From: a virus | Taxonomy: Duplodnaviria > Caudoviricetes | Virus record (IMG/VR): IMGVR_UViG_3300010052_000170 | Location: 5,927-69,926 of that record | DNA length: 64,000 nt | Reading direction: 5' to 3' (one strand) | Shown: one piece after another, positions 1-64,000 of the stretch | Numbering within the stretch: position 1 is the first letter of the stretch | How the letters are laid out: the number at the start of each line of letters is the position of its first letter | Made by a program: the position numbers and the translations under genes | The notes under the pieces: model-generated | The model's database searches: none | Seen by the model: only the letters and a program-made list of their open reading frames with translations | What the model was told of the DNA's origin: nothing

Positions 1-194
1 AGGTTCGTCTCGCGATGCTCGCCGCCGTTGATCAGGGCGATCACGTGATCGGCTTGCCATGTTTCGCCCGGCTTGATCACCAGCTTGCACAGGTGGCAGA
101 CGCCGTTGTCTCGGTCATAGACGCGCTGGCGCACACGAGGCGGGATGTTCACGCCGTGGTGCTTTGCGATCCACTCGGGAACTGGGCGGCTCAT
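1..194 (-). CDS. HNH endonuclease, 3' end cut by window edge
   Basis: Hand translation from ATG at 194: MSRPVPEWIAKHHGVNIPPRVRQRVYDRDNGVCHLCKLVIKPGETWQADHVIALINGGEHRETN (CxxC plus DHVIAL..GG HNH motif). Not in the ORF track. Confidence 0.85.
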   Translation of the reverse strand, partial: MSRPVPEWIAKHHGVNIPPRVRQRVYDRDNGVCHLCKLVIKPGETWQADHVIALINGGEHRETN

Positions 195-272
195 GGCGTT
201 GCCCCGCAAATTCTCGGAACATCGTGGGCCCGCTTCCTGTTGAGCCTCAGAGCCAATTGAGGAGATACAGCG

Positions 273-527
273 ATGGCTGTTCCCAAAAAGCCATATCCCG
301 ACGAAGAGCCGCCGAGACCCGATCCAGAAAATGAGCCGCGCCCGATCGAAGAGCCAGATCCAGGCCGTTTGCCCGATGAGGTGCCGCTGCCGAACCCGGA
401 CGAGGTGAACGTGCCGCCGGCGCATGCGTCGGTGCCACCAAAGCCGCTGCCGGATCCTGTGCCGCCGACGCCACCGGGGCCTTTGCCCGATCCGGGACCT
501 GACCCGGCGCCAATTCCTACGAGGTAA
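273..527 (+). CDS. Small Pro-rich protein (moron, antisense to early-left operon)
   Basis: 84 aa, P/D/E-rich (PDPENEPRPIEEPDP), like small rhizobial Pro-rich hypothetical proteins. Confidence 0.55.
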   Translation: MAVPKKPYPDEEPPRPDPENEPRPIEEPDPGRLPDEVPLPNPDEVNVPPAHASVPPKPLPDPVPPTPPGPLPDPGPDPAPIPTR

Positions 528-540
528 GAGGCCGTCGCCA

Positions 541-960
541 TCATGCACCGCCTTTCGGCGCCGGCAGCAATGGGACGCTGATGTTGTCCCTATATGCGAG
601 CGCGAGCTGCGGTTTGATTGTCTCACCGACAGTGTGGCCGTCCGGCATTTGCACGTGCGCAGGAAACGCTTCTTCGAATGTTTCGATTTTGGAATCGACG
701 CTTTCGAATTTCGCTTTGATGCAGAGAAACAGGCCGCGCCAACGGGACCGGCATGCTTGTGCCCACTGCTTTTCCGTGCCGGCCCGTTTCGGGAGCGGCA
801 AGGTGAACCGGATGTTCCGGTCGCTCAGTCGAAAGGCTACATGGACGCGGTCCGGTTCCTCACCGGTGAAGTAGTTCGCACCGCCCTTCGACATGATCAG
901 CTTGCGGATTTCGGCCTGTGTCCGGTCTATCGCGACCTCGGTACGTTCGGCGTATGCCAT
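541..960 (-). CDS. Hypothetical phage protein
   Basis: 139 aa, start overlaps the DUF5131 stop; ends ...KGGA, typical of this operon. Confidence 0.75.
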   Translation of the reverse strand: MAYAERTEVAIDRTQAEIRKLIMSKGGANYFTGEEPDRVHVAFRLSDRNIRFTLPLPKRAGTEKQWAQACRSRWRGLFLCIKAKFESVDSKIETFEEAFPAHVQMPDGHTVGETIKPQLALAYRDNISVPLLPAPKGGA

Positions 961-1856
961 CAGCGCACCTCCGGTCGAGCATTATGCTCAATGCCATCGA
1001 GGAGCCGACCGGATCGAGCTTTGCCGATCTTCTGCATCGAGGCGCCGTCTGCGAAGCGATAGAAGCTATCGCCATGTGCGTTCGCAATTGACGGATCGCA
1101 CATCCATTCGCCGTTCTGCTTATGATGGAACGGGATGCCGGCGTTCTCGCACTGATCGCGAAGGGATCGAAACCATCGAGGATGCGTTGGGCGCGCTTTG
1201 TGGCCGCCCTGGTCGGTCTCGCCGCCGGTGATCACCCAGTCGATTTCAGGTTGGTTCCACGATGGCAGGTCGTTCCAAAGCTTGTTCGGCAGGAACTCGG
1301 CAATCTGGATTGGGCCAAGCAGCGGCTCGCATGACAGGAAGGCGAAGGCCGGCTTCAATTCGGCCTTGGCTTCGAGCAGTGCCGGCACGTTGATGTCGGC
1401 GCGCTCTTGGTCCTCGACGGTCGCTCCGATCGCTGCATTGCGAGGCCACGGCATATCGAGGGCCGCTCCGTACATCCGCACGATGTTCTGCGGCCGCTTC
1501 GTCAGGAGCAGCCAGACGAGGTGCGGCGTCGAGCGGATCAACTCGAAAAGGTCGGTGCGCCATGCGGTCGGCACTTGGTTGTCGAACACATCTGCAAGAC
1601 TGGAGCAGAAGACGAACGGGCGCGTGCCGTCAGCCTCGGCGTTCTTGTTCCACCGGATAGGCTGGTGCCAGTTTCCCTTGCTGGTGCGGACACGCGTTCC
1701 GACGCCCTTACCGGGGCCGCCCCATTCGACGCGGCCATAGCGCTTGTCCATCAGCGCTTCGGCATAACAGCCGTCACATGCCGGTGAGACCTTCGTGCAG
1801 CCAATCCACGGATTAAACGTGTGGTCGCACCACGAGATTGCGGTGACTTCGCCCAT
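960..1856 (-). CDS. DUF5131 / phage Gp37-Gp68 family (radical-SAM-like)
   Basis: MGEVTAISWCDHTFNPWIGCTKVSPACDGCYAE (CxxxxxxCxxC), FCSSLADVF, WLLLTKRPQN, FLSCEPLLG, WVITGGE; start moved to 1856. Confidence 0.9.
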   Translation of the reverse strand: MGEVTAISWCDHTFNPWIGCTKVSPACDGCYAEALMDKRYGRVEWGGPGKGVGTRVRTSKGNWHQPIRWNKNAEADGTRPFVFCSSLADVFDNQVPTAWRTDLFELIRSTPHLVWLLLTKRPQNIVRMYGAALDMPWPRNAAIGATVEDQERADINVPALLEAKAELKPAFAFLSCEPLLGPIQIAEFLPNKLWNDLPSWNQPEIDWVITGGETDQGGHKARPTHPRWFRSLRDQCENAGIPFHHKQNGEWMCDPSIANAHGDSFYRFADGASMQKIGKARSGRLLDGIEHNARPEVR

Positions 1857-3028
1857 CAGACCAAACCCTCCAGATATCGCTTGGCCGCTTCCGCGCCGAG
1901 CTCGCCCTTCACGATCTTGTCCGCCGTCTCGAAGCACGTCTTCACGAAGTCGAGCCGCTGGGGCAGGGCTTCTTTCCATGCGTTCTTGGCAAACTCGACG
2001 TTATGGCGGCGCTTGGTCGCCTCGGGCACGGTCTCATCCGTGGCCAGTGCCACGAACTTCTCCAGGCACTCGACCATGAGGTTGAGGGTAACGAGGTCGG
2101 AAGCCGACGACACGTCAGGTTCTTCCTGCGTTTCCACGTCGCCGGCTTCCGAGGCCGCTTCATCGGGGTTCTGAACTTCCGATGTTGCGGAACTGTCGGC
2201 AGCGACGGTTTGGTCGGGGGACGGGGGACCGTCGCTGCCGTTGTCGTCGGTGGTGGCGTCCGACGATTGGGAATTGTCTTCGGTTTGGCCGCTGGCAGGC
2301 TCGCCTGTGAGTGCGGCGGTCTCGCGGGTCACATGCGCTAGCGCAAAGCCTTCCGGCTGCTGCTGGTCGCCCTGTGGCTCCGTGCGCGCAGCGGCCAATC
2401 GGTCGGCGAGGGAAGGCCGTGGTGATACGTCCCGCATTTCCGCGAAGCGCAGTTCCTCCACATCGTAGATGCCGAGGATAATTTCAGGACACCACCGACG
2501 GGCGAAGGAACGCAGTGTGTAATAGGACTGCTGCTGATCGGGGTCGGACTTCCACAGTGGAGAGTTCTGTGGCTTGATGTCCCTAAGCTTCGGACTTCTG
2601 ACCTCACGGATCGAGCCGTCCTTGAACTCGCCGATAACGATGCAGACGCGATCCTGGCCTTCGCCCTCCCATTTGATATCAGGGCGCTGCTTGAGCGGAG
2701 CAAAGGCGTTGATGACGCCAGCGATAACCTGGGCCTCATAGGCAAGGTTGTCGTTCACGAAGTAGCTTTTGCGGGCAAGCGCGTACGGGCTGGTACGGAA
2801 GCGGATCGCATCGTCGATTATGCCAAGACACGCGCCCGGCTGGCCGCGAAGATGCTTCGGCACCGCCGAACCAGAGACAGCCATCATCTTGGCATACTCC
2901 ATGACTTCGCCGGCATTCTGGAATGTGATACCGCCCACACCGACCGAAATCGCCGACGACACATCACGGTTGATTTTCTCTTCGATCGCCAGCATGCGGC
3001 TATCGGACTGAGTGACGATCTGGTTCAT
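1856..3028 (-). CDS. recT: RecT-like single-strand annealing protein with acidic C-terminal extension
   Basis: AVPKHLRGQPGACL...SPYALARKSYFVN..LAYEAQ..., LWKSDPDQQ..Y..LRSFARRWCPEIILGIYDVEEL; follows a RecE-like gene. Confidence 0.85.
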   Translation of the reverse strand: MNQIVTQSDSRMLAIEEKINRDVSSAISVGVGGITFQNAGEVMEYAKMMAVSGSAVPKHLRGQPGACLGIIDDAIRFRTSPYALARKSYFVNDNLAYEAQVIAGVINAFAPLKQRPDIKWEGEGQDRVCIVIGEFKDGSIREVRSPKLRDIKPQNSPLWKSDPDQQQSYYTLRSFARRWCPEIILGIYDVEELRFAEMRDVSPRPSLADRLAAARTEPQGDQQQPEGFALAHVTRETAALTGEPASGQTEDNSQSSDATTDDNGSDGPPSPDQTVAADSSATSEVQNPDEAASEAGDVETQEEPDVSSASDLVTLNLMVECLEKFVALATDETVPEATKRRHNVEFAKNAWKEALPQRLDFVKTCFETADKIVKGELGAEAAKRYLEGLV

Positions 3029-3252
3029 TTCGTTGCCTTCCTGATGGCGGATTTGAGCGCGATGCGCAGTTCTCGAATGGTGTCGACGCCCATCGGACCG
3101 AAGCGAAAGTCCTCGCCTTTGGCGGCCATGAAGCCGTTGCTCCAGCAGAGCAGGTCCGAAATCGCGTCTTGGATTTGCTTGGCCTGGCTCTCGCTCATCT
3201 GGAGGGTGACAACGGCCTCGCCGACGTTGCGGTAATCCGGATCGATGATCAT
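3025..3252 (-). CDS. Hypothetical protein
   Basis: 75 aa from MIIDPDY; ATGA overlaps at both ends. Confidence 0.65.
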   Translation of the reverse strand: MIIDPDYRNVGEAVVTLQMSESQAKQIQDAISDLLCWSNGFMAAKGEDFRFGPMGVDTIRELRIALKSAIRKATK

Positions 3253-4274
3253 GCCGCCTCCTGCTCTAGGAAGCGGTCGATCTTCTCTTTCGCCCAAGGC
3301 TTCATCTGGATGTGGCGGGTGCCGTCGTTGAAAGGCCGCGCGCCGGGCCATTCGCCACTGTCGAGACATTCGCGGATCTTGTCGAGCGACCAGCGGACAA
3401 CCTGCTCGCCCCGGTCGATTTCGTGAACCGACACCTCGGCATGCGTGGTGTCCGGCACGTCATCCTTGAGGATGTAGAGCAGGGCGAAGGTGTCGAATGG
3501 CACGTCGAGGCTGCGGCAGACCATGCGGGTGATCGCAGCCTGCAGGTAATAGCAGGCGTCGAAAATCTGCTTCTCAAGGAATTCCTCGTCGAAGCTGGAG
3601 GCCGTTTTCAGGTCGGCAAAGACGCCATCGGCGCGCGGGATCGCGTCCGGTCGAGCCTTGAGCCAGATACCGGTCTTCGGGTCTTTCCAGAACATGGACC
3701 GTTCGATGCGGCCGTTGAGGATGCCACCCTGGATCAAGGGATGCTGTGCGGCGTCGGCGCGCATGCGCTCGATCAGTTTCAGGTCATCTCGGCTGATGAC
3801 AGTTCGGCCCTTGGCGTTCGCTTCCAGCCATCCCTTGCAAACATTCGACGAAGGGTGCCAAGGCTTAAAGTTGCCGGTCTTCTCGTCGGGATATGTATCG
3901 GGACGGACGACGAACTGCTCCTCGAAGACTTCGTCACCGAGCAGAAGGCAATGCGCGGCCTTTCCGAAGTCGAGCGCCTTTGTCGTCTCCGGCGTGATGT
4001 GATCCGGGTTCCACTTCCAGCGACCCCAGAATGCCTTCGGGCTTCCGCCATGGGCTGGCACCAGCCATTTCAGCATGCTCTTGGAGATCGAAGGACCGTC
4101 CAACAGATCGCGGTTGCCGTGATAATCTTCGAGCGAGATGCCGCTGTAGATGCCCGGCTCCGAGATCGGCTTGCCATCCCAGACGCGTTCCTTGCGGATG
4201 TTGCCTACCAGGGCATTCGCGATTGAGCCGATGGACTGAAAGGCGTCCCTGTCGATATCGACGTGGGTGTTCAT
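3249..4274 (-). CDS. RecE/exonuclease VIII-like PD-(D/E)XK nuclease (DUF3799)
   Basis: ISKSML, ALDFGKAAHCLLL, LKARPD...DLKT, YYLQAA; directly upstream of recT. Confidence 0.85.
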   Translation of the reverse strand: MNTHVDIDRDAFQSIGSIANALVGNIRKERVWDGKPISEPGIYSGISLEDYHGNRDLLDGPSISKSMLKWLVPAHGGSPKAFWGRWKWNPDHITPETTKALDFGKAAHCLLLGDEVFEEQFVVRPDTYPDEKTGNFKPWHPSSNVCKGWLEANAKGRTVISRDDLKLIERMRADAAQHPLIQGGILNGRIERSMFWKDPKTGIWLKARPDAIPRADGVFADLKTASSFDEEFLEKQIFDACYYLQAAITRMVCRSLDVPFDTFALLYILKDDVPDTTHAEVSVHEIDRGEQVVRWSLDKIRECLDSGEWPGARPFNDGTRHIQMKPWAKEKIDRFLEQEAA

Positions 4275-4465
4275 CAGATCAATTCCTTCTCCAAGGCGAG
4301 CGCTTCCGGCATCGTGACGACGACGCGATTTGGCTTGCCGGTGGCTGCGATTTCGATCTTCGAGAAGGGAAGCCAAACGTTCCGCTCGTCATCGGCGGTT
4401 ACGAGAATGGCTTTCTCGGTCATGTGGATCGTGCGGACTTCGATGTCGACGAGGTCGGATTTCAT
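4274..4465 (-). CDS. Small hypothetical phage protein
   Basis: 63 aa MKSDLVDIEV...TEKAILV...VWLPFSKIE; coupled to neighbours. Confidence 0.7.
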   Translation of the reverse strand: MKSDLVDIEVRTIHMTEKAILVTADDERNVWLPFSKIEIAATGKPNRVVVTMPEALALEKELI

Positions 4466-4641
4466 GCCCGGCGCTCCCACCAAGTTGAGACCGTGACGAG
4501 CAGAGCCAAGCCGACCATGGAAGCGTTGAGCTTGTCCGTGGCCCACAGAGCCGGCAGGACGTCCCATGCGGCGGAAGCCATGCCGAAGGTGCAGATCACC
4601 AACATGCAGTTCCAGACGTAGCGGTGTATGGTGAGTGTCAC
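4462..4641 (-). CDS. Small membrane protein (59 aa, not in ORF track)
   Basis: GTG start overlapping the upstream stop: MTLTIHRYVWNCMLVICTFGMASAAWDVLPALWATDKLNASMVGLALLVTVSTWWERRA; two hydrophobic stretches; ATGA overlap downstream. Confidence 0.6.
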   Translation of the reverse strand: MTLTIHRYVWNCMLVICTFGMASAAWDVLPALWATDKLNASMVGLALLVTVSTWWERRA

Positions 4642-4907
4642 GACGCACCGCCTTTCGCCCGTTCAACCATCGCGTCGGCGAGGTTGTGGCACCAGTTAGC
4701 GACATGCGACGGATCGCAGTTGACGATGTCCCAACCGTTCAAAGCGTTGGCCTGGAACGGGCCACCCGAATTTGCGCAAAGACCTGCTAGAGCCTGCCCC
4801 GCGAACCAGTCGCGCAGCGTCATGCCATCCGTTGACCAGTTCTCCGCGCGCTCGTGGCTATACAGGACGCTAGGAAACGCCGGCCCGCCATCGTTGATTT
4901 TGCTCAT
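4638..4907 (-). CDS. Hypothetical phage protein (GGPAFP...GMTLRDWFAGQAL family)
   Basis: Motif common in phage early genes; ATGA coupling. Confidence 0.75.
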   Translation of the reverse strand: MSKINDGGPAFPSVLYSHERAENWSTDGMTLRDWFAGQALAGLCANSGGPFQANALNGWDIVNCDPSHVANWCHNLADAMVERAKGGAS

Positions 4908-5107
4908 GATGCCCTCCGATAGATTTCGTCGTAGAGCGCCAGCCATTTGCGGCGCGCCTGGTTGATGTCGTCACGTGGCGGCCCGTAGCCGGAGAGTTTG
5001 TCGGCTTCGGCTTGGTCGATCAGGGAACGGAGACCGTCGAGTGCTGGGTCGCCGCCGAGGGCGAGGCAGTCGTCGACTTTTTCGGAAAACCAGCGGAAGT
5101 GGCTCAT
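4904..5107 (-). CDS. Hypothetical protein
   Basis: MSHFRWFSEK...; ATGA coupling. Confidence 0.6.
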   Translation of the reverse strand: MSHFRWFSEKVDDCLALGGDPALDGLRSLIDQAEADKLSGYGPPRDDINQARRKWLALYDEIYRRAS

Positions 5108-5379
5108 GGGAGCCTCGTGTCGAGTTGTCCGGCAAGCAGGATCAGCGCGCAAAGCAGGGCGCATGCGATCCGTGGATGCAGGGCGAGAAGGTTGCAGATG
5201 GAGGAAAGCGCTTCGTCAGCGCGTGACAGGAATTGGGTGACCGGGCTGCTCGCATGGGGCAGCTCAACCCGGCCATTCCCTCCGAACCGCAAAATGCCGC
5301 ATGAGGTTCGGGAATGCTGCTCCCGGTAACGTACGCCTGTTGAGGCGGCGCGGCCAGTTAATTCGAAGATGCGCATCAC
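5104..5379 (-). CDS. Hypothetical protein with C-terminal hydrophobic helix
   Basis: ATGA overlaps at both ends. Confidence 0.5.
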   Translation of the reverse strand: MMRIFELTGRAASTGVRYREQHSRTSCGILRFGGNGRVELPHASSPVTQFLSRADEALSSICNLLALHPRIACALLCALILLAGQLDTRLP

Positions 5380-5591
5380 GCAGCCCTCGGCGTGCGGCGC
5401 TCGGCCATTTCGGCGAGTGCTTTGGTCAGGGCTTCGTCGAATGTGTCGCCGCTACCGCTGGCGCAGCCGCCTTCACCGGTATTCCAGTGCAGGTAGACGG
5501 TCACATACGGATCGGTATCTGCGCGGAAGATGTTGGCACCGATCCCGGAGAGGGAGTGCGTTGCGCAGCAATGCTTGAGGATGGTTTCCAT
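5376..5591 (-). CDS. Hypothetical protein
   Basis: METILKHCC...; part of the coupled chain. Confidence 0.55.
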   Translation of the reverse strand: METILKHCCATHSLSGIGANIFRADTDPYVTVYLHWNTGEGGCASGSGDTFDEALTKALAEMAERRTPRAA

Positions 5592-5785
5592 CACACGTCC
5601 TTTCCGAGCAGCGCATCGCACCGGGCCAAAGCCTGCTGGTACACAGCGGTGGCCTTGTTGATGCTGGTTTCGGTCGGCTTGAGATTGGCGGCTACGTCAT
5701 CGCGCCAGATGCTGATCCAGGCGCCGAGTTCGGTGACGCTTTCGCTGATCGAACGGACCTGGGCTTGGTGAGCGGAGTGTTCCAT
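5591..5785 (-). CDS. Hypothetical protein
   Basis: 64 aa; 1-nt overlaps with neighbours. Confidence 0.55.
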   Translation of the reverse strand: MEHSAHQAQVRSISESVTELGAWISIWRDDVAANLKPTETSINKATAVYQQALARCDALLGKDV

Positions 5786-6048
5786 CAGGAGCGCCCCTCT
5801 ACCTTGGCGATGGCGTCACGAGCCGCATCAAGGGCAACTTGCTCGCCCCACGTCAGCCTGCGATTGCGGATTTGTGCGATTTCAAGCGCACATTCCTTGA
5901 GGGCGGAAAGCAGGTCCGGTGCTGCGGCGAAGAGCGCCGCGTACGCCTCAGGGTTGTCCATGTGCCGGCTGACAGTTGCGATGTGGTAGCTGCCAGATGC
6001 GCCAAGAACAGACGGTCCGATGACCTTGAGGGCTACGAACTGCATCAC
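5785..6048 (-). CDS. Hypothetical phage protein
   Basis: A.LFAAAPDLLSALK motif common in phage early genes. Confidence 0.65.
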   Translation of the reverse strand: MMQFVALKVIGPSVLGASGSYHIATVSRHMDNPEAYAALFAAAPDLLSALKECALEIAQIRNRRLTWGEQVALDAARDAIAKVEGRS

Positions 6049-6308
6049 GCTGCCTCCCGCTCAAGCACCCGCTCACGAAGCGGATTGCCCAAGGTGTTCA
6101 GCTTGGTCTCGGCATCGTTCGCGATTTCGCCTGCGATAGAGCGAGCCCATGGCGTGCCCTGCGAAAGGCTGCGACCGTCGACGTAAACGGCGTCGATCGT
6201 GATCAAGCCGTCGCGCTCTACTGAAACCTCGAGCTCGCACTCGAAGTCGGCGATCAGGTCGATATCCAGAAGCTCGTCGCGGATGGTGGTGCAGAAGGGA
6301 AGGCGCAT
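6045..6308 (-). CDS. Hypothetical protein
   Basis: 87 aa ending ...EREAA; coupled. Confidence 0.6.
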   Translation of the reverse strand: MRLPFCTTIRDELLDIDLIADFECELEVSVERDGLITIDAVYVDGRSLSQGTPWARSIAGEIANDAETKLNTLGNPLRERVLEREAA

Positions 6309-6311
6309 GGC

Positions 6312-6689
6312 TCAGGCCTCCGCCTTGGCGACGGGGCGCGGTTTGCGGCGCCACGCATAACGACGCTCCGGATCGTGCGAGACCCATTCGCGAGCAAAGC
6401 GTTCCGCATCTTCCAAAGTCCCGTCGAGTTGACCGGAGCGCGAACCGGCCAGCAATCCGAAGTTCTGCAGGCCGCTGTCGTAGCGAACCGATGCCCCGTA
6501 ATTGCTGGCGACAATCTCGACGCCGACGATCCCGCGGCGGGCTTGTCTCCGCTGCAACTCACAGACCTGCTCGCTGTCGCGGTAGCCGTTGCGGTCTTGG
6601 ACAACTGCATCTGTTTCGGCCTCCATCGCCGCCAGCAGGTCGAAGCCGGCGACAACGGTGAACAACTCAGGGCGGGAGACGATCTTCAT
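6312..6689 (-). CDS. Hypothetical protein, first gene of early-left operon
   Basis: 125 aa directly downstream of the PL-like operator region. Confidence 0.6.
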   Translation of the reverse strand: MKIVSRPELFTVVAGFDLLAAMEAETDAVVQDRNGYRDSEQVCELQRRQARRGIVGVEIVASNYGASVRYDSGLQNFGLLAGSRSGQLDGTLEDAERFAREWVSHDPERRYAWRRKPRPVAKAEA

Positions 6690-6754
6690 GGCTGTTGCGT
6701 CCTCATCGTTTCCGGCAGATCGGCGAAGGCGCTGAGTGCCGGGGTGATGAGAGG

Positions 6755-6806
6755 ATCATGCATTAGATGCATAAAAGATTGCAAGAGAAAAATGCATATG
6801 ATGCAT
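6755..6806 (-). promoter_or_regulatory. PL-like promoter with two operators
   Basis: ATGCAT-tag-ATGCAT at 6758-6772 and ATGCAT-atg-ATGCAT at 6792-6806; minus strand has TTGCAA-N18-CATGAT. Confidence 0.7.
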
Positions 6807-6837
6807 AAAATTCTTGCGAAGCGATTTTGAACCGCCT

Positions 6838-6874
6838 AAAAGAAAAGCGCCGGCGGGATGATCCGACCGGCGCT
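6838..6874 (-). terminator. Rho-independent terminator (leftward)
   Basis: agcgccgg...ccggcgct stem; A-run at 6838-6846 is a U-tract on the minus strand. Confidence 0.55.
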
Positions 6875-7320
6875 CGCAGTGACGAAAATGATGCACTCTG
6901 CTATCAAAACCAGTTTAAAAATGCAAGCAGATACTGCCGCTGCGAGGCGCGAAATCCGCAATATCTCGTGTCTGCTCGGAGGTTCCCGGCGAGATATTGG
7001 GGCAGGGAGCGCTTCTGCGGCGGTCTTTTCGGGCGATTGCCCCGCCGCTCCGATCGTCCGGAGCATGAATCACCCTCAGGTTGCCTGTTCCCTCACGAAC
7101 TGGCCGGTCGGGACGGGTAGGCGCCGTCCGAATGCTTTGGATGCGAGCTGAGGTGTAAACTGCGCAGAATACCCTGAAGGTTCAGGACGGATTGGCCCAC
7201 CGGCGAGACGGGCAGCGCAGGATATCCCGACTTCATAGCATCCCGGCCCGCGTCATATGCGGCTACCGAAGCGGCGTGCCCTTCAGGGAGTACGTCTTGA
7301 TAGGGCGAAGTTTGTCCAGA

Positions 7321-7833
7321 TTATTCGACGATCAACTTCAAGAGATAGTCGCCATGAAGGATCATTGCTGCTCCGAAGAGGATGCACAGTGCTGAAGCCA
7401 CTCCCGCCACAATCGATCCAATATACGTTACATCTAGGCTCCGAACGTAAATGGGCTTTCCGACCCATCTGTCTGGATCCCAGAGCATGTCAGCTCGTGC
7501 TTCAGCTTGGGCATTGGCGAAATGCATCCCCCAATTGATCCACGCTAAAAACCCGCATACGAGCGCAAGAAACAGGCCAGCCACGAAGCACCAAATCGGA
7601 AACTTGTAAGCACCAAGCGCTGCAGGGTTGCTAGCTAGTGTATCGAGAAACGAAAACAATCCGAAAAGTGCTCCGGAGTGGATAAGTACCAGGGAGGAGA
7701 TAAGCCATTTCCCATACTCAGCAAAAACGCTGAAGGATGTTCGTTGGAACTCCTTTAGGTCGTTATAGACGATCGCCGCAGCCTCGGGCCTTGATAGCAT
7801 CGTCTGTTTTTTGGGCTCAGAATCTTCGGTCAT
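7321..7833 (-). CDS. Multi-pass membrane protein downstream of cI
   Basis: Three hydrophobic segments (WLISSLVLIHSGALFGLFSFL; FPIWCFVAGLFLALVCGFLAW; IGSIVAGVASALCILFGAAMIL); AT-richer than its flanks. Confidence 0.75.
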   Translation of the reverse strand: MTEDSEPKKQTMLSRPEAAAIVYNDLKEFQRTSFSVFAEYGKWLISSLVLIHSGALFGLFSFLDTLASNPAALGAYKFPIWCFVAGLFLALVCGFLAWINWGMHFANAQAEARADMLWDPDRWVGKPIYVRSLDVTYIGSIVAGVASALCILFGAAMILHGDYLLKLIVE

Positions 7834-7975
7834 TGGCTTGTCCCCCACTCTAACAATTACGCCCCTGCCATTGCCGCCACAAGCCGACGGTATGTTCTTG
7901 ATCTGTTCTTGACAGTCGGCCAAGGAATTGCTTCCTAATAGGGCCTTCCAAGAAGACCTTCAGGCGAGGGGTGGG

Positions 7976-8215
7976 ATGGCAATTGAAAATGAAACCGGGC
8001 GTGGTTTTGCACCGCGCAACGCGGCAACCATCGCGGAACTTAGGCGAATTGCCGGCGCCACCGCGCCGCTAGATCCAGTTATTGTCGTGAAACGCAAGGC
8101 AGCGGAGATCTCTACCGCGATGGCGCTTCTACACGGCGGTGATTGGCGGGTTGAGATTGATCACCAGACTGGTTTTGTTCTGGTTGCGCCTCGGATACCA
8201 CCACAAAAGTTTTGA
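7976..8215 (+). CDS. Small hypothetical protein (HG..RV.IDH family)
   Basis: Resembles 42375-42593; overlaps the cI 3' end convergently. Confidence 0.55.
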   Translation: MAIENETGRGFAPRNAATIAELRRIAGATAPLDPVIVVKRKAAEISTAMALLHGGDWRVEIDHQTGFVLVAPRIPPQKF

Positions 8216-8534
8216 TGATGTCGGTTAGCCTCTGCAGCTGCGATTGGTCGACCCCGTACGAGAGCAGGGCTGAGCGCAATTGAGCTTCGGGGCTACGTGT
8301 CTCCTGGCCTGGCGGCCGTGTGATCAGGTCGGCCGGTGTGCATCCGAAGGCTTCTGCCGCGACCTCCAGATCGTCCTGATTGTAAGGCGTGTCGCCGTTC
8401 TCGAGGCGGCTGATCTTGGACTGCGACCAACCGAGAGCTTCCACTGCGTCCTGTTGATTGGGGAACACCTTCTCGCGCCACGCACGGAAGAAATGCCGCC
8501 CTCTTTCCCTAGTTGGTTTTGGTCTTGGTGCCAT
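8112..8534 (-). CDS. cI: XRE-family HTH repressor (cI-like, no S24 peptidase domain)
   Basis: FFRAWRE...QQDAVEALGWSQSKISRLENG..PY...LEVAAEAFGCTPADLI; divergent from cro. Confidence 0.85.
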   Translation of the reverse strand: MAPRPKPTRERGRHFFRAWREKVFPNQQDAVEALGWSQSKISRLENGDTPYNQDDLEVAAEAFGCTPADLITRPPGQETRSPEAQLRSALLSYGVDQSQLQRLTDIIKTFVVVSEAQPEQNQSGDQSQPANHRRVEAPSR

Positions 8535-8579
8535 GGCGCTAAGGGTACAGTGGCCGGATGCAGTACTGAATGTCATGGC

Positions 8580-8629
8580 ATGCATAATCATGCTTGACAT
8601 GCATATGCATGGTATGCATTAGATGCGGC
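8580..8629 (+). promoter_or_regulatory. PR/PRM region with operators
   Basis: TTGACA at 8594-8599; ATGCAT-ggt-ATGCAT at 8605-8619; ATGCAT-tag-ATGCGG at 8614-8628. Confidence 0.7.
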
Positions 8630-8851
8630 ATGAAGCTTGCCGAATACCTGTCCCAAGAAAAGCTCACCGACGAGGCCTTCGGTGCCTTGGTCGGTATGTC
8701 GCAATCCCAGATCAGCCGCATCAAGCGCGGCGTGTCACGACCTTCTTGGGAGAACCTGGCATCGATCGAGCGCGTCACTGGCAGCTTGGTCACGGCGACT
8801 GATTTCATTCCTTCCATGCCTGACGCTCCAGCACCGGAGCAGGCCGCATGA
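8630..8851 (+). CDS. cro: Cro-like HTH regulator
   Basis: MKLAEYL...EAFGALVGMSQSQISRIKRG..RPS....IERVT.S.VT..DF. Confidence 0.85.
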   Translation: MKLAEYLSQEKLTDEAFGALVGMSQSQISRIKRGVSRPSWENLASIERVTGSLVTATDFIPSMPDAPAPEQAA

Positions 8852-9162
8852 GCATCAGCCGCGTCGCCCAAGCGATAATGGAGAGGGATCGCACCTCTCG
8901 GTACGTCTCGGAAGAAGTCAAACGAGAGGTTGTCGCCAGATCTAGTGGCTGCACCTACTGCCGCACAACCCGCGGACCATTCGAATTCGATCATTTTGTT
9001 CCGTTCGCGCATGGTGGTGACAACTCCCCTGGGAACATCGTTCTGGCGTGCATGCGGTGTAATCGGAAAAAAGGGAGCCAACTTCCTAGCGACTTCATGC
9101 GAAAACTGGCGGCGAGGGAAAAAGTCCTCCTGGTCGCCGAAGCATTGTTGGGGCGGTCATGA
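8848..9162 (+). CDS. HNH endonuclease
   Basis: CTYC...EFDHFVPFAHGGDNSPGNIVLACMRCNRKKG. Confidence 0.9.
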   Translation: MSISRVAQAIMERDRTSRYVSEEVKREVVARSSGCTYCRTTRGPFEFDHFVPFAHGGDNSPGNIVLACMRCNRKKGSQLPSDFMRKLAAREKVLLVAEALLGRS

Positions 9163-10373
9163 TCCGCACCCGATCCACTGAAGACGACGGCCTTGCCCTC
9201 GCACTCGTCCAGATCGACGGCGGCACGCAGTCCCGAGCCACGCTCAATCAGCACGTGGTCGACGACTACGCCGAAGCAATCCAGGCCGGCGCGACATTCC
9301 CTCCAATCGTGGTGTTCTACGATGGCAAGAAACACTGGCTGGCCGACGGCTTCCATCGTTTCCATGCTTACCAAAAGGCTGGCCGCGAGAAGGTGGCAGC
9401 GGATGTACGGCAAGGTACCCGTCGAGATGCAATTCTTCACAGCGTCGGCGCGAACGAAACGCACGGCCTCCGCCGCACCCGAGACGACAAGCGGCGAGCG
9501 GTCCTGACGCTGCTCGGCGATGCCGAGTGGGGCAGATGGACGGATCGCGAGATCGCTCGCGCATGCCACGTCGACAACAAGACGGTTGCTAAGGTCCGGT
9601 CGGAGGTCACTGAGGAAATCCCCAGTGAGCGGACCTACACCACCAAGCACGGCACGACCGCGACTATGAAGACGGCAGGCATCAACGCCAGCCGTGCCAC
9701 GAACTTTCGTGCGGAAAATGTACAAGTTGATGCTGCTGATCACCAGAAGGAAAACGCAGTTGAGTTCGTTGCGGCGCAAGGCTTTGATCCCGCTGATCGG
9801 CCGGTAGCCGCTTCCGCCGAATTCGCCCAGCCACGCAACATCTTCGACGAGCTTGTCAGCCTCTGGAAGGAAGCTGACGCGGGCGTTCGGCAGGACTTCA
9901 AAGCGTACATCACAGGCAGCGCAGCCGTCGCCAAGCTCAATCTCAGGCAAGAGAGCGATCCAGCCACTACGACGGGAGGCCACGATGTAGACCGCGGCGC
10001 AGAGCGCGCCAGCAGCGCCGTGGAAGTCGGCGCAACCAATTCGCCCGATGGGGCAACGAGATCGGTGCCGAGCTTGGGACATGCCTCGGTCTGCAACTCG
10101 CTGGCAGCGCGCGAGCCCGATGAAAGCGCTGCATCGAATTCCAATCCGCAACCCAAAACCCCCGGGGACGCGGATAAGGCCGAGGCGGTTCCCCCTCCCG
10201 CCGTCTCGGCCAATTCTTTCAACAACCCACGCTGTCAGAAGCCAGATACCTGTCATCTCGCGCACAGCCGGAACGAGTGTTTCGACTGCAACATCGCTTG
10301 GTCCAAACGGCCAAAGGACGAGCAGGTCAGGCTTTGGGCAGAAGCGATCCAAGCGTCGAGGGCGACAGCATGA
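9159..10373 (+). CDS. ParB/Srx-domain protein with low-complexity C-terminus and terminal Cys cluster
   Basis: TQSRA....VDDYAEA...FPPIVVF...LADGFHRFHA; HTH WTDREIARACHVDNKTV. Confidence 0.8.
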   Translation: MIRTRSTEDDGLALALVQIDGGTQSRATLNQHVVDDYAEAIQAGATFPPIVVFYDGKKHWLADGFHRFHAYQKAGREKVAADVRQGTRRDAILHSVGANETHGLRRTRDDKRRAVLTLLGDAEWGRWTDREIARACHVDNKTVAKVRSEVTEEIPSERTYTTKHGTTATMKTAGINASRATNFRAENVQVDAADHQKENAVEFVAAQGFDPADRPVAASAEFAQPRNIFDELVSLWKEADAGVRQDFKAYITGSAAVAKLNLRQESDPATTTGGHDVDRGAERASSAVEVGATNSPDGATRSVPSLGHASVCNSLAAREPDESAASNSNPQPKTPGDADKAEAVPPPAVSANSFNNPRCQKPDTCHLAHSRNECFDCNIAWSKRPKDEQVRLWAEAIQASRATA

Positions 10374-10657
10374 GCTACCTCGATTGGTATGTCGGCATGG
10401 AGGTCGTCTGCGTACAGCTTGATGACGATTGTCCACCGCGCCCAGCTTTGAACGAGGTTTGCACGGTCAGCTTCATCTACGAGGTTGACGGCTACACGAT
10501 GATCGATCTCGTCGAATATCCGAGCCCGGATACGGACGATTTCTATCGTGGCTACGAGGCGAGTTACTTCCGCCCGGTTCAGCCTCGCCAGACCGACATC
10601 TCCATCTTCACGCAAATGCTCAATCCCTCAAAGATCAAAGTGGGGGAGCCGGCATGA
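10370..10657 (+). CDS. Hypothetical phage protein
   Basis: MSYLDWYVGMEVVCV...YFRPVQ..TDISIF; ATGA coupling. Confidence 0.7.
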   Translation: MSYLDWYVGMEVVCVQLDDDCPPRPALNEVCTVSFIYEVDGYTMIDLVEYPSPDTDDFYRGYEASYFRPVQPRQTDISIFTQMLNPSKIKVGEPA

Positions 10658-10983
10658 CGACGCTCACCCCGCGCCAGGCTCAGTGCTTCAAGTTCGTTGG
10701 CGCCTATGCGCTTGAACATGGCTACAGCCCGACGTTCGGTGAAATCGCCGAGCATATGGGCTTGGCTCGCCGAAGCTCAGTCGCGCGCATCATCGAAGAA
10801 TTGGAGAAACGCGGACTTATCCGCCGCCATCCTCGGCTCGCCCGCAATATCGAGATCATCGAGCAGCGCGGCGCTGATTTTCATTTGAAGCGGATCCTCG
10901 ATGCAGTCGCAGAGACTGGGTTCATCGGCCTCACCGATCCGATCATCGCGGAAGCGCTTGAGCATTCGGGGAGGTCGGCATGA
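10654..10983 (+). CDS. LexA-type DNA-binding-domain protein (no peptidase)
   Basis: LTPRQ..F...Y..EHGYSPTFGEIAEHMGL...SSV...LE..GLIRR. Confidence 0.8.
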   Translation: MTTLTPRQAQCFKFVGAYALEHGYSPTFGEIAEHMGLARRSSVARIIEELEKRGLIRRHPRLARNIEIIEQRGADFHLKRILDAVAETGFIGLTDPIIAEALEHSGRSA

Positions 10984-11126
10984 TCATCTTCGCCGTCTTC
11001 CTCACCGGTGTCTTATCCGGCGTCCTGATCGGCGCCGCTACGGCGGTATGCGTCGGAAAGGGTCAGCCCGACGCTTCGGACGCTTCCGATCCCACTGAAT
11101 TCTCTCATGGCTGGGAGCGGCGTTGA
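10980..11126 (+). CDS. Small membrane peptide (48 aa, not in ORF track)
   Basis: MIIFAVFLTGVLSGVLIGAATAVCVGKGQP...; ATGA overlap with the upstream gene. Confidence 0.5.
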   Translation: MIIFAVFLTGVLSGVLIGAATAVCVGKGQPDASDASDPTEFSHGWERR

Positions 11127-11363
11127 TGCGAACGGATCATCGTCGTTGTCAGCCCTTCGCCGTCCCCAACCGGGGAACGGCAATATCAGTTGATGCGCTT
11201 TCCTTGATGCTTGGCGGCTCCTGTGATCGCGCATTGGCTTTCATTCCTGCTTTCGACTTCCAGCCCCGCCGCATTGGCGTGGGCACTGGCTACGGGATCA
11301 ACGTAGCCAAGGAAGGAACCCAGGATCATGGGGAATCGAACCCACAAACGCGGGGAACAGCAA

Positions 11364-11774
11364 ATGTCTAGCGTAGCTGATGTCGAACGCGCCCGGGACT
11401 ATGTCCGGCGCATCGGCGGACCTGGGAAGGGCGTAGCGATTATCGACGCTGCCTACCGTCTGCTCGACGACCTGTTTCCGCATGAGAGAAGCCCGAAGGA
11501 TCGCTGGACGCTGCGGCGCGTGCGGTCCTTTTGGGAGCGTGACGCAGCTCACGTCAAATTCCGGGAAATGCTCGAACTGCATCACGCGGCGGCGCACGTG
11601 GTGGAAGAAAGAATTCGTCTCCAACACGCGAGGAAAGAACATGCCGCATTCATCAAGGAAACCACCTCTGTTCGTTCGCTCCTTGAGTTTGAAGACGAGG
11701 CTTTCCTTGGCGACGCGCTTGCGAACCGTCGCGGCATGGTTGGCGGAATGGATCGCCCCGGAATTGAGGGGTGA
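11364..11774 (+). CDS. Hypothetical protein
   Basis: MSSVADVERAR...WTLRRVRSFWERDAA; start could be 11328. Confidence 0.6.
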   Translation: MSSVADVERARDYVRRIGGPGKGVAIIDAAYRLLDDLFPHERSPKDRWTLRRVRSFWERDAAHVKFREMLELHHAAAHVVEERIRLQHARKEHAAFIKETTSVRSLLEFEDEAFLGDALANRRGMVGGMDRPGIEG

Positions 11775-11777
11775 GTG

Positions 11778-12026
11778 ATGTCGAAGCAGCAAACCAAGTT
11801 CTGGCTCGTCTGGTCCTTCGGCGGTCGCGCGCCAACCGTTCCGCATTGGACGAAGGAAGCCGCGAAGACTGAGGCCAAGCGGCTCGCCGGCAACTATCCA
11901 GGCGATGTCTTCACTGTTCTCGCCTGCGTCGACGCCTACGCCAGTCTGATCGCACCCGTGGAGCCAGTCCCTATTGTGAAGCGTCCCCCGACAGAGGCCG
12001 AGAAAGAAGCAGAAATCCCGTTCTGA
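11778..12026 (+). CDS. Hypothetical phage protein
   Basis: FWLVWS..GR.PTV.H...AAKTEAKRLA..PG..F.VL...EIPF. Confidence 0.65.
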   Translation: MSKQQTKFWLVWSFGGRAPTVPHWTKEAAKTEAKRLAGNYPGDVFTVLACVDAYASLIAPVEPVPIVKRPPTEAEKEAEIPF

Positions 12027-12036
12027 GGAGAACCAC

Positions 12037-12594
12037 ATGTCCGAAGCAGGCCATAACTCCGAACTGACGCCGGCCGAATGGAAGGCGCTCAAGTTCGACC
12101 ACTTCCACAAGATTTCGGCACAGAAGGCCAAGGTCGAAGCAGAGCAGACCGAATACAAGCGGCTGCGCAAGCTGGCCAAGGCCGATCAGATCATCCTTTC
12201 GGACATCGACTTCATGTTGAAGTGCGCCGAGATCGAGGACGAGACGATCCTGACCGACCGGATCAAGCGCGAAGCGGAAATCGCGGCATGGTTCGCTCTG
12301 CCGATCCAGTTCCAGTCCGACATGTTCGACGTGGGGCTCGAGCCTCTGGAAGATCGGGCCGCGCGTGAAGGCGAGGCGGCTGGCTACCGCGGCAAGGAGC
12401 CAACTCCGCCATACGATGTCAGCAGCACGGCAGGGCAGGCTTGGCTCAAGCGTTGGCACGTGGGCAATGAGCACCGCATGGCCGATCTCGCTACGGCGCT
12501 GGAGAAGAAGGCCGTTAGGTCCGACGAGGACGAGCTCATTGCCGGACACGACAGCGACGATCCATTCGAAGACCAGCGCGAAGCGGCGGAGTGA
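12037..12594 (+). CDS. Hypothetical protein, possible GapR-like N-terminus and RMF-like C-terminal motif
   Basis: AGHNS followed by a helix; DRAAREGEAAGYRGKEPTPPY......QAWLKRW. Confidence 0.6.
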   Translation: MSEAGHNSELTPAEWKALKFDHFHKISAQKAKVEAEQTEYKRLRKLAKADQIILSDIDFMLKCAEIEDETILTDRIKREAEIAAWFALPIQFQSDMFDVGLEPLEDRAAREGEAAGYRGKEPTPPYDVSSTAGQAWLKRWHVGNEHRMADLATALEKKAVRSDEDELIAGHDSDDPFEDQREAAE

Positions 12595-12707
12595 ATATCG
12601 CCCGCGTCATGCGCGCCGCGGCAATCATCATGCGGTTTCGGCGCGCTGACCTTCCTCGAATTTCCATCCGCCTGCACTGCGCGGGCATCCAGTTGAGGGT
12701 TTAGGCC

Positions 12708-13133
12708 ATGGGCTTCTTGCTCGCTCTGTACAATCGCTACTTCCCCGAAGATGAGGTCGAACTCGATCCGGAGTTCGAAGCCTATGCCGACAAGCAGATC
12801 GATGCCTTCGCGCCGAAATGCGAGCCGAGCATTCTCGACCGGTCGGCAACCGCTGTGCAGGATCTTCTAACCTACGCCCGGAACGAAAAGGCGCGGCTCG
12901 AAGGCGAGATCGTCAAAGAGAACACCCAACACGCGGAATGCATCGCTGACCTCACTGAAAATCTGCGGCGTACCAACGTCGCTATCGCGGCCTTCGAGCC
13001 TGTACTCCCCAGGTTGGATGACGGCTACGATCCGTCCGACGACGCCAAGAAATCCTACGAGGTAGCGATCGAGGCCAAGCGCAAGCGCGGCGATCGACAT
13101 TTCAAGAAACCTGCTCTGGCAGCGGCGGAGTAG
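12708..13133 (+). CDS. Coiled-coil hypothetical protein
   Basis: 141 aa with heptad-like segment; ends ...AAAE. Confidence 0.7.
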   Translation: MGFLLALYNRYFPEDEVELDPEFEAYADKQIDAFAPKCEPSILDRSATAVQDLLTYARNEKARLEGEIVKENTQHAECIADLTENLRRTNVAIAAFEPVLPRLDDGYDPSDDAKKSYEVAIEAKRKRGDRHFKKPALAAAE

Positions 13134-13145
13134 GGCGAAGTGACC

Positions 13146-13397
13146 TCAGCTCACCAATATCTTGGCTTCGGTCGCCGCGCCCATGAAGGCGGATCTGGCA
13201 ACCTCGGGTGCCGCGCTACCGCCAAGCACACGCATGCAGTCCATACGGGCCTGAATGCGCATCGCGGTCTCGCCGATGGGCCATTCGTAGAGAAGCAGCT
13301 CCGCGGCTTCACGCACGGTGGTCACTTCGACAGCACCAGTCGGAAGCTTGATCGTAACGGGCTCGTCGAAGGCGCCGATGTCTTTTTGTTCGGTCAA
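13146..13397 (-). CDS. DUF982 protein (copy 1)
   Basis: FDEPVTI...VTTVREAAELLLYEWP....ARMDC..VL.G...PEVARSAFMGAATEAKIL; TTG start after GGAGGA. Confidence 0.8.
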   Translation of the reverse strand: MTEQKDIGAFDEPVTIKLPTGAVEVTTVREAAELLLYEWPIGETAMRIQARMDCMRVLGGSAAPEVARSAFMGAATEAKILVS

Positions 13398-13504
13398 CTC
13401 CAGTCCTCCTCGTCTGCCACCCATGTGAACATACGGTCGAAACGGCGAGGAAGTTTCATAACGATTGCCCGGCTCGCATCACATTGCGTGATGGAGGATG
13501 CGCG

Positions 13505-14833
13505 GTGAGCATCCATCCCGACTATCAGCAGTTTTTGGACGGGCGGGTGACGCTCTGGACGGCAGATTGCTTCGGCGCCCTCGAAGCCATGGAGCCGGAC
13601 AGCGTCGATTGCGTCGTTACCTCGCCTCCGTATTGGGGGCTCCGGGACTACGGTGTCGACGGTCAGATCGGCCTCGAGCCGACCCTCGGCGAACACCTCG
13701 ACGTCATGGTCCGCGTCTTCGAGGCAGTGAAGCGTGTCCTGAAGCCCACTGGCACTCTGTGGCTTAACTACGGCGACTGCTACGCGACGACGCCAAACGG
13801 TCGTTCCGCTGTCGATACTAAGGCCGCAGGCACGGATGATCGAACGTTCCGAGACAAGCCGTTTTCAACAGTCGGTCCGATCCGCACGGGAGCATCGACG
13901 CGCGCGGGTCGATCGGAGAATAAGGGGAATACCGCTTCCGATGGCGTTCGTCGCAACTTCGCGGGAGACGGTTACCTTAAGCCAAAAGACCTTTGCATGA
14001 TCCCCAACCGACTGGCGATCGCTTTGCAGGATGCAGGCTGGTGGGTGCGAAGCGAAATAGTGTGGGGCAAGAACAACCCCATGCCGGACAGTTCAGGCGC
14101 GTACCGCCCGTCGACTGCGCACGAGAAGATATTCCTGCTCACCAAGTCGACAAACGGCGACGTGTGGCGTGCTCGCGATACGGGCGAAGTATCATTCTTC
14201 CCTGATTTGAAAGAGCGCTGCTCGCTTGTGACACAGCCAGACAAAATGGCTGCGCGATGGGTTCGGATCGGCGCCTATTACGACGCCGATGCTGTGAGCA
14301 TGGAGGCCAGCCCGAACACGAACGCCCGTGTCTCTCAGGATGTCGCCAACCAGGTGGGAAGCTATCGCGCCAACGGAGGGGCCAAAACGAACGGCACGAT
14401 GAAGGCGGTAGTTCGCGGCGGGAGGAAGGAAGCGGCATCCGGTTCAGGCACCAGGAACAACACCAGTTTCAACGAAGCGATGGTCCTGCAGCCTACCCGG
14501 CGATATCTCCGCAACTACGAGCCAGCACCGCTTTCAGTCTGGCCTGTATCCACACAGCCGTTCTCTGATGCTCACTTCGCGACGTTCCCTCCCGAACTTG
14601 CCGAACGCTGTATTCTTGCCGGATGCCCGAAGGGTGGCCTCGTGCTCGATCCATTCGGCGGCGCTGGCACCACGGCTCTGGTAGCGCTTCGCCACGGTCG
14701 GCGCGCGACGCTGATCGAACTCAACCCTGAATATGCCGATATGGCCCGCCGTCGGATCGAAACCGAATGGCGCGTGCCGCAGAAGCCAAAGAGCGTCGAG
14801 TACGGGCCGCTCTTCGGCGGGGAGGCCGCATGA
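13505..14833 (+). CDS. Orphan beta-class DNA methyltransferase, probably N4-cytosine
   Basis: Catalytic VTSPPYWG near the N-terminus; HFATFPPEL and VLDPFGGAGTT (motif I) near the C-terminus; GTG start after GGAGG. Confidence 0.9.
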   Translation: MSIHPDYQQFLDGRVTLWTADCFGALEAMEPDSVDCVVTSPPYWGLRDYGVDGQIGLEPTLGEHLDVMVRVFEAVKRVLKPTGTLWLNYGDCYATTPNGRSAVDTKAAGTDDRTFRDKPFSTVGPIRTGASTRAGRSENKGNTASDGVRRNFAGDGYLKPKDLCMIPNRLAIALQDAGWWVRSEIVWGKNNPMPDSSGAYRPSTAHEKIFLLTKSTNGDVWRARDTGEVSFFPDLKERCSLVTQPDKMAARWVRIGAYYDADAVSMEASPNTNARVSQDVANQVGSYRANGGAKTNGTMKAVVRGGRKEAASGSGTRNNTSFNEAMVLQPTRRYLRNYEPAPLSVWPVSTQPFSDAHFATFPPELAERCILAGCPKGGLVLDPFGGAGTTALVALRHGRRATLIELNPEYADMARRRIETEWRVPQKPKSVEYGPLFGGEAA

Positions 14834-14841
14834 TCATGATT

Positions 14842-15873
14842 TCAGAAAGGTATCTCGTCTTCTTCGAACGGTCGCCCCTGATGGAGAAACGACTTTGGGT
14901 CGACGTTGGCGTCAAAGATCGGTGGATAGTCGGCGTCGAAGTAGTTTTCTCCGGGACGCAAGTCTTTGAAGCGCGCTTCTCCCTTGATCCGAGATCTAGA
15001 GAAATCGCAGCGCACAAATTCATTGTTGCGGAGATGATAGGTCTCGGAGGCGATTATTCGCACCTCCTTGAACTCGCACTCAAAGTGAGAAGCGCTGGTG
15101 AGGTCGGCGACGCCGCTCAAAAATCTCACGTACTCAAATCTGAACTTCGGGTACCTCTTCCGGTCGAATACCTCTCCCTCAACAGACACGCTTCCGCCTC
15201 TATAAGAAACAACGCGGACGCCGCGTACGATAGGCCAGTCGTTGAATGGTCGATCGTCTACCGACGCTTCGAACGAGAGGCTACGGTTGGCAAATCTTCC
15301 CAAGTCAGATCCGGCGGCAAGTGCTTCCATCGCCGCAAGAAAGAGCGGGGTCAATTCATCCGGATTGAGGCGTCCGTTGATGAAGTCCGCAATCAGATTC
15401 ATCGCCTCTATGGCAAACTTCGGGTTTCGATCTGTCGCTACCGCACGAAGTGTGGCGAGTCCGGCGCCTACATGCGCCAACTGGTCGGGGTCTGCGATGA
15501 GTTCCGCACCCTTCTGCAGAAGAGATGCGAGGTGGTTCTCTTCCGTCGCTGCGATCTGAAGCGCGAGCTTATCGATCTGCTCTCGCTGGAGGTTGGTTGC
15601 CTTGAGTTGCGCATCGGCTTGTCGCTTCGAGATAAGTCCACGCCACACGATGGTGCAGAAGGTAACGACGGCGCCGCCGAACACCCCAAACGGCGCGCTG
15701 ATCTGAACCCTGAGAAGTCGAGCCTTATCGTCGGGCGCAACGATGATCCAATAGCTGGCGACTGCGAAACCGACGAGCAGCATCACAGCAGCTGCGATAG
15801 CCAGGCTCTGCCATGTGTCTTCCCGCTCCCAACGCTCTTGCGCGCTCGGAGCAGGTTCCCCGTTCGTCGTCAT
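14842..15873 (-). CDS. Membrane-anchored moron (2 TM, coiled coil, possible degenerate pentapeptide-repeat tail)
   Basis: Two N-terminal hydrophobic helices; LQKGAELIA...AGLATLRAVA segment; F/L-spaced C-terminus. Confidence 0.7.
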   Translation of the reverse strand: MTTNGEPAPSAQERWEREDTWQSLAIAAAVMLLVGFAVASYWIIVAPDDKARLLRVQISAPFGVFGGAVVTFCTIVWRGLISKRQADAQLKATNLQREQIDKLALQIAATEENHLASLLQKGAELIADPDQLAHVGAGLATLRAVATDRNPKFAIEAMNLIADFINGRLNPDELTPLFLAAMEALAAGSDLGRFANRSLSFEASVDDRPFNDWPIVRGVRVVSYRGGSVSVEGEVFDRKRYPKFRFEYVRFLSGVADLTSASHFECEFKEVRIIASETYHLRNNEFVRCDFSRSRIKGEARFKDLRPGENYFDADYPPIFDANVDPKSFLHQGRPFEEDEIPF

Positions 15874-15950
15874 CAAACCCTCCACCCTCGCAAATCCATA
15901 TCAACGAAAGTGGGCGCCAGACAATGGCGCGCGGAGGCCGCCTGATGACC

Positions 15951-16202
15951 TCAGTACAGCCGAAGCGACTTATCGACCGAAATCCCAGCCTGCTGCAGGG
16001 CAGAGAGAAACGCTTCACTGGCGTCAGCAGGTTCCCCGTCACCATCGCACTTGTGCATGGCGTCGCTCCACGCCTTGGTGTCGTTGTCTGGCCAATGGTC
16101 AAACAGGAACCTCGATGCTTCTTCCATCGAGTTGATGAGGACAAATCCGCGCGGGTTTCGCGCGTAGATGACAATGGGAATGCGAAATCGTTTCGCGGTC
16201 AT
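15951..16202 (-). CDS. DUF982 protein (copy 2)
   Basis: FRIPIVI...INSMEEASRFLFDHWP..DTKAWSDAMHKC...ASEAFLSALQQAGI. Confidence 0.8.
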   Translation of the reverse strand: MTAKRFRIPIVIYARNPRGFVLINSMEEASRFLFDHWPDNDTKAWSDAMHKCDGDGEPADASEAFLSALQQAGISVDKSLRLY

Positions 16203-16239
16203 CACTCCCCGTATCTCTCCATTGAGGCGAAAGAGCGTT

Positions 16240-16341
16240 CGGAGGGCGGGCATACTGATCGAAGACAAGCCAGAGTTTGTCGCCGTTGCTCACCGTCGCC
16301 GTCAAAACGACGCGCCGCTCTCCGTCGAGGAAGCCGCCTGA
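16240..16341 (+). pseudogene. Possible relic C-terminus of a second DNA methylase
   Basis: Frame +1 reads RRAGILIEDKPEFVAVAHRRRQNDAPLSVEEAA*, similar to RRATLIELNPEYADMARRRI...GGEAA* at the end of 13505-14833. Confidence 0.4.
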
Positions 16342-16343
16342 TG

Positions 16344-16607
16344 CTAGCGCCAGCGAAACGCGAGGCGGACCTTCATACCGGCCTGCTCGACAGCCTTGAT
16401 AAAGTCTGCCCGCGCCAGCGCTATGCTTGTCGTTCCCAACTTGGCCGCTTCACAGCGGTTCATCGCATCGGTCCAGAGTTGACTGTCGTGTCCGGGCCAG
16501 TTGTCGAACAGGAAATCCGCCGCTTCCCCCACGGTGGAAACCAAGTGGGAAATCCTCGAATTGACGTCGGCTACGGCAACCGGAGTTTGGAATTTGTCTG
16601 TGCTCAT
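16344..16607 (-). CDS. DUF982 protein (copy 3)
   Basis: FQTPVAV...VSTVGEAADFLFDNWP..DSQLWTDAMNRC..A..G....ALARADFIKAVEQAGM. Confidence 0.85.
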   Translation of the reverse strand: MSTDKFQTPVAVADVNSRISHLVSTVGEAADFLFDNWPGHDSQLWTDAMNRCEAAKLGTTSIALARADFIKAVEQAGMKVRLAFRWR

Positions 16608-16666
16608 GGATCATCCTGCCTCGCAATAGCGGCGGAAGTGAGTGCCCTCACTCTTGAGGTGCGGGT

Positions 16667-17260
16667 ATGATCATTCTCGGCCTCGACATCGCAACCACAA
16701 CCGGCTTCGCTTGGTACGAGCCGGGCTCGTCGCTCGCTTCCATCAAGACCGGTATCATCAAGGCCGAAGGGGAGAACGCCGAGCAGAAGGCGGCATCGCT
16801 GGCTGTCCAGCTTCGGGAACTCTTCTACGAGACAAAGACGGTCAACGGCCGTCTAGAACGGATGCTGATCAAGCCGGACTTCGTGGCGATCGAACAGCCA
16901 ATGCGGAACGTGAAGTCCTTCCGCAAAGTGCGCAACGATCTCGCCGGCGCGGTTGAGGAATCGACCATCAACCCCAACGCGCTGCAGCTTGAAGGCCTGG
17001 TGTGCGCCGCCGTGGCTATCATCGCCGCCTATCGCATCCCTTGGGAGACGATCCCGGCCGCTACGTGGCGCAAGCACTTCCTCGGTATGGGCCGCAACCC
17101 TGGCTTCGACCGAGCGGCATGGAAGCGCGCTGCCGTTGACCGGTGCCGAGCGTTCAAAATCGCGGTGAGGAATTCCGATGCTGCGGAAGCCGTCGGCATA
17201 TCAATCGCGGGCGAGGCGACCCAGACCTACCGCATGATGATGGCGAGGGCGGCCGCATGA
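16667..17260 (+). CDS. RuvC-like Holliday junction resolvase
   Basis: MIILGLDIATTTGFA (catalytic D), VAIEQP, PAATWRKHFLG, NSDAAEAVGI. Confidence 0.8.
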   Translation: MIILGLDIATTTGFAWYEPGSSLASIKTGIIKAEGENAEQKAASLAVQLRELFYETKTVNGRLERMLIKPDFVAIEQPMRNVKSFRKVRNDLAGAVEESTINPNALQLEGLVCAAVAIIAAYRIPWETIPAATWRKHFLGMGRNPGFDRAAWKRAAVDRCRAFKIAVRNSDAAEAVGISIAGEATQTYRMMMARAAA

Positions 17261-17280
17261 TTCCGACCGCCCCGATCAAA

Positions 17281-17562
17281 TCAGACGTGGCTGCTACGTC
17301 CGCCTTTGAAGGGCGGCGGGATCCAGTCCTCGGCAATCAGGCCCTTCTTCTTGGCAAACGCCACGAAGACGCCGCGCGCAGTCTCTGGATCGATCTCTCC
17401 GGTCAACGCCGCCTTGCAGGCACGTATTGCAGCGCGCTGTTCCGGGCTGTTGCCGCAATATTCCGTCGCGAACTGATAGGCGTCGACGACGGAGTTGAGT
17501 TGCCGGGGGAAGCCCAGACCTACCCACACGCGGACCGGTTCTTTGAAAGGCTGCGAAAGCAT
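17281..17562 (-). CDS. DUF982 protein (copy 4)
   Basis: FKEPVRVWVGLGFPRQLNSVVDAYQF......PEQRAAIRACKAALTGEIDPETARGVFVAFA. Confidence 0.85.
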   Translation of the reverse strand: MLSQPFKEPVRVWVGLGFPRQLNSVVDAYQFATEYCGNSPEQRAAIRACKAALTGEIDPETARGVFVAFAKKKGLIAEDWIPPPFKGGRSSHV

Positions 17563-17583
17563 CGGAACCTCCCATGCATATCG

Positions 17584-17886
17584 CTACGCCGTCAGGCCGC
17601 CGCTTGGAACAGCCGTCAGCGTCAACGACGGCAGGGGCTTTGGACTTTTTTCGAGAATGCCAACAGATTTGGCGAAGCCGACGAAAGCGTTCCTCGCCGC
17701 CAGGATTGGGCGGCCTTCGTCATAGGCTTCCTCGCAGGTATCAACCGCGGTGGCGTGAATGGTGCTCCGGTTGGTTTCGGGCCAGTCGTAGAGAAAATCG
17801 AGCGCATCTTCCAGCCCCGCGATCTCCTCAACCAGCCCGTCGGTGGTCTTCACATAGACCGGTTCGACAAATGTTTTCTCGCTCAT
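17584..17886 (-). CDS. DUF982 protein (copy 5)
   Basis: MSEKTFVEPVYVK...EEIAGLEDALDFLYDWP...RSTIHATAVDTC..AY.....AARNAFVGFAKSVGIL. Confidence 0.85.
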   Translation of the reverse strand: MSEKTFVEPVYVKTTDGLVEEIAGLEDALDFLYDWPETNRSTIHATAVDTCEEAYDEGRPILAARNAFVGFAKSVGILEKSPKPLPSLTLTAVPSGGLTA

Positions 17887-18011
17887 CGAAATCTCCAATG
17901 TTCCGAACGATTTCAGGTGTTTGAGGGTTGGCCGCCCCATCAATTTGCAGCGACCTTCTGGAAATATGTGAAAGCTCTCTTTGAGCGTCAAGACCTGGTG
18001 GGGGCTGCGTA

Positions 18012-18404
18012 ATGCAACTCGACCTATTTGCCGCACAGCCTCAACCACTTCCGTCCGACAGCCCGATCATCCTGCGCGTCGATCTTGGTGGCCACAGCTA
18101 CGGCCAGGTCATAGTCGTCAAGCTGGACGACGGAACGTGGGGCGTCGGCACAGATGACATGTTCCAAGGCTATTGCGGCCACGGGAGCCCAGTCTGGCCA
18201 AAGCACGACGGGTATCCAACAGTGCGGGATGCTGTTGCTGTGGCGCTCGACAAACTGCACGAGGGTTGGACCCGGCTGGCGGCCGATCAGTCATCCTGCT
18301 GCACGGATAAGCATCGCACTGCAGCCCGTAAGGGGCTCGAGTGGATCAATCGCCAGTACCTCACCTATGGGCTTGATCCAGAACCGGAGAAGGCTGCTGC
18401 ATGA
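18012..18404 (+). CDS. Hypothetical protein
   Basis: 130 aa MQLDLF...KAAA; ATGA overlap with the helicase. Confidence 0.65.
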   Translation: MQLDLFAAQPQPLPSDSPIILRVDLGGHSYGQVIVVKLDDGTWGVGTDDMFQGYCGHGSPVWPKHDGYPTVRDAVAVALDKLHEGWTRLAADQSSCCTDKHRTAARKGLEWINRQYLTYGLDPEPEKAAA

Positions 18405-19852
18405 ACGCCCATAGCCGAGACTTCCTGCCGGCACTTCCCGACGCGATCGACGCGGAGCGTGGTCTGCTCGGCGCACTCCTCGTCAACTCCGAGGCCTACT
18501 GGCGTGTCGCGGGATTCCTGAAGGCCGAACACTTCTTCGAAGCAATCAACGCCGAGATCTACAAGACCATCGGGACGATGCTGAATGAGGGCAGGTCGGT
18601 GAACCCGATCACGCTTCGGCCGTATCTGCCGGCGGGTACAGGTGAGGCGACGTCGGCAGCTTATCTCGCGAACTTGGCGGCGGAAGCCATGCCCGCAGGC
18701 GCCGTCTATGATCTTGGCCGCGCAATCATCGAAATGTGGGCGCGGCATCGGCTGATCGGCGTCGCACAGGACCTCGATGCTCTGGCCCGAAACATGCCGG
18801 TAGACATGACGCCGGAGAAGATCATCACCGAGACGGCGGATCGGCTGACGCAGATCGCCCAGGAAGGGAACGAGCGGGCAGGGGCGATCAGGTACGGGGT
18901 CATCCTTCCAAACGCTATCGGCAAGGTCGCCAGAGCCTCGGGCGACGCTCTGGCGCGCATTCCTTGGTTCCTGCCGGAGATCAGCCAGGCGCTCGGCGAT
19001 ATCCGTCGCGGCAATCTCATTGGATTGATGTCGGATTCGGGCGGGGGCAAAACCTCATTCTCGCTCCAACAGTGCCGTCACGCGGCCGCCAAGGGCTTCA
19101 GGAGCGCGTTCTTTTCGATCGAAGTTACCGACGAGGAAGCCGCGCTGCAGGCGGCGGCACAGCAGTCTCACATCAGTTTGCCGCGCCTCGACGCCTACAC
19201 CCTGAACAGCAAGGAGACTGGCGACCTTGAGGACGAGCTGGCCGCCTCGACCGATCTGCCGTTCTACATTGTCGGGTTCGGTGAGTGTTCCTTGTCGGAC
19301 ATCCGGATCAAAGCCGAGGCGATGACAAAGAGCCAAGGCTTGGACCTGATCATTATCGACCACGCCAAAATGATCACGCTGCCCAATCCGAAGGACATGT
19401 TCGCGGAACGGATCAACGCGCTGTACCGTGGGCTGAAGGCTCTCGCGAAGACCCTGAACATCGCGATCGTCATCCTGATCCAGCGCAACGACGACTGGAA
19501 AGCTCGGTGGAGAATGGGCGGCAGCCTGCGGCCGGTTATGGGCGATGCCTATGGCGGCGGTTCCATCAAGCAATCCCTGGACGTGTGGTTTTCGATCTAC
19601 CGGCCTGAGCCACTTTACCGCGAGCTCATCCCCACGATGCCGCCGGAGCGCGTTAAGGACGGGGAGCGGACCAAGAAGGAGATCATGGTCGGGAAGATGG
19701 AAGAGTCTCGGGGCAAGGCCGCCATCATCAACCACAAGCGCCGGCGTGGGGAGCCAGGGCAATCACCTCAGATCGGCTTCGATGCCGAATTCACGATGTT
19801 CAAATCGCTGGTCGACGACCTTCCGCCAGCATTCGAAGGGATGGGATTCTGA
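18401..19852 (+). CDS. dnaB: DnaB-like replicative helicase
   Basis: AERGLLGALL N-domain; Walker A SDSGGGKTS; FFSIE; Walker B LIIIDH; LKALAKTLNIAIVILIQ; GGGSIKQSLDV; KRRRGEPG. Confidence 0.9.
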   Translation: MNAHSRDFLPALPDAIDAERGLLGALLVNSEAYWRVAGFLKAEHFFEAINAEIYKTIGTMLNEGRSVNPITLRPYLPAGTGEATSAAYLANLAAEAMPAGAVYDLGRAIIEMWARHRLIGVAQDLDALARNMPVDMTPEKIITETADRLTQIAQEGNERAGAIRYGVILPNAIGKVARASGDALARIPWFLPEISQALGDIRRGNLIGLMSDSGGGKTSFSLQQCRHAAAKGFRSAFFSIEVTDEEAALQAAAQQSHISLPRLDAYTLNSKETGDLEDELAASTDLPFYIVGFGECSLSDIRIKAEAMTKSQGLDLIIIDHAKMITLPNPKDMFAERINALYRGLKALAKTLNIAIVILIQRNDDWKARWRMGGSLRPVMGDAYGGGSIKQSLDVWFSIYRPEPLYRELIPTMPPERVKDGERTKKEIMVGKMEESRGKAAIINHKRRRGEPGQSPQIGFDAEFTMFKSLVDDLPPAFEGMGF

Positions 19853-20211
19853 TGACCAACGCTCCCGATTTTCTTCCCGACTATTCGAGCATGCCGGTCA
19901 ACGGCCGGTACCGACCTTTGTTCAAGCTGCTCAGCACCGACAACTGGCGTTTCGTCCGCAAGGATGGAAAGCCCGTCGAGGTCGATACAGCCCGCCAAGC
20001 CATCGAAGCCGCCAAGGAATGCGTGCGGCAGATCCTGAACCCTGAAATCCGTGCGGAGAAGGTTGAAGCGATCGCAGACGTTCTCGGCGTGGAGCAATGG
20101 CGACGGGAGAGGGCGGCGCAAGCTGCAGGTGATCAGGAGGCGGTGCTTGGGGCTGTGATCGTTCGCGGGAAGACGGTCAAGATTGAGCGGCGTGGAAGGG
20201 CAAGAGCATGA
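19852..20211 (+). CDS. Hypothetical phage protein
   Basis: 119 aa, coupled at both ends. Confidence 0.7.
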   Translation: MTNAPDFLPDYSSMPVNGRYRPLFKLLSTDNWRFVRKDGKPVEVDTARQAIEAAKECVRQILNPEIRAEKVEAIADVLGVEQWRRERAAQAAGDQEAVLGAVIVRGKTVKIERRGRARA

Positions 20212-21110
20212 CTGCGCATTTCGAACTCACTGCACCGGTGGCGAAGTCATCCGCCCGCGTTCGTCGTGGAGGCTGGTCTTGGGGGCCCGTCGAAGGCGCA
20301 AAACTTCGCGTCCTGTCGCTCGGAGCTGGTGTTCAATCGACCACGCTTGCCCTGATGGCGGCGCATGGCGACGTTGGACCGATGCCGGATCATGCGATTT
20401 TCGCGGATACCGGCGCCGAACCTGCTGCGGTCTACGACCAGGTGCGCTGGCTCTCATCGGGTAATGGGCTGCCCTTTCCCATTCACACTGTCAGCGCCGG
20501 CAGCCTGCGGGACGATGTCGAGGGGGCGGCCGCCGGTGTGACTGGCATGTGGTCCCGCCCGCCATTTTTCGTCACTTCCGGCAAAGGGCGCTTGGGGCAA
20601 GTCAATCGCCAGTGCACACAAGATTACAAGATCGATCCGATCCGCAAGGAACACCGTCGGCTGCTGGGCTATAAGCCGCGTCAGCGCATTCCAGATGCGC
20701 AGGTCGAAGTCTGGATCGGTATCAGCACCGACGAGATTGTTCGTGCTGGCGCTTCATTCGAGAACTGGACTGTCAACCGATATCCCCTGCTCGAAATGGG
20801 GATGTCGCGTCACGACTGCGAAGTTTGGCTGACGCGCAACGGTTATCCGGTGCCTATGAAAAGCGCATGCACATTCTGCCCGTATCGCACCGATCGCGAA
20901 TGGCGCTGGATGCGCGACAACGATCCTGCCTCATGGGCAATCGCTGTAGACATCGATCGCCGTATCCGTGACGCACACAAGCACGGTCGGATACGCGGCG
21001 AACTGTTTGTCCATCGTAGCGGCTTGCCGCTTGACCAAGTTGACCTGACCAGCGCCGAAGAACGCGGCCAAGGCATGCTTATGGTCTGCGAAGCGGGGTG
21101 CGGGCTATGA
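20208..21110 (+). CDS. PAPS-reductase-like (adenine nucleotide alpha-hydrolase) phage protein
   Basis: VLSLGAGVQST, FADTGAE, RQCT.DYKI.PI, WIGISTDE..R, NRYPL, SACTFCPY. Confidence 0.8.
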   Translation: MTAHFELTAPVAKSSARVRRGGWSWGPVEGAKLRVLSLGAGVQSTTLALMAAHGDVGPMPDHAIFADTGAEPAAVYDQVRWLSSGNGLPFPIHTVSAGSLRDDVEGAAAGVTGMWSRPPFFVTSGKGRLGQVNRQCTQDYKIDPIRKEHRRLLGYKPRQRIPDAQVEVWIGISTDEIVRAGASFENWTVNRYPLLEMGMSRHDCEVWLTRNGYPVPMKSACTFCPYRTDREWRWMRDNDPASWAIAVDIDRRIRDAHKHGRIRGELFVHRSGLPLDQVDLTSAEERGQGMLMVCEAGCGL

Positions 21111-21394
21111 GCTTCATCACTCCAGCATCCCAGATCATCGCCGGCGCCAACCCGATCGTCATCCCGCGCACTGACGCGCAGCAGATGATCGCGGACATCG
21201 CTCACGAGCATGGCGTGACCTATGCGCAGGTGCTGTCCACAAGCCGCGCCCGCCGCCTTGTTGAAGCTCGCTATGACGCCATGCAGGCCGTCTACCAGGC
21301 CAAGCCGCACCTTTCCCTAGCCCAGATGGGGAAGCTGTTCAGGCGCGATCCGAAGACCGTCTGGCATGGCCTGATGCGACGGGGGCTGAAATGA
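21107..21394 (+). CDS. DnaA domain-IV-like HTH protein
   Basis: IAHEHGVTYAQVLSTSRARRLVEARYDAM......LSLAQMGKLFRRDPKTVWHGL. Confidence 0.7.
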   Translation: MSFITPASQIIAGANPIVIPRTDAQQMIADIAHEHGVTYAQVLSTSRARRLVEARYDAMQAVYQAKPHLSLAQMGKLFRRDPKTVWHGLMRRGLK

Positions 21395-21792
21395 CCATCC
21401 ACCCCCGCATTCCGAAAATCGATCTGGAAACAGCAAGCCGTGACCGCCTCATCGGCCACATCGACGCGCTGGAAGACATTCTGCAGACCCTTCTCCCAGC
21501 CGAGAGCGACGGCGAGCGCACGAAGATGCGCGTGCTTGGTCTGACCCTGACAGAGGGGAAAGTCCTCGCCTGCCTGACCAACGGTAGAACCTGGACCCGC
21601 CAGCAGATCAGAACCGCAAGCTGGCAGCACGGCGACGAGTACGAGACCAAGACAGTGGATGTGTTCATCCATCGCCTTCGCAAGAAGCTGCGCCACCACG
21701 GCATCGAAATAAGAAACGATTGGGGAAGCGGGTTCTATATGGAGCCGGGCAGCATCGCCAAGCTGCAGGCTATTCTGGCGGAGGAAGGATGA
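21391..21792 (+). CDS. OmpR/CtrA-type winged-helix protein without receiver domain
   Basis: LTLTEGKVLACL...TKTVDVFIHRLRKKL....IRNDWGSGFYM. Confidence 0.8.
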   Translation: MTIHPRIPKIDLETASRDRLIGHIDALEDILQTLLPAESDGERTKMRVLGLTLTEGKVLACLTNGRTWTRQQIRTASWQHGDEYETKTVDVFIHRLRKKLRHHGIEIRNDWGSGFYMEPGSIAKLQAILAEEG

Positions 21793-22244
21793 GCAAGCCG
21801 GGCGGCCACAACGTCTATAACGTGACGCGCCCATTGGGCGTGAAGGTGCTCGACGCCAGTCTGCACAGCCCGACGTCTGTTCGCCCCAAGCACTGCTTCT
21901 GCATGCCGACGCTGCAGAAGGTGATCCGGAACGGCGAGGACCACCTGACGATCGTGCTTCGGCTGATAGTCGAGACCAAGGACAACGCCACCGAACTATG
22001 GGCCGCCACGATCACGGCCATATCCGAACTGCTCTTGGCAATGCCTTGGCTGACGGCGCGGGGCTTCGACCTGTTCGACGACTTCGACCGGATTGACCTC
22101 GGCGCGCTTCGCCGACGGGCCAAGGCCATCAGGCGGGCCAACAAGCAGGAGATCTGGGCAATCATGTTCAATCTGCTCTGCGACCATTTCCATTCCGAAG
22201 AGCAGGGGGAGATGTTCCCCGAAGACTGGAGGCGAGCGGCATGA
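21789..22244 (+). CDS. Hypothetical protein
   Basis: 151 aa, ATGA coupling. Confidence 0.7.
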   Translation: MSKPGGHNVYNVTRPLGVKVLDASLHSPTSVRPKHCFCMPTLQKVIRNGEDHLTIVLRLIVETKDNATELWAATITAISELLLAMPWLTARGFDLFDDFDRIDLGALRRRAKAIRRANKQEIWAIMFNLLCDHFHSEEQGEMFPEDWRRAA

Positions 22245-22960
22245 CCATCCACGTGACATACCAAGCCTGGACCTACGAGATGGTGCGGGAACGGATCATT
22301 GAGGCGGCCGAAACGCTTCTGATGAACCCGGCGTCCTACGGACCGCGACTGATCGGTATGGCGCTGTTTGACGAGTACCAGGACGATTACCGCCGAGGTG
22401 AGGCTACACGCGTTCGCAGCGCTCCCACGGCCCACGCCTTGGCCGAAATGGAGGAGACCTGGACCTGGATCAACACCTACCTGCCGGAGAAGGATCGCAA
22501 GCTCGTCTACGACTACGGCTTCATCATGAGCCGGAAAGGGCTCACCCTGAAGGTCTGGTGCGAGCGAAACGGCTGGATAAAGCGAACTTTCGAACGTGCT
22601 GTAGCCCGTTGCTGTCAACGGATTGCGGACGAACTCAACCGAAAGCACCAAGTTCGGTTGACAGTGGCGTTTGACTACTTGTCGCAAAATGAGGCAAAAC
22701 ACGCGTCATTCGAGGTAGCCTCGGATAGCCGCGCACCGGTGAAGCCAAAGCTCTACCACCGCGCGGATGATGCTACCCCGACCCATACCCCCGGCAGTGA
22801 GGCCGCGATCGCCCAGCACATCGAGAAGGTGAACAAGCAACGCCGCGAAGAAGCGGAGCGGCAGCGTAAGGCCGCGCTCAAGCGAGCCGAGGAAGAGGCC
22901 AGGATTGCCGCCGCTGTAGCCGAGCGGTTGGCCAAGCGGCGCCAGAAGAATGCGGCTTAG
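22241..22960 (+). CDS. Hypothetical protein, possible late-gene regulator by position
   Basis: Last gene of the early-right operon; helical and basic. Confidence 0.6.
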   Translation: MTIHVTYQAWTYEMVRERIIEAAETLLMNPASYGPRLIGMALFDEYQDDYRRGEATRVRSAPTAHALAEMEETWTWINTYLPEKDRKLVYDYGFIMSRKGLTLKVWCERNGWIKRTFERAVARCCQRIADELNRKHQVRLTVAFDYLSQNEAKHASFEVASDSRAPVKPKLYHRADDATPTHTPGSEAAIAQHIEKVNKQRREEAERQRKAALKRAEEEARIAAAVAERLAKRRQKNAA

Positions 22961-23145
22961 GGCTCAAGGAGTTTGAGCGACGTGATAGGGAAGACGGCAT
23001 TTTCCTTTTTCCAAGGAGCTTTGTCTTGGACGAACCAGTCGCAGGCCGCTGATAAAACCCCATAGTTGTCGTCCGCCCAACTGACCGTCATTTTCGGTCC
23101 ACCCGACTTCAGTTGAACGACACTGCCAGCTTTGATTTCGTCTGC
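22957..23145 (-). CDS. YodC / DUF2158 family protein
   Basis: IKAGSVVQLKSGGPKMTV.....CDWF......F....LK. Confidence 0.85.
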   Translation of the reverse strand, partial: ADEIKAGSVVQLKSGGPKMTVSWADDNYGVLSAACDWFVQDKAPWKKENAVFPITSLKLLEP

Positions 23146-23389
23146 CATCTTTCCCTCCCGCACGACCCAAGGGAAGAAAAACATACATCGCACCGCCCGA
23201 CAAGTTGATGTGCCGATATTGAATACCAGGGGAAGCTGCGGAGCCCCGAACTAGCGAAGCCTAAGCCGGGTTGGCAGCCGGCACCTGCAGTCAGCCGGGA
23301 GGGTAGCCCGGCATCATTTTCGCGAAGTCGCGAAATAGATGGCTGTCGCTAGCGAATGTGAGGCGGTTATTTGCCGCCCCACATGGCAA

Positions 23390-23695
23390 TTAGGTGGTCA
23401 TGCCGCCGCCTCGACCCGAGTTTGGGCCGGTCATCCAAGGCAGCGGAACCGCCACATCTTCGAAAATCTTCGCGGAGCGCGCGAAGCCTTCAAACGCAGA
23501 TTTGGCGTAGGAGAGCGGATAGTCGCTTTGAAACGCCTGCTGACAGGCGCGCACCGCAGTCTGGTAGATTGAGGTGCGGCGACCTTTCGGCCAATCGTAG
23601 AGAAACTCCAGGGCGTCTTCGAGGCACGCTATCTCCTGGATGAGGCTGTTTCCGTTCTTGACGAAAACAGGACTGTCGAACATCCGATCGTTCAT
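23390..23695 (-). CDS. DUF982 protein (copy 6)
   Basis: MFDSPVFVK...IQEIACLEDALEFLYDWP..RRTSIYQTAVRAC..AF...PLSYAKSAFEGFARSAKIF. Confidence 0.85.
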   Translation of the reverse strand: MNDRMFDSPVFVKNGNSLIQEIACLEDALEFLYDWPKGRRTSIYQTAVRACQQAFQSDYPLSYAKSAFEGFARSAKIFEDVAVPLPWMTGPNSGRGGGMTT

Positions 23696-23831
23696 CAGAT
23701 CCTCCAAATCGAACGATAAGCAAGGTTAGGGGCGGAGTGCCACCGACAGCGGCAGCAATCCCCTTGCGATATGTGAACGCTCCCGACAGACGTCAAGACA
23801 ATCTGCGAGCAGAACACTCGATGCTGATGGT

Positions 23832-24029
23832 CTAGGTTGGAGAGGTGGGTTTGAACCTCTTCGCACTCAAATACATGAGCGTAGATGCAGCTTTCGAACG
23901 ATCCCAACCGGCAGCTTCGGCCTCATCGAGGAGCCTGTCTATAGAGCTGGTCAGAACTTCCTTGCACTCGGTGTCGTAGGCCACCGAGTTGAGTGGGTGT
24001 TGAGGTCCCTTAAGAGTTTCCTTTGCCAT
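23832..24029 (-). CDS. Small rhizobial hypothetical protein
   Basis: YDTECKEVL...LLDEAEAAGWDR; resembles 60874-61119. Confidence 0.6.
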   Translation of the reverse strand: MAKETLKGPQHPLNSVAYDTECKEVLTSSIDRLLDEAEAAGWDRSKAASTLMYLSAKRFKPTSPT

Positions 24030-24124
24030 TTTTGTGTAACCTATGCACGTTCACTACGGCATTGGGTTTTACCGCAATGCGCAATGTCGTCAACGGGTTA
24101 GGAGAAAGTTCTGACCACACAGGT

Positions 24125-24340
24125 TCAATCGGTGGCATCGATCAGCGCGATGGTCTCTTTGAGATTGTCAGCCATACGCTCGAATTCGCTGAGACGGCTT
24201 TGGCTCGTGTAGGTCCGAATACCCTGGCCGTCCACCTCATACGTTTCCATCGTTCGGCTTCGGAGTGAGGATATCAGAGCCTCGCAGGTCTGCAGGTCAT
24301 TGGCGAGCTTGTCGCGAAGCGCTGTCGTCGCTGAGTTCAT
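24125..24340 (-). CDS. Small hypothetical protein
   Basis: 71 aa, helical; GGAGG upstream. Confidence 0.55.
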   Translation of the reverse strand: MNSATTALRDKLANDLQTCEALISSLRSRTMETYEVDGQGIRTYTSQSRLSEFERMADNLKETIALIDATD

Positions 24341-24508
24341 TGCGGCCCTCCTGGTGTGGTCAATTCATGCGGGTCTCAAACGTGGATGGCTGCCGCGAGT
24401 TCCAGCAGAGTGAGGCTGTCGCTAACCTGCCTGAGTGGTCGTCAAGTAGGGCAATGGGTTTGCTTCGCGTACCTTTCGACTATAGTCGTTTATTGAAAGG
24501 AGAAGCCG

Positions 24509-24709
24509 ATGGTCCTTTTCTGGTTTGATCAGCAAGAACGCCTGAAAACGGCGAAAGGCCGGGAACTCCTATCCGCCGACCGAAGGGGCGATATCGAACC
24601 GACGGCGGTCGCATCGGCACCGGAGCCGGTTGAGGGCAAGATCGCCGTTCGGATAGGGGCTGACGGCCGGCCGATTGTTGTCATCAAAGACGGACCCGCG
24701 GGAAAATAG
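24509..24709 (+). CDS. Small hypothetical protein
   Basis: 66 aa; AAGGAG RBS. Confidence 0.55.
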   Translation: MVLFWFDQQERLKTAKGRELLSADRRGDIEPTAVASAPEPVEGKIAVRIGADGRPIVVIKDGPAGK

Positions 24710-24759
24710 GCGTTGCGCGGTCCATAACGGCAACGAGACACATCGGGCTGGCACCGTTG

Positions 24760-24954
24760 CTATTCCTGATCAAGCAGGCGCTGCAGTTCGAGAAACGTCG
24801 AGGCTGCTGCACGGCATTTTTGCAGCGACGGTCCATATCTTGCGACAATCGCCCGGGCTTTGACCTCCGGAAGATCGAACTGATCGACGATGGAAAAGAC
24901 GAGGGCATCACGCTCTTTTGTCGCCGAATTCGCTTTCTTCTTTTTCTTCGACAT
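24760..24954 (-). CDS. Small basic hypothetical protein
   Basis: MSKKKKK...FDLPEVKARAIVARYG. Confidence 0.55.
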   Translation of the reverse strand: MSKKKKKANSATKERDALVFSIVDQFDLPEVKARAIVARYGPSLQKCRAAASTFLELQRLLDQE

Positions 24955-25213
24955 TTCATTTCCCGACTAACGAATTTGGTTTGGGAAATCGGGTGTCAGA
25001 AATCAAGTCACGAAGTGGATCGCCGTGACTTTCGGCACACAGCATAACCCCGAGAGAGCAACCGCTGGGCGGGATGGGCAATACGGCTCATCCCGCCTGC
25101 GAGTACGCCCAGGGATCACAGAATTGCCCGCCAGCGCTCCTTCACCTCAAGAGCCCAGTGCCAGCGGATGCCAGTGCGGGCAAGCCTATCAGGACCGGCG
25201 GATGGACGATTGT

Positions 25214-25534
25214 TCAAGTGGAGCGCCGATAGATCTGTATTCCGTGGTCGGCGACGGCACCGGAATGTATTGGTGTGATGACGCCAGCAAGGTGGTGAAG
25301 GGTTACGCGCAAACCAACCAGTCTGCCAAGCTCAGCGTACCAGGAATCGTGAAAGGACTTGAATACGTCCTCCACGTCGTGGTCCTCGACACAAAAGGCC
25401 AGCGCTATGTCCACGTCGCTTTCTGGACGAGATAGTCCCTTCGCCCTGCTACCAAATAGGTAAACGGCAAGGACATGATCGGTTCGCTCGGCCCATCCGC
25501 GGATTGCATCAACTTGAGCGTCGGAAAGGTCCAT
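25214..25534 (-). CDS. Minimal nucleotidyltransferase (MNT)
   Basis: AVYLFGSRAKG..RPESDVDIA (GS-x10-DxD). Confidence 0.85.
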   Translation of the reverse strand: MDLSDAQVDAIRGWAERTDHVLAVYLFGSRAKGLSRPESDVDIALAFCVEDHDVEDVFKSFHDSWYAELGRLVGLRVTLHHLAGVITPIHSGAVADHGIQIYRRST

Positions 25535-25543
25535 AGCCGACGG

Positions 25544-25747
25544 CTACCACCAGCCGAAGGACTGACCAAACGGGAATATTCCGGACAGAAGTGCGCCAAT
25601 CGTTCCCAGCGTTAGGAGCACAACCTGATAGGCTTGCAGCGATACCTTTTTCTCAAGAATGACCGCTTCACCCTTCCAGTAAAGGCGGCCACTGTCGTCC
25701 AGTTTGAAGTTATCGAGCTCGTCCAGCCCAATTGTACGAAGGCCCAT
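25544..25747 (-). CDS. Small protein with C-terminal TM helix
   Basis: ...QVVLLTLGTIGALLSGIFPFGQSFGWW; directly upstream of the MNT. Confidence 0.6.
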   Translation of the reverse strand: MGLRTIGLDELDNFKLDDSGRLYWKGEAVILEKKVSLQAYQVVLLTLGTIGALLSGIFPFGQSFGWW

Positions 25748-25808
25748 GCCCGTTCTCCCCAATGCCCGTCATGAGAGCTTCGCCCAAGCACTGGCAGAGG
25801 GCAAGACA
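25746..25808 (+). pseudogene. Relic N-terminus of an alternative terminase small subunit
   Basis: MPVLPNARHESFAQALAEGKT resembles the MPVLxNARHExFAQxLAxGKT start I recall for rhizobial phage TerS; sequence diverges afterwards. Confidence 0.5.
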
Positions 25809-25852
25809 CCAGCAAAACCGCAGGGGCGGCGGCCGACCGGTAGCGAAGGACT

Positions 25853-26209
25853 TCAGCCAAGCGCTTCGTTCAGCAACTTCTTCAGACGCAGAGCGGATGA
25901 TGAGGGAAGGTAAAATCCCATCCAGCCTGCACCAGGATGTCGAATGGCTAGCACAACGCCATCCTGATTAGGAGCAGGTGTGATCTTCCAAAACGGATTG
26001 ACCAGCGCGGTGATGGCGGCGTTGGGATCAAGATCCGTGGGTACCTCGTCGGTCATTTCCGCCCTTGTACGAGTGAATGACTCGATGAGGTCCGACAGTT
26101 CCTCGGGACTGGCGAGGCTCCACGCCGTCATCTCTCCGGCTATACGGGTTTCGATCCGTGCGGCGCTACGATCGGGAGTGAGGCCGATGACGTACTCAGC
26201 TTCCTGCAT
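25853..26209 (-). CDS. Hypothetical moron
   Basis: 118 aa, antisense, just upstream of terS. Confidence 0.6.
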   Translation of the reverse strand: MQEAEYVIGLTPDRSAARIETRIAGEMTAWSLASPEELSDLIESFTRTRAEMTDEVPTDLDPNAAITALVNPFWKITPAPNQDGVVLAIRHPGAGWMGFYLPSSSALRLKKLLNEALG

Positions 26210-26266
26210 CGGTGACCATCCATCGTTCGATTAGCCGCAACGCCGTCGAAGCAAAGGTAATCTCAC

Positions 26267-26707
26267 GTGACGCTCACTGACAAGCAGCAGCGCTTCGTCG
26301 CGGAATACCTCGTCGATCTGAATGCTACTCAGGCTGCGATACGCGCTGGGTATGCCGCGAAGACAGCCAACCGCGAAGGTTCTCGCCTGCTGTCAAATGT
26401 AGACATCGCCGAAGCGATCGCTGCTGGAGCACAAAAGCGTATCCAGCGAGCCGAGGTGAGCGCTCAGGACGTTATCGACGGCCTCTATAGGGAGGCGACG
26501 CGGGAAGGCGAAGGATCGTCTCACGGGGCGCGTGTGTCTGCTTGGGGGCTGCTCGGGAAATACCACAAACTGTTCACCGACCGGATCGAGGCAGAGGTGT
26601 CGGGCGATATCACGGTGACAGATGCAAGGACCAAGCTTCAATCTCTCCTCGCTCGCCAGCCTGCCGGAACTGCAGCGAAACGCGATCCTGGCGGGGCTGA
26701 CGGATAG
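26267..26707 (+). CDS. terS: Terminase small subunit
   Basis: LTDKQQRFVAEYLVDLNATQAAIRAGY..KTA...GSRLLS...LLGKYHKLFTD. Confidence 0.92.
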   Translation: MTLTDKQQRFVAEYLVDLNATQAAIRAGYAAKTANREGSRLLSNVDIAEAIAAGAQKRIQRAEVSAQDVIDGLYREATREGEGSSHGARVSAWGLLGKYHKLFTDRIEAEVSGDITVTDARTKLQSLLARQPAGTAAKRDPGGADG

Positions 26708-27965
26708 AGAATGTCAGGCTCTCCTGCACGACTGGGGATTTCTCGCCAGGCCCGAGCAGCTTGAGCCTGAAGGGGATTGGCAGACCTGGATGATCCTCGC
26801 CGGCCGTGGCTTCGGTAAGACCAGAACCGGTGCGGAGTGGACGAGACAGCAGGTGAGGGCGGGGGCAACTCGGCTTCATCTCATTGCGCCGACAGCATCG
26901 GATGCCCGAGACGTCATGGTGGAGGGGGAAAGCGGTCTTCTCGCCGTCTGTTGGTCTGGCGACAAGACGTATGCCGGTGAGCCTATTGGCCGTCCATCCT
27001 ACGAACCGTCAAAGCGCCGCGTGACGTGGGCGAATGGGGCGGTGGCGACACTCTTCTCTGCAGAGGAACCGGAACGCCTCCGCGGGCCACAGGCAGAAGC
27101 GATGTGGTGCGATGAGTTAGCGGCGTGGAAATATCTGCGCGAGACCTGGGATATGGCCATGTTCGGCCTGCGTCTCGGGGATCGGCCGCGGACGTGCATT
27201 ACGACCACGCCGAAACCGTTGAAGATCCTGCGCGAGATCATGCAGGACAAGCTCACGGTGGTGACGCGAGGCTCTACCTTCGCAAACTCTGCCAATCTCG
27301 CGCCGACCTTCCTGAAGGCGATCAGGGACAAATACGAAGGCACCCGGCTCGGCCGGCAGGAAATTGAAGCCGAGGTCATGGAAGAGGCCGAGGGCGCGCT
27401 ATGGAGCCGCGCCATGGTCGAAGCGGCGTTGTGGAAGGGCAGCCTTCCCGAAATGAAGCGGATCGTTGTGGCGGTCGATCCTGCCATCACGGCCAAAGAG
27501 GAAAGCGCCGAGAGTGGCATCATTGCAGCTGGGCTGGGGCGCGACGATCGTGGGTACGTCCTTCAGGACGCCTCGGGCCGCATGTCACCCGGCAAATGGG
27601 CGGCAACAGCGGTGAAACTCTACCACGACTTAAAAGCTGATCGAATCGTCGCCGAAGGCAACCAGGGCGGTGATCTGGTCAAACATGCGATCCACACGAT
27701 CGACGCAACCGTGCCAGTCACCATCGTGCATGCTTCGCGTGGCAAAGCAGCTCGAGCCGAGCCTGTGGCCGCGCTCTACGAACAGGGCAAGGTCAGCCAT
27801 GTCAAAGGTCTGGCTGATCTGGAAGACCAGATGGTGAATTGGGAGCCTCTGTCGGGGATGCCGTCGCCTGATCGCCTTGACGCTGCGGTGTGGGCTCTGA
27901 CCGCTCTGATGCTGACCCAAGTTGTGCCGACTGCCTATGTCGGAACGTATCAAACCTCACGGTAG
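26622..27965 (+). CDS. terL: Terminase large subunit
   Basis: AGRGFGKT (Walker A), LRGPQ..AMWCDE (Walker B), VAVDPA, SPDRLDAAVWA; exact start uncertain. Confidence 0.95.
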   Translation: MQGPSFNLSSLASLPELQRNAILAGLTDRECQALLHDWGFLARPEQLEPEGDWQTWMILAGRGFGKTRTGAEWTRQQVRAGATRLHLIAPTASDARDVMVEGESGLLAVCWSGDKTYAGEPIGRPSYEPSKRRVTWANGAVATLFSAEEPERLRGPQAEAMWCDELAAWKYLRETWDMAMFGLRLGDRPRTCITTTPKPLKILREIMQDKLTVVTRGSTFANSANLAPTFLKAIRDKYEGTRLGRQEIEAEVMEEAEGALWSRAMVEAALWKGSLPEMKRIVVAVDPAITAKEESAESGIIAAGLGRDDRGYVLQDASGRMSPGKWAATAVKLYHDLKADRIVAEGNQGGDLVKHAIHTIDATVPVTIVHASRGKAARAEPVAALYEQGKVSHVKGLADLEDQMVNWEPLSGMPSPDRLDAAVWALTALMLTQVVPTAYVGTYQTSR

Positions 27966-27967
27966 CC

Positions 27968-29497
27968 ATGGCACTCGAACCGAAGAACGATCCGTCGAAT
28001 CCATCGGCGGACTACACGGCTATGGCGCCAGATTGGCAGATGATCGCCGATATCCGGGCGGGTGCGCGCCGGGTGAAGGAGAAGGGCGAACTCTATCTGC
28101 CACGGTACGAGAACGAGGCGGTCAAGGCCTACAAAAAGCGGCTGGAAGCTACGCCATGGCGGCCTGAGTTCGTCGACGCGCTGCGCAACCTTTGCTCCAA
28201 ACCCTTCACTAAGGCCGTGGCGCTACAGGGAAATGTGCCCGACCCGATCAAAGAGATCGCCGAAGACATCGACGGAGAGGGCAACGACCTTCACAGCTTC
28301 GCCCGTTCCCAGTTCGTGGAAGGCGTGGCGGCCGGTGTTGTCGGCATCTACGTCACATATCCAGACGCTGAGCCTGCCAAGACGGTGGCCGAGGAGAAGA
28401 AAGCGGGCACGCGGCCTTACTGGGTGCCGCTCCTGGCTGAGAACATCTTGGCGCTCTACACGGTCAAGGTGAACGGGCGCGATCTGGTTCAACACATCCG
28501 TCTCAGGGAATGCCATGTCGAGCGCGACGGGTACGCCGAGAAGGAAGCGGAGCGGGTCCGCGTCATCGACATCGCTGCGCCAGGCACATACCCGGCATGG
28601 GAACTGTTCGAGAAGCAGATCGACCCGACGACAAAGGACGTAACGTGGATCTCGGTTGGGCATGGCACGATCACCCTCGACCTGATCCCGATCGTCCTGT
28701 TCTTCACCGGGGAGCGTTCCGGCATCTACCGGGTGAAGCCGCCGCTGATCGACTTGGCCGTGATGCAGATGGAGATTTACCGCGCGCTCAGCCGCGAGGA
28801 TGAAATCCTGACGTTTGCCGGTTCCCCCATGCTCAAGGCGAAGGGGATGAACCCGCCGGCGCCCAGCACGGCTCCTATCATCGTCGACGGCAGGGAACGG
28901 TTGGTGGAGACCCCAGCGCCGCAGGTGACTGTCGGCCCGAAGACGGTGCTTTTTGCTCCACCTGGCGCGGAAGGTGTCCAGCCCGATTGGGATTTCATCC
29001 AGCCGGACGCGGCCAATATCACTGCCGTGTCCGAGAACGTGGACAACAAGATCGAGCATTTCCGCCACCTCGCACTCCAGCCGGCAACGCGAAAGTCGGG
29101 AAACCTCGTGGCTACGGCCTCAGCGATCGATGCCGCCAAGGCGCACAGCGCTGTCGAGGTCTGGGCGAACGGGCTGAAGGACGTGCTGGAACAGGCTTTC
29201 GTCTTCACGTGCATGTGGCTGAAGCTCGCTGCCACGGTCGAGGTCTCGGTCCACACCGACTTCGGTATCGATGCCGGCGGCGGTGACGAGACCAAGAACC
29301 TGCTGGACGCTCGGAAAAACGGCGACCTGTCTCAGCGCACGCTGTGGGACGAGATGCAGCGCCGGGGTACGCTCGGGCCTCAGTTCGATCCAGAGGTGGA
29401 AGAGCAACGTCTGCTGGAAGAGGTACCGGGCGACGACAGCCAAGAAGATATCGAGAGCGCGACAACACCGCCTCGCAAGCCGGCCAACGCTGCCTGA
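27968..29497 (+). CDS. Portal protein (DUF4055-like)
   Basis: GELYLPRY..E...YKKRL; IAEDIDGEGNDLH; PPLIDLA; position after terL. Confidence 0.85.
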   Translation: MALEPKNDPSNPSADYTAMAPDWQMIADIRAGARRVKEKGELYLPRYENEAVKAYKKRLEATPWRPEFVDALRNLCSKPFTKAVALQGNVPDPIKEIAEDIDGEGNDLHSFARSQFVEGVAAGVVGIYVTYPDAEPAKTVAEEKKAGTRPYWVPLLAENILALYTVKVNGRDLVQHIRLRECHVERDGYAEKEAERVRVIDIAAPGTYPAWELFEKQIDPTTKDVTWISVGHGTITLDLIPIVLFFTGERSGIYRVKPPLIDLAVMQMEIYRALSREDEILTFAGSPMLKAKGMNPPAPSTAPIIVDGRERLVETPAPQVTVGPKTVLFAPPGAEGVQPDWDFIQPDAANITAVSENVDNKIEHFRHLALQPATRKSGNLVATASAIDAAKAHSAVEVWANGLKDVLEQAFVFTCMWLKLAATVEVSVHTDFGIDAGGGDETKNLLDARKNGDLSQRTLWDEMQRRGTLGPQFDPEVEEQRLLEEVPGDDSQEDIESATTPPRKPANAA

Positions 29498-29543
29498 CCA
29501 AAACTGAGCCGGCAGTATCCGGCGAACCCCGAAAGGAAACCAC

Positions 29544-29975
29544 ATGCGCTTGATCCGAAGCTTTGCCTTCGGCTGCCTCGCCATGCTCGCGGCAGTTGTC
29601 CTTGTACTCGCGTCCCCAATCATCGCAGTGCTGGCCGCAGCCGCCCCGCTGGTAGGCCTCCGACGATACTCCATGCACGATGCAGCATCGGCAAACATCC
29701 AGGCGGTGGGTTTCAGCTTGCAGATCGGTGCTTCGATCTGGGGAATGGCGCCGCTGAGTTGGTGGACACCGGGCCGAGGGGTCGACAAGCGATCCAAGTG
29801 GCCGTCGTGCTTGCAGGTTCGGATCATGCCGGCGGACCACAATGCTGGAACGCGGCCGGCTTTCAGCGTCTCCGTTGGTTCGATGCGTTTCGCTCTTCGA
29901 ATTCCCAGCGGCGGCCACATCTATCGCCCCGAAGAACTCGGCTGGTCATTCTGGCATCGCTCCATGCGCTGCTAG
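29544..29975 (+). CDS. Hypothetical protein with N-terminal hydrophobic segment
   Basis: GAAAGGA RBS; signal/TM-like N-terminus. Confidence 0.5.
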   Translation: MRLIRSFAFGCLAMLAAVVLVLASPIIAVLAAAAPLVGLRRYSMHDAASANIQAVGFSLQIGASIWGMAPLSWWTPGRGVDKRSKWPSCLQVRIMPADHNAGTRPAFSVSVGSMRFALRIPSGGHIYRPEELGWSFWHRSMRC

Positions 29976-30082
29976 CCGTCCACCCAATTCAGAACTGACT
30001 GTTTTGCCTGCCCGGCGGATGTCTGGCGGGTGTTTCAGCGCGGATGCGCCATAGCCGGGCGGATGCCCAGAAAGACCACCAG

Positions 30083-30883
30083 ATGAAACTGAAACTCGTG
30101 ACTGTCGAAGGGAAGACCTACGCCGAGGTGCAGGACGGCAAGCCCGTCTTCGTCCATGACGACGGCAAGGAGGTCGCATTCGATGCCGTCGGTACCGTCG
30201 CCACGATCACAAGGCTTAATGGTGAAGCGAAGACACACCGCGAAGCCAAGGAAGCGGCCGAGACCAAGCTGAAGGCGTTCGAAGGAATCGAGGACGGTGA
30301 AGCGGCGAAGGCTGCCCTGGAAACGGTGAAGAACCTCGATGCTGGCAAGCTGATGGAAGCCGGCAAGGTCGAAGAACTGAAGGCGGGGATCAAGAAGGCC
30401 GCCGAGGAATCCGTCGCAGCCGCGAACAAGGCCAACGCTGAAGCGCTCGCCGCGGAGAAGGCCCGCGGAGACAAGCTCGAGGCCGCGCTCAATATCGAAA
30501 TGATCGGCGGCAGGTTCTCGCACTCGAAGTACGTCGACGACAAGCTCGTCCTGCCGGGTCCAGCCGCTCAGAAGGTATTCGGGGAATACTTCAAGATCGA
30601 GGACGGCAAAGTGCTTGCCTACGACACTGCCGGCAACAAGCTGTTTTCACGGGCGAAGCCTGGCGAGGTCGCCGATTTCGACGAAGCACTTGAGATCCTG
30701 GTCGATGCCTATCCCTACAAGGACAGCATCCTGAAGGGCACTGGCCACAAGGGCGACGGCGCGCGCACCAGCCAAGGGAATGGCCAGGGCGGCGGCAAGA
30801 CCATGACGCGGCAGGCATTTGAAGCGCTCGATCCGACTTCCCGGGCCGCGAAGATCAAAGAGGGCTACACCCTCACCGAATAG
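30083..30883 (+). CDS. Capsid scaffolding protein (DUF6651-like)
   Basis: MKLK.V.VEGKTYAEVQDGKPV...ITRLNGEAK.HRE; ADFDEALEILVDAYPYKDSIL; upstream of the capsid. Confidence 0.8.
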   Translation: MKLKLVTVEGKTYAEVQDGKPVFVHDDGKEVAFDAVGTVATITRLNGEAKTHREAKEAAETKLKAFEGIEDGEAAKAALETVKNLDAGKLMEAGKVEELKAGIKKAAEESVAAANKANAEALAAEKARGDKLEAALNIEMIGGRFSHSKYVDDKLVLPGPAAQKVFGEYFKIEDGKVLAYDTAGNKLFSRAKPGEVADFDEALEILVDAYPYKDSILKGTGHKGDGARTSQGNGQGGGKTMTRQAFEALDPTSRAAKIKEGYTLTE

Positions 30884-30990
30884 CGCCTCCTCGGCGTTGT
30901 GACTGCCCCACGCGGATGCGGGACGGGGCGACGGGGCTGGATGGCCCAACATCCCCAAACCTCAATCCCACAATCTGAAAGGCAATCATC

Positions 30991-32154
30991 ATGAGCAACA
31001 CGCTCACCGGTCTCATTCCGACCATCTACAATGCGCTGGACGTGGTTTCCCGCGAACTGGTCGGCTTCATCCCCGCGGTGTCTTCGGACATGACCTATGC
31101 CCGTGCCGCAGTCGGTCAGACCGTCATGTCTCCCGTCACCTCGTCTGCCACTGCCAGTGACATCACGCCGGCCGTGACGCCGCCGAACGACGGTGACCAG
31201 ACAATCGGCAATGTGCCGATGACGATCACCAAGGCTCGTCGCGTGCCGATCCGCTGGAACGGCGAGGAAAAGCTCGGCCTGGACAACAACGGCGCCAGCT
31301 ACAACGTCATCCTCTCCAACCAGTTTCAGCAGGGCATGCGTACCCTGGTGAATGAGGTTGAGGCGGACCTTGCCGCTCTGCACACCAAAGCCTCGCGTGC
31401 TTATGGCACGCCGGGGACTGCACCGTTCGGCACCGCTGCAGACCTGAGCGATTCCGCCGGCGCCCTCCGCATCCTGGAGGAGAATGGCGCGCAGGGCCTC
31501 GACTTCCAGCTCGTGCTCGGCACTGCTGCCATGGCCAATCTGCGCGGCAAGCAGTCGGTGCTGTTCAAGGTGAACGAAGCCGGCCGTGAGGACATGCTTC
31601 GCAACGGCATCACCGATCGCCTGCAAAACCTTGCCCTGCGCCAGTCGGCCCAGATCAAGAACTTCACGGCTGGTTCCGGTGCCGCTGCCACCACCAACGC
31701 AGTTGGTTACGCAGTCGGCGCTACGGCTATCACTCTGGCTTCGGCGGGCACCGGCACGATGCTCGCAGGCGATGTGATCAGCTTTGCGGGTGACCCCAAC
31801 AAGTACCTCGTGGTTGTCGGCGATACCGACGTGTCGAACGGCGGCGTCATCACTATCGCCGCTCCTGGCCTGCTGAAGGCCATCCCGGCGGCTGCGACGG
31901 CTGTCACAGTGTCGGCGACCAGCGCGCGCAACATGTTCTTCGCTCGCTCTGCCATCAGTCTGGCAACTCGCGCTCCGGCCCTCCCTCCGCAGGGTGACTC
32001 GGCCATCGATCGTACGATCGTGACCGACATTCTCACGGGTCTGAGCTTCGAAGTGTCGATGTACGCCCAATATCGCCAGATGCAGTTCGAAGTTGCGCTG
32101 GCATGGGGCTGCGCCGCCGTGAAGCCGGAACACATCGGCCTCCTGCTCGGCTAA
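30991..32154 (+). CDS. Major capsid protein (P22-coat-like)
   Basis: MSNTLTGLIPTIYNALDVVSRELVGFIPAV...EVALAWGCAAVKPEHIGLLLG. Confidence 0.9.
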   Translation: MSNTLTGLIPTIYNALDVVSRELVGFIPAVSSDMTYARAAVGQTVMSPVTSSATASDITPAVTPPNDGDQTIGNVPMTITKARRVPIRWNGEEKLGLDNNGASYNVILSNQFQQGMRTLVNEVEADLAALHTKASRAYGTPGTAPFGTAADLSDSAGALRILEENGAQGLDFQLVLGTAAMANLRGKQSVLFKVNEAGREDMLRNGITDRLQNLALRQSAQIKNFTAGSGAAATTNAVGYAVGATAITLASAGTGTMLAGDVISFAGDPNKYLVVVGDTDVSNGGVITIAAPGLLKAIPAAATAVTVSATSARNMFFARSAISLATRAPALPPQGDSAIDRTIVTDILTGLSFEVSMYAQYRQMQFEVALAWGCAAVKPEHIGLLLG

Positions 32155-32217
32155 CGGCTCGATATTCCAACGGGCGTGCTTCGGCGCGCCCGCTCCCTTT
32201 CAATGAGGATCAAAGAC

Positions 32218-32499
32218 ATGAAAACGATCAAGGTGAAGCCTTGGGGCGAGGATCAAGGTGTCTTCGTGCTGATCAACGAAGAAGACTTCGACGCATCCGC
32301 GCATGAGCTTTTCGACGTGCAGGGTGCGTCTGCCGAGAAGATCGATCTCGGCACCGATAGCGGCGAGCAGTTCAGCGACGAACAGCTCCGCGGCGCAATT
32401 GAGGCCGCCACTGGTCAGCGACCCCACCACTTTACCGGCCGTGACAAGCTGATTGCCCAGTTCAACGAACTGAACGCCAAGGCTGCCGCCGGGGAATGA
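32218..32499 (+). CDS. Head-associated hypothetical protein
   Basis: VLINEEDFD...HELF motif; directly after the capsid gene. Confidence 0.65.
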   Translation: MKTIKVKPWGEDQGVFVLINEEDFDASAHELFDVQGASAEKIDLGTDSGEQFSDEQLRGAIEAATGQRPHHFTGRDKLIAQFNELNAKAAAGE

Positions 32500-32786
32500 G
32501 CAACATCGTCAGCCTCCGCCCAGCCAAACACGGTGAAGGTGACGGCCCCCATCTGTCCGGTGACTTCGTTTGCGGTGCTTGCGATCACGAATGGACCGGC
32601 GTTGCACCTGTAGGCATCACCCATGCCGAATGCCCGAAGTGCCATCGCTTCTGGGGCTCGGCGAAGCATGCGGTTGAGCCGAAGCAGTCGTGGCGCTGCA
32701 ATTGTGGCGAGTTTCTATTCTGGCTGACGCCCAATGGCGCGATGTGCAGGCGCTGCGGGGTCATCTCTTGTGATTGGGCGGAATGA
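32496..32786 (+). CDS. Zn-finger hypothetical protein
   Basis: CGAC, CPKC, CNCG, CRRC. Confidence 0.65.
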   Translation: MSNIVSLRPAKHGEGDGPHLSGDFVCGACDHEWTGVAPVGITHAECPKCHRFWGSAKHAVEPKQSWRCNCGEFLFWLTPNGAMCRRCGVISCDWAE

Positions 32787-32789
32787 CCA

Positions 32790-33317
32790 ATGGCGCTTAT
32801 CGTCGAGGATGGCTCCGGCCTAGCCAATGCAGAAAGCTACGTGAGCGTGTCCGATTGCGCTGCCTATGCAACGGCGCGAGATCTGGCCTTCGCAACCGCG
32901 CCGGCCGAGAAGGCCGAGGCCGCGCTACGTAGGGCAACGGCCTACATCGACAACACCTATCGAATCCGCTTCCCGGGCCAGCGGAAGAAGTTCCGCCTGC
33001 AGGCTCTGGAATGGCCGCGTGTCGGCGTAGTCGACATGAACGGCTTCCCGGTCACGAGCGATGAAGTGCCGATTGAAGTCATCCGCGCTACCTGCGAAGC
33101 GGCTGTGCGCGAACTGGCCAGCCCTGGAAGCCTCAATCCCGACGTCACTCCTGGCAAGGTCAAGAAGCGCGCCAAGGTTGGTGAGATCGAGGTGGAGTAT
33201 GCCGTCGGCGCTGGCGGCGCTGCCAGCCAGCAACCGATTTCGTCTGTCATCGACGGCATCCTCGCCGCACTGATCGGAATTGCGCAGCCGTTCACAGCAA
33301 TGGCGGTGCGGGGATAG
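32790..33317 (+). CDS. Head-tail adaptor (DnaT-like family)
   Basis: MALIVEDGSGLANAESYVSV...ALRRAT.YID...QALEWPR...VP.EV..ATCEAA. Confidence 0.8.
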   Translation: MALIVEDGSGLANAESYVSVSDCAAYATARDLAFATAPAEKAEAALRRATAYIDNTYRIRFPGQRKKFRLQALEWPRVGVVDMNGFPVTSDEVPIEVIRATCEAAVRELASPGSLNPDVTPGKVKKRAKVGEIEVEYAVGAGGAASQQPISSVIDGILAALIGIAQPFTAMAVRG

Positions 33318-33337
33318 GCGCGACTGAGCCGCCAACC

Positions 33338-33634
33338 CTAATTGCAGTAAGTTACCATCTGCCCGCAGAAGGGTTTGTAGGCGCCCAGTCGGTTCCCCCA
33401 GTTCACAATTTGGCGCACTTGTGCTGGATCTACCCCGAGGCAAGATGCGACGATCGATTGTATCTGGGCTTGGTTTCCAGCAGTTCTTTGGCTACTTGTT
33501 GCTATGTGGGGGAAACCATTCTGAGTGTTCCCCGTATCTGCAACCCAGTAGCCTGTGAAAGAAGTGCACTGAGATTGTGCATTGGAGCTGGTAGTCAAGA
33601 ATAGGGCAACCCCTGCCGTTATGGCAACTTTGAG
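33338..33634 (-). CDS. Secreted small protein moron (4 Cys)
   Basis: Signal peptide MLKVAITAGVALFLTTSSNA. Confidence 0.6.
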   Translation of the reverse strand, partial: LKVAITAGVALFLTTSSNAQSQCTSFTGYWVADTGNTQNGFPHIATSSQRTAGNQAQIQSIVASCLGVDPAQVRQIVNWGNRLGAYKPFCGQMVTYCN

Positions 33635-33712
33635 CATCTTAATCCCCCGGATGTGACGGTGAATACTGTGACTCTTTTTCGGGCCGGAGTCGATTCTCTG
33701 AAGGTGAATAGT

Positions 33713-34078
33713 ATGGAAGGCGCGAAACTCTACGACGAACTGCGCGGCGTCGCTGACGATCTGCTTGGCGAATTCCGGCAAGGCTCAGTCCTACTCAAGC
33801 GCGTCACCACCGTGCCAGGCCCGAACGAATGGGACACGCCGACGGAAACGACAGAAACGTGGGAACTGAAGGCGGCGGTGCGGCGTGTCCACCAGCGCTA
33901 TGAGAATGGGGTGCTGATCGTGCAGACGGGAGACATCGTGACGTTCGCAGTTCCGCCTGTAGAGCCCGCGATCACCGATTATCTCGTCATCGACGGCAGG
34001 GTATGCGCCATCACGAGCCCGGTGAAGATACCAGGAGCCGGCACTGTTGTTGCGTGGAAGGTGTTCTGTGCGGCTTAG
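33713..34078 (+). CDS. Head closure/stopper protein
   Basis: YDELRGVADDLLGEFRQG.V.L; neck-gene position. Confidence 0.7.
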   Translation: MEGAKLYDELRGVADDLLGEFRQGSVLLKRVTTVPGPNEWDTPTETTETWELKAAVRRVHQRYENGVLIVQTGDIVTFAVPPVEPAITDYLVIDGRVCAITSPVKIPGAGTVVAWKVFCAA

Positions 34079-34287
34079 GGGTTGCGGGCTAGCCACGACT
34101 GGAAGAAATGCGTGAGAACGGCTGCGGCGTCAGCGTTGTCGGTACCGTTCAGCTGAGTGATGGCCGCCTTGATCGCTACGGCTGATTGAGCTTCAGGAAG
34201 CGCACCAGACGCGTTCAGGGCTTCAATAAGTCTAGCCAACAAGACCACAGTAGCCATGTTGACCGATTCATTCGTGAATGTAGGCAT
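34075..34287 (-). CDS. Small hypothetical moron
   Basis: 70 aa, antisense. Confidence 0.45.
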   Translation of the reverse strand: MPTFTNESVNMATVVLLARLIEALNASGALPEAQSAVAIKAAITQLNGTDNADAAAVLTHFFQSWLARNP

Positions 34288-34301
34288 GAGAATCTCCCGC
34301 T

Positions 34302-35339
34302 ATGCTCAAACGCCTATCACCCCGCGAGCGCTTCGAACAGCTTGTCGCGACATGGGAGCCGTTGCTTCGCGCCGCCTTTATGGAAGCAATCGACGACATC
34401 CGGTCGAACATCGTGTTGCGGCGGATTGTAGAGCGGCTGGAGCGACAGGACATCGCCGGTGCTATCCGAGCCCTCAACCTTGATGAAGCCGCGTTCCGGC
34501 CGCTGGAAGAGGCGATCCGGCAGGCATTCAACGGCGGAGGTGTTGCAGCGGTCGAGCAGATGCCGGTGCTGCGCGACCCGGAGGGCCATCAAATCGTGGT
34601 GCGCTGGGATGCGCGCAACTTGGCCGCCGAGAACTGGATGCGCGACCACAGCGCAACGCTGGTGACGAACATCGTCGAGGATCAGAAGGTCGCGATCCGA
34701 TCGGCGCTGGAAGAGGGCCTTCGCCGCGGCGACAATCCAACAAAGACGGCGCTGTGGGTCGCGGGGCGCGTAAACAGGGTCACAGGGAAGCGCGAGGGCG
34801 GCATTGTCGGCTTAACCGCGCAACAGAGCCAATATGTGGCCAGCGCACGCCAGGAACTGCTGTCCGGCGATGTGGCTGCCATGCGGAACTATCTGGACCG
34901 CGGTAGGCGGGATAAGCGCTTCGACCGAACTGTGTTGAAGGCGTTGAAGGAAGACAAGCCGCTCCCGGCCGAGACAGTCGACAGGATCGTGACTCGTTAT
35001 GCCGATGGATTGCTGAAGCTCCGCGCCGATACGATCGCGCTGAACGAGACGTTCGAGGCTCTGGCCAGTGCCAAGGAAATCGCTTTCCGCCAGCAGATCG
35101 ACAAGGGCAGGGTGCAAGCTCAGGCGGTGACGAAGACATGGCGGAGGTCGCCGAGCGAGCATCCCAGGCTGCAGCACACCGCAATGCACGGCCAGAAGGT
35201 GCAGTTCGATCAGCCATTCACCGCCCCCGATGGAACGCCGATCCCGTACCCGCATGCTCCTGGTGTCCCGGCGAGGCATACACTCGGTTGTAAATGTTTT
35301 GCGGAGTATAAGATCGATTTCGTGGCTGAACTGGTCTGA
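34302..35339 (+). CDS. Head morphogenesis / minor capsid protein (MuF-like)
   Basis: RDKRFDRTV, RADTIALNET, TKTWR, HPRLQHTAMHGQ, YPH.PG...HTLGCKC. Confidence 0.8.
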   Translation: MLKRLSPRERFEQLVATWEPLLRAAFMEAIDDIRSNIVLRRIVERLERQDIAGAIRALNLDEAAFRPLEEAIRQAFNGGGVAAVEQMPVLRDPEGHQIVVRWDARNLAAENWMRDHSATLVTNIVEDQKVAIRSALEEGLRRGDNPTKTALWVAGRVNRVTGKREGGIVGLTAQQSQYVASARQELLSGDVAAMRNYLDRGRRDKRFDRTVLKALKEDKPLPAETVDRIVTRYADGLLKLRADTIALNETFEALASAKEIAFRQQIDKGRVQAQAVTKTWRRSPSEHPRLQHTAMHGQKVQFDQPFTAPDGTPIPYPHAPGVPARHTLGCKCFAEYKIDFVAELV

Positions 35340-35341
35340 TC

Positions 35342-35629
35342 TTGCGGGAGTTGGACGTGCTTTGGGTGGTGACTGCAATAATCGCGGGTGCAGTGCTCGC
35401 GTTCCCGCCTAAGTTCTATTCGATCTGGCTCACTCGCCGGAAGCCCGAGGTCGAGGTCAAACCAGTTCCATACGCTGGGCCGAATAGCATGCTCACCACC
35501 TTCGCGATCCTTAAAGAACATGCCAAGCGGGGCGATGTTTGGGCCCAACGGATGCACACTTCTCTGGTGCTTTCGACTTTGACGCCCTTCGTCGCCATTC
35601 TTTGCATCGTTTTCCTCGTACGCGGCTGA
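35342..35629 (+). CDS. Small 2-TM membrane protein
   Basis: Hydrophobic N- and C-terminal helices. Confidence 0.55.
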   Translation: MRELDVLWVVTAIIAGAVLAFPPKFYSIWLTRRKPEVEVKPVPYAGPNSMLTTFAILKEHAKRGDVWAQRMHTSLVLSTLTPFVAILCIVFLVRG

Positions 35630-35655
35630 CCAGCTTCTCGATCGGATGAAGATCC

Positions 35656-36069
35656 ATGGCTTCGTTTGCTGCCCAGGTCGGATCGTGGGCAACCAAAGTT
35701 GAGGGCGCAATCGAGGCGGTATTCAAGGAGAGCGCTCAGGAACTGGTGAGCCAGTTGAACGAGCTCGTGCCGGTCGACACAGGCTTTCTCCGCGCCTCTC
35801 TGATGGCGTCCACCACGGCAATGCCACAGATGACCAGAGCGAACCCAGGCGTGCCGGTGTCGCAGGATCTCGGCGACATAGTCCTGGTAATCGCAGGTGC
35901 CGAAATCGGAGATACCATTTTCCTAGGCTACACCAGCAATTACGCCGGGCATGTACATTTCGGAACGCAAGGGCGCGCACCTCGGCCATGGGTGACGATG
36001 GTGGCGCAGCGGTGGATTGCGATCGTCGAGGCCAAGGCCGCAGAAGTGAAAGCCAGATTGGGGCTGTGA
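35656..36069 (+). CDS. HK97 gp10-like tail completion protein
   Basis: VPVDTGFLRASL...YAGHVHFGT...PRPWV. Confidence 0.8.
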   Translation: MASFAAQVGSWATKVEGAIEAVFKESAQELVSQLNELVPVDTGFLRASLMASTTAMPQMTRANPGVPVSQDLGDIVLVIAGAEIGDTIFLGYTSNYAGHVHFGTQGRAPRPWVTMVAQRWIAIVEAKAAEVKARLGL

Positions 36070-36280
36070 TGCCTAGCCAGCGCTACGCGGCGAGATGAAC
36101 AGGAACAGGAAGCGCAGCCCATCGAGCTGAAAGTAGTAGAAAACCACCGCCGCTAGGATCAGGAAAACAAGCACCTTCACCCATCGCCAATAGCGGGGCC
36201 GACTAGGAGGGGGTGGTTCGACTGATTGAGCCATTCCAGCAATCTACACATTCCGCCGACTGCGCCAATCGAGGCTTTGC

Positions 36281-36694
36281 ATGCCATCCATCGAAACATC
36301 GATCTGGCTCGCTCTAAAGGCGAGGGGGGAGACACTTGTGCTATCGCCCGCGCTACCAATCGCCTGGCCGAACCTGAGCTTCACCAAGCCGGCGACGGGC
36401 TATTTGCGCGTCACCCACGTGCCGAACATGAACCGGCGGCTGTTCATTGGATCAACCGGTCCGCATCAGCGTCTTGGCCTCCTGCAGATCGACGTGTTGG
36501 GCAAGAAAAACGAGAACATAGCTGTTGCGGTTGAGGTGGCGGGGAAGGTCGCGGCGCACTTCCCAACCGATCTCCGGATGCGCTACGGCGACGTCACAGT
36601 TCGCGTCACCGCCGCGCCGACAGTCGCCCAGCCCATGGATGACGACACCCACGTCCTGGTGCCGGTGACGGTGCCCTATGAATGCTTCGCCTAG
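36281..36694 (+). CDS. Tail terminator protein
   Basis: IAWPN..F.KP...YLRVTHVPN...GLLQIDV...VTVPYE; precedes the tail tube. Confidence 0.75.
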   Translation: MPSIETSIWLALKARGETLVLSPALPIAWPNLSFTKPATGYLRVTHVPNMNRRLFIGSTGPHQRLGLLQIDVLGKKNENIAVAVEVAGKVAAHFPTDLRMRYGDVTVRVTAAPTVAQPMDDDTHVLVPVTVPYECFA

Positions 36695-37173
36695 CTAGGC
36701 ACTTTCGCCGGGGCGATAGCTAAACTGTCGACCCACTTGTTCGGGCGGCCATCAGCGAGATCACGAAGTCTGTCCTCGATGTGTGCCGGGTCCCAAACTG
36801 CAGCGCACTCTAACCCTTCGCATTCAGAAAGCGTCGCCGGCCTTTCGTAGTTGGTCGCCTGAAAAGCAGAATGATGCAGCGCCAGGCGGCCGCTGAACCT
36901 GTCTTGCTTGAAGAAGTACGGCTCTACGGCGTTCCCAGGCGCGAGGCCGCGATTTCCGAGGTATCGCCACCCGCCGTTGGTGAGCGCGTATTTCATCGTC
37001 CAAAGCTTGAAAGCAACTGGCAGCACGGGAATGTCATCGAGTGCGATCTCTTCGCGATTGGTGCCGGCGAAGAAGAGGATCAAAGGTGAGTAGGCAACTT
37101 GGCAATAACAATGCCGATCCGGATCTAGGTCGATCCTGAATATGTTGCCGACATCCCATTTCGCCATCGCCCA
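36691..37173 (-). CDS. Imm26-like immunity protein (orphan)
   Basis: WDVGNIF.I.L...YCQV...ATLSECEGLECAAVWDPAHIEDRLRD...GRPNKWVDSL. Confidence 0.75.
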   Translation of the reverse strand, partial: WAMAKWDVGNIFRIDLDPDRHCYCQVAYSPLILFFAGTNREEIALDDIPVLPVAFKLWTMKYALTNGGWRYLGNRGLAPGNAVEPYFFKQDRFSGRLALHHSAFQATNYERPATLSECEGLECAAVWDPAHIEDRLRDLADGRPNKWVDSLAIAPAKVPS

Positions 37174-37256
37174 CTCCTGTATCCGCTCGTCGGCCAGTTT
37201 TATCATCGCCTAACCGCCCTTCGGCAAGGCATCCCCACTACTGAAAGGAAAGACCG

Positions 37257-37730
37257 ATGACGGTGACAACCGCCTCGGGGTCGAAGGTATCGATCGGCCC
37301 GACAACCGCCGCGGCGAATGCCGCTGCCTATGCCGCCTTGACCTATGTCCCCATTGGCGAGGTGCAGAACCTTGGTGAGTTCGGCGACCAGTCGAACGAC
37401 GTGACGTTCACTTCGTTGTCGGATGGTCGCGTGCGGCACCTGAAGGGCGCCCGTGATGCCGGCGTGCTCGCCTTGGTCTGCGGCCGTGATCCTCTCGATG
37501 CGGGACAGGTGGCGCTCAGGGCAGCTGAAAAAACCAAATTTGCCTATGCGGTCAAGATCGAAGCGGCGGATGCTCTCGACGCGAATGACACCAACAGCGT
37601 GTTTTACTTTCACTGCCTGGTGCAGTCGGCGCGTGACAATTTCGGCGAGAGCGATGGCATCGTGACGACGACTTTCAATCTCGGCATAACGACCGGAATC
37701 ATCGAAGTTCCAGCGACGGTGGTGCCGTAA
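37257..37730 (+). CDS. Major tail tube protein
   Basis: YVPIGEVQNLGEFGD....VTF.SL.DGRVRHLKG..DAG...L....DP.DAGQVAL. Confidence 0.85.
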   Translation: MTVTTASGSKVSIGPTTAAANAAAYAALTYVPIGEVQNLGEFGDQSNDVTFTSLSDGRVRHLKGARDAGVLALVCGRDPLDAGQVALRAAEKTKFAYAVKIEAADALDANDTNSVFYFHCLVQSARDNFGESDGIVTTTFNLGITTGIIEVPATVVP

Positions 37731-38143
37731 TGGATCTCGCCAAGTTTGATGGTTTCGCCAAGTCCTTCGATGAAGGCATGGTCGTCGATCTCGTCCACCC
37801 TGCAACTGGGGAGAAGCTCGGCATGTCGGTGACGGTCGCGTCGTACCAGTCCGAGCGGGTGAAGAAGCTGCAGCGCAAGATGGCCAACGTCGCCATGCGA
37901 GAGCAGCGCCGGAACCCCAAGAAGGCTTCCACGGTCGAGGAAGTCGAGGAGAAGGCTCACGACATCATGGTCGCCGCCGTGGTGGCCTGGTCTGGCTTCG
38001 AGCGTGAAGGCAAGGAACTGCCTTGCACTCCCGAGAATGTCCGGGCAGTCCTGACAAACCCTGATCTCTGGTTCATCGCCGAGCAGATCGATAAGGCCGC
38101 GGACGACCAGCAGGGTTTTCTGACAGCCTCGGCGCGGACCTGA
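37730..38143 (+). CDS. Tail assembly chaperone (gpG-like)
   Basis: Position after the tail tube; ELPCTPENVRAVL...WFIAEQID. Confidence 0.8.
   Translation: MDLAKFDGFAKSFDEGMVVDLVHPATGEKLGMSVTVASYQSERVKKLQRKMANVAMREQRRNPKKASTVEEVEEKAHDIMVAAVVAWSGFEREGKELPCTPENVRAVLTNPDLWFIAEQIDKAADDQQGFLTASART
38113..38119 (+). other. -1 ribosomal frameshift site G GGT TTT
   Basis: XXXYYYZ heptamer in the correct phase; -1 frame open from 38113 to 38478. Confidence 0.8.
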
Positions 38144-38478
38144 TCTCCTTTGCCGAGGCGAAGTTTGCCAAGCCAGGGGCGGACCTCGATCCGCCCGATG
38201 CGACGGCCTATCTCTGGGATTGGTATCGAGACCTGTCCGTGTCTTTTGGTGGGATGGGCGGGACCAACTTCCACACCGAGATATCGAGCTACTGCCGGCT
38301 AACAGGAGCTGAACCCAGTCCTTGGGACGTCGCGATGCTCAGGGCGGTGTTCCGCGTGCACATGGGGGCGGCGGTGAAGAAGCCGGCGCCAGGAGAGGGC
38401 GTCATAGCCACAGACGTCGATGCTACCGATGGCGCGGCCGTGTCGGGTCTGCTGAGGGGGATGGGGGCGATGAGATAG
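38113..38478 (+). CDS. Frameshift extension of the tail chaperone (gpGT-like)
   Basis: GFSDSLGADLISFAEAKF...YLWDWYRDLS...EISSYCRLTG...PWDVAMLRA. Confidence 0.75.
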   Translation, partial: GFSDSLGADLISFAEAKFAKPGADLDPPDATAYLWDWYRDLSVSFGGMGGTNFHTEISSYCRLTGAEPSPWDVAMLRAVFRVHMGAAVKKPAPGEGVIATDVDATDGAAVSGLLRGMGAMR

Positions 38479-38560
38479 TCTCTTTTTCAGTAACATTGGT
38501 TTCTGTCAGTGGCACTCTACATAGAGGCGTCTTATGCTTAGATCTCTTCGGGGGGATTCC

Positions 38561-40549
38561 ATGGCAGAGATGCATTACAAAGTTGAGGTGGAAAGCGACC
38601 ACATCAGAAAACTTACCAGTTCCAAGCCCGTTCCTGCCCTTGCGGAACTAGTTTGGAATTCGATGGACGCGGATTCAACTCGCGTAGACGTAGAGTTCGA
38701 TCGGTCTGAGCTCGGAATGCAAAGTATCTTCGTGCGGGACAATGGACACGGGATACCCTATGCGGAAGTGCCGAAACTCTTTGGCAAGCTTGGCGGTTCA
38801 TGGAAGGCCCACGGAAGTCGCTCAAAGACAAAATCGCGCATGTTGCACGGGAAAGAGGGCAAGGGACGCTTCAAAGCACTTGCTCTAGGTCGCGTCGCTG
38901 AGTGGCAAATTACATACCGCGAAGGAAGCAAGACGTTCGGGTACACGATCACGATTATCCGTGACAACTTAGTCGATGTTCGCGTCTCGGAGCTGACCGA
39001 AATTGACGCCGCGATAAAGCCTGGCGTCGAGGTGAAGATCACTGAATTGGATCGAGCCTTTAGGTCACTCGAACCCGAGCAATCGCTCTCTTCTCTCGCC
39101 CAGATATTCGCTTTGTATCTGACAGATTACTCGGACACCTCGCTTTTCGTTGACTATCAACGCGTCGATCCGTCGGCTTGGATCAAAAGCAGGTCAACGA
39201 TCTCCCTTGCGGCGATTGAAGAGGATGGGAACAGCTTCCCCGCCGAGGTTGAGTTGATAGAGTGGACCACCGCTTCTGAGCGTTGGCTTTTCCTCTGCGG
39301 GCCCGAAGGATTTCCATTCCATCGGATAAGTCCCCATTTCCATACGCCGGGCGTTCAGTTTTCCGCATATCTGAAATCTCCGTTTGTCAGCCATCTCCAG
39401 CAGCTTGGAATTTTGGACCTTGCCGAAATGAACATGTCGCTGCAGTCGGCTCTTGATGAAGCTGGGGGCAAAATAAAGCTCTTCTTCCAAGAACGAGATG
39501 CCCTTGCCGCTCGTACAGAAATCGATCAATGGAAAGCGGAGAGCGTTTATCCCTATCGAGAAGAACCTCGGACGACGGTAGAGCAGGCAGAGCGCAAGGT
39601 TTTTGAGATCGTCGCGCTCACCGTCAATCGGCACCTCCCAGAGTTTTCGGGCGCCAATCGTAAAACGAAGGCGTTTCAGTTGCGTATGCTCCGACAGGCC
39701 ATTGAGCGAGGCCCAGACGAACTTCAGCACATTCTTACAGAGGTTCTCGATCTCCCCGAGCGAAAGCAGCAGGAACTCTCGAAGTTGTTGGAAGAGGCTG
39801 ACTTAGCAAGTGTTATCAGCGCTTCAAAATTGGTGTCGGATCGCCTCAAATTTGTGCATGGGCTGGAGGCACTGCTCTTCGACCCGGACAGTCGGAAGCT
39901 CCTCAAGGAAAGGAGCCAACTCCATCGAATGATTGCGGAAAACAATACCTGGATTTTTGGCGAGGAATTCAATCTCACGGTTGACGATGAATCGCTGACT
40001 GAAGTTCTCAGAAAACACCGCAAGTTAGTTGGCGAAGATATTGTCATTGACCAACCTGTGAAGCGAATTGATGGAAAGGTCGGAATTGTCGACTTGATGC
40101 TCTCTCGGTCGGTCCCGCAAAATCACGCAGATGAGAGAGAGCATCTGGTGGTCGAATTGAAACGTCCGTCTGTGAAGGTTGGCGCAGACGAAATCACTCA
40201 GGTGAAAAAATACGCCTTTACGATCGCAGACGATGAACGATTTAGACATCTGAAGACACGGTGGAGCTTCTGGGTAATATCGAACGACCTTGATGCCTTC
40301 GCTCGTCGAGAGACAAGACATATGGGGAAACCCAAAGGCCAAGTGTTTCAGTCCGAGGACGGAAACATAGAGGTTTGGGTAAAGTCCTGGTCCGAAGTCT
40401 TAGCAGAGTGCAAGTCGCGGATGAAATTCGTCCAGGATCATTTGCAGGCAAATGTCGACAAGGAAAAGTCGCTTCGGTACCTCCAAAAAACCTACGACAA
40501 GTATCTGGCCGGGGTCGTGGAGATTGAAGCACCCGATGAGGCAGCCTGA
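38561..40549 (+). CDS. GHKL (MORC/HATPase_c_3-like) ATPase fused to a PD-(D/E)XK nuclease-like domain
   Basis: ELVWNSMDA, VRDNGHG, GKEGKGRF; C-terminal TWIFGEEF, IVDLML, LVVELKRP, EITQVKKYA. Confidence 0.85.
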   Translation: MAEMHYKVEVESDHIRKLTSSKPVPALAELVWNSMDADSTRVDVEFDRSELGMQSIFVRDNGHGIPYAEVPKLFGKLGGSWKAHGSRSKTKSRMLHGKEGKGRFKALALGRVAEWQITYREGSKTFGYTITIIRDNLVDVRVSELTEIDAAIKPGVEVKITELDRAFRSLEPEQSLSSLAQIFALYLTDYSDTSLFVDYQRVDPSAWIKSRSTISLAAIEEDGNSFPAEVELIEWTTASERWLFLCGPEGFPFHRISPHFHTPGVQFSAYLKSPFVSHLQQLGILDLAEMNMSLQSALDEAGGKIKLFFQERDALAARTEIDQWKAESVYPYREEPRTTVEQAERKVFEIVALTVNRHLPEFSGANRKTKAFQLRMLRQAIERGPDELQHILTEVLDLPERKQQELSKLLEEADLASVISASKLVSDRLKFVHGLEALLFDPDSRKLLKERSQLHRMIAENNTWIFGEEFNLTVDDESLTEVLRKHRKLVGEDIVIDQPVKRIDGKVGIVDLMLSRSVPQNHADEREHLVVELKRPSVKVGADEITQVKKYAFTIADDERFRHLKTRWSFWVISNDLDAFARRETRHMGKPKGQVFQSEDGNIEVWVKSWSEVLAECKSRMKFVQDHLQANVDKEKSLRYLQKTYDKYLAGVVEIEAPDEAA

Positions 40550-40617
40550 GGATAACGCGGTCCGCCTAATTGCCGGAGTCCAAACGGCTTGGATATGATC
40601 CTCGCGGGGTAGGGATC

Positions 40618-42045
40618 ATGACAGACGACATTTGGGCCGGGGATCATCTCAATCGCAAGGAAGATGCGCAGTTTCTTACTGCCTATCTGCTGCAGCGAAA
40701 CGAACTTGCGGTTGTTGTCGGCGACAAGGGCACTTCGATCAACGTGAGCGCACAATGGGGCGCCGGGAAGACGTTCTTTCTGACTAGGCTTGCCCGGCAA
40801 CTTCGAGAAGATGGCTATCGCGTTGCCGAGGTGAACGCCTGGCGAGACGATCATGCTGACGACCCGATTTTCGCGGTGATGTCTGCAGTGCTCAAGGCGC
40901 TCGGGAAGGGGACCAGGTCTGCGAAGGTTGGCAGAACGCTGCTCAACAGCGCAGGCAAGATTGCGGTGCGAGCGTTGAAGGGCGGAGTGAAGAAGGCTGC
41001 TGCGATCGTAATCGACAAAGACGATGTAGACGGCATCGCGGACGACCTCGCCAGGGTTTTTGCGGAAGCAGGAGAGGAGACCATCGGAGAATTTGCCGAC
41101 AAAGCACTGGAGCGCTTTGAAGACGGTCAGAAAGCAATTGATAATTTCCGTTCCGAATTGGCGAAAGGAGTGAAGGGGCAGAAGCCGCTGTTTGTCCTGG
41201 TCGACGAATTGGACCGCTGCAGGCCCACCTACGCGGTCTCCCTATTGGAGCGCATCAAGCACCTTTTTGACGTCCCCAATGTCATCTTCGTTTTTGGGAC
41301 GCACAGTGACCAGCTCACGCACACGATAAGGTCAGTTTATGGAATTGGCTTCGATGCCGATCGATATCTCCATCGCTTCTTCGACACCACGTATCAATTC
41401 GACAGCCCAAAAACTGTGAACTTCGTGCAGGCTAAATGGGATGCCCTTCAGTTTAAGGATGCGCGTTTCGTAGAGATACACGGCACCAGCCAGCAAGCCT
41501 GTATTGCTAAGATCGCCGACAACAAAAGGCTCTCGCTACGCGACATTGATCAATGCATGGACGCGCTTTGGACCATAACCGGTCAACTCGACCCGCGCGT
41601 ACCTGTACCTCTTTTGTATCTCTTCCCGCTGGTTGTTGCCTACCATCTGCGATTGACCGATGTATTCGAGTTTGGGGCGGGTGAACCGGCTCGGGCATCG
41701 CTGCGGCAAGATGAAATCCAAGCTTTTTATGACGGTTCGGAGATATACAGCCGACAGATTTACAGCCGCACATCTCAGAATCACATCTGGCAAACGATGT
41801 CTCTTTCGCCCTTGATTTCTGCGTTCCGGTCTCTGCTCGCCAACGGATTGAACCAAGATGTTGCGTCCGACAATCTCGGCTATTCATATGCAGAGCGCTA
41901 TCGAGACGCTGAATTCCGAATTCTTCACTCGAGCATGTCTCGAGGAGAAAAGGTCCCAACGATCCTAGAATCGTATGGGAGCATGATCAGACGGGTCGGG
42001 CGCATAGGAGCCACCCCTGAAAATGATGAAGGTGAGCGCCGCTAG
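40618..42045 (+). CDS. KAP-family P-loop NTPase
   Basis: AQWGAGKTFF (Walker A), VNAWRDDH, LFVLVDELDRCRPTYAVSLLERIKHLFDVPNVIFV, RYLHRFFD. Confidence 0.92.
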   Translation: MTDDIWAGDHLNRKEDAQFLTAYLLQRNELAVVVGDKGTSINVSAQWGAGKTFFLTRLARQLREDGYRVAEVNAWRDDHADDPIFAVMSAVLKALGKGTRSAKVGRTLLNSAGKIAVRALKGGVKKAAAIVIDKDDVDGIADDLARVFAEAGEETIGEFADKALERFEDGQKAIDNFRSELAKGVKGQKPLFVLVDELDRCRPTYAVSLLERIKHLFDVPNVIFVFGTHSDQLTHTIRSVYGIGFDADRYLHRFFDTTYQFDSPKTVNFVQAKWDALQFKDARFVEIHGTSQQACIAKIADNKRLSLRDIDQCMDALWTITGQLDPRVPVPLLYLFPLVVAYHLRLTDVFEFGAGEPARASLRQDEIQAFYDGSEIYSRQIYSRTSQNHIWQTMSLSPLISAFRSLLANGLNQDVASDNLGYSYAERYRDAEFRILHSSMSRGEKVPTILESYGSMIRRVGRIGATPENDEGERR

Positions 42046-42072
42046 CAGTGAATGTCACGCAAAACGTGAAAC

Positions 42073-42285
42073 TCAGTCCGAAGCTTTGAGATAACCATGG
42101 CTGATGAGCCAATCGCGGATGATGCGGCGGATCGCTTCAGAGCGGGGTGGTTTGTCCGTTTCATCCAGGGCGAAAGCGTCGATTGCGTCAGTGAGCTCCG
42201 GCTCCATGCGAACGCTAATATGTGGTTGCTTCCCGGTAGCCGGGCGGCCTCGTTTTTTAGGTGTTACATTTTTTGTTGACGGCAT
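42073..42285 (-). CDS. Ribbon-helix-helix (Arc/CopG-like) regulator
   Basis: KKRGRPATG...ISVRMEPEL..AID.F......RSEAIRRIIRDWL. Confidence 0.85.
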   Translation of the reverse strand: MPSTKNVTPKKRGRPATGKQPHISVRMEPELTDAIDAFALDETDKPPRSEAIRRIIRDWLISHGYLKASD

Positions 42286-42304
42286 ATTTTAGGTGTGCCA
42301 TAAA
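42255..42304 (+). promoter_or_regulatory. Sigma70-type promoter with direct repeats, driving the RAMP-like operon
   Basis: TTGACG (42276-81)-N17-CATAAA (42299-304); TTTTAGGTGT at 42255-64 and 42287-96. Confidence 0.65.
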
Positions 42305-42374
42305 AGTCGGGCCGAAGCAAGAGTACCAGTCTTGCAGCGGCCCTAACCGAAACGAACCTGTTAGCGAGGATCGA

Positions 42375-42593
42375 ATGGCTGCGAACAGCAGTACCATGCG
42401 CCGGCGTGCACGCTCAACTCATTCAAAACGCGAAGCAATCATTGTCGACCTGATGGCCCAGGCTGAAGGTGCCGGCAAAGCGCTTCGCGTTCTTTCGAAG
42501 GTCGTGGCCGACACGATGGAAGAGGTTCACGGACGCAAGTTCCGTGTCTGCATCGACCACGACACCCCGATGATTCTGATCCGGCTCGACTAA
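42375..42593 (+). CDS. Small hypothetical protein (HG..RV.IDH family)
   Basis: GAGGA RBS; resembles 7976-8215. Confidence 0.65.
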   Translation: MAANSSTMRRRARSTHSKREAIIVDLMAQAEGAGKALRVLSKVVADTMEEVHGRKFRVCIDHDTPMILIRLD

Positions 42594-42605
42594 GGGGAGG
42601 GACGG

Positions 42606-42914
42606 ATGAAACAGATCACTCGTCGCCTTTTTCTTCGCCAATCCGTCGCCGCCAGCGTTGTGGCTCCGGCCGTCGTCGCAGCTACCGGAGTGGTGGCCGA
42701 ACCGCGGCAGGTGCGAGATGTCATGGAAGAGCTTGAACGCTTGATCCAAAAGCAAACTGGTGTGGGCTGGTCGGTGATGCTAGCCGCCAACGAGACGATT
42801 ATCCTAGATGGGATGCCAAGACTGCCCATGGTCTGCTTCGCTCGAAGCTCGGACGGAACCCCGCAGTGGCAAGACAAATACGGCGTAGTCGAAACTGCGT
42901 CGGTGACCACCTGA
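42606..42914 (+). CDS. Small protein with twin-arginine-like N-terminus
   Basis: MKQITRRLFLRQSVAASVVAPAVVAA; GGGAGG RBS. Confidence 0.6.
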   Translation: MKQITRRLFLRQSVAASVVAPAVVAATGVVAEPRQVRDVMEELERLIQKQTGVGWSVMLAANETIILDGMPRLPMVCFARSSDGTPQWQDKYGVVETASVTT

Positions 42915-43043
42915 ACACCTGAATTCCGCCTCTGGCAGGGCGGTTTAGACGCGAAATTCGAGAGCTTCTTCGGCTCCCGGTTTCGCCAACGCGAACCCGT
43001 GCGTCTCGGGCCTGCCAGGGCCGGGATGCCGAAGGAGGCCATT

Positions 43044-43697
43044 ATGGCTACGAAGCAAGACGTCGGAATTGAACTGCCGGCCCTGAAAATCGGGCTGATG
43101 GAAGTGACCTTGATCGGCGACAGTCCGCTGATCGTCCATGCGTGGAGCCACAAGGCAAAGCGCGAAATGCTCGACAAACAGATGAAGAAGGCCAAGGGCG
43201 CCAAGGAGGCGAAAGACCCGAAGGCCGATTATGAGGCGAGCATGTATCGCTTGGCCGATGGTGGTTACGGCTTCCCCTCGGTGGGCTTCAAGGCCGCCGC
43301 AGTCACGGCAGGAACCAGCGTGGCAGGGTTGACCAAGATCGCGGCTCGGCAGGCTTTCCACGTTCTCGGTGAGGATGTGGACATCAAGGGTGCATTCGAA
43401 GGCTCGGTCTCTCGCGTCAACCTTGCCCGTATCGAAGGCGGAGATCCGCAGATGCGCGAAGACATGGTTCGCGTCGGCATGGGAACGGCAGACCTACGGT
43501 ACAGGGCTGAGTTCCCGAAATGGCATGCACGCGTTCTGGTTAGGTACAATCAGGGCGTCCTATCGGAAAGCCAGATCCTGAACCTGCTCAATACAGCTGG
43601 CTTCGCTGTCGGCGTAGGCGAGTGGCGGCCGGAAAAGGATGGGGCCTATGGGATGTTCCACGTTGCGACCGAAGCCGAACTGGAGACCTTGCAATGA
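43044..43697 (+). CDS. Cas7/RAMP-like protein (Vipr-like), putative RNA-guided effector
   Basis: EVTLIGDSPLIVH (RAMP beta1, like L...SPLHIG); YGFPSVGFKAA (like IPGSSLKGA); C-terminal G-loop AGFAVGVGEWRPEKDGAYGMFHV; AAGGAGG RBS; next to the GGY-NN array. Confidence 0.8.
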   Translation: MATKQDVGIELPALKIGLMEVTLIGDSPLIVHAWSHKAKREMLDKQMKKAKGAKEAKDPKADYEASMYRLADGGYGFPSVGFKAAAVTAGTSVAGLTKIAARQAFHVLGEDVDIKGAFEGSVSRVNLARIEGGDPQMREDMVRVGMGTADLRYRAEFPKWHARVLVRYNQGVLSESQILNLLNTAGFAVGVGEWRPEKDGAYGMFHVATEAELETLQ

Positions 43698-44209
43698 GGA
43701 TCGCCGGTTTCGAGTTTAGCGATGGTGCTCGGTTCCAGGCGGGAGCGCCGCACGACGCCAAGGCAGCGAAGGCCGTCGGCGACCATTTGGAGTTACTGAG
43801 GAAGCAGCACCAGAATGAGTTGACGCCGGAAGACGTCTTGGAAGACGCGAAGCACGACAACTCACCATTGCATCCGTACTTTGAATGGTCAGACAGTGCC
43901 GCTGCGCATCAGCACCGGCTCGCGCAAGCGCGAGGGTTAATCAGGAGCGTCGTCGCGATCTATGTCAGCGAGGATAAGCCGGCCGTGAGGACGAAGGCGT
44001 TCGTGCATATCGCTGAACCGTCTGCACCTCACTATCGAGAAGCATCGCACGCGATGAGCCAGCAGAAGACACGAAAGATGGTTCTTCAGCAGGCGTGGCG
44101 AGAGCTCCAAGCTTGGAAGTCCCGCTACAAACATCTGCAGGAATTTTCTGATCTTATCACCGTCATCGACGAGGTAGATCGGCATCTGCCAAAGGCCGCA
44201 AAGCATTAG
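43694..44209 (+). CDS. Accessory protein coupled to the RAMP-like gene
   Basis: ATGA overlap; LTPEDVLEDAKHDNSPLHPYFEWSDSAAAHQHRLAQARGLIRSV. Confidence 0.8.
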   Translation: MRIAGFEFSDGARFQAGAPHDAKAAKAVGDHLELLRKQHQNELTPEDVLEDAKHDNSPLHPYFEWSDSAAAHQHRLAQARGLIRSVVAIYVSEDKPAVRTKAFVHIAEPSAPHYREASHAMSQQKTRKMVLQQAWRELQAWKSRYKHLQEFSDLITVIDEVDRHLPKAAKH

Positions 44210-44217
44210 GGCTTCAA

Positions 44218-44590
44218 GGCAGGCGGGGTCTGGCATGTCCGGGTTCGGTGTGCCCTGGCGCGCCATGGTTAGGCAGGTGAAATGCGCGGAGCCGGATGCC
44301 CATCCGGCTGGCGAGGATCAAGGTAGGGCAGGCGTGGTAAGTCCAGGGAAGGTGGGACACGGCCGGGTAAGGTGCGGCAGGCTTGGCTAGGCGGGTTGCG
44401 GCTAGTCGCGGCACGGCAGGCAAGGCAAGCCTAGGTCCGATTTGGCAAGGTATGGCTTGGCTAGGCAGGCAAGGCACGGCGAGGTTCGGCGCGGTAAGCC
44501 TAGGTTCGGCGACGCATGTTATGGCAGGCGTGGTATGTTAAGCTAAGGCATCGTACGGTGAGGCCGGGCCTGCTCTGGCGAGGCAGGCAA
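44218..44590 (+). ncRNA. GGY-NN pentamer array (putative guide-RNA precursor, 7 units)
   Basis: Strict 5-nt periodicity; eight 4-nt GGCA breaks at 44218, 44272, 44327, 44376, 44415, 44464, 44523, 44582; begins 8 nt after the accessory stop and ends at a terminator. Confidence 0.85.
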
Positions 44591-44594
44591 ACGG

Positions 44595-44620
44595 GAGCGG
44601 TTCTTCGGAGCCGCTCTTTC
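44595..44620 (+). terminator. Terminator closing the array
   Basis: gagcggttc-TTCG-gagccgctc followed by tttc. Confidence 0.7.
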
Positions 44621-45218
44621 ATCTCCCGAACAGGCGTTGCAGCCACGACTTCCTGCTTGCTTCATGCTCCGTCTCCTCCCGGTGGGCAGCAACCACCTTT
44701 CCAACGTAGTCAACCTGAGGGCGGATGCCGAGTGCGCAAGCCTCGTTAGCGCAATCACCCGGCGGCAGCGTGTGTAGTTGTTCCGGCTCGATCTCTTGGT
44801 TGTTCAGCCTGACGCAGCCTGGACAGTCACCCCACGCCAACCTGATGTGAAATGTCACGTCATCTCCGAGATCGGTGCCGACCAACGCTTGCATTTGTCG
44901 ATGTCGAAAGTATGCGAAATTTGCATCCAGAACGGTGACTTCAATGCCCTTTATCGGGGCGGATAGTCCTTTCTCGGTTAGTGCGGATATAGCTTCATGC
45001 GACATGTCAGCATTTGCGCGAAGGCCAATGCTTTTCTTGGCTTCCCGGGGAAGGGGCTGCCCGGTCTGCCGAAACTGCCGCGCAATCTGGTGTGGATGAG
45101 TTCCTTCGTATTCCTCCATAAGAGCCGCAATTTGCTGGAAACACTCTGGCTTGAGGTATCCGAGGCGACGGCCTGATCGGTCGACGTGTTCAAGGAACTT
45201 GCTTCCATGGTCAGTCAT
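44619..45218 (-). CDS. Hypothetical moron
   Basis: 199 aa; CPGC and C...C..C motifs; ends SWLQRLFGR. Confidence 0.65.
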   Translation of the reverse strand: MTDHGSKFLEHVDRSGRRLGYLKPECFQQIAALMEEYEGTHPHQIARQFRQTGQPLPREAKKSIGLRANADMSHEAISALTEKGLSAPIKGIEVTVLDANFAYFRHRQMQALVGTDLGDDVTFHIRLAWGDCPGCVRLNNQEIEPEQLHTLPPGDCANEACALGIRPQVDYVGKVVAAHREETEHEASRKSWLQRLFGR

Positions 45219-45495
45219 GGAAGTTCTTTGTCATGTTCCGGCAAGATTTCTCGTTAAGCGGGCTGCCTTCCCGACTTTGGGCTTCGACGTAGGCAATCAT
45301 CTCGACAGACTTCTTGTCTCCAACGAGCCGGCTCGCCTCCTTCTTCGCCCACGCATAGGGCGCAAGATCCTTCAGAATAGGACCGCACTGGTAGGCGGTC
45401 GTTAGGCGAAAGATCGCCTTCTTAACGTCGCCATCACTCGGTTCAGCGTGGGCGACTGCCGACCAGAGACACAACGTCGAAACAAGCCAGCGCAT
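45211..45495 (-). CDS. Secreted small protein moron
   Basis: Signal peptide MRWLVSTLCLWSAVAHA; stop overlaps the start of 44619-45218. Confidence 0.6.
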   Translation of the reverse strand: MRWLVSTLCLWSAVAHAEPSDGDVKKAIFRLTTAYQCGPILKDLAPYAWAKKEASRLVGDKKSVEMIAYVEAQSREGSPLNEKSCRNMTKNFHD

Positions 45496-45558
45496 CCAAA
45501 ACCTCCCATTGAAAAATGGGCGGGACGATAGCGTTTGCCACCGTAAAAGGTAAAGCCC

Positions 45559-47751
45559 ATGGACGTCGCACAGCTTGGTCTTGAGGTCCGAAGCGAGCAG
45601 GTCGAACGCGGCACCTCGTCTTTGAATCGCTTTGCCGGCGCAGCCAAGCAGGCGGAGGCGGCAACAAAAGGGATCACGACTGGCGCTCGCGGTGCAGCTA
45701 GCGCTGTGCAGGCCGTGGCTGGTGCCAGCGACAATGCGGCAGGTGCTCTCAATCGTGAGGCTGGAGCTGCGCGGAATGCTTCCGCCGCCATGAAGGGGCA
45801 CGCCACCGCGGTCAATGACAATGCGAGGCGCATGGGAGGTAGCTTTTCTGGCCTAGCCGCTCAGTTTCAAGACATCGGGGTCACTGCTGCCGGTGGCATG
45901 AACCCCCTCATAATCGGCCTGCAGCAAGGCACACAGATTGCCGGTGCAATGGAAATGGCGATGCAAAGCGGCGCATCCGCGACTGGTGTATTTGGCGCCG
46001 CGCTAAAATCCCTCCTCTCGCCTGTCTCGCTCCTTTCGATCGGCCTTGCTGTGCTACTCGCCGCCGGCCTTCAGATGGTGAACTGGTCGAAGGCCGCTGC
46101 TGCCGTACTAGATGGGCTGGCCGGTATCCTGGAAGATATTGCGCCGTACGCCGTTGCCGCTGCGGCTGGGTTGGCGCTGATTTACGCGCCGGCCATCATC
46201 GGAGGCCTGACACTCCTTTCCGAGATGATCCTTGGGCTAACGGCAAGGCTCATCGGATTGGCTGCTGGCTTCGCTCTCGCCAACCCGGCCACTGCCTTCA
46301 TTGCCGGTGTCACAGCGGCAGTAGCGGCCGCGGTCATTTTCAGGGACGAATTGACCAGAATTCTGGGGGTGGATGTCGTTGGCGCTGCCAAGGCTGGGGC
46401 AAATTTTATCGTCAACAGCTTCGAAGCCGCCTTTTCAGATGTGAAGTTCATCTGGAACAATTTCGGCGACATGATGGGGGCCGCTGTTGTCGGCGGGGTC
46501 AACATTGCTATCCGTGCCATCGACGAACTTATCCAGAAAGCATCGGAAGGCATCGACTGGCTCATTAAGAAGGTCAACCCATACCTGGAAATGGGCGGCA
46601 TGGACCCACTCAGGGAAGTGGGCGGAAGCTTTTCGCTCAAGCCACTCGCCAACCCATACGCTGACCGTTTCGCCAAGGCCAACACCTCCCACGCTGCAGA
46701 AATCGCCGACATCATGAGCCAGGATCGGCTCGGCCAGTTTGGTACAGCGATTGCAAATCGCGCTTCGGCCGCGTCTGGCAAGTTGAAGGAACTGGCCGAT
46801 TGGGTTGGAAAGGTCGACGAAAAGACCGGCAAGAAGGCGGGTAAAAGCGAGGCCGAAAAATACTCATCGATCATCGACGGAGCGAACCGCCGCATAGCTT
46901 CGTTGCAGTCCGAATACGACGCGCTCGGCATGACCGAGTTCGCCGCCGCTAAACTAGCGTATCAGACAGACATGCTGAACGAGGCGCAGCGCAAGGGGAT
47001 CACCCTTACCGCGGCTCAGAAGGCTGAGATTTCTGATCTCGCAGGCCGCTTGGCTTCGCTTGAGATCGCCACGCGCGACGCCCGCGATGCGATGGACTTC
47101 GCGAAGGACATGACGAAGGGCTTCGTTTCGGATCTCCGCTCAGGCTTGGAGCAGGGAAAAGGCTTCTGGCAGAGCTTCGGCAATGCGGCGCTGAACGTCC
47201 TCGACAAGATCACAGACAAGTTGCTTGACGACTTGCTGAACGCCATCTTCAGGGTGAACTCGGCAGGGTCTTCTGGCGGCGGCGGTTTCTGGGGCATCCT
47301 CGGAAGCCTGTTCGGCCTTGGTGGGGGAGGTGGCAGCGGCCTCGGTGGTCTGACCTGGGATAGCTGGGCTAAAGGCGGTTACACCGGACCTGGAGGCAAG
47401 TACGAGCCTGCTGGCACGGTACATCGAGGCGAATATGTCTTCTCGGCCGCTGCAACCCGCATGATCGGCGTGGCCAACCTCGACCGTGCTCACAGGAGTG
47501 CTCGGCGCGGCTATGCCGAGGGCGGCTACGTCGACAACAGCACACCACGTCTGTTTGCCCCGGCAAACCGGAATGACGCTCAGCCAATCGTCTATTCGCC
47601 GACGATCCAGATCGACGCTCGTGGCGCAGAGAATGGTGACGACATCCGCCGTGCCGGCCAGGAGCTTCTGAAGCAGATGCGCGGCGAATTCTACAACAAC
47701 ACGAAGAAGGCGTTGCAGCTGCTCAAGATCAACACCGGAGGGCGGTTCTGA
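45559..47751 (+). CDS. Tape measure protein (730 aa)
   Basis: MDVAQLGLEVRS; AAQFQDIGVTAAGGMNP...LQQGTQI; Ala/Gly-rich; AKGGYTGPGGKYEPAGTVHRGEYVF. Confidence 0.92.
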   Translation: MDVAQLGLEVRSEQVERGTSSLNRFAGAAKQAEAATKGITTGARGAASAVQAVAGASDNAAGALNREAGAARNASAAMKGHATAVNDNARRMGGSFSGLAAQFQDIGVTAAGGMNPLIIGLQQGTQIAGAMEMAMQSGASATGVFGAALKSLLSPVSLLSIGLAVLLAAGLQMVNWSKAAAAVLDGLAGILEDIAPYAVAAAAGLALIYAPAIIGGLTLLSEMILGLTARLIGLAAGFALANPATAFIAGVTAAVAAAVIFRDELTRILGVDVVGAAKAGANFIVNSFEAAFSDVKFIWNNFGDMMGAAVVGGVNIAIRAIDELIQKASEGIDWLIKKVNPYLEMGGMDPLREVGGSFSLKPLANPYADRFAKANTSHAAEIADIMSQDRLGQFGTAIANRASAASGKLKELADWVGKVDEKTGKKAGKSEAEKYSSIIDGANRRIASLQSEYDALGMTEFAAAKLAYQTDMLNEAQRKGITLTAAQKAEISDLAGRLASLEIATRDARDAMDFAKDMTKGFVSDLRSGLEQGKGFWQSFGNAALNVLDKITDKLLDDLLNAIFRVNSAGSSGGGGFWGILGSLFGLGGGGGSGLGGLTWDSWAKGGYTGPGGKYEPAGTVHRGEYVFSAAATRMIGVANLDRAHRSARRGYAEGGYVDNSTPRLFAPANRNDAQPIVYSPTIQIDARGAENGDDIRRAGQELLKQMRGEFYNNTKKALQLLKINTGGRF

Positions 47752-48356
47752 TGGTCGCCCTCCCAGACGTCGAATATTCAAAGGGCCTTCCGAAGCTCAT
47801 CCGCTCGGTGTCGCAAAGCCGAGCCGGCAATCGGCTTGTGTCGAGCGTCGAGTACGCAGATCCGTTTTGGCAGATCGAGATGGAGACTGGTCCACTCGAT
47901 CCAGCTCTCGCGCCCACGGTTCGGGCCTTCCTCGAAGAGGCGAACGGCGGCACGAAGACTGTGTTGTGGGCACCGTCCTACCTCAAGGTCCCTCAAGCCT
48001 ACTGGGCAAATCCTGGCGCCCTGGCCCCATCGATCGATGGTCTGCTGGCGAGTGTGACCAATGGGTTCAACGTTGCGATCAGCAGCACCGCCGCCGGTCT
48101 CGATATCAGGCGAGGCGACATGATCTCCATGACCTATGGCGCCTACCGTTCGCTCCACCGCGTGATGGTTGGTGCCGTCGGCGGGGCAGGGATCAACCTG
48201 ACGCTCGAGCCCTTCGTACCGCCATACATCACGCCTGGCGCGACGGTGAAGTTCAAAGGGCTGTCCCTTAACACGAGGATGGTCGTCGGATCAGACAGCA
48301 TGACAGACGACTACAACCCGGTGGCGACATTCACCCTCGTAGAGGTGCCCCAATGA
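47751..48356 (+). CDS. Minor tail (distal tail-like) protein
   Basis: Follows the tape measure; YADPFWQIEMET; ATFTLVEVP. Confidence 0.7.
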   Translation: MVALPDVEYSKGLPKLIRSVSQSRAGNRLVSSVEYADPFWQIEMETGPLDPALAPTVRAFLEEANGGTKTVLWAPSYLKVPQAYWANPGALAPSIDGLLASVTNGFNVAISSTAAGLDIRRGDMISMTYGAYRSLHRVMVGAVGGAGINLTLEPFVPPYITPGATVKFKGLSLNTRMVVGSDSMTDDYNPVATFTLVEVPQ

Positions 48357-48436
48357 GTATCCAGACGACTTCCCTATTAATAGAAGTGACGCGCCTAGAA
48401 ATCGCTCTAAATTCCGATGAATGCAGCACAGGCTAC

Positions 48437-48928
48437 CTAGAAAGCGCTAGCGTTGGTGCCGATCGTGAGCTTCACGGTTTGCGTCGGACCGTCCCAAACA
48501 AAATTGCAGAACTGCAAAAAGCGGCGACCAAGAACAATCTTGAACCGCTTTCCTTCTGCAACGAAATTCCGCCCAACCACATACATATCGATAACGCGGC
48601 TCTGCTCGATCACGAACAAAGATCCTCGGTGAGCACGGGAACCCGAAGAATTGTTGACTGTAAGTGAGTGACCGCCGGTCGCCACCGGGCATCCGTATTG
48701 CTTAATTAGAGTGTCGTCCACGTAGACATTGTCAGCACCGGTATCGATCAAGGCCCATTCCCTGGAATGGTTAACCACATTGGTCCGGCCCTGAGTAACT
48801 GCAGGGTTCCAGAAAAAGCCGATTAGTACGCAAGGTTCCGCGTTGACGAACTGAAATGCGTCCGCTGACGGAGCGTCGTCAATCGCGCTTGTAGCAGTCG
48901 TCAAATGTCTGACTGGGATTTCAGTCAT
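48437..48928 (-). CDS. Retropepsin-like aspartyl protease moron
   Basis: ALIDTGA catalytic motif and IVLGRRFLQ. Confidence 0.75.
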   Translation of the reverse strand: MTEIPVRHLTTATSAIDDAPSADAFQFVNAEPCVLIGFFWNPAVTQGRTNVVNHSREWALIDTGADNVYVDDTLIKQYGCPVATGGHSLTVNNSSGSRAHRGSLFVIEQSRVIDMYVVGRNFVAEGKRFKIVLGRRFLQFCNFVWDGPTQTVKLTIGTNASAF

Positions 48929-49002
48929 CTAACACCCTCCCATGACCCCGTCGCTAAGAAAGCAGCGAGTCGAGGGGGAGTCTATATTCGGTTGGAACCT
49001 CC

Positions 49003-49566
49003 ATGACTTTCCCCACACGTCTAGAGCAGCTTCTCGAAGACGGCCGCATCGCTATCCGTGGCCTGATCCTCTACCAGTTCGGCAACGAATGGATGGGCGT
49101 GTGGACGGGCAATTACGAGCTCGTCTACGAAGGCGTGACCTATGTACCGAACCAGCTCATCAGCGCCGAACCGCCGGACGGCGCAATGGGCATGGAGGCG
49201 ACCGAGTTCGTGATCTCTATGCCGGCGCGCTCAGACTTCGGCATCATGCCCGACAAGCTCGCCCTGATCGAAAGCCAAGATTACAAGGGCCGGCCGTGCA
49301 AGCTACGCGAGGCCTACTTCGATCCCGACACGCGCGAGTTGCTGCATGTCGAAGAACTTGCCTTCGGCTATGTCGACTTCATCAAGCACGTCACCGAAGG
49401 CGGCGAGATGCGCCTTGAGGGTCATGTTATCTCCGGCGCGCTGGACAACCACCGCGACGGCTACCGCTCCGCATCGCATGAGGATCAGCAACTGATCTCG
49501 GCCGGCGATCGCGGTTTCGAATACGCCACGGTCATCAAGACCGAGAAATTCGATATCGAACTCTGA
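49003..49566 (+). CDS. Minor tail protein (DUF2163/gpL-like)
   Basis: YRSASHEDQQLISAGDRGFEY; position in the tail-tip cluster. Confidence 0.7.
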   Translation: MTFPTRLEQLLEDGRIAIRGLILYQFGNEWMGVWTGNYELVYEGVTYVPNQLISAEPPDGAMGMEATEFVISMPARSDFGIMPDKLALIESQDYKGRPCKLREAYFDPDTRELLHVEELAFGYVDFIKHVTEGGEMRLEGHVISGALDNHRDGYRSASHEDQQLISAGDRGFEYATVIKTEKFDIEL

Positions 49567-49571
49567 GGCAT

Positions 49572-49799
49572 TTGCCGATGCAAGAACTGCCATCTCGTGG
49601 GGAGTTGCAGGATGCCTGCGACCGCTTCAACGAAATCCACAAGGTAGGTGACGTGATCAACGTCTGGCTTGGCGACGCTGAAGGCCCAACCGAGGAGCGA
49701 GTGATCTCCGCACCGGCCGAACCGCTCGGTAGGCACGCCGCGATCGTCTATGTGACCACCGATCCAGGCTGCATCGCGCTTTCCCATGTGAAGCCCTAA
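49572..49799 (+). CDS. Small hypothetical protein
   Basis: 75 aa; GAGG RBS; ...GCIALSHV. Confidence 0.5.
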   Translation: MPMQELPSRGELQDACDRFNEIHKVGDVINVWLGDAEGPTEERVISAPAEPLGRHAAIVYVTTDPGCIALSHVKP

Positions 49800-49828
49800 C
49801 GCTCACCCTTTCACGGTCTGAAATTCCC

Positions 49829-50257
49829 ATGCTGAAAATTCTGCCTCGGTCGAAAGACTGGGATCGAAGCCTCGCGCGCGTGACGGAGAAGCACATGCGC
49901 CTGCCTGGCGAATGGGGCATGTCCGATTGCCTCATGACCGCAATGGACGCTGTCGAGGCTGTGACCGGCCATGACCCCGCAGCCAAGGTTCGCGGTACCT
50001 ATTCGACCGAACAGGGTGCGGCCAAGCTGCTGCGCCGACGCAAGGCTGAAAATGTTGAGCAGATGCTCGCCAAGCTGTTTCCGAAACTGCCATCGGCGTT
50101 CTCAGTGCTCCGTGGCGATCTGGCTGTTGTCGAGCGCAACGGCGTGCTTTCGGCGGGTTATGTCTGCGAGTACGGGGTAGCGGTCAAAACCGAGACCGGC
50201 CTTACTTTCGTCGACCTCACCGAGATCCGCTCGGCCTATCAGGTGGGTGCCCGGTAA
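49829..50257 (+). CDS. NlpC/P60-like tail protein (DUF6950-like)
   Basis: WGMSDCL....AVEAVTGHDP...RGTYST..GA..LL; RGDLAV. Confidence 0.75.
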   Translation: MLKILPRSKDWDRSLARVTEKHMRLPGEWGMSDCLMTAMDAVEAVTGHDPAAKVRGTYSTEQGAAKLLRRRKAENVEQMLAKLFPKLPSAFSVLRGDLAVVERNGVLSAGYVCEYGVAVKTETGLTFVDLTEIRSAYQVGAR

Positions 50258-52857
50258 TGCCGTTCCTCGGTCCAGTCATAACCGGCATCGGTTCCGTCCT
50301 CAGCGGGGCCGTTTCGTTCCTGAGCGGCAGCACAATCCTTGCCGGCGCCCTGAAGATCGGGCTTGGCCTTGCCGCGCAATACGCGATCGGCCAACTTTTC
50401 CAGCAAGACGTTCCCGCACAGGTCACACACCTCCAGACGCAATATGGTCAGGACCTGCCGCGCAGCATCGTTCTTGGCACGCGCGGGCTTGCCGGTCATC
50501 ACATCTACCGCAACGCCTATGGCAAGGGCGGACGAACCGTGCAGGATGTCTATGTCCTGTCGCACTTCCGGATCAACTCAGTCACGCGGGTTCGCTATGA
50601 GGGCCAGTGGTGCGCGCTTGGCGGTACCGCTGATGGCGAGCGCGGTCAGCGTATCCAGGGCATCGAGCCGGAAATCTGGGTCAAGGTCTATCAGGGCGAC
50701 ATTGCCCAGACTGCTGACGCCGGCCTGATCGCGCGCTCCAATCCGGCCGGACGCTGGACTTCGGCTCACAGGCTTGCCGGCGTGGCCTATGCCGTCGTTA
50801 CGCAGCAGCTGGACCGGGAGAAGCTGCCCAACCCATGGGAAGGGTTCTTCGAGGTCACCGGCGTTGCCTATGACTGGCGGCAGGATAGCTCGGCGGGCGG
50901 CTCGGGTGCGCAGCGCTGGATTGATCCGACAACCTGGGGGCCGTCCGACAACCCGATCGTTCACCAGTACAATCTGGAGCGCGGTTTTTGGCTCAACGGC
51001 CAATTGCTTGTCGGCAAAGGCGTGTCGACCGATCGTCTTCCGCTCGGCCGGTGGACGCTTGCCGCCAACATTTCGGACGAGATCGTCGACACAACGAAGC
51101 GCTATGCCTCTGCCTACATCGCCACGGCTGGCCAAGGCATCACCCATGCCGGCAACATGGCCCCGCTGCTCGCCGCCTGTGCCGGATCCTGGTATGAAGG
51201 CCCAGACGGCGAATACCCGATCGCGGGCGCTAGTCAGGCAGTTGTGGCGACGATAACCGACGTTGATCTGCTTCCCGGCATCGACAAGAATTTCTCCCGG
51301 TACCGCACCCGCTCGGAACTGGTGAACACCATCGCCGGCACCTATGCCTCGCCGGACGCGTTCTATGACAGCGTTCCGCTGGCGACCCGCACCGATGCGC
51401 CGGCTTTCGCCGCTGACCGTGAACGGCTGGCGACCTCGATCCCGTACGATGCCGTCACCAATCCTAAAGTTGGTGATCGGCTCAACGACATCGCGCTGCG
51501 CGCCAGCCGCTACCAGGCCAACGCGGAAATCTGCCTTCGTCAGAAATTCCTGGGCCTCAAGGTCGGCAACTGGATCAGGTGGCAGAGCACCGACGCCAAC
51601 GGCTACGTCTTCGACAAGACGTTCCAGATCGTGCGCCGCCGTCTCGGTCCGATCGGTCCCGAAGCCTGCCGGGCTGTCTATGTCACGCTGCAGGAAGTCG
51701 GCGAAGGCATCTTCGACCCGACCGCCTACCAGACCACGCCACCGGACGCGACCGGACCTGGCGCGCCCGACTATCAAAGCGAGCTCGTCAACTTCAACGT
51801 CTCACCGATCAAGAACACCGCGTCGACCGGTTCCGAGCGTGCGGGTATTCGGGCGACTTGGAACCCGATCGAAGACCAGACCATCACCGAAATCTGGTTC
51901 GAATTCGGACCGGTCGCAGTTGCGGGTGGCGTGCCCGCAATCACCGTTTCTGACACAGCGCTAAAGAACCAGACCAGCCAGAACCTTTTCAAAAGCGTGA
52001 TGTCCAATTCAATGTGGGCGGTGCGCTACACCTTGCGTTCTCAGCCCGCCCGCACGTTCTTCCCCTCGCCGTGGAAGTACGTTACCACGCTGCCGGCAAA
52101 GCTCGGCGACGATGACGTTTACCTGCCGGGCATGGTCAAGGAGATCAACGAGAACGTCGGCAACATGCTGCCGCCGCTTCAGGAAGACATCCGCACCATC
52201 ATCGAGCGATTGGAAAAGTCGGCTCAACAGTCGCTTGATCAGGATGCGGGCCAGTTCCTGAACAGGCAGTCGCAGATTACGGCGGTCAAGGCGGCCTATG
52301 AGACCGTCACCGCAGAATACAAGTCTGTGGTGGTGGCGGCGACCGGGCCGGGGTCGGCCATCGTCCAGCGCCTAGACACCTACGATGCCAAGATTGCGGA
52401 CAAGGTCAGCACAATGGCGCTCGTTTCCATCGGCCTCGTCGCAACCGACGTGAATGGCGTCATTACCGGCACCGGAACCATTATCCAAGGGGTGCAGGCT
52501 TCGGTCGCTGGCATGTCAGCGCAAGGGCTGTTCAGAACCTATGTGACCGCCACCGAGACGGGCGCGGAAGCAACGGTTGGCCTTGCGGCGTCTGCCACCG
52601 CCAACGGTGCGACGCGGTCGGCTGCGATCCTGCTGTCGTCGCGATCGGACGGCAAGACCATGGCCGGCTTGGTAGCGGACCTGATCTATTTCACTGACGG
52701 CTCAGGCAACAAACAATTCCCGTTTGTCTTCTCTGGCGGCGTTATGCGCGCCAACTTCGCCAACATCGGTACGATCACCGCTGGCTACATCCAGTCACCC
52801 GATGGCCTCCATGTCTACAACGTCGCTGCCGGCACGCAGGAGTGGTGGCGTCCATGA
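50257..52857 (+). CDS. Tail tip / baseplate hub protein (gpJ-like)
   Basis: IVLGTRGLAGH.IY.N.YG; HRLAGVAYAVV; NPIVHQYN; C-terminal coiled coil and NIGTITAG. Confidence 0.8.
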   Translation: MPFLGPVITGIGSVLSGAVSFLSGSTILAGALKIGLGLAAQYAIGQLFQQDVPAQVTHLQTQYGQDLPRSIVLGTRGLAGHHIYRNAYGKGGRTVQDVYVLSHFRINSVTRVRYEGQWCALGGTADGERGQRIQGIEPEIWVKVYQGDIAQTADAGLIARSNPAGRWTSAHRLAGVAYAVVTQQLDREKLPNPWEGFFEVTGVAYDWRQDSSAGGSGAQRWIDPTTWGPSDNPIVHQYNLERGFWLNGQLLVGKGVSTDRLPLGRWTLAANISDEIVDTTKRYASAYIATAGQGITHAGNMAPLLAACAGSWYEGPDGEYPIAGASQAVVATITDVDLLPGIDKNFSRYRTRSELVNTIAGTYASPDAFYDSVPLATRTDAPAFAADRERLATSIPYDAVTNPKVGDRLNDIALRASRYQANAEICLRQKFLGLKVGNWIRWQSTDANGYVFDKTFQIVRRRLGPIGPEACRAVYVTLQEVGEGIFDPTAYQTTPPDATGPGAPDYQSELVNFNVSPIKNTASTGSERAGIRATWNPIEDQTITEIWFEFGPVAVAGGVPAITVSDTALKNQTSQNLFKSVMSNSMWAVRYTLRSQPARTFFPSPWKYVTTLPAKLGDDDVYLPGMVKEINENVGNMLPPLQEDIRTIIERLEKSAQQSLDQDAGQFLNRQSQITAVKAAYETVTAEYKSVVVAATGPGSAIVQRLDTYDAKIADKVSTMALVSIGLVATDVNGVITGTGTIIQGVQASVAGMSAQGLFRTYVTATETGAEATVGLAASATANGATRSAAILLSSRSDGKTMAGLVADLIYFTDGSGNKQFPFVFSGGVMRANFANIGTITAGYIQSPDGLHVYNVAAGTQEWWRP

Positions 52858-53282
52858 GCATATCGGCAGCATTCTGGGATTGGGTTGGCGATCGCTGGCG
52901 CGGCAGATGGGTGTTGCCCGGCTACAATGCCCGCGACGCCAACGTGCCGCGGAACAAGGTCGTTCTTGACACCGATGACATCGGGACGCTGTCCAAGCTG
53001 GCGAACGGCCAATACACGCTGAGCTATGGCGGGAGCCTGGACACTGGTGCGGTGACCATCGCTACCTGGCCGGATCCTGGCTTTGTTCCGCTGTGCTCGT
53101 TCCACTTCTCAATTGCCGGCGGCGAGTGGGACAATGTCTACACCATGCAAAACACCGGGAGCACGAGCGGCAACTATTACATCAAGGTCAGCCGCACCGG
53201 CATCGTCGCATCGCTCAAACTCATCAACAGTACGTCTCCGGTCACAATTGCCTGGACAGCATTCCGACTGCCGGTGATGTGA
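52854..53282 (+). CDS. Tail-tip-associated protein
   Basis: ATGA overlap; PGYNARD...NKVVLDT. Confidence 0.6.
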   Translation: MSISAAFWDWVGDRWRGRWVLPGYNARDANVPRNKVVLDTDDIGTLSKLANGQYTLSYGGSLDTGAVTIATWPDPGFVPLCSFHFSIAGGEWDNVYTMQNTGSTSGNYYIKVSRTGIVASLKLINSTSPVTIAWTAFRLPVM

Positions 53283-53743
53283 TGTTTCGGCAGGCATTCC
53301 GAGGCTGGGATGGCGGGATTTTCAAATTCCGGATCACCCGACCGGACAGGACAGTCGACGCGCGGTATGCGTCGGTCGACGACTGTGTCTTTCATGAGCA
53401 AATGCTGTTTACGCAGCCATATTGGCTCGACTTCATACCGTGCCCATTCGCCGGCGTTGTGAGCAAGGATCTCCTCGACCAAACCGCAACGGTCAGCATT
53501 CCGAATGTCGGCGTCTCTGACCCTGAATGGGTGATGTTTCCCCGCAACGTGAGCGGCCGCAACTGCTTTCCTCGCCCCGCTTCGGTCGGCTCCGGCAACA
53601 GTCAGGATGGCTACGTGAGCGAGGCGTGGGCCATTCGCATGGTCAGCATCACAGCGACATCGATGACGGTTCGCTTTACGAAACCTGCACTCAGCCTGCA
53701 GAGCCCGCTCGGCTGTTCCGTCGGGCTCATGAAGCGAGGATGA
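53282..53743 (+). CDS. Tail-tip-associated protein
   Basis: MFRQAFRGWDGG.FKFRITRP; coupled. Confidence 0.6.
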   Translation: MFRQAFRGWDGGIFKFRITRPDRTVDARYASVDDCVFHEQMLFTQPYWLDFIPCPFAGVVSKDLLDQTATVSIPNVGVSDPEWVMFPRNVSGRNCFPRPASVGSGNSQDGYVSEAWAIRMVSITATSMTVRFTKPALSLQSPLGCSVGLMKRG

Positions 53744-53744
53744 A

Positions 53745-54188
53745 ATGGCAACCCTTGAGGCTCGAATTTCGAATGCCGGCATCGAGATCGCCAAGCCTGG
53801 CTTTGACGTCCGCACCGCGTCACTCGCCAACATGGCATTCTCGCCGAACCTCGTCGCGATGCGGATTGCGCTTGAAGGCACGATCACCGCAGTGCCGCAC
53901 AGCGAAGGCGCTCCCTACACTGCCTACTACAAGGCGTCCAAAGTGTTCCCGACGCCGTTCCCTGACCCGCCCTATGTCCTCGTTGCGGGAATAGGCAACG
54001 ACGGCACCAGCTATCAGGCGCCGTTCGTGATCAACACCGCGGGCGGCGGCTCCCTAGAGGTTACGCCGCACTACGAACTCAACACCTACGCCGATCATAT
54101 CGACCTATATGTGATGCAGTGGTCTGCCGGCGGCGTCCTGCTGCCGACGACGTGGAAGTACTGGGTTTTCCAGAACACGCTTTACTGA
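53745..54188 (+). CDS. Tail-tip-associated protein
   Basis: GIEIAKPGFDVRTASL.NMAFS. Confidence 0.6.
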   Translation: MATLEARISNAGIEIAKPGFDVRTASLANMAFSPNLVAMRIALEGTITAVPHSEGAPYTAYYKASKVFPTPFPDPPYVLVAGIGNDGTSYQAPFVINTAGGGSLEVTPHYELNTYADHIDLYVMQWSAGGVLLPTTWKYWVFQNTLY

Positions 54189-54208
54189 ACCAACGGGAAA
54201 TCATCGTC

Positions 54209-54478
54209 ATGAACCAGCCAGATCAGACGGGGCAGGAAACTGCTGCCCCCGCTCAACTCGCCGTGCATCCATTGGCAGCCCTCACCGAAGCGAACGTGAT
54301 GGTCGGCTTCCTCCAGAACCGCAACCTGCTGCTGGCGCACGACCTGCTTAGTCTGAAAGGCGAGAACGATGGCTATCGCCAGCGGATCAATAGCCTGGTC
54401 GAGCAGGTCCTGAGCCTTGAGGCTCAGATCAAGGAACTGACCGCCCCTGCCACGTCGGAGCCGGAAGAGGAGGCATAA
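54209..54478 (+). CDS. Coiled-coil hypothetical protein
   Basis: Heptad pattern; precedes the fibre gene. Confidence 0.6.
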   Translation: MNQPDQTGQETAAPAQLAVHPLAALTEANVMVGFLQNRNLLLAHDLLSLKGENDGYRQRINSLVEQVLSLEAQIKELTAPATSEPEEEA

Positions 54479-54479
54479 A

Positions 54480-55850
54480 ATGGGTATCACCTATTACGAT
54501 ACAGGCACCGCCACACTGGCGGTCGGTTCCAAGACCATGACAGGTCAGGGAACACTCTGGTCCGGCTGGGTGAAACCCGGTGATCAAGTCATGCCGGAGG
54601 AAGGCACCAACAACGTTGTTGATGTCGTAGTCAGCAATACCGAGATCACGCTCCTGAAGCCATACCGCGGCGTTGCCCAGGCGGCACGGCCATACACCAT
54701 CATGCGCACGCCGGATGTTGTGTTCACGGAATCGCTCGCGCGGCAGGTTCTGCAGAAAGTCAGCGATTCCACCTTGGTGGCCCTTGCAGGCATTCCACCG
54801 GCTCCCAACAAGCTGCCGTATCTCGATGGCACCAGCGCGGCAGCAACGGTGGACTTCAAGGCGTGGGCACGGTCCTTTCTGGGGTTGCCAGCCGCTGCAG
54901 ACAAGCTTGCCTACTTCGTTGATGCCACCACAACCGCACTGATCGATTTCAAGTCTTGGGTGCGATCGTTGTTCGGGCTTACCGTGGCCGCGAACAAGAT
55001 GGTGTATTTCACCGATGCGAACACCGCTGCGCTCACCGACATTTCGGCGAAAGGCCGCGAACTGGTTGGCGGATCAGATGCCACAGCCATGCGCGTCACC
55101 TTGGCGCTCGGGTCCATGGCCACGCAGGATGTGTCAAATGTCAGTGTGCCTGGTCCTCAGACAGTTACGCGAGCCGGCAGCGGCGTCGTCACGAAATTCA
55201 ACACCAACAGTCCGACGTCGAAAGCGTCTTGGATTTCTTGGGGTAATTCCTCTGGCGATCTCGGCTATCTGGGCAATGGTTCCGACACAGCACGTCTGGA
55301 CATCGCAAACCTTGTTTCCGGAGCCGGCGACATCGCATTCTTCTTCCAGGGCGCTTATCGCGCGTTCCTGGGAACACAGGAATTCGCTCCAGCTGTCGAT
55401 ACTGGACTGAACCTCGGAGCCCCGTCGCGGCGCTTTTTCACGGTCTACGCCCAGGTGGGGACCATCAACAATTCTGATGCACGCGAGAAGACACCACCGC
55501 GTGCGTTCGCGCCAGCAGAGTTGAGTGCGTCAAAGGATCTCGCCCCGTCCATCGGGCTGTATGCTTGGCTCCGCGACATCAACCCGGAAAGCGGTCCAGC
55601 GCCGCTGTATTGTGGCCTCACTGTCCAGCGCGTAATCGAGATCATGACCCAGCATGGGCTTGACCCGAACGCCTATGGCTTCATCCGCCATGACATCTGG
55701 GAAGCTCAGCCGGCTGTTTTCAACGAAGAAGGCGTCGAGGTTCAGCCAGCCATTCCGGCCGGCGACCGCTACGGCCTGATGTACGACAGCGTTGCGATGT
55801 TCATCGCGCGTGGTTTTGAGGCGCGCCTGGCTGCGCTCGAAGCGGCCTAA
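54480..55850 (+). CDS. Tail fibre/spike with C-terminal intramolecular chaperone (S74-like)
   Basis: GTATLAVGSKTMTGQGTLW; three ~35-aa repeats; INNSDAREKT...YCGLTVQRV...RYGLMYD...EARLAALE. Confidence 0.85.
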   Translation: MGITYYDTGTATLAVGSKTMTGQGTLWSGWVKPGDQVMPEEGTNNVVDVVVSNTEITLLKPYRGVAQAARPYTIMRTPDVVFTESLARQVLQKVSDSTLVALAGIPPAPNKLPYLDGTSAAATVDFKAWARSFLGLPAAADKLAYFVDATTTALIDFKSWVRSLFGLTVAANKMVYFTDANTAALTDISAKGRELVGGSDATAMRVTLALGSMATQDVSNVSVPGPQTVTRAGSGVVTKFNTNSPTSKASWISWGNSSGDLGYLGNGSDTARLDIANLVSGAGDIAFFFQGAYRAFLGTQEFAPAVDTGLNLGAPSRRFFTVYAQVGTINNSDAREKTPPRAFAPAELSASKDLAPSIGLYAWLRDINPESGPAPLYCGLTVQRVIEIMTQHGLDPNAYGFIRHDIWEAQPAVFNEEGVEVQPAIPAGDRYGLMYDSVAMFIARGFEARLAALEAA

Positions 55851-55915
55851 CTCATCGCCAACAGAAACCCGAAGATCAGCAAGAACGGCCCAACCTGAAT
55901 AAGCAGTTCGTACAT
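55847..55915 (-). CDS. Possible 22-aa hydrophobic peptide
   Basis: MYELLIQVGPFLLIFGFLLAMS*; GAGGA RBS. Confidence 0.35.
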   Translation of the reverse strand: MYELLIQVGPFLLIFGFLLAMS

Positions 55916-55935
55916 GGTGTCCTCTGACGAGGGCG

Positions 55936-56097
55936 TCAGCGATTGGTCTTGGAAGAACCTGGCTCAACTTCGGGTAGCTTTGGCAACGTCGGACCCTTGT
56001 CGAACTTCAGTTTTCTCGACCATGGGTCGAACCATTCGATATCGGCATCGTCCAGATGGCGTGCTTCGCCATCATCAGGCTCGTTGTGGATTGTCAT
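55936..56097 (-). CDS. Small hypothetical protein
   Basis: 53 aa upstream of the peptide ORF. Confidence 0.4.
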   Translation of the reverse strand: MTIHNEPDDGEARHLDDADIEWFDPWSRKLKFDKGPTLPKLPEVEPGSSKTNR

Positions 56098-56278
56098 GTG
56101 GTGGTTCCCAGTCCGCGACGGCAATCTGCCCTGAGCGCGGATAGCAAAACATCACCCAAATGGGTTAGCCGATCTTGAACTAGCACGTTTGTGCTTCTGT
56201 CAGCGCACGGCCGCCCTCGATGCCGGCTTGCTGCTCCCAAAGCGGACGATTTCGACAAACAAAAGGAAAGGAAACCCT

Positions 56279-57112
56279 ATGGGTGGAAACGTGCCTATTG
56301 GCGCGGCGAATGCTGCTGCGCGCGACAAATACTGGGTCTATCGCCCGGTCCTTGATCTCATCGGCAAGTCCGAAGGCACAGACAAGGGCAGGGGCTACAA
56401 CGAGACGCTGGGCTACGGTGCCTACACCGGCGGCAACCAGGATCTCGTCGGCATGACGCTCGACCAGATCGAAACGCTGCAGACGAAGATGCTCGCCAAC
56501 CGGAAGAACAAGCTGAAGTCCTCTGCGCTCGGCCGGTACCAGATCATTCGAACCACGCTCCGCACCATGCGACAGCAGCTCGGGCTAACCGGCCACGAGA
56601 AGTTCGATGCCGACATGCAGGACCGCTTGGCCTGCTATCTGCTCGGTCAGCGCGGCATCGACAAGTGGCTGGCCGGTCGGCTGAAGACCGACACACTGAT
56701 CGATAATTTGGGACAGGAATGGGCCTCGATCCCAAGGACGGACGGCAAGGGCCATTACGAAGGCCAGAATGCCGGCGTCTCCGTCTCCCAGGTGAAGGCC
56801 GCGCTGGCGGAGGTCGCTCGCCGGCATGCCGAGGGACAGCCGAAGGTCATCGAGAAGGTTCCCGTCACGGTCGAAACGCCGGTCGTGCCGAAGGAGGTCG
56901 ACAAGGCCGTGAAGAAGCAGACCAACGGCTGGGGCTGGTCCGGTATCGGCCTTGGCGGCATCGGCGGCATCCTCACGGCTATTGCGGGCTGGCCTTGGCA
57001 GACTGTCGCGCTATTCGCCGGCATTGCCATGGCTGGATGCATTGTCGCTCTCGTTATCGGTCCGTGGATAGTGCACCGCGTGAAGGCCATCCGCGGCGCA
57101 GTCGAGGGCTGA
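56279..57112 (+). CDS. Endolysin (lambda-R-like lysozyme fold) with C-terminal TM helices
   Basis: LDLIGKSEGT...YNET; SSALGRYQII..TL; QDRLA..LL.QRG; LGQEWASIP; hydrophobic C-terminus. Confidence 0.88.
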   Translation: MGGNVPIGAANAAARDKYWVYRPVLDLIGKSEGTDKGRGYNETLGYGAYTGGNQDLVGMTLDQIETLQTKMLANRKNKLKSSALGRYQIIRTTLRTMRQQLGLTGHEKFDADMQDRLACYLLGQRGIDKWLAGRLKTDTLIDNLGQEWASIPRTDGKGHYEGQNAGVSVSQVKAALAEVARRHAEGQPKVIEKVPVTVETPVVPKEVDKAVKKQTNGWGWSGIGLGGIGGILTAIAGWPWQTVALFAGIAMAGCIVALVIGPWIVHRVKAIRGAVEG

Positions 57113-57114
57113 CC

Positions 57115-57366
57115 ATGTTTGCATTCCTCACCTCCAAGATCGGCGTCTCGGTCATTTGTGGCTTGGCGATCACCGCCTTCCTCGGCTGGACCCACTACGA
57201 AATGTACGAGACCGGCCGGCGGTACGAGCGCACCGCCATGCTCAACCGATCCGTGATCATTCTCCGCGAAAGGAGCAAAACCGATGCCGCAGTTTCTGCG
57301 ATGGATGACGCTGGCCTGTGTGCTGCTCTCGGTGGTCGCATGTCAGACTCCGGCGCCTGTGAGTGA
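57115..57366 (+). CDS. i-spanin-like protein
   Basis: N-terminal TM; C-terminal LCAALGG...C; overlaps a lipoprotein ORF. Confidence 0.65.
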   Translation: MFAFLTSKIGVSVICGLAITAFLGWTHYEMYETGRRYERTAMLNRSVIILRERSKTDAAVSAMDDAGLCAALGGRMSDSGACE

Positions 57367-57496
57367 GTGCGACGGCTGGGCGAAGCTGAAGCCGAGCGCA
57401 GATACTCGGCGCGAGATCGTCGCGCACGATCGGCCGTTTGCTGAGCAGGTGGCCAGCCACAATCAATTCGGTAGCAAGCGGGGCTGTTGGAAATGA
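57284..57496 (+). CDS. o-spanin-like lipoprotein
   Basis: Lipobox SVVAC; CDGW..L.P...HN..G...GCW. Confidence 0.7.
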   Translation: MPQFLRWMTLACVLLSVVACQTPAPVSECDGWAKLKPSADTRREIVAHDRPFAEQVASHNQFGSKRGCWK

Positions 57497-57816
57497 CCAG
57501 CGACAGTAGCGACCGCGCCATTGGCCGCATCGAGGGCAAGCTCGACATGATCATTGCTGATCAATCGCACGCCGCGGCGTCTCGGAAAGAGCAGTATCAA
57601 AAGCTCGACGAGGTTGACCGCAAGGTCGACGCCACGGTCACCAAGGTCGAGAGCATCGACGATCGACTGAGGAAGGTCGAAGGGCCCGTTGCCGAGTTTT
57701 CTCGCTGGCAGGAACGCGGCGTCGGCGCACTGATGTTGGTGAGCTTCATTGCCGCCTCGTTCGGCGGCATCATCGCCACATTCGGGAAAAGGATTTGGGC
57801 TGCCCTGACGGGGTAG
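57493..57816 (+). CDS. Holin-like protein (coiled coil plus C-terminal TM)
   Basis: IGRIEGKLD...GVGALMLVSFIAASFGGII; last lysis gene. Confidence 0.6.
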   Translation: MTSDSSDRAIGRIEGKLDMIIADQSHAAASRKEQYQKLDEVDRKVDATVTKVESIDDRLRKVEGPVAEFSRWQERGVGALMLVSFIAASFGGIIATFGKRIWAALTG

Positions 57817-57871
57817 CTTGCAGCCGGCCGCCGTAACCGGATCAAAGTTCCGGATCAGAACGATGATGCAG

Positions 57872-57905
57872 GCCCCGCTCAGCTTCGGCTGGGCGGGGCT
57901 TTTTT
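57872..57905 (+). terminator. Late-operon terminator
   Basis: gccccgctcagc-TTCG-gctgggcggggc followed by tttttt. Confidence 0.85.
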
Positions 57906-57919
57906 CGTTTGCGAGATGA

Positions 57920-58378
57920 TTACCAACCTAATTCAGGGGCCGCCGCGCCCACCGCGATACCATATATCTCGCCGGCGGGCCCACCGAGTAAGCGCCCTAC
58001 CACTCCACCACCAACTGCGGATAGGATCGTTGTCAGTTTTCCTGCGGCTGCCTGCACTCCCATTGTAGGGTCGCTGTTCATGAGATCTTCCAATTGGCGG
58101 GCAACCGTCGAGTTATCTGCGGGTGTGCTCTTGATAGTAGCCTCATCTCCATCAACAAGCCCTTGGATACGGTTGCTCTCAGCAGTGGTGATGGAACCCA
58201 TTCCCACCAACTGATCGAGCTTCACGCTTAGATATTGTCGCTGAAATGAGGCCGGCATCAGGGATACTGCCTTGAGTTCCCCGGGCAGGGTCTTCATGAT
58301 TGCACTCTTGATTTCCTCATTGGATGCGTTCTGCTGGACCACGGCTTCCTCCTCGTGTGTTGCTTCCCCGCCCGACAA
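57920..58378 (-). CDS. Hypothetical moron with Gly-rich hydrophobic C-terminus
   Basis: 152 aa, lower GC. Confidence 0.55.
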   Translation of the reverse strand: MSGGEATHEEEAVVQQNASNEEIKSAIMKTLPGELKAVSLMPASFQRQYLSVKLDQLVGMGSITTAESNRIQGLVDGDEATIKSTPADNSTVARQLEDLMNSDPTMGVQAAAGKLTTILSAVGGGVVGRLLGGPAGEIYGIAVGAAAPELGW

Positions 58379-58624
58379 CTATTGCGTGAGATAGCGGCAA
58401 TGTTTGTGAAGCAGATCACACTACGAAGTTGTGGAGCTCTCCCGCCGGGTATGGCCGGAATGCACTCCCGCCCCGGCGAACCGGAGCGGGCTTTTTCGTC
58501 GTTCAGCAGTCGCTAACCACAGTGATCGCCGAGCCGTCGATCTACGGCATTTGCCGTATGCCCATGCGCTTACCTCGCGATCATAAAGGGCATCGCGCAA
58601 CAGGCGCTCTGATGGAGAGGTAGC

Positions 58625-58807
58625 ATGATGAAAATTCTGATTACGATCTCAGCGATGTTCTTGGTCACGAGCATGGCGTCAGCGGGCGTGGTCTCCAAGC
58701 CGACTGTTTCCAAGCAGTCCGCAGCCAACGATGTCGTAGAAGTCCACGTCAAGCCGGGCACATCCAGACCTCTGCCGTGCCATCCGTTCATGCGTTGCTA
58801 CAAATGA
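58625..58807 (+). CDS. Small secreted protein
   Basis: Signal peptide MMKILITISAMFLVTSMASA; GGAGAGG RBS; C-terminal CHPFMRC. Confidence 0.6.
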   Translation: MMKILITISAMFLVTSMASAGVVSKPTVSKQSAANDVVEVHVKPGTSRPLPCHPFMRCYK

Positions 58808-58829
58808 AGGCCGACTAGATACACCATTT

Positions 58830-58859
58830 GCCCGTTCAGCTTCGGCTGGGCGGGTTTTT
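58830..58859. terminator. Terminator between convergent morons
   Basis: gcccgttcagc-TTCG-gctgggcggg followed by ttttt; near copy of 57872-57905. Confidence 0.75.
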
Positions 58860-58887
58860 CTTTGGTGTGCCGCTTTCTTTCGGCACG

Positions 58888-59472
58888 TTACCAAGTGCAC
58901 TGCTGCATCTCGACAAAACACGCCGCTGCGCTCTTCTTGCCTTCTGATTGACAGCGCTCCGCTCGCTGGACGCAGCGAACGTTCTTTTTGTCCGTCGCTG
59001 TTTCATCGTCGTCTTTGGGGTCGTCGGCCTTTGGCTCCTTGGGTTCCTTGGGTTCCTTGGGTTCCTTCGGCTCCTTAGGCTCGTTGGCGGATGATTTCAG
59101 AATGTCTGTGTCCTGGATGCACATTGCGTAGATTGGACATTCCTTCGGGCGCTTCCTGGGTTGCACTTCGGTAGGTGATTGCTCGATGGGCAGCCCGATA
59201 ACGACCAATTTTCCCGGTTGTCGGATAGCGCCGTCGCAAAGTACGCCCGCAGGGCATGAGAACGGCCTGTTGCCGGGGAATTTCCGTGGTGTTGAAGCAA
59301 TGAACACGCCCCTTGCACCAGGCAAAGGAACCATTTCAGGAAACATGTTCTGAATCTGCAGCTTGTTTGCTGCTTTCATGTCTCGATTTTGTAACAGAGT
59401 CAGGTCAACGGGCTTTGCGCTGCATCCCGCGAGCAGAAGTGCGACTAATACAGTCGCGAGAATAGTTTTCAT
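58888..59472 (-). CDS. Lipoprotein with EPK repeats
   Basis: Lipobox LLAGC; (EPK)6; C-terminal 4-Cys segment. Confidence 0.75.
   Translation of the reverse strand: MKTILATVLVALLLAGCSAKPVDLTLLQNRDMKAANKLQIQNMFPEMVPLPGARGVFIASTPRKFPGNRPFSCPAGVLCDGAIRQPGKLVVIGLPIEQSPTEVQPRKRPKECPIYAMCIQDTDILKSSANEPKEPKEPKEPKEPKEPKADDPKDDDETATDKKNVRCVQRAERCQSEGKKSAAACFVEMQQCTW
59029..59082 (-). repeat. Six tandem 9-bp units encoding EPK
   Basis: ctttggctc, cttgggttc x3, cttcggctc, cttaggctc. Confidence 0.9.
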
Positions 59473-59683
59473 GATGCCCCCATCTCCCCATCTTAGAGAC
59501 AACCGACAGCAAATCAAACTCACTCATCAGCAGCAAGAAAAATACGATAAGAAGCGGCCGGCTGGTGTAAAAACCATCACCGGGAGGCGAGAGCCCAGCC
59601 GACCGCCGCGCGCGAGGCGCATAACGAAGATACCAGCCAGATTGGCGGTTGGCGACTCAAGCGCGTCCGCCTAGACCACCAAC

Positions 59684-59893
59684 ATGAAAGCGACTGTCGA
59701 TCCCGAGGCCCGAACGTTCACGCTGTCCGCTGGCGATTGGACCGGCACCTATCCGATTTCGGAATATGAACACTGGGTGAATTTCTACCAGGGCCAGCAG
59801 GAGCGATATCCCGCACATGCGTGGTCGTATCAGCCTGCTGTGGATGCTCTCGCCAGCATCGCTGTGCAGATCCGCGCCCTGAGGGCTTCATAG
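59684..59893 (+). CDS. Small hypothetical protein
   Basis: 69 aa with natural-looking composition. Confidence 0.5.
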   Translation: MKATVDPEARTFTLSAGDWTGTYPISEYEHWVNFYQGQQERYPAHAWSYQPAVDALASIAVQIRALRAS

Positions 59894-60307
59894 CTTCGCG
59901 TCGTCTATCGAACATCTCTGTAGGCGGACTTCGGGTCGTACGGTACCACCTTCGTGATGCGATCAGTCGCAGGGTATCCGGGTTCGCTGGCCGTCAATGT
60001 CGACCGTGAAAATCCCCATGTCATCCCAGACGTCGATGACGGATAGCTCTACCGTGACCCGATCGCCCGACTGCAACTTGCGTGGCTTCGCCATCTATCC
60101 CCCTATTGCGGCTCTGGTTCCCTCTCGTATCCTTGAGCCAATCCGTCGCACGGTCCTTGAAAGCTTCGGGGACCTCGTGTGCCCGGCCGAGGCGAGCCGA
60201 TTTCCGACCATAGGCCCACGCGAAGTATTCTCTGCTGCTTTTGCTGGCCATCTTTCCTCGGATCGCGCTGACGCAATTCCATCAAGGCGATCTTCTGCTA
60301 ACGGATT

Positions 60308-60868
60308 TTAAGCAGCGTCCAATGCTTCCATCTGCTTCAACCAGTCAGGTAGCTTGCCCGCGATAAACTGTGACCAAGTGGCGAGGTGGTCTTCGCAACA
60401 GTAGCGTAGCCAGATGTCGTAGAGTTCGGGGTAGGGCTCGTTGATTGGCTGAAAGCGTTCGAAATAGAACGAGCGGACTCTCTCATTGTACTCTAGCAGC
60501 GGCGGATAGTCGGCTGGTGGGGGATGGAGTGAGGAGATCACGCCATTCTGAAGGATACGGACCTCTTCTCGTCCTCCGTAATCTAGCATGATCGGGAAGC
60601 GCTGCCAGCAGCGCGATGAATTTGCTCCCACTACCGGCTCGCCCGAGAGCTCGAAGTTCACCGTGAATTGTGATCCGCCGAAATCGTCCCACGCAGCCCG
60701 GGATACCTGGAACCATACGACGAGATAGCCCTGTGCCTGTGCCCGAGGGCGCGCCCAACTCAACTGTCCATTGGCCCTCTTGAAGCCCGCGTCCTTAAAA
60801 GTGGGCGCGAGATGGGTTCTTAGAACTCGATAGGCTTCCGTTGACCTCATCCAATCTCCTTCTGGCAA
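60308..60868 (-). CDS. Hypothetical protein (possibly DUF4304-like)
   Basis: LAPTFKDAGFKR...FQVSRA....G.FTVNF. Confidence 0.55.
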   Translation of the reverse strand: MPEGDWMRSTEAYRVLRTHLAPTFKDAGFKRANGQLSWARPRAQAQGYLVVWFQVSRAAWDDFGGSQFTVNFELSGEPVVGANSSRCWQRFPIMLDYGGREEVRILQNGVISSLHPPPADYPPLLEYNERVRSFYFERFQPINEPYPELYDIWLRYCCEDHLATWSQFIAGKLPDWLKQMEALDAA

Positions 60869-60873
60869 CTACC

Positions 60874-61119
60874 TCATTTGGGCGGTAGCCGCAGACGCGC
60901 CCGTATGATCGCCAACTCCGCCTCGAGCTCGGCGTTTGCTTCCTGGGTGAGGTCCCTGGCCGATAGCTGGGCGACGAAAGCCCCCCGGATCTCCTCGCGC
61001 GTCCAGCCGACGGCTGTCAATTCGTCAATCAGGATTTCGAAACCGGGCGTAAGCGCTTCCTGGCAGTCGATCTGCCGGTCGGGATATGGATCCTGGCGCT
61101 TAGGCGGCTTGAACCACAT
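60874..61119 (-). CDS. Small rhizobial hypothetical protein
   Basis: PYPDRQIDCQEAL..F..L..EL.AVGW; resembles 23832-24029. Confidence 0.65.
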   Translation of the reverse strand: MWFKPPKRQDPYPDRQIDCQEALTPGFEILIDELTAVGWTREEIRGAFVAQLSARDLTQEANAELEAELAIIRARLRLPPK

Positions 61120-61384
61120 GGCGGCAGTGTATCGTCAACTGCGAACCGGTCAACGGAAGTACGATTCGGCGAAATTCCAACTGCGGACTCGACAAAATCA
61201 AAGCGTGGCTACATCCAAGCTGTGGAAGGTCCCACATTCGGTTTTAGAAACACGGGAGACAGGAGCGATGAAGATAGCAAGGATCTTGCAAAAGCCCGCG
61301 CAAGGGATCGAGCTTCGTTTGACAAGGCAATGAAAGAGCGCGGATCGAATAGTAAAGGTCCAAAGAAATAGGTGGATTATAGTT

Positions 61385-61804
61385 ATGCCAGAAGATATTT
61401 ATCGATACTTGGGAGAGAAGGCGCCTAGAGTAATTAAAGAGGAGCCATTTTGTCGATGGAGTTTTAATAAGATTGTAGAGGGCGGTCTCGATGAATTGAT
61501 AATTTCGTACGAAGACAAGAAAAATGGGATAATATTTAGCTGTAACTCCGAAGAATTGATCGATGCGATTTTCGTTGCACGGACTGGCTTCTATGGTTCA
61601 GAGAAATTATACAATGGTTTGAGCTTTTCTTCTTCGAGGGAGATGGTGGGAAAATGCCTGGGGCATCCTTCGAAGAGTGGCTGTAGCGATCTTGGCGCTT
61701 GGGATCGTTTTTCTTTTCCGAGATACACAGTTCATTTTGAATATCGCGTCGAGGGCGACGGCATAAACATGATCACGTTTATGGCCAACGACGTTGTTCC
61801 GTAG
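61385..61804 (+). CDS. Low-GC hypothetical protein
   Basis: 139 aa, AT-rich; CLGHPSKSG...WDRF.F....HFEY. Confidence 0.6.
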   Translation: MPEDIYRYLGEKAPRVIKEEPFCRWSFNKIVEGGLDELIISYEDKKNGIIFSCNSEELIDAIFVARTGFYGSEKLYNGLSFSSSREMVGKCLGHPSKSGCSDLGAWDRFSFPRYTVHFEYRVEGDGINMITFMANDVVP

Positions 61805-61929
61805 GCAGTTTGTGGAAGTATGCGTTTTTCAGTAACGATCTTTTTTCCTTAGAGTCATTCTGACGTCGCCCTTATGCAGGCCGTTTCCTGCCTGGCATCG
61901 AGGCGAACGACCCGATCCATGCGAACCTC

Positions 61930-62631
61930 CTAGAACAGCGATCCTTGTGCCGCTTCTTGCGGGTATTTGATCTGGGTCGCCGGCTTGTCCACGATAATCA
62001 AGGCGTCGTCTGGCGCCGGCTTCTGTAGGCCTTTGGCTTCGGACCACTGAGCGTTCATCCAGACATCGGCTTCTTCGGGTGTTGTGATGATGACGGGCAT
62101 TGCCTTTTCGTGGATCGGCTTGATGAGTGCATTCGGGTTGGTAGTGAGGAATCCGAACAGTTCGAAATCCAACGGGCCGTCCTTCACGCGCCTGACGCCA
62201 TGCCAAGGTGTCCAGACGCCGGCGAAAAAGAACAGCGGGCGATCCTCACCTCGGGCAAACCAGAAGTTCTTCTGGATGCCGGTTTCGGGATCCTTGTCGC
62301 CCGGGGTAGGGCTCGGCTCCGCGAAGCTCGTCACCGGCACGAGGCAGCGGTTTTCGACGCCCAGATACTGCTGCCAGTGCTTATAGCTCGTGCTGCGCAC
62401 GTTGGTGGTGCCGTAGTCGGCCTTGCCTGTGACGCGCTCCGGTGGCGTCGGCATGCCCCATTGCATCGGCACTACTTCGCGTCCGCCGTCAGCGTCTCTA
62501 CGCACGACTGGAGCTTGGAAGTTAGGGTACACGTCGCGCGAGGGCTCATTGAAGCCGGTTAGGTCGCGCAGCGCCCGCGTCCATTGCAACACCGCAGCTT
62601 GCGTGGTGGTCAGGTTGTAGAGATTGCACAT
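61930..62631 (-). CDS. SOS response-associated peptidase (SRAP/HMCES family)
   Basis: N-terminal MCNLY; RCLVPVTSFAEP; LTT.PN.LIKPIHEKAMPVI. Confidence 0.92.
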   Translation of the reverse strand: MCNLYNLTTTQAAVLQWTRALRDLTGFNEPSRDVYPNFQAPVVRRDADGGREVVPMQWGMPTPPERVTGKADYGTTNVRSTSYKHWQQYLGVENRCLVPVTSFAEPSPTPGDKDPETGIQKNFWFARGEDRPLFFFAGVWTPWHGVRRVKDGPLDFELFGFLTTNPNALIKPIHEKAMPVIITTPEEADVWMNAQWSEAKGLQKPAPDDALIIVDKPATQIKYPQEAAQGSLF

Positions 62632-62636
62632 TCAGT

Positions 62637-63062
62637 TCACGGCTTTCCGGCTCTCAGCCAGTTTTCATAAGCAACCTGCTGCTCTGGCGTGAACTTTAGA
62701 TCATCGTCGTCGTCTTCGTCATCATAGGCGGCGTAGAACGCAGCCTTAGCCTCATCATCCATGATGTATTCCAGTTCGACTTCGGGGCGAGGGCGGTCCG
62801 CCGGCCAGGCGGCGCAGCACGCCTCAAGAGCGGCGAGGGCCGCTTGATCCCAAAGAGCGGCGTTCTTCGCGTCCTCATCGGTGAAGCCTGGATCATTTTC
62901 CGGGAAGCCACGCATATCCCACCCTTCGCGGGCGAAATGGCCATCTGCGGCGAGGTGGGGATGAACGCCGGCCTTGTCCAAGACTGCCGCCGCGGCTTCG
63001 AGGCCGCGCATCTCCTCCGCTTCAGTTGCGCCTTCCACATGGAGTTGCAGGAACGTCTTCAT
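62637..63062 (-). CDS. Acidic hypothetical protein
   Basis: MKTFLQL...; AAGGAGG RBS; same strand as, and just upstream of, SRAP. Confidence 0.65.
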   Translation of the reverse strand: MKTFLQLHVEGATEAEEMRGLEAAAAVLDKAGVHPHLAADGHFAREGWDMRGFPENDPGFTDEDAKNAALWDQAALAALEACCAAWPADRPRPEVELEYIMDDEAKAAFYAAYDDEDDDDDLKFTPEQQVAYENWLRAGKP

Positions 63063-63163
63063 TGCAGCCTCCTTTGGTTCGAAAGCCGCAGTGAACAAAA
63101 AAGGAACAAAAGAGTCAAGCTGCCCCTTGACGAGATAGGAATTTGATCCTTTTTCATAGGTCC

Positions 63164-63472
63164 ATGCCCGAGACGTATGGACCCAAAAGGAAGCCGTTTC
63201 CGCTGTCGAACCTGAACGAGCATCGACAACTCGTGAGGGTTCGCTGCGCCTGCTGCAAGCGGCTGCACAACTACCGGCCCGACGATCTGATCCAGATTTT
63301 CGGTGACGTGGATGTGGATTCACTCAGCCATCGCATGACGTGCGAAGGCGGGGATCACGGCTTCCTTGACGTGAAGTCTTTCGTTCCGACGGGCAGTGAG
63401 GCTGTTGGGCTGCGTATCCGCCGCCTGGTGGCCATCAAAATGAAACGCGTGCCCATATGGAGCGAGGATTGA
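63164..63472 (+). CDS. Zn-ribbon hypothetical protein
   Basis: VRVRCACCKR..NYRPDDL...FGD...RMTCE. Confidence 0.7.
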   Translation: MPETYGPKRKPFPLSNLNEHRQLVRVRCACCKRLHNYRPDDLIQIFGDVDVDSLSHRMTCEGGDHGFLDVKSFVPTGSEAVGLRIRRLVAIKMKRVPIWSED

Positions 63473-63475
63473 GCA

Positions 63476-63715
63476 ATGCCCCACAAGAAGACGAAAGAGA
63501 AGATCTCGGAAGCTGGCCTGGCGAAGTTCGAGCGCGCGGCGTCTGTGCTGCGCGGGACGTTGCGGGAACTCGAAATGAGCGTCACCCCCTTCAAGGACCA
63601 CTACAGGGCATTAAGTGACCTGGGCGACAGTCTCAAGCGCACGGAGAACCTTTTGAACGATCGGCCTGCGGAGTATGTTGAGCAGCATCGGCCGGCTCTG
63701 TCAGGGGGCAAGTAA
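63476..63715 (+). CDS. Hypothetical protein
   Basis: 79 aa, helical; part of the operon. Confidence 0.6.
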   Translation: MPHKKTKEKISEAGLAKFERAASVLRGTLRELEMSVTPFKDHYRALSDLGDSLKRTENLLNDRPAEYVEQHRPALSGGK

Positions 63716-63721
63716 GGCACA

Positions 63722-64000
63722 ATGTCGAATGGAATGCTGTCCGGCTACCTTGCTGCCAAGGTGATCGTCGACTGTGACCAGTGCGGCGTCCACGCCCAAT
63801 ACGACAAGCTCGAGATGTTGGAGGTAGGCGGCGATCGGCCGCTCACGCTACTGCTTGCGGAGGTTGTCAGGCGTAAGGGCTGCACGCTGAAGGAAACGAT
63901 CTCGGCCTACGATAAGTGTGGCGCGGTTTATTCTAATCTGCCGGCGGAGAAGCCTGCGACGCAGTCGAATGCCTACGCAAAGGCCAAGGGGCAATTCTGA
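63722..64000 (+). CDS. Zn-ribbon hypothetical protein
   Basis: CDQCG..AQYD...LL.....KGC...DKCGAVY. Confidence 0.7.
   Translation: MSNGMLSGYLAAKVIVDCDQCGVHAQYDKLEMLEVGGDRPLTLLLAEVVRRKGCTLKETISAYDKCGAVYSNLPAEKPATQSNAYAKAKGQF

What the first reader, a model, noticed from the sequence alone, without database searches (positions are those of the whole stretch)
47197..47229. Unit 7 decodes to a tape-measure segment
Seen: U7 (44527-44581) reads V-I/M-N/K-K/N-I/M-T-D/E-R-L-L-D/E. The tape measure gene here reads V-L-D-K-I-T-D-K-L-L-D (GTC CTC GAC AAG ATC ACA GAC AAG TTG CTT GAC). That is 17/22 nt, sense strand, in codon phase, with conservative substitutions and one silent CTN>TTG change. My rough binomial estimate for at least 17/22 anywhere in the window is about 0.05 per guide, so one hit alone is only suggestive. 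Three in-phase hits within about 3 kb of the array are much harder to explain by chance. Inference: the true target is the tape measure gene of a related phage.
Basis: partly seen in the sequence, partly recalled or inferred. Interest (0 to 1): 0.85.

Follow-up and report, generated by a model that had tools for sequence, protein, structure and literature searches.

The report
VIPR guide aimed at tape-measure gene
The repeat stretch is the guide-RNA array of a VIPR system, a phage-borne RNA-guided silencer first described in 2026, and its seventh guide matches a conserved motif of tape-measure genes, so it most likely targets a rival phage's tail gene rather than the carrier's own.

Summary
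Unit 7 (44527-44581), read as NN dinucleotides with one skipped base, matches the prophage's own tape-measure gene at 47197-47229 in 17 of 22 positions, sense strand, in codon phase. It is the best hit in the window.

This match alone is weak: 8.7% of NN-order shuffles do as well.
- Against an NN profile of 74 non-redundant tape-measure homologues, U7 scores best at exactly this site (z 6.8, P<0.001).
- All 11 guide states occur in their columns among homologues.
- Related tape-measure genes reach 18-19 of 22.

The system is already known. It is a VIPR locus (bioRxiv 10.64898/2026.04.26.720920), made of:
- a Cas7-like Vipr protein (43044-43697);
- an accessory gene (43694-44209);
- a staggered GGY/NN vrRNA array (44218-44585);
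- a terminator.

The published one-base-skip rule holds in this clade. There are 28 near-perfect sub-guide hits against 0 for controls and for other skip lengths. Sister guides reach 18/18 and 19/20 in related phages.

No target of 20/22 or better was found for U7 in any of three large collections.

Verdict: real, correctly interpreted, a new member of a known kind.

The parts
42073..42285 (-). Divergently transcribed ribbon-helix-helix gene upstream of the cassette. It is probably the local regulator.
   Evidence: Pfam RHH_1, E 1.3e-5. A homologue lies upstream of vipr in 8 of 13 related loci. Its role is inferred.
43044..43697 (+). vipr: a 217-aa minimal RAMP (Cas7-like) protein, expected to polymerise on the vrRNA.
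   Evidence: AlphaFold2 mean pLDDT 96.1. Foldseek PDB top hits are Csm3, Cmr4, type VII Cas7 and Cas7-11, E 1e-6 to 1e-4, probability 1.0. Conserved glycines lie in the C-terminal GVGEWRPEKDG segment. No Pfam family. 7472 homologues at 90% clustering, all unnamed.
43694..44209 (+). vap-like accessory gene (171 aa). Its start overlaps the vipr stop (ATGA).
   Evidence: Always follows vipr in the 13 related loci. 592 homologues, all Rhizobiales. phrog_15946, function unknown. The model (pLDDT 80.5) has no significant structural match.
44218..44585 (+). Staggered vrRNA array. It holds seven units of GGY/NN pentamers separated by 4-nt GGCA register breaks. Unit 2 is a conserved hairpin element, not a guide.
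   Evidence: GGCAGG occurs at 44218, 44272, 44327, 44376, 44415, 44464, 44523 and 44582. Across 57 pentamers G1 is 96%, G2 75% and Y3 98%, and the NN positions carry about 0.1 bit. The same architecture follows vap in every related locus, with unrelated NN content. No Rfam family.
44468..44522 (+). Unit 6 guide (AA AC GA TC GC AA TA TC GA AT AT).
   Evidence: 19/22 at the homologous TMP site (KTEAEKYSDIV) in 8 related loci, 0 of 300 shuffles as good. Profile z 8.1 at residue 429.
44527..44581 (+). Unit 7 guide (GT AT AA AA AT AC GA CG CT CT GA). This is the subject of the finding.
44590..44618 (+). Terminator-like hairpin followed by a T-run, closing the array transcript.
   Evidence: Read directly from the sequence. 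Stronger equivalents sit at the same place in L009, L014, L015 and L020.
45559..47751 (+). The carrier phage's own tape-measure gene.
   Evidence: phrog_8892, E 1.1e-91, plus 13 further families, 10 of them tape-measure families.
47197..47229 (+). Own-gene copy of the U7 target motif (VLDKITDKLLD, residues 547-557), matching 17/22 (77%).
   Evidence: This is below the >=80% NN identity at which the VIPR papers call targets.
46843..46875 (+). Own-gene copy of the U6 target motif (KSEAEKYSSII, residues 429-439), matching 17/22.

Best explanation
The 368-nt G-rich stretch at 44218-44585 is the guide array of a VIPR (Viral Interference Programmable Repeat) system carried by this prophage. The expected mechanism comes from the SUSP1 system. 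Vipr protomers (43044-43697) bind one GGY per pentamer and present the NN dinucleotides. These pair with double-stranded DNA while skipping every third base, and the bound complex blocks transcription.

Unit 7 encodes the NN string of a conserved tape-measure motif, V-I-(N/K)-(K/N)-I-T-(D/E)-R-L-L-(D/E). Its cognate target is therefore the tape-measure gene of a competing, related siphophage. Silencing that gene would stop the rival's tail assembly.

The 17/22 match to the carrier's own tape-measure gene is the shadow of homology between the carrier's gene and the rival's. Five mismatches keep the carrier's gene below the level at which targets are called.

Shown here: the RAMP fold, the array grammar, the skip-1 rule in this clade, and the site-specific fit of U7 to the TMP family.

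Inferred: expression and processing of the vrRNAs, RNP formation, repression as the outcome, and the identity of the actual rival.
For: (1) Published mechanism. GGY/NN vrRNAs with the 1-nt skip rule, skip bases at codon wobble positions, targets in competing phages and in other VIPR systems, staggered arrays with 1-nt overlapping vrRNAs, and no self hits at >=80%.

(2) Vipr fold. pLDDT 96.1, Foldseek hits to Csm3, Cmr4 and Cas7 at E 1e-6.

(3) Array grammar and conservation. All 13 loci found with the vap protein have the array after vap wherever downstream sequence is held. The NN content is hypervariable.

(4) The rule holds in this clade. 9-NN sub-guides from 14 arrays against 1.0 Mb of related loci give 97/28/6 hits at >=16/17/18 of 18 with skip 1. 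Skips 0, 2 and 3 give 2/0/0, 2/0/0 and 1/0/0. Reversed guides with skip 1 give 5/0/0.

(5) Sister guides. U3 is 18/18 in a major-tail-like gene of L008 and of Phyllobacterium sp. YR531 (L171). U1 is 19/20 in vap of L008 and L010. U6 is 19/22 in 8 TMP genes.

(6) U7 itself:
- Profile log-odds is 15.95 (all 138 loci) or 16.15 (74 non-redundant loci), at TMP residue 547. The 1000 shuffles have mean 4.0-4.1 and maxima 12.4 and 14.0, so P<0.001.
- Each of its 11 NN states occurs in its column, in 7 to 80 of about 100 homologues.
- Whole-guide matches are 18/22 in L056, L072 and L078 (P 0.04) and 19/22 in L205.
- The sub-guide covering NN 3-11 is 17/18 in L056.
Against: - No target with 20/22 or more was found.
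- The exact 22/22 pattern has 0 hits in IMG/VR, in the GTDB species genomes and in the JGI metagenomes.
- In 58 TMP loci from GTDB genomes the best U7 score is 16/22, which is not significant (P 0.88).
- In 401 Rhizobiales genomes all 17 hits have exactly 3 mismatches. None lies in a TMP gene and five lie in a conserved ABC ATPase. The reversed-pattern control gave 7 hits.
- The 19/22 hit in L205 came from a search that fixed 14 of the guide positions, so it has no clean P value.
- The skip rule and repression were shown experimentally for a different VIPR type (SUSP1, P. fulva). tblastn did not link this Vipr to any Escherichia phage at E<=1e-3.
Confidence: 0.8

Rival explanations
1. Chance resemblance. 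U7 has some other target or none, and the tape-measure match is a coincidence helped by codon-like NN composition.
For: Window-only shuffle P is 0.087. 19/22 hits occur at near-background frequency in unrelated genes of 401 genomes, 17 against 7 for the control. A relaxed 16-base pattern in IMG/VR returned 28 hits, about the number expected by chance, and only two were in TMP genes.
Against: The profile test places the best score exactly at the reported site with P<0.001, in both redundant and non-redundant profiles. U6, the adjacent guide, maps to the same gene family with z 8.1. The NN 3-11 sub-guide is 17/18 in L056, whereas the reversed-guide control gave no hit at that threshold anywhere in the same scan.
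Confidence: 0.07
2. Self-regulation. U6 and U7 bind the carrier's own tape-measure gene through partial complementarity, for example to keep late tail genes quiet in the lysogen or to time their expression.
For: Both guides have their best in-window hit in the carrier's own TMP gene, on the sense strand, in phase, about 350 nt apart. The cassette sits immediately upstream of that gene.
Against: 17/22 is 77%, below the >=80% at which natural targets are called. The VIPR papers found no self hits at >=80%, and they report that perturbing NN pairing abolished silencing. Related phages' TMP genes match better than the carrier's own. At the U1 site the carrier's own vap copy looks recoded away from the guide, which points to avoidance of self-binding.
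Confidence: 0.07
3. Fossil guide. U7 derives from or once matched a tape-measure variant, but it has drifted or its target lineage is gone, so it no longer silences anything.
For: No target at 20/22 or better in three large collections. Three of the 11 U7 pentamers depart from GGY, all at the second G (GTT, GCT, GCT), and CGT departs at the first.
Against: Internal GGY degeneracy is described as common in functional vrRNAs. The collections hold only a few hundred members of this TMP family (186 in IMG/VR and 58 in GTDB). Multiplying the column frequencies (my arithmetic, assuming independent columns) predicts the exact variant at roughly 1 in 10^5 to 10^6, so its absence is expected. U3 in the same array still has perfect targets.
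Confidence: 0.12

Closest known systems
VIPR systems (Vipr + Vap + vrRNA), bioRxiv 10.64898/2026.04.26.720920; structures in 10.64898/2026.04.26.720927; phage-satellite competition in 10.64898/2026.10.15.759431
   Same: - A small single-RRM RAMP protein.
- An adjacent accessory gene.
- A GGY/NN pentamer RNA with hypervariable NN.
- The 1-nt skip code aligned to codon wobble positions.
- Targets in competing phages and in rival VIPR loci.
- No self hit at >=80%.
- A 'staggered' array with register shifts of one base.
- A prophage location.
   Different: This clade was not linked by tblastn to any Escherichia phage. The units have no long structured 3' tail and are separated only by GGCA. The Vap here has no recognisable fold. 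The predicted targets are tail-module structural genes (major tail protein, tape measure), not lysis-lysogeny regulators or a satellite recombinase. All predicted target sites lie on the coding strand. Which of the seven published types this locus belongs to could not be decided from the text held.
Class 1 CRISPR-Cas backbone (Cas7/Csm3/Cmr4 filaments on crRNA)
   Same: The RAMP fold. According to the VIPR structural paper, both form a periodic filament on a guide RNA in which a thumb breaks the guide-target duplex at fixed intervals.
   Different: There is no repeat-spacer array. I ran no search for cas1/cas2. The guide information is 2 of every 5 nt read against 2 of every 3 nt, not 5 of 6 contiguous bases. 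The system is carried by a phage.
TRAP-type RNA recognition (11 G/UAG triplets spaced by 2-3 nt)
   Same: A roughly 5-nt periodicity of a short conserved motif in an RNA, read by a protein oligomer. This is from my own knowledge, and I considered it before finding the VIPR papers.
   Different: TRAP is a regulatory attenuation protein with no guide function. No TRAP-like protein is encoded here, and the spacer bases here carry target information.

Membership tests
VIPR system | Vipr protein: a small (~20 kDa) minimal RAMP with an RRM core, a glycine-rich loop and a thumb | tested here: met
   217 aa. AF2 pLDDT 96.1. Foldseek to Csm3, Cmr4, type VII Cas7 and Cas7-11 at E 1e-6 to 1e-4. Invariant G186, G190 and G203 and near-invariant G192 and G200 lie in the C-terminal loop region. 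I did not map a thumb domain explicitly.
VIPR system | vrRNA locus: tandem GGY/NN (YNNGG) pentamers next to vipr, 9-16 per guide, GGY conserved and NN hypervariable | tested here: met
   Six guide units of 7-11 pentamers. G1 96%, G2 75%, Y3 98%, NN about 0.1 bit. NN content is unrelated between loci whose Vap is 64-79% identical.
VIPR system | Targets follow the 1-nt skip rule, not 0, 2 or 3 skipped bases | tested here: met
   Skip 1 gives 28 hits at >=17/18. Skips 0, 2 and 3 give 0, and reversed guides give 0. This is computational only.
VIPR system | Natural targets at >=80% NN identity in other mobile elements, and none in the carrier itself | tested here: met
   U1 19/20, U3 18/18, U6 19/22 and U7 18-19/22 in related phages or prophages. 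The best own-window scores are 15/20, 17/22 and 17/22, all at or below 78%.
VIPR system | An accessory vap gene co-located with vipr | tested here: inconclusive
   A conserved 171-aa gene always follows vipr. Its relation to the published vap1-6 could not be tested. Foldseek found nothing at E<=0.001 and VIA-align matched only a generic C-terminal helical hairpin at Z<=6.2.
VIPR system | Sequence homology to an experimentally characterised Vipr (SUSP1 or P. fulva) | tested here: inconclusive
   tblastn against 50,697 phage records at E<=1e-3 hit Gordonia, Mycobacterium, Pseudomonas (LESphi2) and cyanophage records, but no Escherichia phage. I did not confirm that SUSP1 is in that collection. 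The papers themselves say RAMPs are linked by structure, not sequence.
VIPR system | vrRNAs are expressed and processed and co-purify with Vipr, and the RNP binds dsDNA and represses transcription | not testable with these tools
   Needs small-RNA sequencing, pull-down and reporter assays.
Staggered vrRNA array (fig. S18 of 10.64898/2026.04.26.720920) | Adjacent vrRNAs derive from positions overlapping by 1 nt, so the end of one marks the start of the next | tested here: met
   Each unit boundary is a 4-nt GGCA, which shifts the pentamer register by -1. The GGCAGG spacings are 54, 55, 49, 39, 49, 59 and 59. Perfect U3 targets do not extend into the GGCA(G) unit on either side. Only the figure legend, not the figure, could be read.
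CRISPR-Cas | A repeat-spacer array with an adaptation module (cas1/cas2) | not tested
   Tandem Repeats Finder and direct reading show no repeat-spacer array in 40000-50000. I ran no dedicated cas1/cas2 search.

The most novel reading that the evidence does not exclude
In this Rhizobiales and actinophage VIPR clade the cassette is a moron lodged inside the tail module, between the tail chaperones and the tape measure. Its guides are aimed at conserved motifs of rivals' tail genes and at rivals' vap genes. The carrier escapes its own guides partly by switching six-fold-degenerate codon families (Leu CTN to TTA, Arg CGN to AGG, Ser TCN to AGC). This is a synonymous escape route that the wobble-skipping code cannot cover. 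Self/non-self discrimination and the arms race would then be legible in codon-family choice.
Probability: 0.45. Interest if true: 0.55.

Novelty: new member of a known kind. Interest (0 to 1): 0.35.

Why it matters
The finding shows that the VIPR code, established experimentally for coliphage SUSP1 and a Pseudomonas prophage, also predicts targets in a distant, very abundant clade. That clade has 7472 Vipr clusters at 90% identity. It spans Mesorhizobium, Rhizobium, Phyllobacterium, Devosia and other Rhizobiales, with 41-44% identical homologues in Gordonia and Mycobacterium phages.

In this clade the guides point at tail-assembly genes of related phages. This gives concrete, testable guide-target pairs for rhizobial phage competition. 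It also gives a natural series of graded mismatches (17, 18 and 19 of 22) for measuring the mismatch tolerance of VIPR.

It does not reveal a new kind of system.

Tried and rejected
- Rfam scan of 43500-45300 at E<=10 gave only sub-threshold noise.
- blastn of the cassette against 50,697 phage records gave one short hit in Gordonia phage Ecliptus.
- Before finding the VIPR papers I considered a TRAP-like or CsrA-like protein sponge, two-tier G-quadruplexes, a Rho-binding site on the opposite strand, RHH or centromere iterons, and pac/cos sites. I dropped all of these once the literature search and the skip-rule test explained the periodicity.
- The exact U7 pattern had 0 hits in IMG/VR, GTDB genomes and JGI metagenomes. 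The exact U6 pattern had 0 hits in IMG/VR.
- A relaxed 16-base U7 pattern in IMG/VR gave 28 hits, about the number expected by chance.
- U7 with up to 3 mismatches in 401 Rhizobiales genomes gave 17 hits, none in a TMP gene, against 7 for the control.
- I tested whether the constant GGCA(G) unit contributes 'CA' or 'AG' to the guide. The perfect U3 targets do not extend, so it does not.
- The look-up of encoding contigs found no record for the exact Vap sequence.
- ESM Atlas placed both proteins only in unnamed viral clusters.
- PADLOC gave nothing meaningful.
- Vap structure searches found no significant fold match.
- Sequencing runs: no RNA holder is listed for 43000-44700, so no reads were laid.
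- The hairpin in unit 2 folds no better than shuffles (z 0.71). It is conserved in sequence across loci, but its role is unexplained.
Full report
**What is at the coordinates**

Window 47197-47229 reads GTC CTC GAC AAG ATC ACA GAC AAG TTG CTT GAC, which translates to VLDKITDKLLD. It lies in frame at residues 547-557 of the + strand ORF 45559-47751. That ORF matches tape-measure families (phrog_8892, E 1.1e-91).

Their last two bases are GT AT AA AA AT AC GA CG CT CT GA. Read against the first two bases of successive codons this gives 17 of 22 matches, and it is the best U7 score anywhere in the window on either strand.

An NN-order shuffle gives P 0.087 on both strands and 0.045 on the + strand alone. 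For U6 (17/22 at 46843) the value is 0.03, and for U1 (15/20 at 43934) it is 0.30. Within the window alone, then, the match is only suggestive.

**What the 'array' is**

The intergenic stretch 44218-44585 consists of GGYNN pentamers. Their register is reset by a 4-nt GGCA eight times, with GGCAGG at 44218, 44272, 44327, 44376, 44415, 44464, 44523 and 44582. Over 57 pentamers G1 is 96%, G2 75% and Y3 98%, while positions 4 and 5 carry about 0.1 bit. A terminator-like hairpin follows at about 44590-44618. Rfam has no family for it.

Using the upstream 171-aa protein as a probe I fetched 13 related viral loci. Every locus with downstream sequence has the same G-rich pentamer array plus a terminator directly after that gene, and the NN content is unrelated between loci. 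The 217-aa gene before it is also conserved, at 71-83% identity.

**Literature**

[quoted passage not shown] It describes VIPR systems as follows:
- a minimal RAMP protein (Vipr) of about 20 kDa, and an accessory Vap;
- vrRNAs made of 9-16 YNNGG repeats;
- NN dinucleotides that pair with double-stranded DNA under a '1-nt skip rule', with the skipped base usually at the codon wobble position;
- natural targets called at >=80% NN identity, lying in competing phages, satellites and other VIPR loci;
- no self hit reaching 80%;
- 'staggered arrays' in which adjacent vrRNAs overlap by 1 nt.

A structural companion shows Vipr protomers polymerising on the vrRNA, sequestering each GGY and presenting the NN (10.64898/2026.04.26.720927). 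A third preprint uses the same scoring and shuffled-guide nulls that I used (10.64898/2026.10.15.759431).

**Membership tests**

- The 217-aa protein folds with mean pLDDT 96.1. Its best PDB matches are Csm3, Cmr4, type VII Cas7 and Cas7-11, at E 1e-6 to 1e-4.
- It has 7472 homologues at 90% clustering and 3744 representative clusters at 50%, none named.
- tblastn finds 41-44% identical homologues in Gordonia and Mycobacterium phages but no Escherichia phage.
- In Gordonia phage ODay the homologue (gene 19) lies between the tail assembly chaperones and the tape measure. It is followed by a GGCAGG-punctuated GGYNN array.
- The 171-aa Vap-like protein has 592 homologues, all Rhizobiales, and no assignable fold.

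**Does the code work in this clade?**

I cut 189 distinct 9-NN sub-guides from the 14 arrays. I scanned them against 1.0 Mb of related loci with the arrays masked.

| Skip length | Hits at >=16 / 17 / 18 of 18 |
|---|---|
| 0 | 2 / 0 / 0 |
| 1 | 97 / 28 / 6 |
| 2 | 2 / 0 / 0 |
| 3 | 1 / 0 / 0 |
| Reversed guides, skip 1 | 5 / 0 / 0 |

All 28 hits at >=17/18 are in frame on the coding strand.

From this window's array:
- U3 is 18/18 in a ~165-aa major-tail-like gene of L008 and of Phyllobacterium sp. YR531 (L171).
- U1 is 19/20 in the vap gene of L008 and L010.
- U6 is 19/22 at the homologous TMP site (KTEAEKYSDIV) in eight loci, and 0 of 300 shuffles do as well.

**U7 specifically**

- Among 80 IMG/VR tape-measure loci U7 reaches 18/22 at the homologous site in L056 (TLNKIADRLLD), L072 and L078 (VVNRIIDRLLD), with P 0.04.
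- Its NN 3-11 sub-guide is 17/18 in L056.
- A context-anchored pattern found VLNKISDRLLN, 19/22, in the TMP of L205.
- The strongest test is a query-anchored NN profile of TMP homologues with the window itself excluded. U7's best log-odds is 15.95 over 138 loci and 16.15 over 74 non-redundant loci. Both peaks fall exactly at residue 547. The 1000 NN-order shuffles have mean about 4, SD 1.8-1.9 and maxima of 12.4 and 14.0, so P<0.001 and z 6.8.
- Every one of the 11 guide states occurs in its column among homologues.

U7 thus looks like one more allele of the conserved motif V-(L/I/V)-(D/N)-(K/R)-I-x-D-(K/R)-L-L-D.

**What speaks against**

- No target at 20/22 or better was found.
- The exact pattern has no hit in IMG/VR, in 185,579 GTDB species genomes or in the JGI metagenomes.
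- The 58 TMP loci from GTDB give at best 16/22.
- In 401 Rhizobiales genomes the 17 hits at 3 mismatches are all outside TMP genes, against 7 for the reversed pattern.
- Multiplying the column frequencies (my own arithmetic, assuming independent columns) predicts the exact allele at roughly 1 in 10^5 to 10^6 family members. Its absence from a few hundred sampled homologues is therefore expected. The cognate rival nonetheless remains unidentified.

**Interpretation**

The carrier's own tape-measure gene is not the target. At 77% identity it falls below the calling threshold, and related phages' genes match better. The own-gene match exists because the carrier's gene and the rival's are homologous.

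The most likely function is silencing of a related phage's tail operon, with U6 and U7 hitting the same gene about 350 nt apart. This fits the published picture of VIPR as a tool of conflict between phages.

Rivals are self-regulation (0.07), pure chance (0.07) and a drifted fossil guide (0.12).

Expression, processing, RNP formation and repression are all inferred, and no RNA run holds the stretch.

**Verdict**

The system is already described in three 2026 preprints, so this is a new member of a known kind: a staggered-array VIPR clade of Rhizobiales prophages with tail-gene targets.

Noticed in passing
window 43934-43963 (own vap, U1 site): The carrier's own vap encodes GLIRSVVAIY as GGG TTA ATC AGG AGC GTC GTC GCG ATC TAT. 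All 13 relatives use CTN for this Leu, and 11 of 13 use CGN for the Arg. The three relatives with Ser at the fifth codon use TCN. TTA is 1% of Leu codons in this phage's genes. Three synonymous codon-family switches lower the match to the phage's own U1 guide from 19/20 to 15/20. This looks like selected escape from self-targeting.
   Followed up: partly
window 44331-44375 (U3); L008:1644-1670; L171:619-645; window 37182-37718: U3 has perfect 18/18 targets (VKQKGTRNA) in a ~165-aa major-tail-like gene of a related virus and of Phyllobacterium sp. YR531. The window's own homologue is only 31-35% identical.
   Followed up: partly
L210 (Gordonia phage ODay MW534375.1) 2480-3320: A 43% identical Vipr homologue (gene 19, annotated hypothetical) is followed by a GGCAGG-punctuated GGYNN array. 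The cassette sits between the tail assembly chaperone and tape-measure genes, the same neighbourhood as here. Similar homologues occur in 27 Mycobacterium phage records.
   Followed up: partly
window 44276-44330; L008, L017, L018, L020 about 4515-4565; L009-L012 and L014-L016 about 4510-4550: Two alternative conserved hairpin elements precede the arrays. Type A has an AGCCGGATGCCCRTCCGGYT stem-loop and type B has GCCGAGAGTTCC..AACCTCGGGC. In this window alone a guide (U1) lies upstream of the type A element. Their role (leader, processing site or promoter element) is unknown. The window's type A fold is no more stable than shuffles (z 0.71); type B was not folded.
   Followed up: partly
L009:4626-4680 guide; L008:4735-4784 guide: A guide of L009 matches 17-18/18 a motif KFQYNFKVE about 1 kb upstream of the tape-measure gene in about 15 loci. 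A guide of L008 is 18/18 (DVTQKQKGI) in L069:645. Tail-module genes therefore seem to be the usual targets in this clade.
   Followed up: no
all sub-guide hits: All 28 hits at >=17/18 have the guide NN identical to the coding strand, in codon phase. The VIPR paper reports targets on both strands. Only about six independent guide-target pairs are involved, so the bias is not established.
   Followed up: no
window 40570-42045 and 38561-40500: A KAP-family P-loop NTPase (Pfam PF07693, E 1.7e-33) lies just upstream of the VIPR cassette, preceded by a 646-aa ORF with no family found in the one library searched (PADLOC). This may be a second accessory or defence module in the same moron region.
   Followed up: no
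window 44619-45218 and 45211-45801, minus strand: Two opposite-strand ORFs of 199 and 196 aa lie between the array terminator and the tape-measure gene. They have no PHROG, Pfam or PADLOC match. The second overlaps the annotated start of the tape-measure ORF, so one of the two starts is probably wrong.
   Followed up: no

What the first reader, a model, noticed from the sequence alone, without database searches (positions are those of the whole stretch)
46843..46875. Unit 6 decodes to a second tape-measure segment
Seen: U6 (44468-44522) reads K/N-T-D/E-S-A-K/N-Y-S-D/E-I/M-I/M. The tape measure gene reads K-S-E-A-E-K-Y-S-S-I-I (AAA AGC GAG GCC GAA AAA TAC TCA TCG ATC ATC), 17/22 nt, sense strand and in phase. 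Two adjacent guides point to the same essential late gene about 350 nt apart. Inference: they block a competitor's tail assembly. An alternative is weak self-silencing of late genes.
Basis: partly seen in the sequence, partly recalled or inferred. Interest (0 to 1): 0.8.

Follow-up and report, generated by a model that had tools for sequence, protein, structure and literature searches.

The report
VIPR guide aimed at rival tape-measure genes
A prophage carries the recently described VIPR RNA-guided silencing system, and one of its guide RNAs matches a conserved stretch of the tail tape-measure gene of related phages better than it matches the prophage's own copy, as expected for a weapon against competing phages.

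Summary
U6 (44468-44522) is 11 GGYNN pentamers. Read as NNx, its NN bases match 46843-46874, in frame in the tape-measure gene, at 17/22. That is the unique best site in the window.

The decoding scheme is the published VIPR system (bioRxiv 10.64898/2026.04.26.720920):
- The window encodes a Vipr RAMP protein, homologous to phage SUSP1 Vipr (hhalign 97.6%).
- It also encodes an accessory gene and a staggered vrRNA array.

On its own, 17/22 is only marginal (permutation P about 0.03) and lies below the published 80% target threshold. The homologous site in tape-measure genes of related Rhizobiales phages and prophages matches better:
- 19/22 in 17 IMG/VR contigs and 7 genomes, and 20/22 in two contigs (P 0.0007 or less).
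- The window's own copy deviates from the family at two conserved residues, T to S and D to S.
- U1 behaves the same way: rival vap genes 19/20, self 15/20.

U6 is therefore most likely a real guide against competitors' tape-measure genes, with the self site de-targeted.

Limits:
- U7's link to the same gene is weak.
- No 21-22/22 tape-measure target was found.
- Silencing is untested.

This is a new member of a known kind.

The parts
42073..42285 (-). Small divergent regulator (RHH/repressor-like) at the left edge of the VIPR cassette
   Evidence: phrog_4738 transcriptional repressor, E 1.2e-5
43044..43697 (+). vipr: 217-aa RAMP protein
   Evidence: phrog_4652, E 4e-34. The profile of 30 homologs against phage SUSP1 Vipr gives hhalign 97.6%, E 4.3e-12, over 167 columns. 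AF2 model pLDDT 88.9. Top Foldseek PDB hits are Csm3/Cmr4/Cas7-type RAMPs, E 1.5e-5.
43694..44209 (+). vap: 171-aa accessory gene, start overlaps the vipr stop
   Evidence: phrog_15946, E 7e-23. Found next to vipr in 61 of 80 related loci and in Gordonia phages. No similarity to SUSP1 vap1. AF2 pLDDT 95. Residues about 20-118 weakly resemble winged-helix domains, Z about 5.
44218..44271 (+). vrRNA unit U1 (GGCA + 10 pentamers)
   Evidence: Parse. Matches vap genes of other VIPR loci 19/20 but the window's own vap (43934-43963) only 15/20.
44284..44326 (+).
   Evidence: Nearly the same sequence lies directly after the vap stop and before the first unit in L003 and L005. Folds as an 8-bp perfect stem.
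44327..44463 (+). vrRNA units U3, U4, U5 (GGCA + 9, 7, 9 pentamers)
   Evidence: GGCAGG junctions at 44327, 44376, 44415 and 44464. In-window matches are at chance level.
44464..44522 (+). vrRNA unit U6 (GGCA + 11 pentamers), the guide in question
   Evidence: Not shared with any of 130 units from related arrays.
44523..44581 (+). vrRNA unit U7 (GGCA + 11 pentamers)
44593..44614 (+). Terminator-like hairpin closing the array
   Evidence: 11-bp stem, -18.1 kcal/mol, z -2.6. The same hairpin ends the array in L003.
45559..47751 (+). Tail length tape-measure gene (730 aa)
   Evidence: phrog_8892, E 1.1e-91; Pfam TMP_2.
46843..46875 (+). Self copy of the U6 target motif (KSEAEKYSSII), 17/22 NN match
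   Evidence: The homologous site in relatives is KT[DE]AEKYSDI[VI], scoring 19-20/22.
47197..47229 (+). Best in-window match of U7 (VLDKITDKLLD), 17/22
   Evidence: Weak support only.
43934..43963 (+). Self copy of the U1 target motif in vap (GLIRSVVAIY), 15/20, differing from rivals by synonymous Leu/Arg/Ser codon-family switches
43608..43637 (+). Site in the window's own vipr (G-loop, VGVGEWRPEK) matched 19/20 by a guide of another VIPR locus (L013)
37730..38143 (+). Tail assembly chaperone: left border of the 7.4-kb island that separates it from the tape-measure gene
   Evidence: phrog_313, E 2.7e-15. In the U6-target phages the chaperone and the tape-measure gene are adjacent.

Best explanation
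The window carries a VIPR (Viral Interference Programmable Repeat) system. It has three parts: vipr (43044-43697), vap (43694-44209) and a staggered array of vrRNA units (44218-44585). Each unit is GGCA followed by 7-11 G-G/T-Y-N-N pentamers.

By the published mechanism, Vipr protomers polymerise along a vrRNA, hold each GGY and present the NN pairs. The NN pairs bind double-stranded DNA that reads NNx NNx, and the bound filament blocks transcription.

Unit U6 is tuned to a conserved motif of the tape-measure gene family of related Rhizobiales siphophages: KT[DE]AEKYSDI[VI], 19-20 of 22 informative bases. The site at 46843-46875 is the prophage's own copy of that motif. It carries rare substitutions (T to S, D to S) that drop it to 17/22, below the level counted as a target. 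The prophage would therefore spare itself while silencing the tail operon of a superinfecting or co-resident relative.

Shown here:
- System identity.
- Array grammar.
- The better-than-self, better-than-chance match to rival tape-measure genes.

Inferred:
- Expression and processing of U6.
- Tolerance of the two or three remaining mismatches.
- Silencing.
For: System identity:
- Vipr profile against the experimentally studied SUSP1 Vipr: hhalign 97.6%, E 4e-12.
- RAMP fold in the model.
- 5-nt GG periodicity in the array.
- 71 of 80 loci with a Vipr homolog carry such an array on the vipr strand; a CC-strand signal was flagged in only one locus.
- 130 distinct units from 63 loci give G 95%, G/T 94%, C/T 94%, N, N at the five pentamer positions.
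- NN content is completely different in loci whose Vipr is 92-93% identical.
- Rule, threshold and mechanism come from papers 10.64898/2026.04.26.720920.720927 and 10.64898/2026.10.15.759431.

U6 and the tape-measure gene:
- 19/22 at the homologous in-frame site in 8 of 80 IMG/VR tape-measure loci, and 18/22 in 4 more.
- A relaxed 18-base pattern hits 19 IMG/VR contigs. All are tape-measure homologs at this site, 17 at 19/22 and two at 20/22.
- The same pattern hits 7 Rhizobiales genomes, all at 19/22.
- In an alignment-defined set of 43 distinct homologous sites the modal score is 19, and 23 sites are at or above 0.8.
- Shuffled-guide null on the 80 loci: 1/1500 (dinucleotide order) and 0/1500 (base order) reach 19.
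- None of 29 natural 11-unit guides exceeds 17.
- Of the 5 self mismatches, the family consensus differs from self at 3, and all 3 differences restore a match to U6.
- Self S at residue 2 is seen in 3 of 43 sites, and S at residue 9 in none.

Generality:
- U1 matches rival vap genes 19/20 against self 15/20 (P 0/300).
- Foreign guides hit this window 16/16 and 19/20.
- The 1-nt skip gives 4 hits at or above 0.9, against 0, 0 and 1 for skips of 0, 2 and 3 nt.
- The target phages lack vipr and vap and have the chaperone next to the tape-measure gene.
Against: - No tape-measure gene with 21-22/22 was found in IMG/VR, 185k GTDB species genomes or JGI metagenomes.
- Two mismatches sit in the middle of the guide (units 4 and 5, TC GC against GCN GAR) in every known target. 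Mismatch tolerance of VIPR is not published, and the 0.8 threshold is a bioinformatic convention.
- The window's tape-measure protein is only about 61% identical to its nearest relative. Four changes in 11 residues are therefore not by themselves more than background divergence, so selection for self-escape is not demonstrated.
- The host of this provirus is not known, so co-occurrence with the target phages is inferred only from their Rhizobiales origin.
- This clade has a different vap and no 3' tail of the SUSP1 type, so transfer of the SUSP1 mechanism is an assumption.
Confidence: 0.65

Rival explanations
1. U6 is a decayed or orphaned guide. It descends from a tape-measure-directed guide, or is aimed at a variant that is rare or extinct. 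With 2-3 mismatches to every extant tape-measure gene it no longer silences anything, and the site at 46843 has no functional relation to it today.
For: The best natural matches stop at 19-20/22, and the same two central mismatches recur in all of them. Exact and near-exact pattern scans of three collections found no tape-measure target. The VIPR cassette is mobile and sits in unrelated phage backgrounds: only 1 of 80 Vipr loci (L011) has this tape-measure family nearby. The guide could therefore have been inherited from an earlier carrier.
Against: 19 of 22 informative bases agree with a family whose wobble positions vary freely (commonest wobble base 0.45-0.81), which suggests maintenance. 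The published natural-target criterion (at least 0.8) is met. One relative's tape-measure gene (L011) has Ser at unit 4, so better-matching variants plausibly exist unsampled. The targeted family is the carrier's own tape-measure family, which a guide left over from an unrelated earlier carrier would not be expected to match.
Confidence: 0.17
2. Weak self-silencing. U6 (and U7) bind the prophage's own tape-measure gene imperfectly and damp late tail-gene expression, for example in the lysogen.
For: The self site is the best match in the provirus (17/22). The U7 self match (17/22) is higher than its match on close relatives (15-16).
Against: The self score of 0.77 is below the 0.8 threshold. 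The VIPR papers found no self hits at or above 0.8, and found self scores systematically lower than non-self scores. Here U6 and U1 both match non-self homologs better than self, which is the signature of avoided autoimmunity. Self substitutions fall on otherwise conserved residues.
Confidence: 0.08
3. Pure coincidence. The 17/22 match and its relatives are chance resemblances between an A/T-rich NN string and a Lys/Glu/Asp-rich coding motif.
For: In the window alone P is about 0.03 per guide, with 6-7 guides tried. One of 29 natural guides does as well. AT-rich genomes give unrelated 20-21/22 hits.
Against: Shuffled-guide P is 0.0007 or less on tape-measure homologs. All 19 IMG/VR hits of the relaxed pattern are the same homologous site. 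All three consensus-versus-self differences at mismatched positions go towards the guide. The same pattern is seen independently for U1 and vap.
Confidence: 0.05

Closest known systems
VIPR systems (Vipr + Vap + vrRNA), type example Escherichia phage SUSP1 and a Pseudomonas fulva prophage (bioRxiv 10.64898/2026.04.26.720920, 10.64898/2026.04.26.720927 and 10.64898/2026.10.15.759431)
   Same: - A small RAMP protein homologous to SUSP1 Vipr, followed by an accessory gene.
- Same-strand GGY/NN pentamer arrays with hypervariable NN.
- Targets read by the 1-nt skip rule, in codon phase.
- Phage-borne.
- Guides that hit other phages and other VIPR systems.
- Self score lower than non-self score.
   Different: - The accessory protein is unrelated in sequence to SUSP1 vap1.
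- The array is of the 'staggered' kind: units abut through a 4-nt GGCA junction and have no conserved pseudoknot tail. The paper mentions this architecture (fig. S18 legend) but did not characterise it experimentally.
- The predicted target is a structural late gene (tape measure) of full-size related phages, not a satellite recombinase or lysis-lysogeny regulators.
- The cassette is inserted between the tail chaperone and the tape-measure gene.
Class 1 CRISPR-Cas backbone proteins (Cas7/Csm3/Cmr4) and CRISPR interference by binding only
   Same: RAMP fold (Foldseek hits E 1e-5 to 1e-3). The protein oligomerises along a guide RNA with a fixed nucleotide period. Silencing by roadblock is the published VIPR mode.
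   Different: - 5-nt rather than 6-nt period.
- Only 2 of 5 guide bases pair.
- The target is read with a 3-nt period.
- No cas1/cas2, no repeat-spacer array and no PAM (per the paper).
- No nuclease domain was recognised in this locus.
Phage-encoded CRISPR systems and mini-arrays used against rival elements (e.g. Vibrio phage ICP1 against PLE; from my own knowledge, not checked here)
   Same: RNA-guided inter-element warfare carried by a phage, with guides matching essential genes of competitors.
   Different: Different protein family, different guide architecture, and contiguous base pairing.

Membership tests
VIPR system | Vipr protein: small single-RRM RAMP homologous to characterised Vipr | tested here: met
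   hhalign of a 30-sequence profile against SUSP1 ALH47069.1: 97.6%, E 4.3e-12, 167 columns, including the GVG(E/D)WRP G-loop. AF2 pLDDT 88.9. Foldseek top hits are Csm3/Cmr4/Cas7.
VIPR system | Adjacent same-strand tandem GGY/NN (YNNGG) pentamer repeats, 9-16 per vrRNA | tested here: met
   5-nt GG autocorrelation. Units of 7-11 pentamers. Arrays found in 71 of 80 homologous loci on the vipr strand; only one CC-strand signal was flagged. U4 with 7 pentamers is below the stated range.
VIPR system | GGY conserved while NN is hypervariable between close relatives | tested here: met
   Position frequencies from 130 distinct units. Loci with 92-93% identical Vipr share no units.
VIPR system | Natural targets under the 1-nt skip rule at 80% NN match or more in other mobile elements, and none in self | tested here: met
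   U6 scores 0.86-0.91 on rival tape-measure genes and 0.77 on self. U1 scores 0.95 on rival vap genes and 0.75 on self. The 1-nt skip outperforms skips of 0, 2 and 3 nt.
VIPR system | Accessory vap gene next to vipr | tested here: met
   A conserved neighbour in 61 of 80 loci and in Gordonia phages. It is not homologous to SUSP1 vap1. The fold is only weakly winged-helix-like. Which of vap1-6 it is could not be decided.
VIPR system | Conserved structured 3' tail after each repeat tract (type II architecture) | tested here: not met
   Units abut through GGCA junctions with no 40-nt tail. This fits the 'staggered array' architecture named in the paper rather than type II. The VIPR type (I-VII) could not be assigned without the paper's data files.
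VIPR system | vrRNAs expressed, processed and co-purifying with Vipr; DNA binding and silencing | not testable with these tools
   No RNA run is listed for this sequence.
CRISPR-Cas | Repeat-spacer array and adaptation genes (cas1/cas2) | tested here: not met
   No direct-repeat/spacer structure: TRF finds only the terminator region. No Rfam CRISPR or other family match. Neighbouring genes are GHKL ATPase, KAP NTPase, RHH and unknowns.

The most novel reading that the evidence does not exclude
In this Rhizobiales clade the VIPR array is stocked with guides against homologs of the carrier's own genes (vap for U1, tape measure for U6). The carrier's copies bear guide-evading changes: synonymous switches between six-fold codon families in vap, and substitutions at otherwise near-invariant residues in the tape-measure protein. 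If so, VIPR pressure is a measurable force in the evolution of phage structural genes. The staggered, tail-less array with a new Vap would then be a functionally distinct VIPR variant that polices close relatives rather than satellites.
Probability: 0.4. Interest if true: 0.6.

Novelty: new member of a known kind. Interest (0 to 1): 0.42.

Why it matters
VIPR was described only in 2026, and only enterobacterial and Pseudomonas examples have been tested.

This locus offers three things:
- A natural alphaproteobacterial example in which the target can be named: a conserved tape-measure motif shared by at least 26 phages and prophages.
- The self copy and the rival copies side by side, at 17/22 against 19-20/22.
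- A second guide (U1) in the same array that shows the same self/non-self asymmetry by a different route, synonymous recoding.

This yields a ready graded set of natural sites (17, 19 and 20 of 22, plus a synthetic 22/22) for measuring VIPR mismatch tolerance, which the papers do not report. It also shows that structural late genes, and not only regulators and recombinases, are natural VIPR targets.

Tried and rejected
- **Protein-coding reading of the array:** rejected. No + strand ORF longer than 52 aa lies in 44210-44590. The same kind of array is annotated as 'gene 40, hypothetical protein' in Gordonia phage UmaThurman, which is most likely a miscall.
- **Known RNA family:** none. Rfam at E up to 10 gives only noise.
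- **Tandem Repeats Finder:** does not see the array, only the terminator region.
- **blastn of the module against phage records:** only a 97-nt match.
- **Exact U6 pattern in IMG/VR:** 0 hits.
- **U6 pattern requiring Ser-Ala at units 4-5, in JGI metagenomes:** 2 hits, both outside tape-measure genes and AT-rich, one with an in-frame stop.
- **Relaxed U6 pattern in GTDB genomes:** 24 of the 31 hits are chance hits, mostly in AT-rich genomes, several at 20-21/22 but outside tape-measure genes and often out of any frame.
- **Exact U7 pattern:** 0 hits. Its 9-unit core gives 2 hits outside tape-measure genes.
- **Search of relatives of the host genome:** not possible, because the record is a provirus without drawn relatives.
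- **Public RNA runs:** no RNA holder is listed.
- **Vap:** no Pfam family, no Foldseek match at E 0.001 or better, and only Z about 5 winged-helix-like rows with VIA-align.
- **Guide sharing:** U6 and U7 are not shared with any of 130 units of related arrays.
- **Consensus promoter scan of 42000-45700:** found nothing.
- **Correction to my own notebook:** entry 2 says 78/80 loci carry arrays. The correct count is 71/80. Six of the nine without a flagged array are contigs that end soon after vipr.
Full report
**1. What is at the coordinates.**

The site 46843-46875 lies in frame inside ORF 45559-47751. This 730-aa ORF is a tail length tape-measure protein (phrog_8892, E 1e-91; Pfam TMP_2). The site encodes KSEAEKYSSII.

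The 'unit 6' of the finding, 44468-44522, is 11 pentamers of the form GGYNN. Their last two bases read AA AC GA TC GC AA TA TC GA AT AT. Written as NNx and slid over both strands of the window, this pattern has its single best match at 46843, with 17 of 22 informative bases. Nothing else scores 16 or more. No site in the whole 69.9-kb provirus record comes within 3 mismatches. The arithmetic of the finding is right, including the 354-nt distance to the U7 match at 47197.

**2. What the array is.**

The 44210-44590 intergenic stretch has a clear 5-nt periodicity of GG on the + strand. It ends in an 11-bp terminator-like hairpin.

The two genes in front of it (phrog_4652 and phrog_15946) recur with the same kind of array elsewhere:
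- Gordonia phage Ecliptus carries them, again between the tail chaperone and the tape-measure gene.
- Gordonia phage UmaThurman carries them, with the array annotated as a protein gene.
- 71 of 80 IMG/VR loci with a homolog of the first gene carry an array on the gene's strand. A CC-strand signal was flagged in only one locus.

A literature search then showed that this is the VIPR system described in 2026 (10.64898/2026.04.26.720920). It consists of a small RAMP protein (Vipr), an accessory protein (Vap) and vrRNAs of 9-16 YNNGG repeats. The NN bases recognise double-stranded DNA with one skipped base per unit. The skipped base usually falls on the codon wobble position. Vipr protomers polymerise along the vrRNA (10.64898/2026.04.26.720927), and binding represses transcription.

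Membership was tested:
- The profile of the window's protein family aligns to SUSP1 Vipr at 97.6% probability, E 4e-12.
- The AF2 model (pLDDT 88.9) finds Csm3/Cmr4/Cas7 RAMPs.
- 130 distinct units from 63 related loci show G, G/T, Y conserved and NN variable.
- Loci with 92-93% identical Vipr share no guides.

Units are separated by a 4-nt GGCA junction. This corresponds to the 'staggered arrays' mentioned in the paper.

In close relatives it sits directly after vap.

The Vap here is unrelated to SUSP1 vap1. It has no Pfam family and only a weak winged-helix resemblance.

**3. Is the U6 match more than chance?**

Inside the window alone it is hardly so:
- 3% of shuffled guides reach 17/22.
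- 1 of 29 natural 11-unit guides from other arrays reaches 17/22.
- Six or seven units were tried.
- 17/22 = 0.77 is below the 0.8 that the VIPR papers use to call a natural target. Those papers found no self hits at or above 0.8.

The decisive evidence is comparative.
- Among 80 IMG/VR tape-measure homologs, the homologous in-frame site scores 19/22 in eight and 18/22 in four.
- A relaxed pattern (18 fixed bases) returned 19 IMG/VR contigs. All are this same site in tape-measure genes, 17 at 19/22 and two at 20/22.
- The same pattern returned 7 Rhizobiales genomes (Mesorhizobium, Pararhizobium, Rhizobium, Shinella, Aminobacter and two unnamed), all at 19/22. The other 24 genome hits are unrelated chance hits, mostly in AT-rich genomes.
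- In a set of 43 distinct sites defined by alignment, not by score, the mode is 19/22 and 23 sites are at or above 0.8.
- On the 80 loci, 1 of 1500 order-shuffled guides and 0 of 1500 base-shuffled guides reach 19.
- No natural decoy guide exceeds 17.

The family consensus (KTEAEKYSDIV) itself scores 19/22. It differs from the window's own site at three of the five self mismatches, and all three differences restore a match to U6.

The window's Ser at residue 2 occurs in 3 of 43 sites. Its Ser at residue 9 occurs in none.

The phages that carry the better-matching sites have the chaperone directly next to the tape-measure gene, and no vipr, vap, GHKL or KAP genes in the DNA held.

**4. Independent support from the same array and clade.**

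- U1 matches the vap genes of other VIPR loci at 19/20 (0 of 300 shuffles reach this). It matches the window's own vap at only 15/20. The difference lies in synonymous switches between Leu, Arg and Ser codon families.
- Guides of other loci hit this window. An 8-unit guide of L005 matches 6902-6925 perfectly. A 10-unit guide of L013 matches the G-loop codons of the window's vipr at 19/20.
- Over a 567-kb test set, the 1-nt skip rule gives four matches at or above 0.9. Skips of 0, 2 and 3 nt give none, none and one.
- Lower self than non-self scores are reported for SUSP1-family vrRNAs as a way to avoid autoimmunity (10.64898/2026.10.15.759431).

**5. What is not supported.**

U7's connection to the tape-measure gene is weak:
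- It scores 17/22 on self, but only 15-16 on the phages that U6 matches.
- It reaches 18/22 only in distant homologs (P 0.01-0.02 uncorrected).
- No exact hit exists, and only two hits outside tape-measure genes exist for its 9-unit core.

No tape-measure gene with 21-22/22 for U6 was found in any collection. The two central mismatches (units 4 and 5) are shared by all targets. VIPR mismatch tolerance is unpublished.

Because the tape-measure protein is only about 61% identical to its nearest relative, selection for self-escape cannot be separated from ordinary divergence.

Expression could not be examined.

**6. Verdict.**

The site is the prophage's own, sub-threshold copy of a conserved tape-measure motif, and guide U6 of a bona fide VIPR system matches that motif well in related Rhizobiales phages.

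The most likely function is transcriptional blocking of a competitor's tail operon, with the self copy spared (confidence about 0.65).

Rivals are a decayed or orphaned guide (0.17), weak self-silencing (0.08) and coincidence (0.05).

The system belongs to a kind described in 2026, so this is a new member rather than a new kind. Its value is as a natural, graded test case for VIPR self/non-self discrimination and as evidence that structural genes are targeted.

Noticed in passing
window 44218-44271 and 43934-43963; L004, L005, L017 vap genes: Guide U1 matches the conserved GLIRSVVAIY codons of vap in other VIPR loci at 19/20 (0/300 shuffles). It matches the window's own vap at only 15/20, because self uses TTA/AGG/AGC where rivals use CTN/CGN/TCN. 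The first unit of L021 shares 17/20 NN with U1.
   Followed up: yes
window 43608-43637: A 10-unit guide of another VIPR locus (L013, unit at 5218) matches the G-loop codons (VGVGEWRPEK) of the window's vipr at 19/20. This phage's VIPR is therefore itself a predicted target of a rival VIPR.
   Followed up: partly
window 6902-6925: An 8-unit guide of L005 (Vipr 93% identical to the window's) matches here perfectly (16/16), in frame with ORF 6827-7120, which has no PHROG family.
   Followed up: partly
window 44284-44326: What looked like a degenerate guide unit is a conserved hairpin (perfect 8-bp stem). In L003 and L005 it lies directly after the vap stop and before the first unit. In the window an extra unit (U1) precedes it. 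Its role (leader, processing or termination signal) is unknown.
   Followed up: partly
window 38143-45559: A 7.4-kb island splits the tail chaperone from the tape-measure gene. It holds a GHKL-type ATPase (38534-40549) plus a KAP NTPase (40570-42045), the RHH + VIPR cassette, and two minus-strand ORFs of unknown family (44619-45218, 45211-45801). Gordonia phage Ecliptus carries its VIPR cassette at the same chaperone/tape-measure junction.
   Followed up: partly
L002 3626-3949 (Gordonia phage UmaThurman gene 40); L001 3700-3930: In UmaThurman the vrRNA array between the vipr and vap homologs is annotated as a hypothetical protein gene. In Ecliptus it is an unannotated gap. In these actinophages the array lies between vipr and vap, not after vap.
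   Followed up: partly
phage records H12-H38: About 29 Mycobacterium phage records (Saal, Quico, Florinda, Donkeykong and others) encode a 41% identical Vipr homolog annotated as hypothetical. LESphi2 (Pseudomonas) and a cyanophage have more distant homologs.
   Followed up: no
L007 unit at 5193 -> L137 2315; L027 unit at 5180 -> L201 1020: Other guides of this clade also match structural genes of related phages. One matches a conserved tape-measure motif (KYKEQMEFAKD, 16/18). Another matches a site in L201 (17/18) that I take to be a portal gene only from a YHVPP motif recalled from memory; this was not tested.
   Followed up: no
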